Assembly (NCBI GenBank): GCA_049999805.1
Contig: JBNGIO010005869.1
Span: 1-64,000, forward strand
DNA length: 64,000 nt
Direction: 5' to 3'
Origin: Folioceros fuciformis
Taxonomy: Eukaryota
The position numbers were made by a program, and so were the translations under genes. Positions 1 through 64,000 of this stretch are shown here, piece after piece (positions within the stretch are counted from its first letter, which is position 1; each line of letters begins with the position of its first letter). The notes under the pieces were generated by a model. It had not been told where the DNA came from, did no database searches, and saw only the letters and a program-made list of their open reading frames with translations.

Positions 1-1
1 C

Positions 2-439
2 GCCAACAAGGGGCTGAGCCAAGACGACCTGGTCACGCTCTCCGGAGCCCACACAATCGGGCAGGCACGCTGCAGCGTGGTCCGGGCCTTCAGATTTTCA
101 CCGCTGGACCCGACCCTGGACCCGGCCTTCGCCAAGAAACTCCAGGCTCAGTGTCCTGCATCCAGTGCCAACGGTGACTCTCGCATCTTCATGGACTCCA
201 AATCCCCCAAGACTTTCGACAACGGCTACTACAAAGGCCTGGTAGCTGACAAGGGGCTCTTCCGTTCCGACCAAACGCTCTACGATGATTCCGCTACTCG
301 CCATACCGTTCTCGAGTACAGTCGGAATCCGCACTTGTTTGCCTCCAAGTTTGTGGAAGCCATGGGAAAGTTGGCCGCCATCGATGTCAAGACTGGCGAG
401 GAAGGAGAGATCCGCCTGAACTGTCACCGCATCAATTAG
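2..439 (+). CDS. Class III secretory peroxidase, 3' part (gene begins before the window)
   Basis: Frame from nt 2 reads ANKGLSQDDLVTLSGAHTIGQARC (proximal heme His motif) ...FDNGYYKGL...GLFRSDQTL...GEIRLNCHRIN*. Confidence 0.95.
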   Translation, partial: ANKGLSQDDLVTLSGAHTIGQARCSVVRAFRFSPLDPTLDPAFAKKLQAQCPASSANGDSRIFMDSKSPKTFDNGYYKGLVADKGLFRSDQTLYDDSATRHTVLEYSRNPHLFASKFVEAMGKLAAIDVKTGEEGEIRLNCHRIN

Positions 440-1176
440 ACACCAAACATCTTGCCCTCCAGAGCCTTGGGTTGTGACCACACAGTGCTGTTTCTTTCTT
501 CCATGTCGACAGTGAAGAACAAAACCTGTCCATCGACGGGAGGAACATGGGCATACCTGCACAATTTCCAAGGATATTTCAACTTTCAATTCAGAATATT
601 CCCATAACATTAATGGGTAGCCAAGGGCTAAGTTATTCAAGTCTACGTAGTTGCTACTCCTTAATATGTAATACTAACCGTCCGATAAATCTTATTGCTA
701 TGATATCCTTGTGCGTATTAGTGAGATAGCAAGCGTCTCCTGGGCTGAAAATGGAACAAAGCGTTTTCCCAGGCGTCACGTCGCACAGCCCTGCTGCAAA
801 AGGTGTTCATGAGCGGGAGAATTTGATCTTCCCGTTGATGTTAGACGGCCCCATCTTTTCAAATTCCGATGCTTACTCTGGCAATCCATGGATTGTGCTT
901 GGACATGCTACCTGCGGTAGCAAAGCAGAGAGTCTGGGGGATTTGCAGAGAGCATTCCATAAGTATAGTTGCCCACAAGCAGAATCTTAAGGTGTTTACA
1001 ACTGTGAAATGTGCTCTCGACCAGGACTGAGAATTGGCGGGTGCCTTTCTGCGGATGGTGTTCCATTATTGGTGTATCCCGGTATGATGTACAGGCAGCT
1101 TGAATGTTGTGCGCCAATTTGTTGGCAACCTCTTCTGAGTAGTCTCTGACTCCTGCAGATCGGGTTCCGCCGCAAG

Positions 1177-1662
1177 GGTGCGACGCCTGTGTACTCCTCG
1201 ACTCCACAGGCTGTCAACAGCAAACGGAGGAGACAGACGGGCAGCTGGCAAAGAACGGGAGCCTCCGAGGTTCGGAGTCCTGGACGCGGCCGAGTCCGAA
1301 CTCGAAGCCCAGTGCCCGGGTGTGGTCTCCTGTGCGGACCTTGTTGTCTTCGCTTCTCGCGACAGCCAATGCATTACACGTGGACGCGTGTTAAGTTGTC
1401 ACCGGGCGATCACAAGGTTTGTTCCTTCCGATCCCGAGACTGACGGTCGACAGCTTGAAATGCTTGAATGGTTACATAGTGGGGGGACCCTGGTACTACG
1501 TTCCCGCGGGGAGGAGGTGCGACGCAGTGTCGCTGGTGTCGCAGACGGCACTCCTGCCCAGCCCAGGGCTGGCCGCGGCTCAGTTCGTTGCCAAATGGGA
1601 CTGAGCCAAGAGGACCTTGCGGCGCCCTCCGGAGCCCACACAATCGAGCAGGCAAGGTCCTG
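1177..1662 (+). pseudogene. Degenerate tandem copy of class III peroxidase
   Basis: Fragments GCDACVLLDST, FGVLDAAESELEAQCPGVVSCADLVVFASRDS, GGPWYYVPAGRR and GLSQEDLAAPSGAHTIEQAR lie in different frames. 1599-1657 closely matches 12-70. The copy is truncated after the proximal His. Confidence 0.85.
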
Positions 1663-2650
1663 GAGGATGCCACATATTTTATTTATGACCTAAATAAAAC
1701 GGATAATGATTACTTGACAGATAATGAGGGCAGTTCTACTCCACGCGGTATATGCCAGGACGAAATGTTGTTAGAGCATCTTTCTGGCATCTCTCGAAGT
1801 ATATTACTTGTGCCTCCGTAACAAGCATCGGTACATCGAACCGGCGATCCAAGGTGCGTAGCAAAAAAAATTGATTTGATATCCCCCCCAAAAGGTCGCA
1901 GAAATCCTTGCGACGGGCCCGATGATACGCCTTCCACCGCATCTTGGATTCCTGCAACCCGATACTGAAAAATCCAGTTGATCCGCGCTCTCAAATGCAG
2001 TAGAAAAGGTCCAATCCAGCCTTGCCACAGCGCCCTCGCATCCGTCTCCTTCATCCAGAGCTTGCCCTCTCATTCTTGCACAATGACGAAGCTGACGTCA
2101 AGCCAGCTCAGGCCAAGTGCAAGCAGCCATGTCTGCATCTTCCCGTACCCACATACCTGCAACTTGATCTGCAACATGACCTGCAACACGGGCTACATAG
2201 CAGAAGCTTTAGTCCTCCAGACAGACTTGTTTTGCGAAAGGCAGCAACCTGGACTCTGATTAGCAGCTTATTAGCAGAATCCGGGCCCCGGGGACTTTGC
2301 TATAACTCAGTGCCAGGCTGCCAAAAATGTGAGCTTCCAAGAAGTGGGGAACGAGGAGTAGAAAGAAGACCACGTCTTGCTGCAACTTTAGGGTTTACCT
2401 CAAACGTTGAGATCAGAATTCGGAGTAAGCGAGAAGGGTACTTGGACCAATCTCAGTGCTCGGATATCCACAGGAGTTGGTGATCAGGCGAGTGCGTGTT
2501 GATCCTGCCATGGCACATTGCGAGGATAAGCTTGTACTGCCAGCAGAGCAGTGGCAGCCTCAGCACTGCCCGGCATTGTGCTTGCGCGTGCCCGTGTGCA
2601 GGCTGTCCGTGATGCTGCCCGGGCTGCGGCGTATCTGAGGAGGCCTCGCC

Positions 2651-4609
2651 ATGCCCTGCCACGCCGGATTCTCGCCTGCGGGGCCTGGAGCCGCAGCAGC
2701 AGGTGCAGCGGCTTGTCTCCGGCAACGTGGGGGCAGGCCGGACAGGGTATGCCTGCCGTGTGGCATTGGTTTGGATACCAGGGTTTGGAGGAGCATTGAT
2801 GTAAGTGCTGGTGCGGTGGGAATTGCGCGCAGGCAGCTGGAGCGGAAGCGTCTGTTGAGCAGCGCAGGCAAGCTTGAGTTTCCGGTCTGGTGCGCTGCTG
2901 TTGAAAATCCCGTGCTGGCCGAGTCTGCGTGCGATGCTCTCACTTCCTTGCAAGAAGCCTTGGAGGTGAACGGCAGGGTTGACAGCGGCAGCAGCAGTAG
3001 TCTTCTTGATCACTCTGACTGGAGTAGCAGGGGTGCTGATGAGCAAGTGGGCCATGTCGCAGCTCCGCCGTCGGCAGCCCGAGTGGTGGAAGGAGGGGCA
3101 GGTGATCGGAGTGGCGGCGCCCGCGGTGGATGTGAGGAAGCAGATACTCATGTTGCAGGCACAGGATCCGAAGCAGAGGACAGGGCCGGTACTCTTGGCG
3201 GATGTGAGCCTGCTGATGCTGATGCTGTTCCTTCTTACTTGCGGAGAGTAGGTCATGGTGCCGGCCAAGCCACCTCGGCCTCCCCGCAGTTGCAGTTTGT
3301 GCAGTCCGGCATCAATGCGAGGGAACTGAGCGAGAGTGTGGCGAGGGTGGCAGGAGCTGCCGTAGACGAGGACGGCAGGGAGTGGACGCAGCCAAGCTAT
3401 TCGCGGGACTGTGAGGGAGGCGCGGATGGCACGGGCAAGCTGGCCGCCCCCGCCCTGTCCCCGGCTAGGGCCGGTGCCGGGGCGATGTTGTACAGGTCTG
3501 AAGAGGAGAGCAAGATCGTAGGCACGGCCTGGGAAAAGCTGGTGCGATGGTCCCGTTCGTGGCAAACTTTGAACGCCAGGAGGGAGTCCCACGCCTTGCG
3601 CACCACCAAGAAGGTGGCAGTGCTGGGAGGCGGGTCCTTCGGCACGGCCATGGCGGTTATGCTGGCCCGGAATAAGACGGAGATGCAGGTGACGATGCTG
3701 CTGCGGGATCCTGAGGTTTGCCATGCCATCAACCAGCGGCATGTGAACCCCAGGTACTTCCCACGGCACACTCTGCCGGCCAATGTGGTGGCCACCACGG
3801 AGGCGCGGGAGGCCCTGGGGGGCGCGGAGTACTGCATCCACGCCGTGCCGGTGCAGCATAGCGGCGCCTTCCTGCGTGGCATTGCGGAGCATGTGCCGTC
3901 CAGCCTCCCCATCCTTTCGGTGAGTAAGGGGCTTGAGCTGAAGACGCTGGAGATGATGTCGCAGGTGATCCCGCGCGCCCTGGGCAACCCACGGCAGCCG
4001 GTGGCCGTGCTCTCAGGCCCGTCCTTCTCTATCGAGCTTATGGACGAGCTTCCCACGGCCATGGTGGCGGCCTCGAAGGACAAGGATCTGGCGCGCGCCG
4101 CGCAGCAGCTGCTGGCGTCGCGTTACTTGCGGGTGAGCACCTCCAGCGACGTGGTGGGCGTGGAGATGGCGGGCGCGCTGAAGAATGTGCTGGCCATCGC
4201 TGCCGGGATCGTGGAAGGCATGAATCTGGGCAACAACTGCATGGCCGCCCTTGTGGCTCAGGGGTGCTCGGAGATTCGATGGCTCGCCGAGAAGATGGGC
4301 GCCAAGGGCGCCACCCTGGCGGGGCTATCGGGCACCGGGGACATCATGCTCACCTGTTTCGTCAAGCTCTCGCGCAACCGATCCGTGGGTGTCCGCCTGG
4401 GCTCCGGGGAGAAGCTGGACGACATTCTGGCGTCTATGAGTCAGGTGGCGGAGGGGGTTGCAACCGCCGGTGCCGTTATCGCCCTCGCGCGCAAGTACCG
4501 TGTGCAGATGCCTGTCCTCACAGCCGTGGCGAGGATTCTCGACAACCAGCTCACTCCTAAGACAGCCGTGTTGGCCCTCATGAGCCTGCCACAGGTGGAG
4601 GAAGTCTGA
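2651..4609 (+). CDS. GLY1: Plastid NAD(P)-dependent glycerol-3-phosphate dehydrogenase (GLY1/SFD1-like), single exon, long N-terminal extension
   Basis: KVAVLGGGSFGTAMA Rossmann motif, SVSKGLE, LSGPSF, GALKNVLAIAAG, GLSGTGDIMLTC..LSRNR, C-terminal LMSLPQVEEV. Transit-peptide-like start. The true start codon is uncertain. Confidence 0.9.
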   Translation: MPCHAGFSPAGPGAAAAGAAACLRQRGGRPDRVCLPCGIGLDTRVWRSIDVSAGAVGIARRQLERKRLLSSAGKLEFPVWCAAVENPVLAESACDALTSLQEALEVNGRVDSGSSSSLLDHSDWSSRGADEQVGHVAAPPSAARVVEGGAGDRSGGARGGCEEADTHVAGTGSEAEDRAGTLGGCEPADADAVPSYLRRVGHGAGQATSASPQLQFVQSGINARELSESVARVAGAAVDEDGREWTQPSYSRDCEGGADGTGKLAAPALSPARAGAGAMLYRSEEESKIVGTAWEKLVRWSRSWQTLNARRESHALRTTKKVAVLGGGSFGTAMAVMLARNKTEMQVTMLLRDPEVCHAINQRHVNPRYFPRHTLPANVVATTEAREALGGAEYCIHAVPVQHSGAFLRGIAEHVPSSLPILSVSKGLELKTLEMMSQVIPRALGNPRQPVAVLSGPSFSIELMDELPTAMVAASKDKDLARAAQQLLASRYLRVSTSSDVVGVEMAGALKNVLAIAAGIVEGMNLGNNCMAALVAQGCSEIRWLAEKMGAKGATLAGLSGTGDIMLTCFVKLSRNRSVGVRLGSGEKLDDILASMSQVAEGVATAGAVIALARKYRVQMPVLTAVARILDNQLTPKTAVLALMSLPQVEEV

Positions 4610-4851
4610 CAAAGTGTTACACTCCTCATTTTTCCTTGTGCCATACTCTCCTTCCCTCAGTCCCTGCCCCCTCCATGAGTTGCCCTGGCATTTGCACTCA
4701 CGTGGACTCCTATCCTTTTTCTCCTTGGCGTTGAACAATGCAACCATGGTCTTCCTGTACACACTGTAGCAAGGGCAAGCACCGCCAGGAATGCAGCAAA
4801 ATTACATTCCAGGAGGAATGCGGAAAACCTTTCACCCGATGATGCCTTGAA

Positions 4852-4985
4852 CCTTACTGAGATTTCAGAGTCGGTGACTGAAACGTCAGACTTGGTGACT
4901 GCGACTGCCGAATTGATTACTGCCAATTCAGAGTTGGTGACCGCGGATCTGGAATTGGTGACTGCGAATCCAGTATTGTGATTTG
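4852..4985. repeat. Degenerate 21-bp tandem repeat (~6 units)
   Basis: GGTGACTG-like core recurs at 4873, 4894, 4915, 4936 and 4957. Confidence 0.75.
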
Positions 4986-5081
4986 CAGCTGGCAATTAGC
5001 CACCCCAGTGGAATTGTCAAGTGATTTCGATATGAAAGTGATTTCCAAAACTATTTACAGTACGGTTGAGGAAACAGTTGA

Positions 5082-6097
5082 TCAGCGCAGCAAAGGAGCT
5101 ACTTCTGTCACGTAAGATTGCGCTAGCAGTTCCCCCAGCTGAGCCTGGCCCTTGGTGCTAAGATACACCCCATCGGGCTGCAATTCAAGACCTTCAGCGT
5201 CGACAAAGTAGACTCCTGGCAAGGACGAAACGATCGACCTTTGTGAGCCTCGAACGGTTTGGTACAGCAACTCCACATCAGTAGCAGCCGTAATCCCAAC
5301 CTGCAACCCGACGCCATCCGCTTCATTATTTGCAATTCTCATCAAATCACGAGGCATCTAAAATTCATCATAGGTTAGGTTCAGGGGACAGGCATACATA
5401 CCACAAAAACAGGCACGTTGATATCCAAGTCTGCTCTGAAGCTGGTGATCATACTCTGCAACCTTTCCTGATACAACGAGGCCTCGACTGGTAATCTGGC
5501 ATCGCTCTCGCCCCCGTACCAGATCAGCGATGTGATGCGGCCTCCTAACGCAGTGGAAGCCTCGGCCCGCCTCACCATGATCTCGTAGACCGGCTCTCCC
5601 TTCTGCCAATCACTCATTATGCTGTTGGAGACTGCGCACGGCACAAGGCCGACTCTGGAGCTGGGAGGGAGGCGCTGGCTTTTTGCCACAGCGGCGCCAA
5701 AAGATAGTCCCGGCCCAACCCCCACCGCGCCGTAGCTGAGATCGATGCCCTGGTGCAGAGGCTCCCGGGCGTCCTCCCATTCCAGGAACTCGGTCAGACG
5801 CAACACAGTTCCCCCTGGATATACATCCTCCAAGGGAACGACCCTATCCCACATCCCCAAGCGCACACCGCCTCGCCCCACCATGTTGTATTGTCCCGCC
5901 AGGACCACCACCTCAATTAGGCCTTGCTCTTCTTCACCTGCTAGTAGACACGTGACTCTCAACAGTTAGTACCATAAGGAGCTTATTAATTGGTAGATCT
6001 TCCTGGTGGAAGTCGTTGGTTGAATCTCACTACCTTTCGCAGCTGGTGCATGCAGAATTGCTGTTATGAGGATCAAAATTGGGAGGGGTGATGCCAT
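5082..6097 (-). CDS. Secreted SGNH/CE6-type carbohydrate esterase homolog (At4g34215-like), 3 exons, catalytic residues substituted
   Basis: Exons ~6097-6034 (signal peptide MASPLPILILITAILHAPAAK), 5937-5402 and 5300-5082. Motifs LAGQYNMVGRGG, AREPLH, GVGPG, GLVPCA, WYGGESD, DGVYL. Confidence 0.85.
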
Positions 6098-6752
6098 CTT
6101 GCAGCCTTGCCGATACGCTGAAGGAGTCAGAGCACGGCGCTCATGAGCCCCACAATTTTGTCATGAACATTGCGTTGTCGCAAAACAAAGGTTTTTTGTA
6201 AGTTTCACTCACTTTGAAGTTTGGTCATCGACATTTGAGTACCATTTCCAAGACGGAATAAACATAGGAAACGTGGTCTCTTGGACTGTGATCCTGGATA
6301 CACCCCGGCAAGCTTAGCCTAAAAACGTCTGTTGTGTGCGGGTTTGTTGTCTGCTGGAGAATACATACAGTATGTTGTAGCAGCATTCGTCCCATGGTCG
6401 TCGATTGCTAGGGGTAAACTTAACACATGATGTCCTCAACTCAGATTACTTACCATGTGAATGACCAGCCAGGAGAAAGTATGGTGTTGTGGCGAGTGCG
6501 CTTCACTTTGTTCGATTGATCACAATGTTTACATCACAGAAATCAGCAGTCAATGACATGCTATGGTGTGGATGACGCATCTTGCACGGTAGTGTAAGAG
6601 CAATGAAAGACCGCAAACCAGGGAGATTTCAATGTGCTTCGACAAGAGCGATGGACCATTTTTTATTGCGAAAGATGTTTACTCTACAGAGATCTCATGT
6701 TAGTGTGGATGACAGAGTAACAGAGCAAGTCGGAGCTGCAGCCGTGAAGAAA

Positions 6753-7800
6753 TTAGCTAAACAGTGGAATAGCGTACTGGATGTATGCTTGCGCTAACTT
6801 GAGACCCAGCTGAGTCGCACCCGTGGTGGTGAGATGCAGTCCATCCGGCCCAAGATCCAGGCCCTCTGCATCCACGAAGACGGTGTTACGCAAGGTCCGC
6901 ACCACCGATAGCTGCGCCTCCCTAACCGCGTGGTAAGTGGGTGACGCGTTTCTCATGGTGATGCCAACCTGCCAGTAAGAGCGATCATGTACAACATTAA
7001 TTTATATGCCCGTGTGACGCCACATTCTTGCAGCGAAAGACCAACAATAATGTGCACCAACTTACGATGAAGACAGGTAGATATTTGAGATACAGATCGG
7101 CTCTCAAGTCGGTGATCATTTTCTCCAGTCTGTGCTGGTAGAGTTGCGCTTCCTCCGGGCTCGAGGAATCGGCTTCACCTTGGTACCAGAGCAGGGCGGT
7201 GACACGGCTACCTGATGACAAAGTGGCCTTGGCCCGGCGTACCATGATTTCGTACAGAGGCTGCCCCTTCTCCCAGTCCCGCATCCCTGAGCCCCCGATT
7301 GCGCACGGGACCAGACCGAGTGCAGCTGCTTGACGCAGTTTCCTGCTTCTGGCCACAGTGGCCCCGAACACCAGGCCGGGCCCGACCCCCATCGTGCCCT
7401 CGTCGAGGCCCTCGTGCAGAGGCTCTTGTGCTTCCACCCACTGCAGATCTCGTGACAGTTTCAACACCGATCCCTCTGGATATTCGCACTCAGCCGGGAC
7501 GACGCCGTCCCAGACCCCGTTGCTCACTCCGCCCCTCCCTGACATGTTGCTCTGCCCCGCCAGGAGCACGGCTTCAATCACCTTGAAATTGTCACCTGAT
7601 TACAATCGATGCAAGACAGCGTCAGTGCGCGTACACTTGACTTAATTTCTGCTGGTAGTGGTCGTGCTTATGGCTACGGAAACCCCCCAGTCCCAACTCC
7701 CAATTGGGAAATGCTGGTGATTGCCCTTGCCCTACTCACCTCGTACTGGTGCAAGAACAAGTGTAAGCAAGAGGAACACGATGGGCGTGGGTGCTGCCAT
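6753..7800 (-). CDS. Secreted SGNH/CE6-type carbohydrate esterase (At4g34215-like), 3 exons
   Basis: Exons 7800-7740 (MAAPTPIVFLLLTLVLAPVR), 7595-7066 and 6968-6753. Canonical GQSNM, GLVPCAIGG, WYQGEAD and DGLHL motifs. Confidence 0.92.
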
Positions 7801-8486
7801 CCTGATCCTGCCCCGGCCTCCAAGGTTCGCGATTGTGGCAGGCTCAGGTGCAGATTTATTCAATTTGTTCTAGTTGCTCGTCACCTTCCGCCGGGCTCGC
7901 TGGCCAATGGCAACACGCTGCGCGCACCGAGGCAGAATAAGCATAATTTTGTAAGCATAACAACATGCATCCTTGTTTGTTGGAATAAGCCCTCTAACCA
8001 AAGCTTTTTTGGTAGTTTACGAACCTCTTTCACATGATGTCTCAAGAGAATGGTCGGGAAGGTACGTGTCTCCTGCATCTACAATGAGTATCCTGGTGAT
8101 ATTGGTTGGATCCACGAAATGAATTAAAATTAAAATTATACGTAAATCCATAGCTTTATTTCGGTCACGGGAGAAGTTAAGGACCCAATAACTTGATTGA
8201 GGCAACCCCAGAAAACCTTTTTTCTTTTTATTTCATCTTCGCCCCCAAACTTGGGGAAAAAAGAACATTGTGTATAAAGAAATGGTTTTAAGCCTCTAGT
8301 CAAACCCTAAAAATTTACACAAGGAAACAGAACATTGAATTCTTATAATTAATTTTAAAAAATATGTTGTACTCCCTTTTACTATGTCTTTAATATTTAT
8401 TACATCTTATATTAAAAACGTGAGGATATTATTCTAAATTATAGACTAATTCAGATATGAAGTGTCATAATCATAGCAGTTCACAT

Positions 8487-8735
8487 ATAGAGAACATAAA
8501 GGATTCCAATCTTTTCGACAACCCTATAAAATTTTGGATAAAAAAACAAAACAAAAACCTTCAAGCATACAAATCTAAGAGAACATAAAAGGATTTCCAT
8601 CTCCACAACAACACTATAGAACTTTGGCCGAAAAAAGAAAAAACTTCATGCATACAAATCGTAGAGAACATAAGGATTTTAATCTTTTTAATAACAATAT
8701 AAAACTTCCAATAGAAAAGAAAAACTTCAAGCTAT
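8487..8735. repeat. AT-rich degenerate ~85-90-bp tandem repeat (3 units) in an AT-rich island
   Basis: AGAGAACATAA(A)GGATT..AATCT...CAA...TATA recurs at ~8489, ~8578 and ~8663. Confidence 0.7.
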
Positions 8736-11262
8736 AGCAGTCTTAAAGTTCAGGTGTTGTACATGCTATTAGCATATTATAGTTAATTTCAAAACATTTT
8801 AATTTCATATTTTTAGTATTTAATTTTATTTATTTTTTGATAAAATATCATTTATTGTCAAAGGTAAAATAACTTTAGGACTCCAAGTTTGACCTAAAAT
8901 TGTGTATTATATACATCACTCAAGTATGAAATGTCTTAAGATATTTAAAAATAAAAGAAAAGTTTTAGACCACACCTAAACATGATTTTGCGGAGATGTG
9001 GTAGAAGGAGGTCGACAAGTCCCCCAAGGCCACACGAATCACTGGCATTAAAAGTCAATCCCGGCCACAAAAGGACCCACAATTTACTGCTTTATCAAAG
9101 CAAATTCATTTTTATTCAAATTAAATTACTAAATTTCAAAAACAATTCAGAACCCACAGAGCTTGCAGACTTGGACAAGGTATNNNNNNNNNNNNNNNNN
9201 NNNNNNNNNNNNNNNNNNNNNNNNNNNNNNNNNNNNNNNNNNNNNNNNNNNNNNNNNNNNNNNNNNNNNNNNNNNNNNNNNNNTGTACCACAATGAAAAT
9301 GGCCCTTCATTAGTGAAGGATTTCTTCCATCACCTATAAGGGTCAGAGTTTTGCTAGTGCCGTAGAATATTATGAAATTGGAAGAGGTGGCCTCCATGAT
9401 CATATTGTCTTCAATGCAATTGCCTTATGGCGGTAAGGCCACACAACCCGCTCAACTGCGTCTTTCGCTCGCACAAGAAGATTCGCCATCTTCTTTGCAT
9501 TGAGGGTGGCTACCGATCGCGCACGCACATCACACCGGGTTTGACATTTGAATATAGTCATTAGCAAGGTGATTCATAGGCGCCTTTGTCACTCGAAACT
9601 TGGGTAGGCCATTGCCGCACTTGTGATCGCCTGTCCTCTGAGCCATCCGAGCGGGAGCTACGTCGTGTCAAGGACATAAACCTCCTGTCCATCCAGTGGG
9701 GGTTGTCATAGCGATTACCCGTGTTTGCTTGAATTTGGTTGCCGAACCAACCGAGACCCACAGCTTTGAAGCATGCCATCGGAGGAAAGGCCAGAGCGTA
9801 GGTAGCACCTACATATAGTGCACGATAATGCAGATGCCACCCTCGGGGATTGGAGGATGGATGATGATGATAACACCCTCGTCTTCCAGGTCGCTCCTCC
9901 ATCAGTGCATGTGCCAGCTCCTTCCAGCACTGGCCCATCAACGCCTAGCACCTCTTCATCGAGCACCATCTGCAGCACTGCAGATGGTCTTGCTTTGCTG
10001 CAGGTTCCCGCAGCCAACGCTAGGTATCGCCCATGGGCAATTCACCGTTCTCGGGAGGTTGAAATGCCACAGCCTACTAGATCAGTCGTCTCGTTGCGCC
10101 AGCGGGAGACCTGTGCGCCAACTCTAATTTGCCCCCTACCGCTAGACGTTGACACGATGAGGGCCGCCTCCTGCAATATTCCCGTCACTCTGCGTAGAAA
10201 TCATGGGATAGGTGCCACTGGATCATATAGACGGTTGCGTGCTTTGTGTGATTCACCCACGTTGGGACGTGTTCACCTCAAGAAATTGAAGGATCATAGT
10301 GCCTAGCAACCGCATTTACGCAACAATCCCTTTAGGGCATGCATCCAGCGGGAGTCGCAGGCTTGGCCGGCGAATCACTCTTGCGCAGTGCACCGTGGTC
10401 GAGCTACATGTTCCCTCAACAATGCCAGTGGGAGCAACATACGATGGCTCGAACCTTTGAGACGGGCACTGTCGCAGCAAAAATTGTTGATGCAATTGCA
10501 CGTTTGTTCCACTTGCCACGAAAGCTCCCTACAACCGGGATGCTTCATTGAGCGCCTCCAAAGGCAAGCAGCACGCACCTCACCAATGGCGATTCTATCG
10601 AATGAGCCTCTTATTTTCCCCCCTGGCAGCATCGCGTCTTAGAGTGCTCACCAGTTGCAGTCTCAGTTGCTGTACGTTTGGAACACTTCAATGCACATGA
10701 CTGAACACATGGTGCAGGCACACAAGGAGAAGGCTGGTGTTTTGTCCTTTGACGTTGCTCCGTGCGACATGGGTGGAGATCAGGACGACGACGATTGCAC
10801 GGATGAGGAGGACCAACCGCCTAGACTTGTCTCCGTTGGCTCAGGGGATAGAGGGCATCCTATCGAGTTGAGGGGAGAGGCATCCCCTAACCTTAGTGGC
10901 ACCGACCTCACTAGAGACGAAGATTGTTGTATCGTGGCTCCATGGCCACAAAGTCGCTTTACGGCCCCTCTATTGGGAGTGCAAAATAATCCAGGCCGCG
11001 TTTTAGCTGTGGAAGATGTGGAATGTGTGGGGCCTGAGAGGCCTGTAGAGACGTACGATTGTCTTGAGAATGCCTGGCAAATTGCTGCCCGTCAACAAGA
11101 GCAAGCAAAGCAGGCTGCCACCCATGTCCCGCTAAGAAGAAAGAAGAAGCACTATGACCTTGAGTCCACATCGTTTTTTACAATGGTGGATGAAGCACGG
11201 GCACGAGAAGGGGAGGTCGGTGGGAACGAAGAGCACGCTACAGTGTTGGTAAGCTGCAATTT

Positions 11263-13060
11263 GTGCTAGAAAGGGCCATCGGCGTGGTTGATAGTGACGG
11301 CCAGGCTTTGGTCCGCCAAATCGCCGGTCTCCCTAGTTTTGAAATGTTCGATGTTGCAATGATTCAAGGGTTTATATCCGAACGCACGTCACCAGTTGCT
11401 GTATTGATTAGGCTGTTCCATGAGGTGGACTCGACCATCAACCTCGTGGACGTAAAGGCTGAAGACTTGAGCAAAACTTGGGCTGCCAGTAACCTCGAAC
11501 ACACCTTTGATGAGGTGGAGTTGCTACGCCTCCAAGCTTGTCATCGAGTTTGGATGCAACTACGCACGCGCCCCACTTGCGATGGGCTGCATCTTGGCAT
11601 TGACATAGATGCAATGAGTCTGGACACAACACAAGAGGCGTACAACTCAGCGAATGCAGCAATGTGCTGCTATGCCGTGACTCACAACACACTGCAGCTG
11701 ATCTTGGGCCAGCAGCTGCGACGAACACTACCCACGGACGTGTTGAAAGTAAGAATTGTGGGTAGGGCATGTACCACCCTCCACCGGTTCGTCGTCTTCC
11801 TTACAGTTGCTGTGGGGTACGTTATGCAGGTGGAGGCAGGCATGGAGTGCGGGGCACTGTTTGACCACTTCCGGTGCCACGAAGATCAAATGGGTGTGTT
11901 CCCGGAGTTCAGGGTGCAGTACATCTCGGGGCACGATGGAGGGGGGGTGATTGAGGCTGTGACCATTCATGCTAGGGGCCCGACGTGGAGGTGCATCACC
12001 GAGGCATGGAGGCAATTCTGGCAAAATCCAATGTACATGCATTGTGTGTTTCAGGTTAGGGACGGGCATGGTTCTAACAGGCCTGTCTAACATATTCAAC
12101 AGGGGAAACCGACGTCCGGCCTCCACGAAACAGTCGTGAGTATCAATTTGGCCAACCTGCAACATGCTTCATTAGTGTCAATGTGATTACAATGTAATGG
12201 TTCGTGTGGTCCTTCTAGGCACGGTTTCTTAGCTTCCTTGTGTATTTGGTGCTTGCCTATGGTGTGGAGGTGTCCAGGCCCATGACAATTGCAACGCTTG
12301 CTCATGCTCTAGGAAGCCAAAAGTATGGTGTGCATCGAGCCTGGCAAGATCCACTTGGCTCATCATTCCTTCAAAAAGCATTCATGAAGGCTTGTTTCCC
12401 TGAGCTCGTGTCCGTACTTGGGTTGCTGAAAAAGGCTGCATGGGCTTTTGCTAACCGCCAGGCAGCTGCAATCAAGGAAGGCGTGGCTCTCATCACTAAA
12501 GCTGGCCCTACGTTTTTCTAGCATTTTGCACGTCTGCAGCCAGGCCCTCATTTTGGCTTCGATGTCACAGTGCTGCGTGAACGACCTCCGAAGAGTTTTG
12601 CAGCTGCCTCCCAGTCGGTGGGATGATTGGACTTCAAGGGTTTAGGCATGTTGTACATAGTCTGGAGGCTCGTGTCCTCCTTCCAATGGTGGACACCATG
12701 TCTCTAGAGGTCATTTGTTATTACTTCTCGGGATCCCATGTTTGCAAGCCAGAGGAGTTCATGCGCACCACCGCATTCCAAGCGTGCTCAATGGAGACGA
12801 AGGAGATGTACACTACAACAGGCCGGGCACTCAGCTTTTCACAACGAGCAAAACTCTACACTTTCATCACATATCGGGTGTTTTTTGGAGATAGTGGCCC
12901 CATGATAGAGTGCGAGGTGCCCCTCCTTGCAAATGGACAATTTACCACCGCGAGAATATGCATGGGCACCCTCTTGCTTCCACTGTACGATTCGGCATCG
13001 GCAATGCAGGACCGCATGGACGTGGCAATCACTCACAACGTTGTGTACGGGATGGCGTAG
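11263..13060 (+). pseudogene. HECT E3 ubiquitin ligase-like domain, disrupted
   Basis: N-lobe-like FRVQYI...ARGPTWRCITEAWRQFW and AAAIKEGV. C-lobe-like LSFSQRAKLYTFIT...FTTARICMGTLLLPLYDSASAMQDRMDVAITHNVVYGMA* resembles the HECT terminus (LPxAHTCFNxLxLPxYxSxExLxxKLxxAI...FG). Several internal stops. Confidence 0.7.
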
Positions 13061-14159
13061 CCAAGGTTGGCAAGCATGAGGGTGACTTGTTGAGCACAAG
13101 TCATGGTAGCAATGTTGTGATGGTGTCTGTGTTTGTAGCAATCGTGCATGAGTTGATTCAGAACTTGTTGTGTTCTTAGTGCAGTAATAAATGAGGCCGA
13201 GTGACTGCCCCTCGTACCTGTCTACGAGCACCCTTGTGAGCAGGGTTGTGGACATCGATGCACAACATTTACACAATCGGGAGAAGCAACCACACTTGGA
13301 TTGGCATGCCTTTGCATGGAAGGGTGAGCAACTCTCACCATATATGGACATGCGGTGGGTTGGAAGAGGTGGTAAGCAATAGCCCATACAAGGGAGTTGC
13401 ACCGAGCTAGAGGACAGGCTTGGGTCGCACATTGCGGCGTGCAAGTGGGTTGCCGTCATTGGCTCAGATGTCCGGCTATGAATGCAGGAGTAGGGATGAA
13501 ATGCACCGTCATTGTGACATTCGAAGACCCTTTCGTGGTAAGACAATAACTGGATAGTGTGCAGTTATTGGCACCATGGCATTTAAGTGCATGGTCAGCC
13601 AAATTAGCAAAAGCCGCCCGCTTGCAGCACCGACCGCAGCAAGAGGGGCGAGTGATCATAGCTACCATAGCTAGCCATCAAAGCCGATTGATGCGTCATT
13701 TGGATGGCTGACCAAGGGGCACTCGAACCTTCGTCCCCCTTAAGGACGCCAATTGGACACAACACACGAGACATGAAGGAGACAAACGAATGGCGGTATG
13801 AGGTTCTCATTGGGATCGGGGTTCAAGGAGGAAGCTCATTAGCTACAGCAGTGTAAGCGAGAGCGGAAGCCCTGGGATGGGTGCCAGGCAAGGGGCATGG
13901 AGCAAGGGATTGAGTGAAGGTTACATTCTGTAGAGAATTGGCAAGGAGGCGAGGGGGTAGGAAGAGGAGGTGTGGATGAGAAGATTTGGATGTGCCATAG
14001 AGCTTGATAGAGTTAGTGATGCCGCGAACACAAGGGGGGGGAGGAAGCGGCGAAGAGCACAAAGAAGGTCTCTAGGAAGGGGGGAGGATGCGTCGGTGGT
14101 AGGGGTGCCCATTACAGCCAAATGAATTGGAAGCAATTGTGCTGGAAATTAGGTGAACA

Positions 14160-15383
14160 GGTGGCACGCTGAAAGATTTGGCTGCTTGGCTTGGGTGTGT
14201 AGAATGGACGTTGAGGAGATGGTTAGCTAGTTGTCCGGGGTGGGCTAGTGCACACACAGGGCAGAATTTGACAGTGGAGACAGTGGCATTGATCATTGTG
14301 GAACATGTACCAATTACTAAGCATGCTGTGACTTGGGGGGTGGGTGTAGTGTCTACTGCTTTGCGGGATGTGGGGTACAACTTGCCGAGGCAAAAAAATT
14401 GCTGCTACATTGCAAGCATTGCAACGAGAAGCTATGGCAATGAGAGCTAGGGTTCGCATGTGACGCATGCACCGATGTACATGTGGCACATGGATTTTAA
14501 GTGACACCTTGGTTCATAGATGAGGGAGAGAGTGACTAATGTTGTAGGCTTGTGGTAGGGGGCTTATGACTTCTCACTTTTTTGCATGCACTTCAATCCT
14601 AATCATTGATCTTGTTGTAGCATACAATAAGATGTACATGTTCCACGTGAGGGTGCACCCAGCCATAGATGGTGCGACATACTACATAACGTAGGTGGTG
14701 CTAGCAGACAACAAGAGGGCTGAAACGATCTATGATACATATGAAGGGGCAGTGGAGAAGTTTGGTCACCCAGAGCACATCCGATCGGACTCTGTAGTGG
14801 AGCATAACCTAGTGGAGTCAGACTTTGTGAGAGTGAGACCTCGGGAGAACGGTAGCAACTTCATCTGAGGCCCATCGATGCACAATCAGGTGAGGTTGCT
14901 TGCATAGGCGATTGTGGATAGAAAGACATCAATGAAGTTACAAGTAGGTGTAAGATGCGTTTGTATATAGAGGTCGCACACCCTACACCTTATAGGCATG
15001 GCATATCCCTAATGGAGGGGTGTGTGTGCGGGATGCAGAGGACGGAGCACTTTTGGAGATCATTAAAGGAGAAGTGGAGATTTTTGTACAAGGGGTATAT
15101 GCTGGATTTGCAAGCAAGCAACGAGCTGGACACAACAAACCTATGGCATGTTCACTCACTATATGCGGCATTCATGCCAACCATGAAGAAGGAGCTGATC
15201 ACCTTCATTCGCATGTGGAATTTGCATAAGGTGAGGAAAATCGTTTGTGCAGATGGGGACATACCAAGCCATGTTCCAACTGAAGCTTTTCAAGAAGCGA
15301 AGCGACTTGCTGGGGTGGTTAGGTTGCCTTCGTATGGAGTATGCAATGACGACGATGGTGACTACATGATTCTAGGGCCATAG
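14160..15383 (+). pseudogene. IS3EU-like (integrase-core) DDE transposase, 3 exons, inactivated
   Basis: HTH-like LKDLAAWLGCVEWTLRRWL; GVGVVSTALRDVG; PMYMWHMD (14484-14495). Exon 14621-14889 reads YNKMYMFHVRVHPAIDGAT..LADNKRAETI..AVEKFGHPEHIRSD..FI*GPSMHNQ. After a GT-AG intron, the exon from 15039 reads RTEHFWRSL...FIRMWNLHKVR. In-frame stops and frameshifts are present. Confidence 0.8.
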
Positions 15384-15984
15384 TTTGCACGGAACAATGC
15401 ACTTGAAGAGGCAGCCTTGTAGGAGGTTGCATTGTTGACAGGGGTAAAGCAATTGCAATATGTGTGGATCACTATGTAAAGGTTTCAGTTGCATGTTCTT
15501 ATGTAAGAGTTGCCTTTGTAGGAGCTAGAAGACACAAGAGATCAGGCATATCGAATTTGTCTGGAGAGTATTAAGAATGTGCTAGATGCATATCGACTGC
15601 ATCAGTGTGCTAGTATTGTAGGCGAAGGGGTGTGCACTTCGAAGTCCAAGTGTGGACATGAATTGAGGAGGGGTGCAATCTTTGGACCTGGCGGGCTATC
15701 AACCTTTTTCGTGGCTTGTTTATCGAAAGAGAGTAAAGTGGTAAGAGATTACGGGTAGAACTTTTTCCTTGGCTTGTCTATGGAAGGAGAGTAGAGGGGT
15801 ACGAAGGTAGCGGTAGACCCAATGTGGATGTTGCACAATGCTTAAGTGATAAGTAGATAGTGGACGTTGCACAATGTGTAAGTGACAAATAGTATAGAGC
15901 AATGGAACATAGTAAAAATGTGGTTGATGATGAGAACCTAAAAAACTAAGCACGAGGAAGTTCTTTGCGGACTATCAAGTGTTA

Positions 15985-16335
15985 GCTGGAGGAGGCTGGA
16001 CAAATAGGTGGATTCGCAGCACCGAAGGTTATGGCTGATTCGCAGCATTGAAGGTTATGGCCAATTCGCAGCACCTCCTGGACNNNNNNNNNNNNNNNNN
16101 NNNNNNNNNNNNNNNNNNNNNNNNNNNNNNNNNNNNNNNNNNNNNNNNNNNNNNNNNNNNNNNNNNNNNNNNNNNNNNNNNNNTCGCAGCATTGAAGGTT
16201 ATGGCCAATTCGCAGCACCTCCTGGACAGATGGGTGGATTAGCAGCACTGATGGTTATGGACAATTCGCAGTACCTCCTGGACAGAAATGTGGATTAGCA
16301 GCACTAATGGTTATGGCCGATTCGCAGCACCTTCT
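15985..16335. repeat. Tandem array (~56-bp unit with ~25-bp subunits) spanning an assembly gap
   Basis: GCAGCAyTGAwGGTTATGGmCrATTCGCAGCACCTCCTGGAC is repeated, and an identical 44-mer lies on both sides of the N run. Confidence 0.85.
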
Positions 16336-16442
16336 GATGGGCAATCCTATGTAGGCAGATAGCGATTCCGCTCACATGGGCAATGTAATGTAAGCAAAGA
16401 ACCATTACTAGCGGACTTTGTGTCCGGTGCGATTGTCTAGCA

Positions 16443-16537
16443 ATGTTGTGGGTTGGTAGGCGAGGGGTATTGTGGGTTGGTAGGCGAGGCGTATTGTGGG
16501 TTGGTAGGCGAGGCGTATTGTGGGTTGGTAGGCGAGG
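16443..16537. repeat. 24-bp tandem repeat x4
   Basis: GTATTGTGGGTTGGTAGGCGAGGC units. Confidence 0.9.
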
Positions 16538-16925
16538 CCAGGCTAGGATCGGTCCTCTAGGGATAATGTTACTCGGGGGCACTGGCAACCGAAGTGGATG
16601 AGAGGGCGGGATGTTTGGAAAAATCGGCCGAGGGGGATGAGTGCGCATTGAGGCTGTTTCTAGCTAGCGATGCCCCGCATATCCTAGAGCTATTGGGATC
16701 CTTGCAACAGGAAAAAGAGAGCTGTTGGGATCCTTGCAGCAGGCACATCGCGGCATGGAGCCTGCAGGAAGATTGGGGCTGGAGCGGCGCCTTGCATCAG
16801 AGAGCCTGCAGGAAGATTGGTGCTGGAGGGGTGCCTCACAGTGTGGAGCCTGCAGCAAGATTGGGGCTGGAGGGGCGCCTCGTAGCCTAGAGCCTATACG
16901 AACAGAAGGGCTGGAGGGATGCCTC

Positions 16926-17183
16926 TGACAAAATTAATAAAAAGGTGTAAATCAATTGCATATAACAATTACATTATATTGTGTATATATCAAGAAGAGT
17001 ACATTAAAGAATAAACCAACTTAACTTAATCTATTTTGAAACGACGTGACCTTTAAAAACTAGAGACGCAACCCTAGTGAAAAGGTAAGTGAATGTTAAT
17101 AACCTACAACCCACTTCATACTATATATGCTGCTTGATAATAACTAGAACTTAAGTAATGATAAAACACCCGTTCACCCATTA
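16926..17183 (-). repeat. 3' LTR
   Basis: Direct repeat of 23472-23729 with 5 mismatches by manual alignment. Confidence 0.95.
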
Positions 17184-17245
17184 CTCGCACTTGTTTAATC
17201 ATTACGAAAAAGGACTTGATCTGTTTGGAGCGGCGGCGGGAGCAG

Positions 17246-17752
17246 ATGAAGATGATGGATCCTTTACCCGGCTGTGCTGAGGAGCAGGCGAAATATCCAG
17301 AGGGTTGGCCAACGCAGGCTGATCAAAATCTGATCAGCCACATGCTCGACACGCTGAAGAAGTGTGAAGAAGTTCAGGAGTCGCTGAAAGCAGCCAGATG
17401 CAGAGTCCTGGAACTTCGTGATTTGATGGACAGAATCCCTCCTCTCGAGCCGCACATGTTTCCTCTTCAGTTCGATGAAGTGCGACAGCTGGTGAAGGAG
17501 CTGGCCAAGCTGGGGTTTGTGGGGACTGTAGGTGAGGAGCCAGGAGTTGGCTGCGCCTATGATCCTTTCCCGCCAGAGAGAAACTATAAGATCTTCAAGC
17601 CTACCTTCTCCTTGTGTGAAGTAACTAGCCTGCAGGAACTGTTCACGATTTTATCTTGCTATAAGCTTTATCCACTGAACAATCTCTGTTTGTATGTTTC
17701 AGCTGGCCACGTGAGGCCATGTGGGCACAAGCCTGCCTCCAACGGAAGGTAA
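17246..17752 (+). CDS. Extra antisense ORF between pol and the 3' LTR, unknown function
   Basis: Open ~168 codons from ATG (MKMMDPLPG...), with a helical/coiled-coil-like segment. No recognisable family. Confidence 0.45.
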   Translation: MKMMDPLPGCAEEQAKYPEGWPTQADQNLISHMLDTLKKCEEVQESLKAARCRVLELRDLMDRIPPLEPHMFPLQFDEVRQLVKELAKLGFVGTVGEEPGVGCAYDPFPPERNYKIFKPTFSLCEVTSLQELFTILSCYKLYPLNNLCLYVSAGHVRPCGHKPASNGR

Positions 17753-17800
17753 ATTTCAGCCGTAATAGAGACTTGCATACTCCCACTTGCTAGGCTAGGT

Positions 17801-20800
17801 TTATGTAGGTTGTGATGCTGGACAGACTTCATGGCTGCCCATGCCAAGGCTTCTCATATGCCTATTGTGTATGTCCCTGCTGAGGGACTTAGTAAAGATG
17901 TCTGCTGGGTTGTCTGTAGTTGGCACATACTCAAGAGCTATCTGGTCTGATTTAACAAGATCCCTGATAAAATGGTACTCCACCTCCACGTGTTTTGTGC
18001 GAGAGTGGAAGATTGGATTTTGTGCCAAGTTCATTGAACCATGATTATCCGTTTTGATGGTGGTGCAGGTTGGGAGGGGTAGCCCAAGCTCCTTAAACAC
18101 CAACTTACACCAGGCAATTTCCTTAGCAGCAGCGGTAAGAACTCGATACTCAGCTTCTGTACTTGAAGTGGCTACGGTAGGTTGTTTCTTGCTGGACCAG
18201 CAGATTGGTCCTCCAGCAACCATAACTACATAACCAGATACTGACCTTCGTGTGTCAACATCACCAACGTAGTCAGAGTCCATAAAGACATCTAACTCAA
18301 GCTGTGAGCCAGGTATGTATCTGAAATTGAGCCCAACTTCTGATGTTCCTTTCAAATACCTAACCAATCTTTTAACACCTGTCCAGTGCAACTGTCCAGG
18401 GTTCTCAAGGTACTGAGAAAGTACACTGGTAGCATAAGCAACATCAGGTCGTGTTGTGTTGGCTACATAGATAAGTTTACCCACACCCTTCCTATAAGGG
18501 ACTGACACCATCTGGTTCTTGTCTCTTTGTGCTTCAGGACACATGGACTTACTGTACTTCAGCCCAGAGGGTAACGGGGTTGCTGCTTGTTTGGCATCTT
18601 TCAAACCAAGCTGCTCAGCACACTCCAGCAAATACCGAGGCTGGGTAAGAGATATGGACTTGTTTTTCCTGTCTCTCTTGATTAGAACTCCTAAACAGCT
18701 TTGAAGAGCTCCAAGGTTTGTCATTTCAAACTTGGAGGATAACAACTTGTTGATCTTTGTGATGAATGTAAGGGTGTTGCAGGATAGAATCAAATCGTCA
18801 ACATAGACTGCAAGATAGCACACCACATTTCCAGATCTGTAAACATATAAGCTGCTATCAGAGATACACTTGATGAAACCCAATGCACGCAGCTCTTCAT
18901 CAAGGACTGCATTCCATTCAAGGGCTGATTGCTTCAGCCCATATAGTGTTTTCTTAAGAAGTAGGACATGATCCTCTTTGCCTTTTACTTCATAGCCTGT
19001 GGGTTGTTGCATACAGATTTCTGTATCTAGTTTCCCATGTAGAAACGCTGTTTTCACGTCAAACATGTCTAACTCATAATCATGATATGCTGCCAGGGCA
19101 CAGATAATCCGAAAGGTAGCAAGCTTCATGACTGGAGCATATGTTTCAAAGTAATCAAGCCCAGGCACTTGTGAGAACCCACGAGCAACAAGGCGTGCTT
19201 TGTATCTGTCAAAAGAGCCATCAGCTTTAACTTTGAGCTTGAAAACCCATTCATAGGATACAACCTTCCGTCCAGGAGGTAATTTAGCGAGTTCCCATGC
19301 TCCATTCTTGATCAATGAATCATATTCAGATTGTATAGCCTTTTTCCATTCAGCTTCATCAGGTCGGCTAATAGCTTCTTCATAGGACTGAGGTTCAATA
19401 GGGTCCAATAGAGTAGCTGCATTAGCTGTAGGTTTTCTGAAATCCTGTTACTGATAGAAATCTGGTGCCCGTCTATCTCGTACAGGATAACGGCGAGCAG
19501 GTGGGAAAGGCTGTACAGGTGGCAAAGACTGGTCAAGACCACCTTCATCATCACTGTCATGAGGATTAGCAGAATCAACAGATGCATCCTCATCAAAATC
19601 TGGAATGGGATCTGGCGGAGCAGGTAAAAGGTCAAGTGGATTTGCAGCAATAGGAGGAGGTTGCTGTTGCAAGTCAGCAGGAACATCTAATTCCTCTGAT
19701 GGATGGGCTAACACCGGTTCATGCTGCGGTGTAGGCTGCAATTCATGCTGTTCTTCCCCCCCTGCAGGAGCAACCTCCTCAGGAGCAGGGTCAGGAAAAG
19801 TGGTAATAGCAGGCAATAAAGAGAAATCAATGTTCCATGGAGACCCCCCCTCAGTAGGAACAGCTCCCACTGGCTGCCAAAAGTGAGCTTCATCAAAAGT
19901 CACGCTGCGAGCATAGATGACTTGATTGTGAGGTATGTCATATAACTTATAAGCTTTAATACCCTCAGTATATCCAAGCATAACCAGCTTGAGAGCCTTA
20001 GCAGCTAACTTAGATCTTTTCTTCTTTGAAATGAAAGCATGGGCAATGCAGCCAAAAGTTCGAAGATGAAGAATAGCTGGCTTCCGACCATAGAAGGCTT
20101 CATAAGGAGTTTGTCCAGGTACAGCAGTTATAGGCAACCGGTTGCGAAGATACACAGCTCTCATAAGGGCTTCAGCCCAATAGGATAAAGGCAATGAAGC
20201 ATGATGGAGCATGGAAGAAACCATCTCCTGCAGAGTCAAGTTGAGACGCTCAGCAACACCGTTTTGCTGAGGTGTATACACAACTGTGAGTTGTCTGCCA
20301 ATGCCTTCTTCTCTGCAAAATGCCTGAAATTCATTGGAGGTAAATTCTCCACCATTATCAGAACGAAGTGTCTTAAGCTGCTTGCCAGTCCACCGTTCTA
20401 CAAGTTTTAGGTAATCCTTAAACAGAGAAAAGCATTCATTCTTAGCTTTCATAATGTAAGCCGTGACGAATCTTGTCTTATCATCTGTGAAGGTAAGAAA
20501 ATATTTGCCTCCTCCAATTGAAGGCTGGGACAAAGGCCCACATATGTCAATGTGAACAAGCTCAAGAACATCAGATGCCCTATGAGGAGTCTTGTTCTTG
20601 AAGGCTGCCTGATGGCGTTTAGATATAACACACGCCTCACATAATGGTAAGGGTGGTAGGTTGCCAATCTGGCCATCACTGTATAGATTACTAACAGCAA
20701 GTTTCTGCAACTTAGTACTGTGAGGATGACCTAAGCTGATGTGCCATAACATGGCCTTAGCTTTCTGCTTGACAACTGTTTCTGGAGATCGTGAAGCAAG

Positions 20801-22198
20801 AGTTGCTGTAACATCACTAATGTGAGTGTGCAGCCTGAACAGGTCAGTGTCTAACGACCCATAGGCTAGGATCTTACGATGATCAAAGGCATCTAAGACC
20901 CTACATTCTGTTGGAGTGAATAGTGTATGTGTGTTGTTATCTAAATTCATTTTCCTAACAGAAATAAGATTCCTTGTCATTTCAGGCACGTGGAACACAT
21001 CTGTGAGTAGAAGTGTGATGCCTGAAGGGACAGGGAGCTTGACTGTGCCAATACCTGGACACATAAGCCTGCTATCGTCACCTAGGTAAACAAATCTGTC
21101 GTGTACTAACCTGTATGTGACGAATGCATTTCTGTCGAGACAGATGTGCGCTATAGCACGTGTATCAAGGAACCATTCATGCATGGGCTTTCCTTGAACA
21201 CTCATGGACAGACACGTAGGATTAGCAAGGGGATGTAGAAACTTCCTGGTACCAACAGTAAGAGCTGAAGGTGAGCCATGCTTTGTCACAACAACATGTG
21301 TCTGAGAAGTGGAGTTGCCCTCCTTGCGAGGTACCCCGGCCTGCTTCTTTCGACACTCATTTTCCCAGTGGCCTGGAATTTAGCACCAATGGCACTTTCC
21401 AGCCTTTTTGGGTTTCTTCTGTGCAATAGCTCCCTGTGAGCTACTAGCACCTGAGGTATTCTGTCTACCTCTGAAGTTTGGCTTCTTATTTTTGCCTTTA
21501 TTGTTGTTGATGTATAAAGCTTGCTGCTTACCAGGACGTTTGAATTGTCCTCTTGCAGCTTCCTCTTGAAGGAGAGCTCCCACAAATTCTGCAAATGTGG
21601 GTTTGGGGAGAACAACATTTGCATCCTTGGCAATCTTCTGGCCTTGCAGCTGCGAAGTGTTATAGGAGGTCACGAAATGTAACCAAGATTCTGAGAGGCT
21701 CATCATAAAGTGCAGAATGAGTGCTGAATCCTTCACACTTTCCTATGCTGCACTTTCAAATTTGGAGATAAGAGTTCTGAAAACTGCTAGGTGTTTTTCA
21801 ATAGACTCTCCTTCTTTCATTCTCAAATTTTGTATATTGCGAAGTGCTGCCATTTGAGTTGTGTCATCTATTCCAGCGTACAGGTCCTGAAGCCGCGTCC
21901 ATATCTCAGCTGAGGTTTTGCAACCAGAGGTCTGTCTCAACATATCAATCGTCAGACCACTCCGGATAAGGTACTGTGCCGCTTCATCCTTGATTGTCCA
22001 GGTATCTATTGCCTTCTGCTCAGCAGTAGTTGGAGTACCTATGACTGCAGGAAACTTTTCTCTTCTGCTGGCCCAGGCCCACAACAGCTTGTTTTGTAAT
22101 GCTCCTCGCATCCTAATAACCCAGATGTCATAATCTGCCCCCCCAAACCTATCTTTCTCCCTAAATCCCTCTCCCGGTAGGTTAGCAGTGTCACCCAT
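17801..22198 (-). pseudogene. Copia gag-pol polyprotein, one frame with three premature stops
   Basis: UBN2-type gag, CHWC*IPGHWENEC zinc knuckle, WFLDTRA protease site, GAG-pre-integrase, rve (VHIDICGP, LRSDNGGEF, PQQNGVAER), RT (YVDD) and RNase H. All ORF pieces share one frame, with stops at 21743, 21380 and 19448. Confidence 0.93.
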
Positions 22199-22360
22199 GT
22201 TTAAGACTGCTGTTAGCCCTCCTCACAGTGAGGATATTATGGATAAACTGCTAATGTACCTGTCTAACCTGCCCTGTGCAGATTAACAGGATGGAGGATT
22301 TAGGGTTTATCTGAATGCAACTAATGCATCAGCATGAGGCTGCAAGCTGCAGCCCACATT

Positions 22361-23104
22361 TCACAGAGGTAAGTCAGGCTCAGCCTGTTGGTCAGACCTA
22401 CGTAGGATGACAGTCTGCCTATCTACCTGTTGTTTAATTTTCAAGTTCCTAATCTCCCAATTGTTAAATGAATAAGTCATACAAGATGGGCATGAATTTG
22501 GATATTCAAACGTGTGGTGTTTGTTAAATTTTGCTGCATGCTTACATGCTGTGCCCCTAATGACAGGGTTAGCAAGGAGAGCAGGTCTCAATAAAGTAAG
22601 CAGCTTAAAATCCAGATGCCCGATCTTGTCCAGCAGAAAACGTAAGTCCTCAGAAACACCAGCAATTCTATGACTGATGTTTTCAAAACGTCTATCTACG
22701 TAACGCGCATGAGCTTCTAGCCTGGAACTTATCTGTGAAACACTAGTGTGTGGTGTGATGTTTGTGGTTAGGAAACCCCTGGGATTACCGTTACCATCAA
22801 AAGCTCTTTGCACACGCACTTCTGGGAGGTTATGTGGATTCCTTGGTGGAGGGACAAAGGCCGGACGTTGCTGATCTGGGAAGAGAGTTTTAATTAGCGT
22901 GTTGAACGACTCCCTTACTTCAAGCGCCAGAACTAGTTGATTATGGGTGCGGGCAGCCCATTCTGTCACAAAATGATGTAGTTGCTCTGCAGTTCTTCTC
23001 CTGACTGCAACTCCTTGTGCGCCCAATCCCCTATGTTGATTTCGAGGTGCTGGAAGGGGGATCTGCCATTCAGGGTCTGCTTGTCCATCCTCAAAATTGG
23101 CCAT
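22361..23104 (-). CDS. Extra sense ORF upstream of gag (247 aa), unknown function
   Basis: ATG-initiated intact ORF between the PBS and gag, with a heptad-like segment and a Cys/His cluster (CKH..KHH..SCPSC). Confidence 0.6.
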   Translation of the reverse strand: MANFEDGQADPEWQIPLPAPRNQHRGLGAQGVAVRRRTAEQLHHFVTEWAARTHNQLVLALEVRESFNTLIKTLFPDQQRPAFVPPPRNPHNLPEVRVQRAFDGNGNPRGFLTTNITPHTSVSQISSRLEAHARYVDRRFENISHRIAGVSEDLRFLLDKIGHLDFKLLTLLRPALLANPVIRGTACKHAAKFNKHHTFEYPNSCPSCMTYSFNNWEIRNLKIKQQVDRQTVILRRSDQQAEPDLPL

Positions 23105-23457
23105 TCATTTGGCCAGATGTTTTGTGTTTATTAGATTTTCAAGAAACATATTGTAAACTTTGCTATATGATCTTGTAAGAAAATTTCCCACTTCTAGAAT
23201 TCGTTCTAGCATATCTTGTGGCAGATTGCTTTACAGCAATCTGACAATAGATGCGTTAGATGTGATTCTTAGAAATATAGAATTTTTAATAAACAAATCA
23301 AGAAAGCAAATTAAAAACAGTTTCTTGAAACATCTTCTTAATTTCTTATTAGAAACTCATTTTCTAATCAAGAAACAAACATAAAAAAACATATTTATGC
23401 ACATCTACATGTGCACAATTTAATGTGCATTCTTATGAATGCAATCTACACCTATCA

Positions 23458-23471
23458 TGGCTCTGATATCA
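23458..23471 (-). other. Primer-binding site (tRNA-iMet type)
   Basis: TGATATCAGAGCCA directly follows the 5' LTR; the consensus is TGGTATCAGAGC. Confidence 0.85.
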
Positions 23472-23729
23472 TGACAAAATTAATAAAAAGGTGTAAATCA
23501 ATTGCATATAACAATTACATTATATTGTGTATATATCAAGAAGAGTACATTAAAGAATAAACCAACTTAACGTAATCTATTTTGAAACGGCGTGACCTTT
23601 AAAAACTAGAGACGCAATCCTAGTGAAAAGGTAAGTGAATGTTTATAACCTACAACCCACTTCATACTATATATGCTGCTTGATAATAACTAGAACTTAA
23701 GTAATGATAAAACACCCATTCACCCATTA
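23472..23729 (-). repeat. 5' LTR
   Basis: Repeat of 16926-17183, with adjacent PBS and TSD. Confidence 0.95.
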
Positions 23730-24030
23730 GCCTCCAGCCGCCCCTCCAGCCCTTGTGTTCCTGTAGGCTAGCAGGCCTGCAGCCTTAAGCCTGCAGGAAC
23801 ACTCGGGCTGGAAGGGCGCCTCCAGCCCTTGTGTTCTTGTAGGCTCGCAGTTCTGCAGCCTTAAGCCTGCAGAAACACTAGGGCTGGAGGCGTTCCTCCA
23901 GCCCTTCTGTTCGTGTAGGCTCGCAGGCCTGCAACCTTAAGTCTGCAGGAATAGTGTGGCTGAAGGGGGGCCTCGCAGCCTGGAGCCTATAGGAACAGAA
24001 GGGCTGGAGGCGCCCCTCCAGCCCTTGTGC
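23730..24030. repeat. Array of GGGCTGGAGG..CCTCCAGCCC stem-loop units, continuing 16755-16925
   Basis: Palindromic units at ~23806, 23881 and 24001. The same motifs occur left of the LTR element. Confidence 0.8.
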
Positions 24031-24273
24031 TGCTTACGATGACCTGTAGGCAATTGCCAGCGCGTGTGCCTTGAGCCTAAACGGAGGCTGAAGGCGGGGG
24101 TGAGGCACCAACCCTGCAGCCCAAGTCTGCTTATAATTCTTCAAGTAGGTGGAAATAAGGGGGAACCATAAATGGCATTCGGAGTTCACTTGAACCTCCA
24201 TTGTGTGTGAACACCCTATGAACGGTTATGGCACGTAGTGTGAGGCCGTAAATTCGAGCAGTGTAGAGCAGTG

Positions 24274-24999
24274 TATGGCATACCAAAGGGGACACGCCCC
24301 CTCTCTCTAGGTTTTTTTACAAACACACGGGTTATGATCCCCTTTGGCACGTACTCGAGTTTGAGGGCCAAAAACCAAACCGGACAATTGACAAATGCAT
24401 GTGAAAAAACTTGTGTGGAGGCCAATTGAAAGACGTTTCCTCATATCGACAAAAAAAACTTGCCACCACCCTAACCAAATCTCTCGCCGCCCATTCTCTG
24501 CCTTTCCTGCTTGGGGTTTAGGGTTTTGCATGCCTCCTACCTTTGATGCACACGCCTTCCCTCATCCGCCAGGCATATGCGGCTATACGCTCATGCAAGT
24601 TCATGCGCTCAGGCCCCCCCCCTTCTTGCCATCCAGCCCCATGCTATACCAATGCCCTCCACCTCCGTCACTGACAGCCTTGTGAAAAACGGGTCACAAA
24701 GAATATTTTGTGAAGATCCAACCCACTGACAGCCTTGCGAAAAACGGGTCACAAAGAATATTTTGTGAAGATCCAACCCTAGGGAGCAGGAAACCTGTAT
24801 GACAAATTTATAGAGTGTGAACATGAAAACGAAGAGTTGTGGTGCTCTGTATCCCCTTTGGTGCGGAGTCCAGTTTGGTCGGTTTACCAAAACAAAGAGG
24901 AAAAATATAGGCATCAAAAGGGAATATTCGGGTAGGTATCCCATGGGAAAGCATATTAAAAAATGTATAGTGAGAGAGTGTCCCCTTTGGTATGCCATA
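24274..24999. mobile_element. Non-autonomous TIR element A (MITE-like)
   Basis: Perfect 22-bp TIR TATGGCATACCAAAGGGGACAC; flanks GCAGTG / GCTGTG (6 bp, 1 mismatch); internal 55-bp duplication at ~24669-24779. Confidence 0.88.
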
Positions 25000-25446
25000 G
25001 CTGTGAAGTACGACCGACAACATAACTAGCGAGTGAGCTAGGTGCAATGACTAAATAAGAAGTGAGGTAAGGGCTGTCGAGTGCTTTGCAGCTAAAAGAG
25101 CGTGTGAGCATGATGTGATTTGGACAATGATCCGTACACAGTTTTTTTTGCCTGTGTGTGACCATGTCCCCTTTGGTGGTGTCCCCTTTGGTGGGGAGGG
25201 TCCTTTTCGTTCAAGCAGGACAGCGGCCACGTCTGGTATTTGTGGTGCCTATAATGAGGGCAGACAGTATCTGTTCGGTTTGGCATGCCATAGGAGTGTC
25301 CAAGGTATTTTCTAAAGAGCAAGGAGATGCATATAGGCATTCCTTGGGTGACAACCTTGTGAGGCTCGTATGGCATGCCAAAGTATTTCCTAAAGTGCAA
25401 GGAGATGCAGATAGGCATTCCTTGGGTGACAGCCTTATGAAGCCCG

Positions 25447-25860
25447 TATGGCATGCCAAAGCAGACACTCTCTCACTATATATTTTTTAATGCTCTTCCA
25501 TAGGGTATCTACTCGAATATTCCTTATTGATGCCTATTATTTTTTTTTGTGTTCGTTCTGGTAAACCGACCAAACTAGACTCCGCACCGACCAAACTAGA
25601 CTCCGCACCAAAGGGATATGGCTCAACGGTTACAGCCCGTTTTGCACTGGATGTTGGGAGGCCGTAGGGCAGAAAGCCCAAACACCACCCTGTAACCCCT
25701 GGGTGGGTGTAACCCCGTCCTTAGCCAAGGTTTGCTTGCAAAGTGCAAGCATGTCCGGTTTGGTTTTGGCCCTCAAACCCGCGTACGCGCCAAAGCGGAC
25801 GCATACCCCGTGTATTTGTAAAAAAACCTAAGAAGGGGCGTGTCCTTTTGGCATGCCATA
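25447..25860. mobile_element. Non-autonomous TIR element B, same family as A, inverted
   Basis: TATGGCATGCCAAA...TTTGGCATGCCATA ends; flanks AGCCCG / GGCCCG. Both arms are reverse-complement homologs of the arms of element A. Confidence 0.82.
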
Positions 25861-25975
25861 GGCCCGTGCTCAGCAGGTAGAACGTTGGGTTCTCATGTGA
25901 CCAGAGATCCAAGTTAACAAGAGGTCTGGGATGGGAGACTCTCCCCTGCTTTCTAAGATTATCTTGAATGTGGCA

Positions 25976-27408
25976 GACACCTGCCGGGTTAAGACCAGGG
26001 CCTCTGCTTGTACTTCTTGTTCAGCCGAGCTGCAACAACCCTGTCCTCAGGCTTTCTTGCCCGCTCTGTGACCAGCAGTTTTTATAGGACCCCTCAGTTT
26101 AGGGACCGACCCTACGAGGCATCCTACATCCTTACCTCTCCCGACGTGGTGACACTGTGCACAGACGCAAATCAAGCTTTGTACTGCCACCTCTTGCTGG
26201 GACTATTGCAGTCACAGCAGGTGCTACGAGTGGGCTCCATAATGGCTTCCACCATGGTCAGGGTTCTCAGATTTCTTGAAAAAAAGTGGCAGACCGTGTG
26301 TCAGGATATAGCCAGTGGCACTGTCTGGGACCAGATCCAAGAACCTGCACTGAGGCATGCTTGTGAGCAGATGCTTACAGGGCCAAACGCAGACCTGGCG
26401 TCCAGAGTGCGGAGAGAGTGTGAAACCGGGATATGGACTGGCATCGTCCCACGGCTTTGGCCGAACACCAAGGTGCTGGATGTTATCACCACTGGTGTCA
26501 TGGAGGCTTATATTCCCACCCCTAAGGCTTATGCTGGCCATGTGCCGCTCATCCAGCTGTACGCTGCCTCTGAGGGGTAGTTTGGTCTCAAAATGAATCC
26601 TTTAGGTCCTCCTGATGCTGTGTCCTATACGTTGATTCCCACCTTCGCATACCTCGAGTTCCTGCCCATGGATTCGCAGCTCGAAACCCAGCCAGTCCAA
26701 CTTGCAGATGTCAAGGTCGGTCAAGAGTACGAGCTTGTGATCACCAACCATGCTGGTGGGTTCTAAACTCTTATCCACGTACCAGTGTTGCGTTGAGGGT
26801 GGCGCCCCAGGAAGAAATGTTCTCACCCGTTTATTTGCTCCTTCCGACAGGTCTGTATCGATACAGAATGGGAGACGTTCTGAGGTGCACAGGGCACTAC
26901 AACAAGGCTCCCTCCTTCTACATTGTGGGCAGGACGTGGAGGTCTGAGTGTAGACTACGAGAAAACCACCGACAGGGATCTCCAGAATGCCATGCGGAGG
27001 GCGTCCAACCATTTGCAAGAATTAGGGTTGGATATTCGGGAGTACAGTACCTGTGCTGACTTAACGCCAAAGACAGCAGGGCCTGGGCACTACGTCATCT
27101 TCTGGGAGGTGTCAAAGAGTGAGTCCAGGCTACCGTCTGAACTTCTGGACAAATGTTGTTCTGCCATGGAGGAAAGTTTTGACGCCAAATATTGTGAGCT
27201 CCGACATCACAACGTCATTGGGCCTTCGGAGCTGAGAATAGTGAAGGAAAACACATTCGAGGAAGTGGCAAACTTGGCTGTCTCCCAAGGGGTTAACATC
27301 GGTCAGTACAAGCCGCCCCGGTCTTTGAGGCAACAAGCCATGATCGATCAACTCTTATGTTTGTCAGACCCATTTCAGTGCCACGCTACCAGTCTTCACT
27401 GTGGCTAA
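25976..27408 (+). pseudogene. GH3 acyl acid amido synthetase pseudogene, 5'-truncated
   Basis: LYCHLLLGL, RLWPNTKVLDVITTG, YAASEG*FG, YELVITNHAG|LYRYRMGD, PGHYVIFWE, GQYKPPR. Stops at ~25990 and 26578, frameshift at ~26932, one intron ~26756-26850. Confidence 0.92.
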
Positions 27409-28613
27409 GTATCAAAGATCCTGACGTGGTAGCTTTGCGTGCCATCCTTTCAGGCTAATAATAACGTCACATGCCTTCCAGCAGCGTCCCTGCAATAAAT
27501 GTGCCGTACATCCAATCTCTGGTACGAGATATAGGCCCTCTTCAGATGCACATAATTGCATTCTGCAATGTTAGACATGACCACGATGTACTCTATATGT
27601 GAATCCCCTGACTCCGAGCAAGTGAAGGAGTGCCATCCGTGACAACAAAATAGGCCCAAAGGTGGTTCTCAGACCAGTGCTCTCAATTGGGCTCGTAGAC
27701 AAACTGTACCCAACGGTAAGCATTAGCACTTTGTGCTCGATTGTCTCCCGGCGCGAGCCCCTGCTATGTCTGGGGCGCATCAAAGGTTGCAGATAGGTGT
27801 GTCTCTATGCCCTACATACAACGAAGAGAGGAAATCCCATATTGATGTCCACGGTAAACCGGCCACGGTTGTACCCGGTGTAAATGTGTTGGTCAGAGAC
27901 ATTTGTTTGGGGTCCCGGGAAAGGACACAAGCTTTCAGGCATCCATTAAAGCATGGGGCATGTGGCCTTGGCATTTATGCAGACGAGGCCAGTTCAACAT
28001 GCGAATGTACTTCAGCCCTGTTTATGATATTTACATACATACAATGCGCAGGGTACATAGTACGAGTGCATCTCCCAGGATCAGTGTGGTGTACTGCAAG
28101 GGGGCAGTGGGGGTCACAGTCATCAGGTTCAGGTAGCGCATGTTTCGAGTTAGATCGATTCGAAGCCTCATGATAGCCCACCGTCATCGGCAGGAATTCG
28201 GCTTGGCTGCTGCATTTATCACCCCTCTGCCCAAGGAGGTGAGTGCAGGTCACGTTTCACGCTCAGATGCAGGGGTTGCGGGCATGGGATGATGGGAGCT
28301 CTACATCATCCATGCCTCACCGAGAGTGCCTATGTCGGGTAGTAGGTGTAGCTTTGCCAGTCTCACGGATGTGTACGTATGGCAGCTGGGTAAGGCCTGG
28401 ACTGAGAAGGCCTCCGGACACCAAATAAGAGACTAAACATGTTGCATGTGAAAGGCACGAGATGGACAAAGGTGGGGCCTCGTCATCAGCCCCAGCACGT
28501 GACAAATCATGTCCTCTGTCGGACGCTTGTTCTGCGGACATTCACGAAGGGGTGGAATGGACATAGAAGTTCGAATTCGGACAAGCCCGTAAGGATGACA
28601 CAGTGCGTAATAG

Positions 28614-31556
28614 TCAAGAAGATTTTTCCTCCACAAGGGGCTTGATGAGCTCCAGGATCTGAATCACCTCTGCCATGGAAGGTCTGTGGGAGGGGATTTG
28701 GGAGGTGCAGATGAGCCCAAGTTTGATCAGTGGCAGCACCTCGTCCTCGGCGTAGTAGTAGAGATCTGGGTCCACGCACACCAGAGCCCTACCTTCATCA
28801 AGCAGGCCACGGATGTAGTCACACAACACGACCACGTCGTCCTCCATGTATTCCACAGGCCGCCTGCCTGTCACCAGCTCCAGGAGCAGCACTCCGAAGC
28901 CATACACGTCGCATTTCTCGTTGATCCTCAGGCTCTGGCAGGCAAACTCGGGAGCCATATAGCCCAGGGAGCTCTGGAACTTGCTGCTCATGACATAGCT
29001 GTCCAGCATGGGGAGCAGCTTGGCCAGCCCGAAGTCCGACACCCGGGGCTCGTTGTCCTCTCCCAGGAGGATGTTGCTGGACTTGACATCGTAGTGGATG
29101 AGCTGGGGCCGGCAGCCGTGATGGAGATGGGCCAGCCCTAGAGCCGTGCCCATGGCAATCCTGAACCTGCCGGGCCAGTCCAGAACGGGCTCACCGGGGG
29201 CTCTCTCGTGCAGCCTGGTGTAGAGGTTGCCGGACGGGACGTAGTCGTAGATGAGCAGCTGCAGCTGCTTGCTCCAGTAGTATCCTCTGAGAGCCACCAG
29301 GTGTTGGTGCCTGATCTTTCCCAACTGCTGCACCTCCTTCTCGAACTCCTCCTGAGACTTCACCAAGCTGGCGACCACCAGCTTCTTCACAGCCACCGTC
29401 TGGCCGTCCGGTAGGGTCGCCCGGAACACGGTCCCGAATGCCCCACGCCCAATTTCACAGTCCTTATTGATGAGGCCCCGCACAGCAGACATCCAGGCAT
29501 CGGTTTTGCGAGCCTCTCCCTTTCTAGGGAACATCACCAGCTTCCCCATAGTCAGATCCGGGCTCTCAGACTCCGTAGCGCTGTCCACCGTGAGCACATC
29601 CGACCGGTTTCGTGTGTGTGCATGAATGTTGCACAGCGTCACCACCACCACTCCAGCGGCCACCGCCGCTGCTATAGAAATGGCAAACGTAGCAGAGACA
29701 CTGAAAGCTCTAGTCCGCTGGACACGCGCTGGTGCAGCAGCTGGAGACAACAGGGAACACGAAACATTGATAGCCCTGCCACACAGCCTTGTGTTACCGC
29801 TGTAGTCGCAGCTGATGTTGGCAGGTAATTCAGGGATGGGTCCTTCCAGCTGATTGTTGGAGAGGTTGATCGTCTCCAGCTTGGTGAGATTCACAAGCTC
29901 TAAGGGGATATCACCCGACAGCTCGTTGTAAGAAAGGTCCAGGAACTCTAGATTGGTGACATTCCCAATCGCTCCAGGAATTTCCCCGGACAAACTGTTG
30001 ACAGACAAATCCAACCTCTGAAGCGCCGCGCAACCTCCCAGCTCCGTCGGGATGGACCCAGTAAGGACATTGTCACGGAGCGTCAGGACGAGAAGCTTAT
30101 TGCCCTGGAACAAGCTCCCAGGGATGCTCCCATTCAACGAGTTGTTACTCAGGTCCAGGGACTGCAAAGCAGAAATGCTCCCAAACTCGGAAGGAATTGG
30201 AGACGAGAAAAGGTTCCCTGACAAGCTCAAAGTCTGAAGAAGAGCGCAGTTCCCGATCTGGGGTGGCACGCTGCCCGTGAGGAAATTGGCAGACACATCC
30301 AGCACCCGCAGAGACCTGCAGTCCCCCACGGACAAGCTCCTGGACAGCAAATTGTGGGAGAGGTTGAGCACCTGCAGATTTGATGTGACCAAATCGGGCG
30401 GGATAGGCCCAGTGAAACTATTGCTGCTTAAGTCCACCTGCGTCAAGGACAAACTGGCCAGAGAAGTCGGAATGCTCCCCGTGAAGCGGTTCCCTGAAAG
30501 CGACAACGTCTGCAGCGAATGGAGCAGGCCAATCCCGGAAGGAATGGGTCCAGACAGCATGTTCCCGGCCAGGTCCAACGTGGTGAGTCGCGTCAAGCTC
30601 CCTATCCAAAGCGGCAAGTTGCCTTCAAACACATTTCCCCGTAAAGCCAGCAGCTGCAGCAGGGACAGGGTAGTGAGGTCCGGAATGGCCCCCCCCAGCG
30701 AGTTGAAACTCACATCCAGGACCTGTAGGTTGACAAGGTTCCCCAACCCCGCCGGCAGCGCGCCATCCAGATGATTCCCTCCCAACCAGAGCTCCTTCAG
30801 ATTGCGCAACGACCCCACCCCTTCCGGAACAGTCCCATAAAGCTGGTTGCCAGTCAAGTCCGCCACCACCAGCTCCCCCAGCTGCCCAATCTGATCCGTC
30901 AAGTTCCCCGCAATGTTGTTCCCGGAGAAGTTGAAGGCGGAGAGCATCGAGCAGGAGTACAGAGAAGCCGGAATTGTGCCCAACACCTGGTTGTGCGCCA
31001 CGGACAAAAAGCGCAGGTCCAGATTGCTGCTGAACACCCCCGCGGGCAGCTGCCCTGAGAAGGAGTTGTAGGACAAATCCAGGAACTGCAGGCTCCCGTT
31101 CCCGAAGAACGCGGGAATGGGGCCCGACATGTAGTTGTAGCTCACGTTGACGATCTGCAGGGTGGGAATGGCGGCCACCAGGTCTGGAAACTTCCCCGAG
31201 AAGTTGTTGCGCGACAGGGAGAGCGTCCGCAGACCCACAAGGTCGGCGATGTGCGGCCCCAGCGGGCCCGCGAGACCCAGGCCATCGAGGCGCAGCTCCG
31301 ACACCATCCCGGAGCCCGCGTCGCACACCACACCGGTCCACCCGCACGGCGTGTCGTCCATCTGGTTCCAGGAGCTGAGCGCCGAGGAGTCCGTGAGGCC
31401 CGCCCTGAACACCAGCAACGACAGCACTTCGACGTAGGACACATTGTTGCCCGCTGTCACTGCCCCTTCCCCCACGCCCTCCTCCAGCAGCACCACCAGC
31501 GCTAGCACCACCAGCATTGCCCACCCCCTTCCTCCACACATCTCCCGCACCCTCAT
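28614..31556 (-). CDS. LRR receptor-like kinase, IRK/PXC2-like, intronless
   Basis: Signal peptide, LRRNT (PCGWTGVVC), many LRRs, TM, GKLVMF, LINKDCEIGRGAFG, LVKSQEEFEKEV, LPMLDSYVMSSKFQSSLGYMAPEFACQSLRINEKCDVYGFG. Start is at 31556 or 31517 (the ORF extends to 31703). Confidence 0.92.
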   Translation of the reverse strand: MRVREMCGGRGWAMLVVLALVVLLEEGVGEGAVTAGNNVSYVEVLSLLVFRAGLTDSSALSSWNQMDDTPCGWTGVVCDAGSGMVSELRLDGLGLAGPLGPHIADLVGLRTLSLSRNNFSGKFPDLVAAIPTLQIVNVSYNYMSGPIPAFFGNGSLQFLDLSYNSFSGQLPAGVFSSNLDLRFLSVAHNQVLGTIPASLYSCSMLSAFNFSGNNIAGNLTDQIGQLGELVVADLTGNQLYGTVPEGVGSLRNLKELWLGGNHLDGALPAGLGNLVNLQVLDVSFNSLGGAIPDLTTLSLLQLLALRGNVFEGNLPLWIGSLTRLTTLDLAGNMLSGPIPSGIGLLHSLQTLSLSGNRFTGSIPTSLASLSLTQVDLSSNSFTGPIPPDLVTSNLQVLNLSHNLLSRSLSVGDCRSLRVLDVSANFLTGSVPPQIGNCALLQTLSLSGNLFSSPIPSEFGSISALQSLDLSNNSLNGSIPGSLFQGNKLLVLTLRDNVLTGSIPTELGGCAALQRLDLSVNSLSGEIPGAIGNVTNLEFLDLSYNELSGDIPLELVNLTKLETINLSNNQLEGPIPELPANISCDYSGNTRLCGRAINVSCSLLSPAAAPARVQRTRAFSVSATFAISIAAAVAAGVVVVTLCNIHAHTRNRSDVLTVDSATESESPDLTMGKLVMFPRKGEARKTDAWMSAVRGLINKDCEIGRGAFGTVFRATLPDGQTVAVKKLVVASLVKSQEEFEKEVQQLGKIRHQHLVALRGYYWSKQLQLLIYDYVPSGNLYTRLHERAPGEPVLDWPGRFRIAMGTALGLAHLHHGCRPQLIHYDVKSSNILLGEDNEPRVSDFGLAKLLPMLDSYVMSSKFQSSLGYMAPEFACQSLRINEKCDVYGFGVLLLELVTGRRPVEYMEDDVVVLCDYIRGLLDEGRALVCVDPDLYYYAEDEVLPLIKLGLICTSQIPSHRPSMAEVIQILELIKPLVEEKSS

Positions 31557-33421
31557 GGCTGCTTCCCGGGCCTGCCAGCCGCAGCCGCCGCCGCCGCCGC
31601 CGCCGTCTGCTCCACACTGGCTCCACCCTACCCGACGCGGCACGGCTGGCGAGGCGTCCCTGCCCGGGCATTGCAACTGCTGCAGCTGCAGGCCATCTTC
31701 CAAGCCCCCAGATGCATCTCCCCGCTCCCCTCCGGTGGCCCCTGCTCCATCTCCTGCACCAAAAGACGCAATGCGAGACTAATAACGATGGCCAGGCAGC
31801 GGGGGGAGGGCGATGAGGGGAACAGGCTGGGGCAGGTGGAAGGGGGAATCAATCGGACTCCTCAATCGCCCCGGGTCGGGTCGGGTCGGGTATGGCCAGG
31901 CAGGGCAGGGGCAAGGCCAGAGCCAGGGCCCCGCCTGTGTGGCGCGACTTGCCCTGACACGGTACAGTCTGCCGCTCTCTCTGCCTCTCCTCCGCCTCTG
32001 CCTCTGCCGCTGGCGACACCAGGGTGGCACTCTGGCAGTGAATGCGAGACACGGGGCTTGCGAGGCCAGACGAGCGAAGAGCGTACCCGAGGGCCGATTC
32101 TCGAGAGCTGTTGCACGGCCCGGCTGCCTGGGCCTGCCCGGCGACGCTGGAGCGTCGGGACGTCGGCGCCTTCATCGAGATGCCTGCCCGAGCGTTGCTG
32201 TCAGAAGCAGCCCCAGCTTTCAATTTTTGCAGCCAAGCTGGCTCTTTGTCAGTCACCAATAATACTAACTTAAATTCCCAAAACGCAAACCTACCTTTTT
32301 CCAGGTCCACAGCCCTTATCTTATAGCTTCCTACTGGTAGATACATATGTACAGTCTCACGTATGCATGTACGTACTCACTTTATGTATGGACGTCCCTT
32401 AGGGCCCTAGGGCCCTAAGCGGCCTAGCCCCATGGCAACAACTTGCCATTTCTATTACATTGATCAAGCCTACCTTTCAAGGACGATTTACCGCCTCGGA
32501 TGCCAGACTGCTTGTACGGGCAGCCCGAGGTGAAATGCATACAGACCAGCCTACTCATGCTAATACATGTACACTACTAACTTAGTGATGCGGAATCTTA
32601 GAGATTCTGAAATTATTAGTCAATGTGAGTGAGTGATTAATAACATTTTATCTGCCTCGTAGACCATGAAGGAATTGGATCCAGGGATTCCAGGTCCCCA
32701 GGTTACATACATATCAAGGATAATGGTGGGCAGGGAGAAGATGGTGGTTAGCCTAAACTCAGAGAGAATAATAATAGTATGTACTGTACTAGGATGCTTC
32801 TTCCTGACTCCGCTATTTGGTGGGCGCGAGATAGGGACAAACGAATTCGAATGAAGTCAAGTTGCGTCACCTGGTCAAAGAAATTCAGTGAGCTTTCGTC
32901 CTTGGATATCACCTTCCCTACGTAGTCCTCGTGTTTCGGGTCTTTCAACTAAGCGTGTTCTGTGTTAAGACTTTGTTCCAGATTAGTCGGATGTATGACA
33001 GCGAGAAACACGTCTCGGGGCTACGGAACTTGGATCCTGATTACCCAGAATGGGTTTGATGATTATTCCACGATCACCTTGCACGCTTCCCTTGCACGCT
33101 TCACTGGACCCGAAAGGCTGCAGCAGTGGGAACTGGTGCTGTGTGTCAGGTTTCGTAGTTTGTGATAATGAAGACGTGCGCACATAATACCACCGACTCA
33201 AGCTTCTGTTGAGCTGTCGTCCTCTGTTTTATACGACGTGACTAGTCACTGCTCGGACACTCATCGCCGCCTGCGCGGATCCCCGAAACGTCGAACACAA
33301 GCTGCGTCCGGCAGAACTCTTGCTCAGCACGGAGGGGCCAACATCATTTTTACGTACCAGCTTTACCTGCAAGGGTGGTCCCGTCTGGATACAGAGGGTG
33401 TGTTGTACTGTATGTAGCTCT

Positions 33422-35663
33422 TTAGACCGTGGCGGCAGCACATACCGCCCTACGTTGTTCTGCAGAAGCAACCCTTCCCTTTTTTTGAAGGGCGGCCACC
33501 AGGCTGGACTCTGCTGAGTCGTTGGGAGAAAGACCCCTTGCTTTTAGCTCCTCGAACAGCTCCAGTGCTTTGGCGACTCGGTTGTGCTTCAGGAGACCCT
33601 CGATAATCACAGAGTACGCTACCACATGTGACTCTAACTTGTCTTTAACAGCTTCAAAAACCTGCAAAGCCTGAGCGAACTTGTCCACCCTACAAAGGCC
33701 GGTGATGACTGTGCTGTGGGTGATGATGTCTGCAGGTATTCCCTTCGATAGCATTTCGTGGTAGACATCCATTACCTCTCCTATTTCCCCCTGCTTTGCA
33801 AGTCCGTCCAGGAGGGCATTGTAGGAGACTGTGTTAGGGCCTTGGCCCTTCCTCTCCATCTCATGGAACAACCTCACGGCTTCACCTACACGACCAGCCT
33901 TGCAGAGGCCACCAAGAACTGTGTTGAGAGTCACCAGGTTAGGAATCCACCCTCTGGATTCCATTTCTTGGACGAGAGTAAAGCAGTGTTGCATTCGTCC
34001 TGACCTTGCAAGCCCCCAAATGAGCGTGTTATATGCATTGACGTTCGGCTGCACTCCCTTGTACCTCATTTCCTCGAACAGCCGCCAAGCATCATCCACT
34101 CTGCCAGCCTTGAAAAAGGCATCGATAAGAGAGGTGAAGGATATGACATTAGCAGCAAGCCCTTGTGCTTCCATCTGGCCCAAAAGCCTCCGAGCTTTAT
34201 CGACCTGACCTGCCTTGCCTAGAGAGTCTATCACGATGTTGTATGTGACCACATCTGGAGTCACCTTTGCAGTAGACATTTCATCAAAAAGCTTGGTCAC
34301 GTCTTCAACATCCTCTGACCTTCTGCAGGCATCCATTATGGAGTTGTATGTGATAACATCCGGGACAAGACCCTGCTGCTTCATTGCTGCGAAAAGCTGC
34401 CTGGCTTTCACCAAATCACGGGCCCTGCCAAGCCCATCGATGACGGTATTGAAGGCCACTACGTCTGGGGGAAAGTCTTCAGATGCTTGCATCTTTTCGA
34501 ATAGTTCATAACCCATGTCCACTTTCCCTGCCTTCATCAAGCCATTTATGAGACTGTTGTACAGCAGGCGATCGGGTTTCACATGGCACTCCTCCTCCAT
34601 TTCCTTGAATATTCCATATGCCTCCTCAAACTGTGACACAGCAGCTGCGGATTGAATGAGTACAGAATAGATCGCAGCGTCAGGGATAATCCCTTGTTCT
34701 ATCATGCCCTTGAGCAAGTTACGGACTTCAACAAACCGCCCAGACTTGCCAAGACTTGCGATGAGACTTCTGTACGTGTAGGCGTCCGGCTTATGGCCTG
34801 CCTGAAGCATTTCCTGGAAAATGGTATGCGCACCTGTGTCATCGCCACCTCGTACTAGTATGGCAAGGAGACAGTTGTAGCAAAAAACATCAGGTTTGCA
34901 ACCAGCTTCCTTCATTCTCCGAAAGGCAGCCAAGGCAGCTCCAGGCTTCTTTACACGCCCATATGCTTGCATGGCGATAGTGAAAGCTACCACATCTAAT
35001 TTGCAACCTGCTTGTTGAGCTTCATCCAGGACTTGTTCCATCTCTTCGACGCATTGGGCTTCTGCAAGCATCTTGATCATAAAATTGTAGGTGGCCCAGT
35101 TGTACCTAAAACCACTTTCCCTTCCCAGCCATCTGAAAAAGCTGTGAGCTCGACTGATGTCGACCTTCAGCAGCTGCCTGAGCACCTCACGGATCTGGTA
35201 AGGCTTCAACCTCAACTGTAACTTGGTCAGCTCATTTTCTGTCAAGGGTCCCCAGCTATCAAGCCGACAAACCACATTAACCACACTTGATATCTTGGCG
35301 TCCACATTTCGCGGCGGAGTCTCTACGCCCTGGCTAACACCTTCGACGCTGGTGCCGGCTGAACCTTCTGAGGATGCATCCATTTGCGTCTTCTGCTTCT
35401 GCTTTTGCTTGCGGGATGTGATAGAGTAGCACCTCACAAACGACAAGCTACCAGATGACGGCCGGAACCAAAACAAATCCTGTAGAGGCAAGGAAAAAAT
35501 TGTTTCAAACTGGGAAATGGGGGAGTCGTGACACAACGCGAAGCACAATCAAAAGTACCTGACAAATTGCTGAAGGGCACTCAACACCACCGAGGCGCGC
35601 CACCTCGTGAGCACAGTAAACACGCCAGCGTGACCTTAGTCCACATAGACTGAAGCCTCGCAT
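33422..35663 (-). CDS. P-class pentatricopeptide repeat protein, probably organelle-targeted
   Basis: Roughly 15 tandem 35-aa PPR motifs. An in-phase first exon 35663-35559 (MRGFSLCGLRSRWR...) is joined through GT-AG intron 35558-35480. Confidence 0.92.
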
Positions 35664-36360
35664 GTTGCAACTCAGACTTGTCGCACCCTCAATGTCAGAG
35701 CAAGGCAGTGGGATCGCCCATTCAGTAGGTTTGCAAACGGTCTCTCTTTCATCCTCTCCACCTTAGCACATCAACAAGCCAAAACTAGTTGGTTGCTCGG
35801 ACCGGCGTCCTGCAGAAGCGTCGTGCGCTCTTGCTCTGCGCAGTGTGTACGCTTTCGAAGTACACAGCGCAGCCATCCTCGTAGATCTGACCTTCGTTAG
35901 CCTATAATAATTCTTTGCTTCCCTCGATTGCTCGAGACCGATGCCTTCTGGCCGGATGCCGAAGTCCAGAACACGATGCGATGCTGATTGGCGGTAGACA
36001 CATATCCATCACCACGACGCTTTGTTATGTTCTCTGTAGACAAACGTCGGTACTACCAATTTGTGCTCGGAGACAGACATCTTTCGCTAAGGGCGAGAGA
36101 ATGAGATTGATTTATATACACACAACATTGTAGAGATGGCGACTCTCTAGGGCCCCAACAAGATATAATGTACAAAACTGTTCGCGTCCGAATGTCGGCG
36201 CGAAACGTACCCCTACAACAACCCGTCCCCCACTTTCAGATGGTTCTGCCCTCAGGTCCAAAGTCACCGAAATCACTCACGCTTTTCATGTTCGTAGCAG
36301 GGGAAGACACCACATCATGTGCCCAAATTTGAGTGGGACCAAGTATTTTCTCAGGCTTTT

Positions 36361-38499
36361 TCACAGTTCTAAGTTGGACTCCTCCTTGGTGGCTGTCAGC
36401 TCATGGGAACCAACCGGAGCGTAAGGCATGCCATCAACAATCTTCTCAGCAGCGTTCTGCCTGTTTTGGGTATAGCAGACCACAGAGATGAGAGCCCCTA
36501 GTATGGTTAGCCCCACCAACCAAGAGGCCTTCCAACTTTCTAACCAACGCCCTCGCTGCTTCTGCGACAGCCCAGAAAAAATCTGCACCATGTCATGAAC
36601 CTTCCCATCATGATTGCCCACATACGAGACGGTGAGTACTTCCCTAGTGGCATGAAGCGTGGCATAACCAAGTTGATCACCTCGAAACATTGACCAGCTG
36701 GGTTGAGGATATATGGGAAACTCTGGATGATCTTCCCTTGGCCTCCATCTTGACTGCCAGTCTTGTCCCCCCATCCCAACAACCAAATGCACTGGGGCCT
36801 GGAGACTCGAGTTTAGCGCCTCCGAGTCGACACAGTTAAACTGCTGCAAAGGGCATGACCTTTCGTACTTGTGGACATGACCCCATAGGGCCAGACTCAC
36901 ATTGTGCTGTACAAGAAGAGGTTCAATATGCTCCAGCATTCTCTCCCTCAGTTTCTCTTCGGGGGAAAAATAGTCAGTTGTGTACATGGGACGGTGACCC
37001 ATGAGTACTATAAACGGCGTCTTCACTCTGTCCACCCTTGCTAGGTCATCGGCAATGAAGGCAAACTGCTCGCTCCCAGGAAGGAAATCCGTCTCAGTCG
37101 ACATGTACAAAAAATGAACCACACCAAAAGAATGAGAGAAGAAGAGATTCTGAGTCGGAGGAGCCGACGTCCCAGTAGACACGGAAGAATTACCAGGCAT
37201 TTGGAACCTTAGGCTGTAAGGTACTCCACACTCACCACCTCCATCTTTGCCATATATATCAGACGCCCAATCAGGCTTCCAAGGTTGGCTGGGCCAATCA
37301 TACTCGTGATTCCCAATACACACGTGATATGGAGCTTGAGCAGAAATGGGCTGGATTCGATGGAAGAATTCGTCCCAAACCCACGCATAGCCTCTCGCAT
37401 AACTTATGTCCCCTATGTGGGCAACGAAGACAGGTGTATCACCTAGCTCAGCAAGCTCTTGCTGCATGAAACTGAGTGTGTTCTCACTCTCTGCTGCCCA
37501 CCAGCGATACGTTGTATAGGGTGCTACAGTCCCCAAGTCTCCAAATATAAGAGCCCTTGTCTCCTGTGCATCGACTTCAGGAGCCACGTAGCTGAACACT
37601 GCACTCCATCCATACTCATCGCTTCCAACCTTGCATAAAATTAGAACACGCAATAGAAAAAAGTTGGCGGCACCATTCGGCAGTCTTTGGGCATGTACAG
37701 AAACAGATTGTCTGAAACCGCTAGGAAACAAAAAGAGATTGGCTCAATCCGCTAGAAAACAGCTAGGCACCACAGACCATACCTGATAGTAGTACCTCTT
37801 TCCACTTCGCAGATTATCCATCACAACATTGTGCAAGTAGCCCGGATCCCTCCATCCCTCAGAGGTGTTTGCCGGCGCGTCGCACATATCCTTCTGAAAG
37901 TAGGTTGAATACTCCGTTTTCCTGACTTTATCTAATTTATTTCTGTCCAATCCAAACCTCACATAGGAATCAACAGCCATCCCTGTAACAAACATGACCT
38001 TCATTTCCCCTACTTGCTTGGAAGTTAAGGAGAGGTGCACTTGAGTAGGCTCGTTATAATTCTTGAAACTTACATCCACACTCGTCGCCAGCCGATTTTC
38101 AGTGGTCGGAAGGGGGTCCTTCTCCGCGTTCAATCTCACTCGAGAATGTTTGGTCACCACGATCTTCCTCCCTCTAAACAACCGAAACTGATAGGGCGCC
38201 CGCAAACTGACGAGGGGCAAGCTTTTGGAACCTGCCCCTGTGGACCAGCTTGCACTGGAGTTGAGCAACACATACCCTATGAAATTCTCGTCCTCTGATT
38301 CAGGCGGAGTGTAGATGCCGAGCCAGTCGTACTCTGAAGGCGATTCCACACCCGACCAAGACACATTAACAGAATCCCCAGAGCTCTCTAGAATGAGAGG
38401 CTCCACAGTGACTGTGACCTCCGCTGCGTCAGCAAGACTCTCCTTGATGATGATTATGATGAGGAGGAAAATGAGAAACTCTGCGACACCAGACGCCAT
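36361..38499 (-). CDS. Purple acid phosphatase, PAP2/PAP9-like, with C-terminal TM helix; 2 exons
   Basis: Signal peptide, N-terminal DWLGIYTP domain, and the DLG, GDISY, GNHE, GHRPMY and GHVH motifs. Intron 37782-37630. Confidence 0.93.
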
Positions 38500-39860
38500 C
38501 CCTGAAACAGAAGATGCTCATGCTTGAGTCACAACATCCAACAGGCTACAGAACTGTCACCACGTTGCATCCAACACCACACACAAGACACAGCTTTCCG
38601 GCATTCTAGCTATAGCGGAAGAGGTTCATACTTAGAGACGAATTGCCTCAGCAAGACAAACAAGCATCAGCCATGGCTCTCTCCAACACAAGAGGAAGCA
38701 AACCCTTCGCTACACGACCCTAAATAGGAGTCTCGCAAGGAGGTAGAGACGTATCGGATCAGACATGTGGTTCTCGGCAGGAGGTGGCCGAGTAGCCCGT
38801 GCGAACCTCATCTCGATCCCGCAGAATATGCTGCCAGGTTTCTGAACCCCTAGATTACTATCACGATAGAATGGAAAACGGGAAGCATGAAAACAAATGG
38901 CGCGGGCAGTCGTTGAGGTAGCGTGCGGTCGCAAGACCGACACCTGCACCTCTGCCAGCATCCGCAGGAATCGAGAGCAGTACATTCTGCAGCGTCCTCT
39001 TCAAACAAGACCCCACTCACATTCCACATGCAAGCATGCAGCAGTTCTGAGCTGAGCTGAGCTGAGACAACCTTGCTCAGATTGTCACTTACCATATCGC
39101 ATGCCAAGCGCCGGCCGGAGTCGGATAGCGGCGCCCTTGTCGGGCCACTGCCGCGCAGCCATTGCCGTTGTGGAGATCCGCATCACATCCGACCTGCCGG
39201 AGCTTACTGTATTAAAACGTGAAAACTTAAACAAGACAATCATATGTACACTATTCCCCTCCTCAATTCAGGTGGTGCTGTTGTCGATTCGCTGATCCAG
39301 TTACGCCTCTGTGCTGTCCTCAGGGATGTTGGCACGCAACCCCTGAACTGCTAGTTCATTAATCGTTTAATGGTGCTAGGATTCCTACGCATTTATCACT
39401 CAAGTCCTCGAAGTTGGACTCTCTCGGAGTGTGGAGAGTCCGACTTCAGAAGTCTCGCACCTACCTTTACCGTGTCCAGCTGTCGTGACAGGGTTTGGCC
39501 ACGAAACCCTAAGCCTCGCCGACCGATGAAGGAAGGAGGGAAGGAAGGAAGGAGCCACACGACACAACGCAAGCAGGCAAAATTACTTCCATTTTTGTTA
39601 TGAAGTTGAGCACACCACCGCCTCTCGGCAATTGACCAGGCAAGCGTAGTATGCTATCCATGCACAGTCGGGCGGGTGGTACGGAGCACTAGTTTGGCGA
39701 TGGAGGCTACAGGGATCTAAGGTTAACATTTTTGAGCACACATTGGGTTGCTTGTTTTGTTTCTTTGTTTCTGACAATGTGATAGATGGCAGGAAGCTAG
39801 GTGTAGACAGTAGACGATAACAATGTCGGCAGATGCAAGAGGAGGAAGGAAGAATGAGAG

Positions 39861-41721
39861 CTAAGAGCCGGAGCATAAATGCCTGGGAATGTTGACCGGT
39901 ATGTCATCAGCATCCCTTTCCCTCTGCCTCCATCGCTGCTTGCAATGGTCGTAGACGAGGCCCTTGTTCTTCTCCTGCCACCAGAATGCCGGCACACGGA
40001 ACTTGCGGTGCAGGATGTCATCGTATTTGTTAAGCAGAGCAACATCTCTGCTGGCGTGCAGTTGAAAGTTTCCGAAGGGCTCGGCCTGGCTCTTAAAGGC
40101 GTCCAGCAAATGCAGGTACAACTCCATGCCGTGGTTGCTCACCAGGTCGCTCTTGCTCTGGTCCAGGCAGGTGGAGTGTGTGCTATCCACGCGCAGCTCC
40201 TTGCCGACATGGGAGTACGTCCAGGGGAGCCAGTCCAAGAAGTCACTCAGCCAAGGCACCTTTTCGTTGGTGAAGAAGCCCGGGAAGTTGGGAACGGAGT
40301 CCGTTTCATTGACCACCCGCAGCACCTTCACGTTCAATTCCGTCTCCAGGCGTTGGCGGAAGGCGTCGTTCCCGACCCTGGGAGCGGCAAAGTTGAAGAC
40401 GGTGACGGGGATGATGGATTGGCCGGCGCCGTCGTGCCGCCGGTTGAGCCCCGTGGCGGCGATGTCGTAGGCGCAGAGTAGAGCCCATGCCCCTCCCAGA
40501 CTGTGGCCGGTGACGGTGATGCTGAGCTCATCAGCCCCGTGCAGGGTAACAAGCCTCTTCACCTCCTGCAGCACCTGTTCCTGCGCGCTCTGCTTGTTGT
40601 ACCGGGTTCGGGGGTTCCTGGAGGAGTACATGTGCCAGAATCCCTTCTCAACCTTCACGTCCAGGCTGACGGGGAGCGCGTTCCCCGAAATTGGCCCCCT
40701 TAGCTGCATGGCGTGGCCGTCCGGGTCGGAGGCCTGCATGGGGGTGAGGTAGTCCCGCACATTCTCCTTCCACTCCAAGGCAGTAACCGTCCCCCGCCAT
40801 GCCACCACGATGTCCCGCCTGCCCTGCCTCCCGATCTCCCCGCGCGCCGTGCAGACAGCCACGAAGCCAACCCAATTGGAGTCCTTGCTCCACGCATCCT
40901 CCTTCACATCCGGCCTGCGGAAGAAGGCCGGGAGGTGCAGATCTTGCGACGTGGCGTAGATGTACTTAGTGACCTGGTACCCCGAGTCCGGCAACCCCAC
41001 CGCCTCCAGCAGCTTGTCCTGATCGTACTTGCAGCTCCCGCAGNNNNNNNNNNNNNNNNNNNNNNNNNNNNNNNNNNNNNNNNNNNNNNNNNNNNNNNNN
41101 NNNNNNNNNNNNNNNNNNNNNNNNNNNNNNNNNNNNNNNNNNNNNNNNNNNNNNNNNNNNNNNNNNNNNNNNNNNNNNNNNNNNNNNNNNNNNNNNNNNN
41201 NNNNNNNNNNNNNNNNNNNNNNNNNNNNNNNNNNNNNNNNNNNNNNNNNNNNNNNNNNNNNNNNNNNNNNNNNNNNNNNNNNNNNNNNNNNNNNNNNNNN
41301 NNNNNNNNNNNNNNNNNNNNNNNNNNNNNNNNNNNNNNNNNNNNNNNNNNNNNNNNNNNNNNNNNNNNNNNNNNNNNNNNNNNNNNNNNNNNNNNNNNNN
41401 NNNNNNNNNNNNNNNNNNNNNNNNNNNNNNNNNNNNNNNNNNNTCATCACCCTCCTCCCACGGCGGATTGGCGCCCAACCTCTCCAGCCCGTCCTCCCAG
41501 TCAGGTCCCCGCCGCAGCATCTCCCTCCTCCGCACCCGCTCCAAATCGGGTCTCGCCGTCGCCCGGGTGCACGCCACGGACGCGCTCCCCTGCTTGTGGC
41601 CGACCCATGACACGGACACTCTGGCATTACAACCAGCGGCCGCACTGCTGTTGCTACAGAAACTCTCCGCCTCCCCCGGGCTCCTCAGACACGCAAGCTT
41701 GCGCACGACGGTGGCTGCCAT
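39861..41721 (-). CDS. Phospholipase A1 (DAD1-like class 3 lipase), interrupted by an assembly gap
   Basis: GYQVTKYIYAT, WSKDSNWVGFVAV, RRDIVVAWRGT, ITVTGHSLG, APRVGN, YSHVG, WWQEKNKGLV. A transit-peptide-like N-terminus lies beyond the gap. Confidence 0.9.
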
Positions 41722-42597
41722 CCCCCCACGCTCTACCTCGGCATACACCTCCCTCGTAGACTACAAGTTGCCAACAACGTGCACCACACCACACCACACA
41801 ACGCAACTGTCGGAAGCCCTGCCCGAGTTCCCACAATCTTGGGCCAGGATGGTTGGAATCCGGAGTCTGTCACGGAAATCCAGTCCCCGACACCTCGCTC
41901 TAACAAGCACTGCACCTGCAGCGAGGCCGGCGAGGGAGCTCCTTAAAAAGCCATCGGATTCCCGTCCTCGGTCGCACATGGTTGCCAGCAGTCACACGGA
42001 AGACCAAAGTAAAGGCGACACAGTTGCTCACGGCGACTGCTTCGAGCTTTCGTGGCAAGACGGAGTCAACGAGCACGCAGAGACTGAGGACTTCCCCAAC
42101 TCGCACCTTCCATTCGCCTCATTTAGAAAGAAGCTCCAGGTGAGCTACAGATGGGCGGCCTGTGGTATCAGGCATCGCGCATCAGCCAACCCTCACCCAC
42201 CGCGTGAACGTCCCGCACTGACCAGCCGCCCCGCATCCCAGCTTCCCTGCATTCAATTTCATCTGACGACAAACGAAAGATTTGTGGGCGGCCCCGGTCC
42301 ACGGAACTCAGATTCCTCCCGCATGCATGCTCTCACCCTTCATGTTTCCACTCAGATTCAATCGTCACTTATTTTAGTCTGATAATATTATTATTGTTAT
42401 TTACATATATTACAGTTTATCACTCCGAAAAGCCATTACAATAGACTCCCGTTTCCTTAACTGTGTATATAGAAGTCCCAACAACAGTACTACGTACATT
42501 GACCCATGGCCTAGAGAGAGAGAGCTCCCCATCGCACTGCAATCTAGGTAGATGTAAGAAAGAGAGGCTCTTGTTCCTTAGCAAGCTTCCTTCATTG

Positions 42598-43000
42598 TAA
42601 CTCTTTTTTTCTTTCTCAATGTTGGAAGAGAGTAGTGTAAAAGGCAAGTGTGGCATACCACATAGCACAAAGGAAGGTGTTAGGACTTTTCTCAACATCA
42701 CAACACACGTGGCAAAATCTTACAAACATTCTCTTTTTTTCTTTCTCAATGTTGGAAGAGAGTAGTGTATAAGGCAAGATAGTGTGTCATACCACAGAGA
42801 GAGGACAAAAGAAGGTGGTAGGACATTTTTTTTAACAGGGCACCACTCAGGGTAAATTCGTACATACATTCAATGAATGCTCCTACTACTCAAACTTGAA
42901 AGCAAAGAAAAATGGCCCTAAAGGTTCATGACTTAGTCCAACTCCTACTACTCACTTGAAAGCAAAGCAAATGGCCCCAAGGTTCATGACTTAGTCCACT
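42598..43000. repeat. Two adjacent local tandem duplications (~130 bp x2, ~60 bp x2)
   Basis: CTTTCTCAATGTTGGAAGAGAGTAGTGTA at 42610 and 42741. CTCCTACTACTCA..CTTGAAAGCAAAG..AAGGTTCATGACTTAGTCCA at ~42879 and ~42942. Confidence 0.8.
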
Positions 43001-43377
43001 CTCACTTGAGTTTTACATAAATACTTTATAGAACATTGTTATTTTAGACTTTTCTTTACATATGAAACGCTTGTGTTCCTTCCATAAATCTAGGTCTACT
43101 TTACTCATGGGTTTGAAACTTGAGACAACTCTATGAATATCATAAGGTCTTCCTATTTATTCATCCCTTTGTTTCACATCTGTGAGCCTGCCTTACAAAA
43201 CTCTAGCCCCTAAATCCTTCAAATTGTAAACCACCCAAATATACAAAAAAAAAAGTACATCAAATATTTTTGTTGGGTGCAAAGATAATTTTGATTCAAG
43301 AACTAATTTGAGGTGGATGAAAGCCAAACATTTTGTTCCACAACTTATTTATGGTTTGAAGTAGTGTCATGATACAA

Positions 43378-43453
43378 GGTTTAGGGTTTAGGGTTTAGGG
43401 TCTAGGGTCTAGGGTTTAGGGTTTAGGGTCTAGGGTTTGAACCCTAAACCCTA
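43378..43453. repeat. Interstitial telomere-type repeat (TTTAGGG/TCTAGGG x8, then inverted CCCTAAA)
   Basis: Read directly from the sequence. Confidence 0.92.
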
Positions 43454-44431
43454 CATGACATTAGATTTTTCAACATTTGCTAATTGAGAAGCATGGAGAT
43501 TTAAGAATTATAAATTTTAACCTTTGTTGCCAAGGAAATTATAATAAAATATTCATTCATTATTGTGGAATAAAATAATATGTGGTACCAAAATTTCTTT
43601 AGCATCAAGTTATAAAGCACTATCATATGATGTATGGTCTGTTGGATTATCCCTATTTTGCATGCTAACTAGCTATGACCTATTTTACATGAAGGTTAAT
43701 AATTTAAGAGTTTCTTGACTTGTACCAAACATTTAATTTTCTTATCTTCCTTCTCCTTGTATTCATCTATTATTCCTAATGTTAAATATTAATCTTGAAG
43801 ATTGTATCAATATTCTACTCAATAATCCGTAAGATTGTATGGTTGTTCTTCTCATAGAGGAGCACAAGTCTATTGCTTGTGAACAACGTGGACACTCAAT
43901 GTAGGTTAACCAAAGATTTAAGATCATATTTGCTCCAAATAAAATTAATGAAGTTAAGCAATTATATAACAACATGATGTTTTGAATAAAGCTTATAGCA
44001 TAGTCTATTTTTATATTTTGAGTTTCACCTTAGAAGGACCTGGAAAATTTTATTCCAATAAATTGCAGAAGGCAATCACGGCTTACCAACAGCCTTTACT
44101 TCGGAGTGTTCCAATCACACAACTCTTTTTTCTACCATGCACAATTTGAAAAAGTTTGAGCTAGGGAGTCTTGATAGTCCATATCATGACTTGTGCGATT
44201 ATGTGATAAATCATCACTGGTGTAAGCTTGCAGCTGGTGAGCCATGGAGTTGCTAAGGGGCAACGCATTAGCTCACGAGCTGCTAGCTCACAACATATTG
44301 GACGGGGGGAGGGACTTCCAAATCGCACAATGCGGGTGACATGACTGGGGAATGCAATGCACAGTCCGACTCACCACCAGGCGCGGAGAGGTGGTTTGAT
44401 CCGGGACACTCCATGAGACTTATTTCATCAA

Positions 44432-45824
44432 CTATCTGAGCCACGGAAGGCCGTATGTGAGGCATTCCTTGTAAGAGGGTGGACCAGGTATGTCAACTAT
44501 CGGTCCCAGCATGATTCTCCACAAATCCAGGACTATGGTGACTAGCATTGCAGCCCCCAGTGAGTCGATGGCTACTTGCGGTAGGCCCCAGGGTCTGCTT
44601 GCGTCTTCATCCACTCTGCTCCCAACCCCATCCTTGCACAATTACTGGTGGAAACAAACACGGCTGGCAAGCACACACGAGGTTAGGCAACCGGAAAACG
44701 TCACGTACCGTACGAACATGGGGAAGCTGACGAAGAAGTATATGGCGTAAAACAAGGATCCCACGGTGTAGAACGTCGGTCTGTCCACGATGTCGTAGTA
44801 AGGAAACTGAGCAGCCAGGAGAGTGTAAGAGGAGGTGGATGGGGCCAGCAGGGGTTGAAAGAACAATGTGGAGATGGGTGCAACCACGGACAGTAGCTGC
44901 ACATGCCCTTACATTAGAAATTGTGACAGCCTCCGTTAGGGCCGTGAGGTAGGACAGGAGGAACACCCACGCTGCTTGCAAAATCCACCGAATTGGGCGG
45001 CTTGACACGCCCTTGATAGCATGGCGGAGCCGCCTGAGGGTGATGTTGGAGATGGCGTGGTACAGCAGAAAATAGCAATGGGTGAGGAAGAAGGTTGTGA
45101 GGGGAACCTGCCCACAAGGAGTGATTCAGTGTGCAAGCCCAAGACCGTTCAGAGGGTGACAAGGCTGTTTGTTCTGTTTGAGGAGAAAAGAACTCACGTG
45201 ATTGAGGTTCCAGGAGGGAAAGGTGTAGGTTGCTCCCAGAACGGTGTAGAAGTAGTGCGTCCAGAAGTAGTTCCCAACGAAACCAAAAATGAACACCCAC
45301 AAGTTTGCCTGCAGGGTTACAGGAGTTGCTTGCCGTCAGTGGCACTCAGATGACACATAAAGTACATGCTCTGCACAAGCTCATTCTGACCTTCACCCAA
45401 TATCGTTCGAGCAAAGGCCTGCTCCTGTCAGACTTCCCGACGATGAACAAGGGAGCAACCAAGCAGGGCAGCGCGGACACCAGACCCAGCAGCAGGTACT
45501 CCAGCTCTCCAAACCTCTGTTCCCGTCAAGCAGCAGTCACAGGACGGGCTATCATACATCCTGTGCAATGCCATGTCCTGGTGTAGCAGTAGCCAGCCCA
45601 TCAGCCCTGTACCGGCAGCCAGGCACATGCAGCATGCGTTAGGCAGGACAGGCCCAGTGAGAAAGGAGAACCTCGTAGAGCTTGAAGGGCACCACGATGC
45701 CCAGGCACAGAACGATCCAGAAGGGACTGTAGGCCAGGAAGAAAAGCTCCCCCCATCTTTTGCTGGGCGTGGGGGCTAGCCATAAGCTCTGCCCCTTCTC
45801 CGCCTTCGTCTTCTTCGTTGCCAT
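44432..45824 (-). CDS. CPI1: Cycloeucalenol cycloisomerase (cyclopropylsterol isomerase), multi-exon
   Basis: SLWLAPTPSKRWGELFFLAYSPFW, RYWVK|ANLW, GNYFWTHYFY, VGSLFYAIYFFVSFPMF, DSLGAAMLVTIVLDLWRIMLGPI...GLPW; canonical introns. Confidence 0.95.
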
Positions 45825-46090
45825 GCTGTGCTGACTCCGGCTCGGGTCTTGCCTAAATCGGCACTCGGAGCTGGGCTTATGTGCGAGTGGACGGAACTGT
45901 TCTGCAAAGCCCCGCCGCTTGTCCTGAGCAGACGAGGCATCTCTCCCCATTCGAAACGGGGTAGTAGTGACCGCGGGTCCAAGAGAGCGCGCGGGCGAGG
46001 GACGATATCGACCAGGCTCAGCCGGGGCAGCACAGTTGCGCTGCCGCAGCGACAGCGGCAGGGCGGGGCTGAGCGCGAGGGCCAGGCGCA

Positions 46091-49000
46091 ATGGCCTCGC
46101 GCCAGCCCACGACTCCGTCTCAGCCTGGAGACGTCCGGATTTCCTTCTCCACTGTGAAATTGCCGCTTCTGTGCCGGCCTGCCCAGCGGAAGGAGAATCC
46201 GCTGGAGAGAGCGTGGCGGGGGGCGCGGGAGGTGTTTTCCAGATGGGAGCCAGCGGCCGCGGCTGGGCGGCAGAGCTTGCTGAACGCCATGGCGGAGCGA
46301 CTTGGGAGCCCGCAGGCCCGGGCATTGTCCTCCTTCGCCTCGCTCTCCTTGGTGCGGAGACCGACAGAAGAATCAGAGCCGGCGTCCGCACGTGTTGCCA
46401 GTGGCAGCGGCAATGCTGTTGCCACCCGGGTGGCAGCTGGGCGTAAGGGCCGGAGGAAGGGCGTGGGAATTCGGATGGTGGAAGAAGCCGGGGAGGAGGA
46501 GCGCGTTCTCATCAGCGAGATTCTCATTCAGGATAAGGATGGGCAGGAGCTGGAAAATGCGGACCTACTTGCCACAGCCCGCAAGGCCCTCAAGACCTGC
46601 AAACCCAACTTCGCCCTCACCACTAGTGAAGTGCAGGATGACGTGCACAGGATCATCGACACTGGTTATTTCACCTCCTGCTTGCCCTTCGCTGAAGACA
46701 CGAGGGATGGTGTCCGTTTGATTTTCAAGGTTTGTATCGCCACCTGCCTCCATTCTGCGCTGCTGCAATGTGTCTTGTTTTTGGCATCGTCCAGGAATCT
46801 TTCATGGACAAACGACTGCAGCATCAGTAGGTTGCACTCTCTGGGTCAGGCGACAGGGATGTTGAACAGTTTTTTCTTATCCCCACTAATCTTTCATCTG
46901 AAGGTAGAGCCAAATCAGGAGCTAAAAGGATTGGTCTGCACTGGTGCCAATGCTCTCCCTACACGGGTGGTGGAAAATGCTTTCAAAGATGAATATGGTA
47001 TGTTGACCTCCTGAGCAAAGTCCGAATTTATCAAGGACTGTGCTAGCCAGGTCCGTGGTTGCAAAGAGACCAGATTTTGTCCTAAGGCTCTTGGATTCTT
47101 ATGACAAGCCGTGCAGGTAAAGTCGTCAACATACAGCGCTTGAACAAAGTGCTGGATACACTGAATGGGTGGTACAAGGAACGAGGGCTTTTCGGGCAGG
47201 TTAGTACGATCTGTACACTCTCAGCAATTTCGCATGACCGTACTCTTTACTCACACCGCTTGAGTGTCACTCTCTTGCAGGTGACCGACGTGGAAATTTT
47301 GTCTGATGGGATTATTAAAGTTCAAGTATCTGAAGCAGAAGTTAACAACATCACTATCCGATTTCTTGATAGAAAGACGTATGTTGTGTGATTATGACTT
47401 CTAGAGCAGGTAAATTTTCTCCCCCTGTGACACCTGCGGGAAACTGACTGCACCAAAAATGATCTTGGCAGGGGTGAACCCACTGTGGGACGAACCCGTC
47501 CTGAGACAATCTTGCGGCAGCTGACAACCAAGAAAGGACAGGTATGAAGTTTATCAGGACTGTACCTCCTGGGATGGTCCAGAAGTGTGACCGTTAACTG
47601 TTAGATTGCCCCTGGTACCGGGACATCCAAATTACATGTTCCCTGCGCATGTCTTGTTGTGTATGCCATTGAGGTTCATTCTCATCACTTGCTCCTTGTG
47701 ATAGGTGTACAGTCTGCAGCAGGGCAGGCGAGATGTAGAGACTGTCTTTACGATGGGAATAATGGAAGATGTTAACCTTGTGCCTCAACCAGCTGGAGGT
47801 TTGCTGCTGAGCAGTGGATGTGCATTTGCTCGGTTATTTTTGTCAAGGTTTCTGAGACCGTTTTAATTTTACAGATACCGGAAAGGTGGATTTGACAATG
47901 AACGTTGTGGAGAGAGTCACAGGTGGTTTTTCTGCAGGTGGTGGGCTATCAGGCAATGGGTTGGTCCTCATTCTCCCCTTAATTTCTTTTGGCTTGGTAC
48001 GTCTCAATCGTGTGCAGTTAGGTGTATCTGTTTCCATCATATTGTTTCCATTGTCATTGTCTAGACGCCGCTGCTTGGAGCCTCTAACATGTGGGGTCTT
48101 TGTCTTTAGGATAACCAACGGAGCTCTCTCCGGACTTGTTGGGAGGTGGGTGAAGGCTTTGAGCTGGCGTTCTGGTGGCCTTGGTCGTGATTCAGCCATG
48201 TGCCTGGAAAGCCAAGGGATAGTGAACTGATTTGCTACTTCGTGTTCTTTGGCCAGCTTTGCATACTCTCATCGGAATGCTTTTGGAAGAAATCAAAAGC
48301 TCAACATTTCACTGGAGAGGGGGCAAGTTGATTCGATGTTTCGAATTAACTACACGGACCCCTGGATTGAGGGTGATGATAAACGCACGTCCCGCTCCAT
48401 CAACATTCAGGTGCTCTTGGCGTACGAGATATCATGTCTTGGTTTGACATCTGTCAAAGTCCTGTGTACTGAACTTGTTGGCTGCTCAGAATTCAAGGAG
48501 TCCAGGAACCATAGTTCATGGTGTGCGTAGGGATGCTCGAGCATCTGGTCCCCTACATGGCGGAGTCACCATTGGGAAGCTAACTGCAGGCCTGGATTAC
48601 AGTAGACCTCTGAGACCCAAGTGGAGTGGCACTGCAGGCATAAGTTTCCAGGTTGATTCTCCTTACTTTTACTTGTTTTTATGCAAGAGCTCTGAAGTAG
48701 TACCTATGCCTTTACATTTTTTGCAGGTGGGGCCATAGTGCTAGCTCCTCACGACCAGAATGAATCTGGCCCGTTGACATGAAATTCTACTAAGCTGTGC
48801 TGTTATTCGCAGAGGGCTGGAGCTCGAGATGACCAAGGGCAACCAAAATATGTGGATATTTACAATAGTCCCCTGACATTCAGGTGTGCTTTGTAGTTGT
48901 TGTGAAGTTGCGGATTCGCTACTGCATAACTAGTCTGCCTTGAGAAATTTCTCTGACTGCTGGCACTTCATTTTGCAGCGGCCGAGCTTATGATGACATG

Positions 49001-49933
49001 CTAGTGGCAAAACTGGAGACTGTTTACACAGACTCTGGTGACAATGGTTCGTCTCAAGTGAGTAATGTTGCTCGTTTTCCATGTGAATGCTGCGTACAAG
49101 TGAACGCTTGTCCTTGCTGTTCTTTCATGCTTCATGTAACTTTTTGGTTTGCTCAGTTTGTTCATTTGATTCCACTGTTGCAGCTAGTTTTCAACACTGA
49201 GCAAGGGTTACCTATTGCACCAGAATGGCTGTTTTTCAATCGAATAAATCTGAGGGCCAGACAAGGGCTTCGAATAGGCCCGGTGCGCTCCATAGCAAGG
49301 TTAGTGTAAGGTAGAAGAGTGTGTTTTTCTGTGCCGCTTTGTAGAGGGAACCTGCAGCAATGTGAACAGGTTGAATGACTTTCAGCTTCTATGGAGGAAC
49401 GGTGATTGGAGATCTAGCACCCCATGAAGCATTTCCGATAGGAGGCACAAACAGTGTCCGAGGTTATGATGAGGGAGCGGTGGGATCTGGCCGGTCGTGC
49501 ATAGTTGCAAGTGGCGAGATCTCCGTTCCTCTGGTATGAGCAGTGTGTCCCTTGGAGATGTTGACCTTGAACGGATCTTTGAAATCACGTGACGCTGAAC
49601 TCATGCATTTGGCAGTTTGGGCCAGTGGAAGGGGCTGTATTTGCGGACTATGGCACAGATTTGGGTTCTGGAGCTACAGTCCCAGGTAAGCTACCCTTCA
49701 CATCATGTTGCAAAGGACTGCCCTCATGGTCGAGGATGTGTTTCCGGTGTTCTGATTGTCGGCGATGACCGGTTGTAGGCGATCCCGCTGGTGCTAGAGG
49801 AAAACCTGGCAGTGGTTATGGATACGGTGCTGGAATTCGGGTAGACTCTCCCTTAGGTCCTCTGAGACTAGAGTATGCATTCAACAACAATCGTGCACGG
49901 CGTTTTCACTTCGGCATTGGCTACCGAAATTAG
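46091..49933 (+). CDS. OEP80: Chloroplast outer envelope Omp85 protein OEP80/Toc75-V, multi-exon
   Basis: [22 protein letters not shown] (POTRA), [66 protein letters not shown]...FHFGIGYRN*. Confidence 0.95.
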
Positions 49934-50630
49934 TCTTCTGATTTTTCAGTCGACCTCGCAGCCTTTCCTTTGGTTGAATGGAAGGTATTTTGCGTTAGAT
50001 GAGATGCTGGAAGCTAGAATGTCTTTCAACCGGTTGAGTCTGTTTATGTGGTTAGTCTTCACAGCCGCAGAGTATCCCATAGAAGTACGGGGGGGGCCCT
50101 AGCAGCTTTTGTGCAATGGACTAGGGTCCTGGTTTCACCTTCGGTATGGCAACTTATTGCGTCTTGCGCAAGGAGTGGTCCTTCACCTAACTCACCTCAG
50201 GAGCTTCAGATCAAATCGTAACCGGGATGATTGCCTTGACGCACCTTAAAATAGTGGCAGTACATCGAGGGAGAAGAAAACCTGCTTGCCAACCGTACAG
50301 CTAATGGACAAGTATGCCCTCTACACATCGTAGAACACATCTGGTTCTTCTGTGTGCTTGCACAAAATCCCCATACTTGCCTGAAGCTTAAGTGGCGTGT
50401 CAGCAACACCGCTGGTAGGAAGCCCCGTCGGCCCACTAAAGAAAAAGGTGTCTCCTGCTGTAAATGAGGAGAATGCTCCAGATAAAGCGTCCGATGGGTG
50501 CAGAACCTGTCGCTCGTGTCGGATCGCTAACGTCAGAGATGGGCCCATCGAAGCTGCCAAGCTTGACTGGACATAACCCCTTTGAAACCGCCATGCTTGA
50601 CTAACCAAATAGTAATCCTGCAAGCCAGTA

Positions 50631-53491
50631 TCATGCTTGACCGGTGACAGACGAGTTCAGTTGCGCTTCTGTGCCCTCCGAGGCGTCCACACCAAGAATC
50701 GACCAGAGCTGCTGCAGTTGCAGCGTGCGGTCATTCTGCGGATCCGCCGCGTCAGTAGAGAAGCCACGTGCGGAGTGTAGCTCTTTGAGCAAATCTCTCA
50801 TGGTGGGTCTGTTTTTCGGCTGAAAATCCAGACACCGGACTGCCAGGTTCGCTACCATCTCGATGGACTCCCTTCCACCTGGGGAATGATAGGTTGAAGA
50901 GAGATATGGATCAACAATCTGGTGCAAGTGCCCACTCCGAATACTTGGAACGGCGAAGGTGACGAGGCTCGCGGCTTCTTGGCCTCTGCGCAAATCCACG
51001 GGGGCCTGTGCGGAGATGAGTTCCAGGAGCACCACTCCGAAGCCATACACATCGCTTTTGCTGGTAATCTGAGAGCTGGTATAGTAGTCTGGGTCGATAT
51101 AGCCAAGAGTTCCCCTAATCAGCGCCGTATAGACATGCGTAGAGTCCACAGGAGCTAACTTGGATATCCCAAAATCCGCCAGCTTCACGTTGAGGTTGTC
51201 ATCCAGCAGGATATTTGAGGACTTGACATCCCGGTGGATGATAGATGGATTAGCCGCGGAATGCAGATACGCCAAAGCTTCTGCTGTCTGCGTCGCAACC
51301 TGAAGACGCTGTACCCAGCTTAACCTTTCGCCCCTCGCTCCTTGCAAGTGCTCCTGCAGATTCCCATTCGACACGAACTCGAACACGAGAACAGCCACCT
51401 TCCTCTCCAAGCAGCAGCCCAAGAGCTTCACCAAGTGGCGATGATTCACCTTGGACAGGATCACCACCTCGTTCAAAAACTGAACCTTCTCCATGTCAGA
51501 TCCAAGCCTGCCCTTCTTGATGGCCACCCTGGTGCCATCCTCCAGCGTCCCTGCGTACACAGTCCCAAATCCACCCTCCCCTATCTGGCATCTGGTAGAG
51601 AAATTGGATGTGGCTCTCTGCAGATGGTGAAGCGGCATCAGAGTGGTCCTGTCCTTTTGCTCCATCACTACTGCAATCAAATCCGCGTCCTGTGTCGGCC
51701 TTCCACAGTACATCTGCCCCCCGAGCCATGCCCCCAGCACAGCAACTGCCACAGCCACAACCAAGGCTGAAGCCACAAAAACCTCCCACGACTTCCACAA
51801 CGACCTCCTCCTCTCCGGCACTGCCGACGACGGGACAACCAACAGCAGCTCTGCACGTACAATCCAAAACCACACTTGTCAGTCTGAATCCATGCATGAC
51901 ACTGCTGCGGGCCCATTCCAAGCTCATCACCAAAGCTCCCAAGTCCACCATAGCCTGAAATACCTGGAGGGCAAGGAGGAAGCGGGTGGCCACAGAGCCC
52001 CGGGTTGCCGGAGAAGAGGGCTGGATCCCGGAACTTGGGAGGAACAGGAGGAAGCGGGCCAGAGAGATTGTTGTTGGAGAGATTAACATACGTCAGATCC
52101 CTGAACCAGAACAGATCAGCTGGAACCCTCCCCTGCAACCGGTTGTCGGACAGATCCAGCCTGACCAGCGAGGGAATGGAGTTGTTGTCGAACTCCAGTG
52201 GAATCTCCCCCTCTAAACGGTTGGAGCTGACATCCAGCACCTCCAGAAACGGCAAAATCGGAAGCGATGAGGGCAGGCTCCCGGTAAGACTGCACTCAGC
52301 CAGCCGCAACTCCTTCAAACTATTCCCATACAGACTGAACGCCGCGTGTAGCAACCCACCCGGCTCCTCGGGCGACAGCGAGTTGTGCCCAAGGTCGAGC
52401 AACTCCAGCGCCCGTGCATTTGGGCTCAACTGAATGTTCCCGCCAAGCCTGTTGCTCCCGAGCCGCAGCTCCTTCAAGAACCCTGTCAGCGACGCCAGCC
52501 GCGAGCTCCCCTCCACCTCCCAGAACCCGAGTCTGTTGTGATCCAGGAACAGAGTGGTCAGCTTCGGCAGAGCCACCGGGTCCATCCAGTCAGGAAGTGG
52601 GCCCTCCAGACGGTTGTGGCTCAGGTCCAGGCTGCTAATCGTGCCCCGCATCGTGGCTCCGGGCAGCGCGCCAGTGAGCAGATTGTGGCTCAAATTCAAA
52701 TATCTGCTATTCACTCCGGCCACCACCAGGTCGGAAGGCACAGACCCGGTGAGCTGATTATCCGACAGGTCCAAGTACACCTTTGCGCTCCAGGGGCCTT
52801 CCGGAATGTTCCCTTCCAGCCTGTTCTTCGAGACATCCAGGAAAATCAACTCCCCCATTCCACCGACGCTCAAGTTCGGGAGCGGGCCGGTGAGGTTGTT
52901 CCTGGATAGATCCAGCCACTTCAGTGAATTCAGCTCCTGCAGGTTCGGGACGTGCCCCGAGAAGCGGTTGTTTGAGGTGTTCGCCTCCACAATGTCCCGA
53001 AAGGCCTGGAGGTCCGGGAGGGCGCCGGCGAGCATGTTGGAGTCCAGGCGGAGAAACTGCAGCCGCCGGAGCCTGCTGATCTCTGGGGGGACTTCCCCTA
53101 CCAAGGAGTTGCCGGACAGGTTGAGCGACAACAAGGAGGTGAGATTGCCCAGCTCAGACGGGATGCCGCCCACAAACTGGCCTTCCGCGCAGTCCAGGAC
53201 CTCGAGGCAATCCAGCTCTCCCAGGGCCGGCGAGAGTGTGCCCCCCATGAAGAAGAGATCCAGCTCCGTCACCCGCCCGGAAGCAGTGAAGTTGGAGCAC
53301 GTGACCCCGTACCAGTGAAGGCAAGGAGAATCATCGCTCTCGTTCCAGGAGCTGTGCAGCCTGTTCTGTGGATCCACCGTGATGCCCTTCTTCACTTCTA
53401 ACAGGATCTGCCCGTCCCTCGACAGGCCCTCCGCCGTGTTGCATGCCGCTGCCACCAGCATGACAAAGAGGGCGACCAACTCCCCCGACAT
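50631..53491 (-). CDS. Receptor kinase with LRR ectodomain and WAK-type kinase domain; 2 exons
   Basis: Exon 53491-51964 (signal peptide, LRRNT, LRRs, GNPGLCG cap) is joined in phase through GT-AG intron 51963-51851 to exon 51850-50631 (TM plus RD kinase). Confidence 0.88.
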
Positions 53492-53977
53492 TACTCTCTG
53501 CTCGCGCGCCTTTTCAATGTTTATTTACTTGCAAAATCAGCTCATTAATCTTTCATTTACAGCCCGAGATACCTGTAAGCGGTAGGTGGACAAACCTAAA
53601 TGTTCTTTATATTAAATGATCCTAGAATCCGATGTTTGATGACGATTAAAGTAGAACCCACATGACGGCATGGGCCCAGTGGGTCCACATGATGCTCGTT
53701 CTCCATAGAGGACGGTACGCAGACTCGTCCCACAGTCTTCACTCTCTGGTCTCCTGCGGCACCCGGAGGCATCTTCAAGCACGAGTTCATATGAAGCCGC
53801 TGCCTGCGGAAACGTAAAGCATTTAGACATTCCGGAACAAACTTCAGAACACCATCGAGAATCGAAGACCGGCCTTGGTTGTGTTGAGCCGTTCCGAGAT
53901 ATCCAGAGCGAGCGGTGTTGCGAGACATCCCCTTCCAACACGTCCAATGGGAGCAGAAGCTGCAGGTTTCCACGTTA

Positions 53978-55276
53978 CTAGCCAGCAACGGCTTCCTGAT
54001 GTTTCCTCTGCTGAAGCTCTCGGCTCAAGAACTGCTCCCGGTTGTACGACCGCCTCTCTGCGGCCGACATGCGACTGCGGCGCCTCTCTTTGACTGCGCG
54101 CTCATGACCTGAACCGGCCGCACCATAATCTTCTGCATCGTTCCAGAGGGAGAGTTCGTAGAAGTTTGCCAATGTGCTGTGAGAGTCCTGCAAGCCAAGT
54201 AGTAGTGAGGTGTTTCCCGTCAGTGGAATGTAGGACCTGACGGCTTCTAGAACATACAGGGAGACCTCGCTCAACTTACGTCTTGTGAAGGTTGCTCTGT
54301 CACGGCGGGTTGTGGCTCGTACGACGGGCCTGTGACAGGGCGGCTAGCCTGTGCAGAGCTATCTACCACTGGCAGCCGGTACAGGAAGATGTTGCCTTCC
54401 ACGTCGTACATCACCTCCTGGGTTGCGCGGTGCTTCAAGTACCGCTTGAAGAGTGCTGAGTTAGGGTAATCTGTCTGCAGGCTGCCAGAGAAGTGGAAGA
54501 TTTGTGTGACATGCTCGTGCAATGTCTCACACGCCAGGCGGGGTTTAGCAGCAACAACAGCAAAGAGTGGAGAAGGGAGTTTGTTTCAGAACAGAGCAGG
54601 TGCTGCAACGAACTACAAGCAGACGATTACATTTCAATGAGCTCGCCTTGGAGAGGAGTGCCGTTCAGGAAAGCCACGCGCTCCACGCACCGCTCCATCG
54701 CGCGGTGCACATTCCAAGAACCAAGGACCAGGCCTCCGGCTGCGGCAGAAGCACCAGGAAGTGTGAGTTCCCTGTGCAAGAGAAAACAGAACCCTTACAA
54801 GCCGCGGATTAAAGCGGAGTGCGTGAATTAGCTAACCCAGCGTTGCTGCCATCCGCTTCGTAAACCTCTCCAGACCATCCAGCTTCCACTGAGGTACCTT
54901 GAGACGCCGCGTCACTGCGTCCAACATGCAATGGAGACGTGTGAGCGGCAATGTTGGTTCCCAATAGGTCAGAAAGGGCCTTGCGAGAGGTGGAAGAGTT
55001 GAGGGAAATTACAGCCCCAAGCCACGGCTCCGCCGATGATGCCGCCGCGCAGCAAACCTCTACCAGCCTCGTCACGGCAGTCGTCGACAATACGCGCCTC
55101 CTCTGGCGTCAAATTGTACTGCTTGCATAGCAGCAATCTGACATCAGACGACTTCCCTCATCTCCCGACAAGAACAGGAAAGCAATCTTTTGACGGACCT
55201 TGGATTCCAAGATCCTGGTAACAAGCCGGTCGTAGACAGACCAGCTCGGAAGTGGCGTTGGGGCCGCCTGCTCCAT
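53978..55276 (-). CDS. Conserved uncharacterised plant protein (resembles the At1g05430 family, from memory), multi-exon
   Basis: Spliced reading MEQAAP...RILESK|YNLTPEEARIVDDCRDEAGRGLLRGGIIGGAVAW...GGLVLGSWNVHRAMERCVERVAFLNGTPLQGELI|LQTDYPN...EVMYD... Some exon borders are unresolved. Confidence 0.65.
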
Positions 55277-55338
55277 CTTGGTCCTATGAATCCACCAGAA
55301 TCTTTGCACGGTTTAGTCGACGCTGGACATGTCACAAT

Positions 55339-58209
55339 TTATGGCCCGTCTTGGAGCCGTGTGAAGACGTCGTTTGTTTGGGCGAAGGGTATTGGGTAAC
55401 CGGAGAAGTGAACCGCGATTCTGAACCAGTACAGTTTTCGTTGTTCGTTGTTTTACAAGAGCAGCTCACTCACACAAAACAAAATGTTCAACGAGGTTGT
55501 CACGACATCCGGCACTGTTCGTGCTGGAGCTCGTCTCTCTTCAAATCCAACATTTTAAACACCACCTTCCGAAGGACGTCGTCTGCAGGAACAGGGCCTC
55601 GGTTAGCGGCACACACAGAGCAGAAGCTGCTGAGTCTGAATTGGACTCCGATCGTGCGAGAAGGTTTCCCACCTCCTGGAGCGCGGATCAGAGCACCTGC
55701 AAACTCTAGCAAAGCGTTGTACTGGTGGAAGTGGAGATGCTCACGACTGCGGCTCTTGATGGCCATCCTCAGATGCAACTTCCCGAGGTTCAGGTACGGG
55801 TGGTGACCGGCACCATCTACATATCGTGAGCATATCTTGGCCCTGTACCACCAGCCAACGGTCATGTCAGTCCACTGTAACCCTTCGTAACCAGGGTGAC
55901 AGGATGTCATGGCACCCTGCTGGTATGGTACCTCTTGTAAAACTGAGCTCCTAGCCGCTGATTACCAACTTCCAGCAACTCGTCTGCAATGTTGCTCCAA
56001 GGGTTGCCTGAAAGACACGGAGGTCCGAAGACGGATGTCAGCCTGCTCTTGGCAAACAGCTATGCGGCATGGTACGTGGTTTCAGTGGTGAACAGTTTGG
56101 CATACCATAGTCATTATCCAGGAAGATGGCCCTGGCGCATTCTCGGACACAAATGAAACGCTTCGCGCCCCCCTACACCAAGCCCACACGCCCAGACGGT
56201 TGTTAGCAGCTCCAGTGTTTGAGAGTGCATACACAAAATTGGTGTCTTGACTGACAATGGCTACCAGCTTCCGGAGCAGCCTAAGCACGGTGTCAGACTT
56301 GGCAGTCGGGTGTAAGTAACAGCCAGCTTGAAACTTTTCAACTGCTTCCACGACGTTTCCAAGCGAGAAATCAAGCTTGCAACGCCTAAAGAGCTCTTGC
56401 GCTTTATTGGCTAGCGTGGTAGGGTCTAACACTGGTTGCTTATCCACCTGTTCCAAACCACAGCATCGTATTAATACTTGAGAGCCAGCCACTTGTACGT
56501 GGACCAAATACGTGGTACCTGCTCCAAGGGTTTTAACAGCTTAGCTGCATCCTCGGGTAAGTGCGTGTGTATCATTTCCACTTGAAAGAGATAGGAATGC
56601 ACAAGTGGAGGCGGTGGTGGTGGAGGAAGCACAGGAAAAGGAGCAGCGTTCGGAAAGAGCGTGCCGGCTGCAACCAGGACAAGTTTTCGGCAACCACTGT
56701 CCACCAGCATAGTGCAAATCCTGGCACTGTCGAAATTCGAAAGTTCCTTGCAACCAACGATGGATAATGCCTGCAGAAACCACAACTCCGTGAGGTGTGC
56801 CAGAATTGCGAAAGGAAGTGCTCCCAAGCCTGATGACTCACTTCCAGGGCGGTACAGCCACCGAGACAAATAAGGTCGTCCAGGGCAATTCGAGGGCAGC
56901 ATGCCAGTGACAGGACCACCAGGTGTTGCAGATTACTCCCCAATGCTCGCCTGTGTAGCCGGAAATAAATTTGGTGGGCACAAAATGTCGGCGGAACGGT
57001 GAAGCAAGAGCAGAGCTCCTGCACAGTTGAATACGACGGGGTGAAGCTGAACTTACAAGGTCCGGGGACCGACATCGTAACACAATCCAAGGTCGAGCTC
57101 GGTCAACTTGTGGAGATTCCCAAGTTGTGCAAACATGTCGTCAGTAAGAGACCTTCGAGCACCAAACAAGCGCAACTTTTGCAGACGGTGGCAGTGCTTC
57201 ACCAGACTTAAGAGCTGCAAAGAGATGAGTCATTTTGAAGAGCCTGACATTTGCTTCCCGACACGGTGCACGATGGAGCTGGCAAAGCAACACCCTGTGC
57301 CCTCTAAATCTGGTGGTTCAAGGGACGTACACTTGGCTCGGTGATGAGACAGAAGGAGAGATCGAGACATCTGAGCTGCTGCCCACAGCTAGACTGAGCC
57401 AAGGCTACGAGACTGAGACATGTCAATCGCCAACAGAGGGCCAGCGAGAGCACAGAGGTCCTCTGCCACAACACATGGGCCTCAATTCCTGCACGCCCGA
57501 TAACACAAGGCAGGATTGAGTCAAGAGAGGAGACACGATTACCTTCAAACGGTTGGGACAGAGCGCCGAAAACTCCCGATCGCCGAGGCAATGTGCCAAC
57601 GACACAAGCTCCACATGCTCCCACAAAGTCTCCGATGCCGCCACGGACCGCCATCTTCGAGAGACGGCTGACGCGGTGATGACATCCCGACGGGACAGTC
57701 TGGAGAAAATCCGCACCCTGCGCCACGAGGCTAGGTCAATTCAACTTCACACACAAGCACGAAACGGAGCCCAGGCCGAGCCAGACAGGCGCTCATCGGA
57801 CTCACATGAGGTCATCGGACAAGGCGTCGATACAGCACACACCAGCACCCTCACTCCCGCGGCGCCAAACGCCAGGGGAGCGCTTGGGCGGGTCGGGCAA
57901 AAGGTCGGGCTGGATCAGGACCCCGTCCCCCGCTCGTATCAAGCTGGCAGTGGCCTCGTTTAGGAGGGCCTGGCCAGGAGTGTGGAGAGAATCCACAACC
58001 CCCCACCTGCCAGCTTGCCACGCAAACGCCTCGCTGAGAACGTGGCTCACCTGCGCGGCTGCCTCTCGAGCTCTGAGGCGGGCATCCTGATCATTCTTGT
58101 GCTTAATGCTGGCCTGCATGTCCCACAGTGCGTGAGCCGGGCGCCCCCAAAGCCAACTGCACCAGGTGTCCTCCCAGTCGCCCGGCCCCGGCCCCGGCCC
58201 GGCCTCCAT
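55339..58209 (-). CDS. F-box/LRR protein with helical (TPR-like) C-terminal region, multi-exon
   Basis: F-box IDALSDDLM|VRIFSRLSRRDVITASAVSRRWRSVA..LWEHVEL; cysteine-containing LRRs (LRCLDLSFC, LTELDLGLC, LSLACCPRI). The 3' end is at 55500 or, with one more exon, 55339. Confidence 0.72.
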
Positions 58210-59806
58210 CGTTCCCGGCCCCCGCCGCACCAAGGAGCCAGCCCCGCTCAATTCCGCATCTGCGCAGCAGAACACCCGCACCCAATTGCCAGCCCGCTGG
58301 GTACCGTCCACGCGAGCAATTGCTTCCCTGCGAACGCAGAGCTAGCTGCCAACAGGACCACTGAGCATGCACAACAAACAAATTTTGCTCCAACACTCAC
58401 CCACACACAGACACACACACACAGGCACACACAGGAGTGAGTACGTCTTGCTCAAGCGCAAGGGAGACAGACACAGACGCAGACTCACCTCCATCATTCC
58501 GGCAACGGATGACAATGAACTCCAGATGCATCCCATGTACTCGCAAGTTGAATACCGTTCTCGTCACCCCACGTTTGGGGAAAACTTGGGTGCGTTTTTC
58601 TTGTCCCTTTTTTATTGTCTGCCACGCCACCTGGCTTCTCGAGCAAGAGCCCCCGGACAGAATTGGTGTGGGCTCACACACTGGGCAACGAATTTAATGA
58701 ATCGTCAAACAGTTGCCCTCCTCTTCCGGATTGGACATATCTACTAACTTTTTCCTCTGGGCCAGGCGGGCACGCATCGCCATGCCTGGGCCTGCCCACC
58801 GGTGTACATACGTACATACATCCGGCGCCTTCTGCAGTTTTCACGACCTCCAACGCAATCTTTGCTGCAACATGCAGTACTCCACCTCCAGATCTAATAA
58901 CCTCTATGGCCTCTCACGAATGACTTATGAATCAAGATATGCGTGCTTATATTGTGTGACACACACTGCTAACCGTGTCCACAAATTTAAATGTTCTTCT
59001 CCCAGAATTTTAATTTAATCTCACTCTGGTGCGCCTTACAACTTTTAAGTGTGGGATCCATCTCACCATCCTTCAGCTAGATTGTCAGACATTCTTGCCA
59101 TAGCAACGAACTCAGGCCAAGTGTGGGATCCATGCTCCTTCTATGGCAGCCATGGGCTTGTTCCGATTTCACGAAGTTAAGCGGTGATGTAGCATATGGA
59201 ACTCGAGATTAGTTCCTATGGCACGTACACCCAGATCCGTGTAAAACGCATACAAAAATTGTAGAAATATCTTTGCCTTCAGAAGGCGGGACAAATCCTA
59301 CAGCATAGTCTACTTGCACTCACTACTACGAGAGGAAGAGAGCTATTTGGTATTCCGACGAGAGCACTCAAGACTAGCCAGCCACCTTCTCCTGAGATTG
59401 CGAGGAGGCCCTACCTTGCACCGCCTCTCTACAACGTGTCATAGATACTCCCCGGGCCTACAGCGCCGGGGCTGTCGAACAATACCAGAATGAGAGCCAA
59501 CAAAGACTGGACAGCAAAAATGACATGACCGTTGATAGCCACATTTTGGTACAAAGATAGGAAGCACCGGGCGTCTTGTACGCGTTTGTGCATTCCAAAC
59601 CTGACTAGAAGGCAGGACGAAGGTGGTCCTGCGCGGACAGGTGAACGTCAGCTTGCCCAACTGCCTCACGCATCCATGGCCTGCTTGAGGAAAAGAATAT
59701 ACTGTACACTGGAGGATGCATCGGAGGCCATCGCTGTTGGTGTCGCATCAGAACCCTGGGGGCCTTCATCTCACTCACCCCACATGTCTGGTACCACCTC
59801 AGGAAC

Positions 59807-62800
59807 TCACATTCGGAAGTCCATCACACAGACTGTGTTGTTGGAGAAGCACGCTGCAACTTTGTCGCCATCCCTGTTCCAGCACACCTCGAAGATGCCT
59901 CCACTGCCTCTGTAGGTCTTTACCAGTCGCCCATCTTTCACGGACCAGATGTGCAGGCATTTGTCAAAGGAGCCGCTGGCTAGGTACTCCCCGTTGGGAC
60001 TGAAGGCAACAGAATAGACTGGCTCGCTGCAACCAGAACAAAGGGTGTGGTTGTCAAACTATCTCCAAACCTGACAAGAACAACAATGTTCTTGGAACAT
60101 GGTCAAAACCCCACCTGTGATGTGTTAGGCTGAAAAGCTGACTCCCTACTTCAACCTCCCATAGCTTTATGGTGGCATCAAACGAGGCACTGCGAGCCAC
60201 AGTTGTTCCATCAGCACCCTGAAACAGGTAGATACAGCCCAAAACTAATTACGGACGCTAAGCTACGACCAGCTGTGCCTCAGTTCACCTTGCTAGGACC
60301 AGTTGCTGGTTTGGGTTATTTGTTCCCGGCCCTGTTGGACTCCATTTTATCGTGTAAATCTCCTGTGGGTCATGGACAACACATGTACACGGTCTCATTA
60401 TCACAGCCACCACTTGTACGTATCCACATTACTGCTCCATGACACAAGAAAACCACACTGTACGAACCCTTGTGTGGTCCCTCAAGTCATGGAGGCATTT
60501 ATCTTGCTTTAAACTCCAGATTTTGGCAGTGGAGTCATCGGAGCACGAGGCTAAGAGAGTGCCAGTGGGATCCCACTTTATCGCATTCACTTCATTCTGT
60601 CATACTTAGGCTTAGTACTTGTCTCACACAGGGAAAACTCGCAATCTAAAGCTGGAAAGAACATTGCATACCACGTGTCCTTGAAAGGACTTGACAGGCC
60701 TAGTGTCTCCCAGCTTACAAACATAAATCATCATGTCAGTCGAGCACGTTGCAAAAGAGACATTGTTGCGCCAATCCACATCAAGGGTTGGAGCTGTCAA
60801 CGACCAATGACCACAAACAGTGAGAATTGGTGTTATCTTCACGTCTACTACAGAAAAAAAGAACAACAAAAACACCGTGGGCACTGATGACATACCTGAA
60901 TGAAACTCAAATTGCTGTTTCACATCCCCGGTTTTAGCATCCCAGATGATAGCGGTCTTATCAACACTCCCACTCAACAAGCAATCCCCTTTCTTGTTCC
61001 ACTTCAAGGAGAAAATTGGGCCCTTGTGCTTGTTTAAAGTGTTCTTTAAATCACCTGCAACTCCAAGGCGTACTCAAAATGCATCTAAACGAAAAGAAAA
61101 CAGCCACTTCAAGAAATCCAGACAAAGCTCTTACCATCCTTGCTCCAGATTCTCGCCTGACCATCATAAGAACCAGTTGCAAGAAGTGACCCTTCTCCCT
61201 GAACAAAACAAAGAGCATAAAAAGCTAGCCACAGCCAATGAGAAAACGGAGGAAAGGAAGAGATTTGACTGCAAGCCTTTTTTTATGTACTAACATTCCA
61301 GTCCAAAGTTGTAACATCTTTGCTTTTCTCATTTGTTTTCCCCTTAAAGTGCTTCAGCACAAGAGGCTTTGGAGCTGAAGCTTGCGCTGTACTCCCAGAT
61401 GGCCCATCTGCAATTGACCAAATCCGAGCAGTCGAATCCCCAGAACTGGAAAAAAGAACAAGCCCATCAAAAAAAGTCATGTTTCTACAGTCTTTGACAC
61501 TGAGTAGTTGGCCCTTGATTTTGTAATGGAGGGAACAGAACAAGGATATCACACTGCCCTACGCTTAGTTGGTTCTAAATCGTTCCAGTACTCGTTTGTA
61601 TCTCTTTCCAGAATGCTTAGCTAGTCTCATTTAAGTTACCTCTAAACGCGGCCGCACACACAGTGTTACAAAACCACCATGTTTCTGCCAACAGCAAAAG
61701 TACTTACCCTGATGCCAAAAGAGACCCTGTTGGACTCCATGCACAGATAAAGACCTGAACGATAAACACAGCTTCTGTGAGAAATAAGCAACTATTGTCC
61801 AAATGCTTCGACAGAGTTCAAGGCAGTTGATTAGTACCTCCGACAGGTGTCCCTCAAGAATTGTGACATCCGAGATAGATATCTCACTAGCCTGATGAGA
61901 GGATAAAGCATTACCAATCTCCATGGGTTCTGGTCCTACAAGAAGACAAGTTCCGGAAATCATGACGAGTATACAAAAGACTTGTGTCCTACAGAAAAAG
62001 AACTGAAAATGCCACCAATCAAGACATGCAGGGCAGAGCACAGTCCGAGCCTTGCCAACAGGATCTGCCTTTCCTGTTAGTCAGCAGAAGTAGCGTTCCT
62101 TTTGTCTCACCAGAATCTAGAGAGTTGTTCTCTTATGGACCTGTCCTCATGCAGTAGCTTGTTCCATCCATTCTATCGAGAATTTGCTGTCTTTTGACAA
62201 ACTCTCAGGCACTAGGAAACTGAACTACTGAAATAATTCACCTTGACTACATGGTACAGTCAGTTAGGGCAGAAGAAAATCGCACCTCCAGAGGATGTTT
62301 TAGTATCTTCGACCTTCTGGATTTTCACCTTATCGTGCTCACGGTCCCTTTCGAGACGGTCTCGATCTCGATCCTTCTCCTTCTCTTTATCTCTTTCCCT
62401 ATCACGCTCTCGTTCAAGTCTCTCCCTCTCGCGCTCTCGCTCTCTCTCTTGCTTCTCCCTTTCTCTCTCCCTTTCCCTTTCTCGCTCCCTCTCCTTCTCC
62501 CTCTCCTTCTCCTTCTCTTTTTCCTTCTCCTTTTCTTTCTCCTTATTTATCTTGTCCTTCTTATCTCTGATAGCCTGTCGTAACTCTGCTACATCTTTAG
62601 TAAGAAGGTCGACAGGCTGCAACAGGGAGATATCTCCATCAACATCTGTACCATCCTGAATCGCCACATGCACACATAAAGATGGTCATAAACGCCCCTC
62701 GCACGACGGAAGCACTGCCTTTTAAGGCCAGCTAAGGCACGCGGGATCGATCACATGGAATACGCACAGAACGGTTGCTCACTTCATTCAGGTTGGCTTC

Positions 62801-63516
62801 AAGTTCCAGATACTGAAGTCCCTTCTGAACGAAGGAAACCAGTGCACCAGGAGGCACCTGATTTCCATCAATGACAGTCTTGTTCAGCCCAGCCTCGTAA
62901 CCTAGAACGAACGCACTGTGTTGGAAGCCTGCACCACAAGCAAAACAAAACGGGTCAAGGGCTACAGCGACACAAAACCCAAGACGGTAGACCGTGGGCG
63001 TCAAGCTACTGCACTACAACACGACTATATATATTCCGTCCCAAGACAGCAAAAGAAAACGACGAATCCTAGCACAAATCACACAAACAAAAGTAGATAA
63101 TACTAACTCTATTAGGCCATCCTCTCTGCAAAGACCTTAGTTTCCATCTCTAGAGAAGATTATGAGGACAAAACTAGCTGAACCACTTGACAGTCCTCTA
63201 CTGGTGGAGAGGAAACATCCCTGTTTCCCAAATTGCAAGTAGGATGAACTTCCTAGCATGCCACGCCACGAGAATCATGCGATTAAGATCATGTCTCCAA
63301 TTAGGGCAACGGAGCCAAATCTGCTGCACGCTTAAAATCGCACATGGCAGGGCTCAGTGCAACCAGACCAGTCAGCTGGCTACACAACTGACACTCAACA
63401 CACACTGCTGGGCATAGAAGCTCACGTTCCCTACCGTAAATAGCAGCACAAGTACCTGACTCCTGAAGGTATCGAAATATCAGAAAATTGAGCTCGACAG
63501 AAGTGATGGCAGACAT
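59807..63516 (-). CDS. HOS15: LisH/WD40 corepressor HOS15 (TBL1-like), multi-exon
   Basis: [52 protein letters not shown] repeat tract, [63 protein letters not shown]. Confidence 0.96.
62340..62545 (-). repeat. Coding low-complexity (EK/ER/DR)n tract in HOS15
   Basis: Purine-rich hexamer repeats on the minus strand. Confidence 0.9.
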
Positions 63517-64000
63517 TGGCGCCCACTCTCATACCACGCTCACTGAGCACATTTCACAGCCCTCGCCGCCAAGCCCAGTTCAGCTCGCAGTACGCGAATA
63601 CGTCGACTCCACCTGCTTGCCCAGTGCAACCGCTATCACTCGTCAGGAAGGACCCATGTCGATGTCTTCCCGCCGGAATAGATGCATCCCAGTAAGTACG
63701 TAGATGGGTTGGTGACCACCCACGCTCATCACCTACCGGCAAATCCCGGTGACCACGAAAAACCGAAGCATTACTAACGGACGGGCGTACCACAGCAAAC
63801 AGACAGCTCCAGAAACAGAACTCCCCGTTAGGCAGTAGTACTTCCCGGTTAATGACCAGTGTCTAGTGTTAAATAGTATTTGCTTCTTGGTGTCTTGAAT
63901 GTGATATCTTCACTTACTTTTATACAGCATCTTGTTTAATGTTGGATGCAAGGAGTTTGTAGCTCTTCATTAGTCTCTTTGACTTCATCAAGAGGTTGAA

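Follow-up and report, generated by a model that had tools for sequence, protein, structure and literature searches.

The window, i.e., the whole analysed stretch of 64,000 nt from Folioceros fuciformis (contig JBNGIO010005869.1), carries on its + strand a divergent HECT-like gene and, downstream of it, a broken gene for a predicted DDE transposase. The features at this locus are as follows:

10643-11269, + strand: stop-free frame of 208 aa upstream of the HECT-like gene (ORF list)
11194-12090, + strand: 298-aa ORF, presumed N-terminal exon of the HECT-like gene (ORF list)
12055-12218, + strand: candidate intron (CAG/GTTAGG ... TTCTAG/GCA) that joins the 298-aa and 100-aa ORFs in frame
12219-12521, + strand: 100-aa ORF, presumed middle exon, at the place expected for the HECT N-lobe (ORF list; no Pfam match)
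12581-13060, + strand: 159-aa ORF, C-terminal part of the HECT domain, ending at a natural stop (Pfam HECT)
13061-14156, no strand: spacer between the genes, with no recognisable domain in a Pfam scan of its ORFs
14157-14447, + strand: helix-turn-helix (HTH) pre-core of the integrase, closed by an in-frame stop at 14448-14450
14451-14501, + strand: short piece with WHMD, the first catalytic Asp (HMM positions 242-251, weak)
14621-14889, + strand: integrase core exon with HPAIDG, IRSD (second Asp), and GPSMHNQ (rva_4 match; stops in frame)
14890-15038, + strand: GT..AG intron of 149 nt, read off the sequence, splitting HNQ from R(T)E
15039-15383, + strand: C-terminal core exon with RTEHFW (catalytic Glu) and WNLHKVR, to the stop codon (rva_4; HMM positions 339-406)

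Transposase gene

All motifs quoted for this gene in a sequence-only reading of the window lie on the + strand, from WHMD (14484-14495) through HPAIDG (approximately 14656-14673), IRSD (within 14695-14868), GPSMHNQ (14869-14889), and RTEHFW (15039-15056) to WNLHKVR (within 14922-15383). That reading took the transposase to be spliced, and a canonical GT..AG intron does join GPSMHNQ to RTEHFW; a paralogous contig from the same organism matches both flanks of this intron, the stretch between them being of the same length but diverged. Five colinear integrase pieces map onto an HMM of full-length relatives (14 full-length metagenomic integrases), in which the pre-core aligns at positions 141-213 (E 0.0023), in the same order as the core pieces. 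The WHMD piece is joined to the next piece via either an intron or a frameshift.

With X placed at the stops, 14458-14889 matches the Pfam family rva_4 (PF24764) at E 8.9e-11 (42.3 bits), and 14922-15383 matches it at E 9.5e-9 (35.7 bits), against a family cutoff of 26 bits; the rve (LTR-type) profile scores 22.1 bits, below its cutoff of 32.6. The core exon shares 30-40% identity with metagenomic rva_4 integrases (tblastn). We equate rva_4 with IS3EU/GingerRoot because two metagenomic rva_4 elements (L111 and L081, see below) show the hallmark target-site duplications (TSDs) and ends of that superfamily. The transposase of the window is, judged from its sequence, an integrase-type DDE transposase of the IS3EU/GingerRoot superfamily and not an LTR integrase, as had been proposed. 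The pol gene of an LTR retrotransposon was considered and rejected, with rve under its cutoff and no reverse transcriptase, RNase H, or gag on the + strand of 9284-16083. No match was obtained among the longer proteins searched with the C-terminal and then the N-terminal half of the integrase, and a metagenome search with the C-terminal half gave 62 pattern matches, none of which was confirmed.

The catalytic D, D, and E residues are kept in conserved contexts (WHMD, IRSD, and RTEHFW). The gene is broken by at least three in-frame stops, including TAG at 14692-14694 and TGA at 14866-14868, and this copy is predicted to be inactivated; three paralogous contigs have G at 14693, and hence TGG in place of TAG.

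HECT-like gene and its surroundings

The 159-aa ORF matches Pfam HECT (PF00632) over profile positions 165-304 of 306 at E 4.1e-5, with a score of 23.8 bits that falls 0.1 under the cutoff of 23.9. Its Cys codon at 12959-12961 lines up with the E6AP catalytic Cys, in agreement with the earlier suggestion that a HECT C-lobe-like end retains the Cys at the catalytic position; in an alignment of 37 HECT-like ORFs, no column other than this Cys is invariant, and the same is true of an alignment of 33. A Tyr stands four residues before the C-terminus. In the Atlas, all 30 of the 30 nearest clusters are HECT. An HMM of the C-lobe, built from metagenomic transposon-linked HECTs with the window excluded, placed this ORF top of the 922 ORFs of the window (E 3.5e-4, 16.5 bits), and a second comparison with transposon-linked HECTs gave 11.0 bits; by these scores, the window HECT resembles the transposon-linked HECTs no more than it does the general HECT profile of Pfam. 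A score of 48 bits was discounted, as the window sequence had entered the model. An AlphaFold2 model of 12581-13057 (alignment A2) was of low confidence (mean pLDDT 56.7), and with this model Foldseek returned no PDB structure at E<=0.001, the top rows being mostly HECT domains at E 0.6-3. We infer that 12581-13060 is a HECT-like C-lobe with a catalytic-position Cys, very divergent in sequence.

The upstream part of the gene is less readily recognised. For the 298-aa ORF, phmmer gave no match among 1.84 billion representatives and the Atlas no usable match; when the region was simulated 1000 times with a Markov model, a run of at least 298 codons without a stop appeared twice. The candidate intron at 12055-12218 has the best-looking sites, by eye, among 16 frame-compatible GT-AG pairs. 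Against the PDB, the 298-aa and 100-aa ORFs gave chance-level rows only (phmmer). A HECT N-lobe was not recognisable in any + frame of 11194-12580 (Pfam, PDB, and hhalign), and may be too divergent; neither an HMM of eight long transposon-linked HECTs nor hhalign rose above reversed controls, and ten further + frame ORFs had no Pfam match. The 208-aa frame, which overlaps the 298-aa ORF by 76 nt in a different frame, matches no Pfam family at E<=0.1 and has no relative that we found; it may be a frameshifted-off N-terminal extension or unrelated sequence. The two genes had been described as similarly decayed, which does not hold: the HECT-like frames are still open in this copy, the three ORFs (298, 100, and 159 aa) having no internal stop and being joinable by frame-compatible GT-AG introns, whereas the integrase has stops at 14448-14450, 14692-14694, and 14866-14868.

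From the HECT stop at 13060 to the first detectable integrase piece at 14157 the distance is approximately 1.1 kb, with both genes in tandem on the same strand, as originally noted. The 922 ORFs of the window include no second HECT-like one, which makes a chance neighbour unlikely. No terminal inverted repeats (TIRs), TAYGG..CCRTA pair, or TSD were found around the gene pair in 7000-19000, and self-blastn and tblastn revealed no second copies within the window. The piece 9284-16083 is bounded on both sides by gaps of 100 N (9184-9283 and 16084-16183), and therefore the ends of the element may be missing or decayed; with neither TIRs nor a TSD seen on the two sides of the pair here, its two genes are assigned to one element by analogy. 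Repeats are abundant in this region, which has tandem repeats at 15996-16925 and a Copia element at 17801-21379 on the other strand that has its own rve integrase. The presumed plant host is borne out by further neighbours in the window, namely LRR receptor kinases with LRRNT_2, a 708-aa PPR protein, and a purple acid phosphatase, together with the Copia element.

Diverged paralogues of both genes occur among contigs from sequencing runs of the same organism, and such contigs cover 11825-12603. At a likeness of at least 80%, up to seven contigs cover the integrase (15109-15275) vs. one or two for the HECT region, and thus many copies may lack the HECT-like gene. Run X4, guessed to be RNA, yielded three short contigs (one of 170 nt identical to 13626-13795, and two from paralogues), in none of which splicing was seen.

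Recurrence of the gene pair and its interpretation

The transposase motif HNQRIERxW was used to sample 120 metagenome loci; the motif is in frame in 113, and a divergent HECT-like ORF is present in 39 of these, a count made with a HECT model that was iterated on these same loci. At least 12 different record prefixes are represented among the HECT-bearing loci. Two rva_4 elements, L111 and L081, have perfect 6-bp TSDs (GTTTAC and GTAGCT, respectively) and TATGG..CCATA ends, and enclose both genes within their TIRs (100-340 bp in the related metagenomic elements); the earlier suggestion of HECT ORFs beside such integrases is thus borne out. Where at least 2.5 kb is available downstream of the integrase (33 loci), a HECT-like ORF lies within 3 kb in 21, always on the opposite strand (convergent); where at least 3.5 kb is available upstream (10 loci), a HECT-like ORF lies upstream in one. 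Among the 39 HECT-bearing loci, 36 are convergent vs. one tandem (L065), which has the order of the window, i.e., HECT and then integrase on the same strand.

The in-house model identified 48 HECT-like ORFs, from which 36 metagenomic ORFs were chosen and aligned (A1); 29 of these 36 match Pfam HECT and no other family, the Pfam HECT scores of transposon-linked ORFs being 17-33 bits. Against the PDB, the A1-family profile matched 77 sequences, of which the best 60 are all HECT ligases (top HUWE1, 7.4e-16). Across 36 loci, similarity between integrases is weakly correlated with similarity between HECTs (Mantel r 0.21, a value attained in 6 of 2000 permutations). A search with the A1 profile, covering proteins of 651-2000 aa, gave a single match (P0002, see below) and no plant relative. 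The HECT-like gene, initially viewed as a ubiquitin-ligase cargo, seems to be a second gene that recurs in the superfamily (39 of 113 loci) and not a cargo acquired at this locus. The pairing is apparently both undescribed and widespread, with a HECT-like second gene in related elements from many unrelated environmental DNA samples.

The region is probably a dead single copy of an IS3EU/GingerRoot cut-and-paste transposon that keeps a transposase gene and a divergent HECT-like gene. We regard as established that a transposase gene and a HECT-like gene stand in tandem 1.1 kb apart, that the former is interrupted by stops, and that the pair recurs in bounded elements elsewhere; one point against a single element is the order in the window, with HECT upstream on the same strand, which is the minority type. 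Two IS3EU/GingerRoot-type copies could instead have been juxtaposed by nested insertion, truncation, or rearrangement, with no native tandem architecture. The convergent order at 36 of 39 HECT-bearing loci, the unequal decay of the two genes, and a repeat-rich setting (the Copia element at 17.8-21.4 kb, the tandem repeats, and gaps on both sides) would fit such a juxtaposition, but L065 shows that the tandem same-strand order exists in nature, and the stretch separating the genes has neither a TIR remnant nor a TAYGG end; we regard this as unlikely.

The unequal decay also bears on whether the HECT-like gene belongs to the host and is still functional, perhaps after an ancient domestication from a transposon of this type, and happens to stand beside a dead transposase. 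Frames without an internal stop, next to an integrase with at least three, and a 298-aa ORF of a length rare by chance would be expected of such a gene. A conserved host gene would, however, be odd with a 298-aa part lacking any homologue among 1.84 billion representatives, a borderline HECT score, and an unrecognisable N-lobe, and the X4 contig is colinear with DNA contigs, without splicing (the run being guessed RNA); a host gene is distinctly improbable on this evidence. GingerRoot elements are known to capture fragments of host genes (84-1,654 bp; PMC6839031), such that the HECT ORF might be a piece of an ordinary host HECT (UPL-type) gene, or else a chance pseudogene neighbour. Captured fragments in the available text of that paper are 79-98% identical to their parent genes, however, and an ORF that scores only 23.8 bits yet is stop-free to a natural C-terminus resembles neither a recent copy nor the product of neutral decay; with the pairing recurring in 39 unrelated loci, capture or chance is very improbable. 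A dead single element that carried both genes remains our preferred reading.

In an active element of this kind, the transposase would bind the long TIRs ending in TAYGG..CCRTA, and would excise and insert the element, generating a 6-bp target duplication. The HECT-like protein, the catalytic Cys of which is invariant in the family, would accept ubiquitin from an E2 of the host and pass it to a protein of the host or of the element; a silencing or restriction factor, target-site chromatin, and the transposase itself are candidate targets. It is conceivable, with the balance tilted slightly against it, that the HECT-like ligase is an old co-inherited core gene in much of IS3EU/GingerRoot (fungi, plants, and other eukaryotes), and a working enzyme that is used against the host (e.g., by tagging a silencing or restriction factor so that it is degraded) or needed for integration. 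If so, no transposon superfamily before IS3EU/GingerRoot was known to have its own E3 ligase, and these elements would offer a direct handle on the control of host protein turnover by a DNA transposon; many eukaryote gene models annotated as "HECT domain-containing" could be transposon genes, and the published plant GingerRoot elements would be worth re-annotating. The window itself is a modest result, being a dead copy from a superfamily already described in non-seed plants.

Comparison with known systems

The transposon-linked proteins share with cellular HECT ligases (E6AP, HUWE1, and the NEDD4 family) the C-lobe Cys, a following hydrophobic-Pro-x-Tyr, and an aromatic residue four from the C-terminus; they differ in their extreme divergence, and in the window the N-lobe (the E2-binding part) is unrecognisable and no domain for substrate binding was identified. 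One full-length protein in the family of transposon-linked HECTs is P0002, an "unnamed protein product" of 880 aa from Rhizophagus irregularis, which has no pairwise similarity to the window ORFs. It scores 51 bits on Pfam HECT, with a match at profile positions 144-304 that falls in the region also matched by the window ORF, and is 81-91% identical to ORFs of locus L044 that lie 2.4 kb from an rva_4 integrase, head-to-head. Ubiquitin/SUMO-system proteases are known to be carried by transposons, with ULP1/OTU protease genes in plant MULE/CACTA elements and Helitrons, and in fungi transposons carry DNA demethylases. The G2E3-like HECT genes of animals, raised in the sequence-only reading, may be a further case of ubiquitin-system enzymes that are encoded in transposons or multiplied along with them.

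In the literature searched, we met no ubiquitin ligase described as a regular partner of a transposase, and no paper linking HECT with IS3EU or GingerRoot, although supplements and Repbase entries might list further ORFs. HECT and ubiquitin are unmentioned in PMC6839031, PMC11934779, and the preprint 10.1101/2021.09.26.461848, and the word HECT is absent from PMC12730594. Among the matches listed, queries combining G2E3, transposon, and HECT gave nothing on topic, and queries combining HECT, Repbase, transposase, and ubiquitin ligase gave none that was relevant.

The sequence-only reading associated IS3EU-type transposases with animals and fungi and not with the standard plant transposon superfamilies; they are not foreign to land plants, because GingerRoot was described in 2019 in Selaginella and bryophytes (Cerbin, Wai, VanBuren, and Jiang; PMC6839031), and an IS3EU-type transposase in a land plant is not new given these published lycophyte and bryophyte cases. 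GingerRoot and IS3EU form the same lineage with 99% bootstrap (Kojima and Bao, 2023; PMC10045372). As far as the available text of PMC6839031 describes them, GingerRoot elements measure 3.9-12.9 kb with TIRs of 100-150 bp, only their DDE region is described, 77 intact elements occur in Selaginella lepidophylla, and 28.6% of elements hold captured host gene fragments. Hallmarks of the superfamily are a 6-bp TSD and TA..TA or TAYGG..CCRTA ends (PMC10045372, PMC12730594, and PMC6839031, in the text available). Another mark of the superfamily is the lack of an HHCC zinc finger or GPY/F motif beside the core. The transposase is of the same type as in these elements (rva_4, the HNQRIERLW motif, a pre-core helix-turn-helix, and a weaker rve match), and the metagenomic relatives share the 6-bp TSDs, TATGG..CCATA ends, and TIRs. 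In contrast, the copy in the window is without detectable ends, and the published text, as available, has a transposase and captured fragments and no HECT-like gene (PMC6839031 and PMC10045372).

A close parallel is provided by fungal IS3EU elements of rusts and truffles, which carry genes for a TET/JBP dioxygenase and an alpha-kinase (Kojima, 2025; PMC12730594). In the parts of that paper at hand, these elements have a second enzyme gene opposite the transposase, TAYGG..CCRTA ends, and 6-bp TSDs, as do the metagenomic relatives found here; a role of the accessory enzyme in overcoming silencing by the host is proposed by its author. The difference lies in the enzyme itself: alpha-kinase and TET/JBP dioxygenase in the fungal elements (PMC12730594), and a HECT-like ligase gene in those described here.

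The transposase and the HECT-like gene of the window

Both genes lie on a 6.8-kb assembly piece (9284–16083), flanked on each side by a run of 100 Ns, and comprise these parts:

11194–12090, stop-free frame of 298 aa, upstream of the HECT ORF
12219–12521, stop-free frame of 100 aa, upstream of the HECT ORF
12581–13060, + strand, HECT-like ORF
14157 to about 15240, + strand, five colinear transposase pieces, located by an HMM of 14 full-length relatives
14890–15038, + strand, transposase intron with canonical GT..AG borders

The transposase motifs quoted in the sequence-only reading were all found, on the + strand. Read with X at stops, 14458–14889 matches Pfam rva_4 (PF24764, "Integrase core domain") at E 8.9e-11 (42.3 bits, profile positions 17–103), and 14922–15383 matches the same profile at E 9.5e-9 (35.7 bits, positions 92–169); the LTR-type rve profile reaches 22.1 bits on 14458–14889, under its cutoff of 32.6. 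Identity to relatives by tblastn is 30–40%. Splicing links GPSMHNQ with RTEHFW, restoring the family motif HNQRIERLW. In one paralogous contig from the same organism both intron flanks match, and the interior is equal in length and diverged; no RNA evidence of splicing was obtained from the sequencing-run contigs of this organism. The transposase gene is dead, with in-frame stops at 14448–50, 14692–4, and 14866–8. The stop at 14692–4 is private to the window copy, since three paralogous contigs have G at position 14693 and read TGG.

The HECT-like ORF matches Pfam HECT at E 4.1e-5 (23.8 bits, 0.1 bit below the curated cutoff; profile positions 165–304 of 306), and its nearest ESM-Atlas clusters are HECT in 30 of 30 cases. 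Its last 39 residues align to the E6AP C-lobe, with Cys on the catalytic Cys, at a weak E-value of 0.18. An open frame of 298 codons, as found upstream, was reached in 2 of 1000 simulations. The upstream parts have no relatives among 1.84 billion representatives, and no HECT N-lobe signal was found in the upstream frames. Frame-compatible GT–AG introns could connect the 298-aa and 100-aa frames with the HECT ORF, which is no proof of such joins because many compatible pairs exist.

The surroundings are plant-like, with two LRR receptor kinases, a 708-aa PPR protein, a purple acid phosphatase, a glycerol-3-phosphate dehydrogenase, and a Copia element. The 64-kb window holds no second copy of the transposase or of the HECT-like gene. 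Neighboring features include:

2639–4609, + strand, 656-aa open frame; about 320 residues without recognised domain precede a C-terminal NAD-dependent glycerol-3-phosphate dehydrogenase half (Pfam 165 + 144 bits)
15996–16925, three tandem-repeat families around the N gap 16084–16183 (56-nt unit, four copies; 24-nt-spaced unit, five; 44-nt-spaced unit, three)
17165–17752, + strand, 195-aa open frame located after the tandem repeats and before the Copia element; no Pfam match
17801–21379, − strand, nearly intact pol of a Copia-type retrotransposon, made up of two long frames of 548 and 643 aa (GAG-pre-integrase, rve, Pol_BBD, SH3_retrovirus), right of the HECT/transposase pair, past gap and tandem repeats
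28614–31778, − strand, LRR receptor-like kinase gene with plant LRRNT_2 cap, single 1054-aa frame
50631–53524, − strand, LRR receptor-like kinase gene with plant LRRNT_2 cap, LRR and kinase parts in separate frames

The tandem repeats may represent the element's right edge, or a satellite that has nothing to do with it.

HECT-like genes beside related transposases in metagenomes

Around the single window copy, neither TIRs nor a TAYGG..CCRTA pair nor a TSD was found, and the pairing was therefore tested on independent metagenome DNA. Metagenome contigs were scanned for a back-translation of the motif HNQRIERxW, which gave 120 loci; in 113 of these the motif is in frame within an integrase-like ORF. 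Five long integrases score 177–266 bits against rva_4. One locus (L084) has an obvious HECT C-terminus adjoining the integrase, and served as the start of an in-house HMM iterated on the metagenome loci only. This model, iterated on the same loci that it scores, detects a HECT-like ORF in 39 of 113, which bears out the occurrence of HECT ORFs beside such integrases put forward in the sequence-only reading. Of 33 loci where at least 2.5 kb is available downstream of the integrase ORF, 21 have a HECT-like ORF no more than 3 kb away, and in every case it is on the opposite strand; it lies upstream in one of 10 loci that have 3.5 kb or more on that side. Ten loci that extend 2.5 kb or more past the integrase and have no HECT-like ORF (L002, L011, L025, L043, L076, L082, L094, L101, L103, and L109) may reflect a part of the superfamily without a HECT gene or with another accessory gene, or copies too decayed for detection.

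From 48 matches of the in-house model, 36 metagenomic ORFs were picked for alignment, and 29 of these match Pfam HECT, and no other family, at E ≤ 0.01. At least 12 different record prefixes occur among the loci. The profile of a second alignment, in which the window sequence is one of 33 rows, matched 77 PDB sequences; the best 60 of the 77 are all HECT ligases (top HUWE1, 7.4e-16). The catalytic Cys is the sole invariant column of the HECT-like ORF alignments, which suggests that the protein may be a working, thioester-forming ligase. Over 36 loci, integrase and HECT similarities are weakly correlated (Mantel r 0.21, reached by 6 of 2000 permutations). At L015 (3167–5185, − strand), a HECT-like ORF in a single frame of 673 aa has a long N-terminal region with about 100 residues of Gly/Thr/Ser/Asn/Pro-rich repeat (units like GTSNGTSGIVP); this ORF has no Pfam match at E ≤ 0.01, although the in-house model gives it 135 bits.

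Two metagenomic elements have complete boundaries, with integrase and HECT inside:

L111, 5980–9044, TSD GTTTAC
L081, 3867–11052, TSD GTAGCT

Both have TATGG..CCATA ends, which are the termini reported by Kojima for fungal IS3EU (PMC12730594). Long inverted repeats also flank both genes in L003, L018, L050, L086, L015, and L093.

Having HECT upstream and on the same strand, as in the window, is the less common order. L065 shares it: a split rva_4 integrase (132 + 132 bits) comes directly after a HECT-like gene there. This AT-rich contig has two diverged HECT-like copies facing apart (5621–8882, − strand; 10812–12915, + strand), one of which directly precedes the integrase; the arrangement may represent a pair of inversely oriented elements or a single composite one. 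In L044, integrase and HECT-like gene are head to head, and identity to an 880-aa "unnamed protein product" of Rhizophagus irregularis (Pfam HECT 51 bits) is 81–91%. An HMM of C-lobes from which the window was left out ranks the window ORF top of 922 window ORFs (E 3.5e-4; next 0.13) at 16.5 bits, no better than its general Pfam HECT score. Because of this, and because pairwise similarity to the Rhizophagus protein is absent, the window HECT is not placeable in the metagenomic HECT clade. What the window has in common with the metagenomic elements is a putative HECT-like C-lobe adjoining an rva_4 transposase.

Interpretation and relation to known superfamilies

The window locus is probably a dead IS3EU/GingerRoot element that still has both genes of the family. 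A second reading, two element fragments that have come to lie next to each other, is unlikely. At ≥80% likeness, one or two extra contigs of the same organism cover 11825–12603 and up to seven cover 14608–15442, so both genes are repeated in the organism, the integrase more so. Differences from the paralogues are mostly transitions, with A/T in the window against G/C in the paralogues commoner (A>G + T>C 68 vs. G>A + C>T 41 in sequencing run X1), a bias that fits deamination decay of the window copy.

The two genes had been read as similarly decayed, which was wrong: the transposase is broken by stops, whereas the HECT frames are open though extremely divergent. A host or domesticated HECT-like gene adjoining a dead transposase would have such open frames, and is somewhat less likely than two fragments. 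Least likely is that the ORF is a piece of a host HECT gene taken up by the transposon, or neighbors it by chance; the pairing recurs across metagenome loci.

Fungal IS3EU elements have TET/JBP and alpha-kinase genes, and by analogy the HECT-like protein may plausibly act against host control. Kojima and Bao (PMC10045372) place IS3EU and GingerRoot in a single lineage at 99% bootstrap, whose elements end in TA..TA and make 6-bp TSDs. GingerRoot (TIRs 100–150 bp; length 3.9–12.9 kb) was described from the lycophyte Selaginella lepidophylla, and is also reported from bryophytes and from animals including fish and corals (Cerbin et al., PMC6839031). Non-seed land plants were thus already known to have IS3EU-type elements, and the view of the type as foreign to plants is outdated. 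No paper linking HECT with IS3EU or GingerRoot was found in the literature searched, and curators may know of the association. The window element adds a dead member to a superfamily already known, and the HECT-like gene, which recurs as a second gene in IS3EU/GingerRoot, appears to be a variant feature that has gone undescribed.
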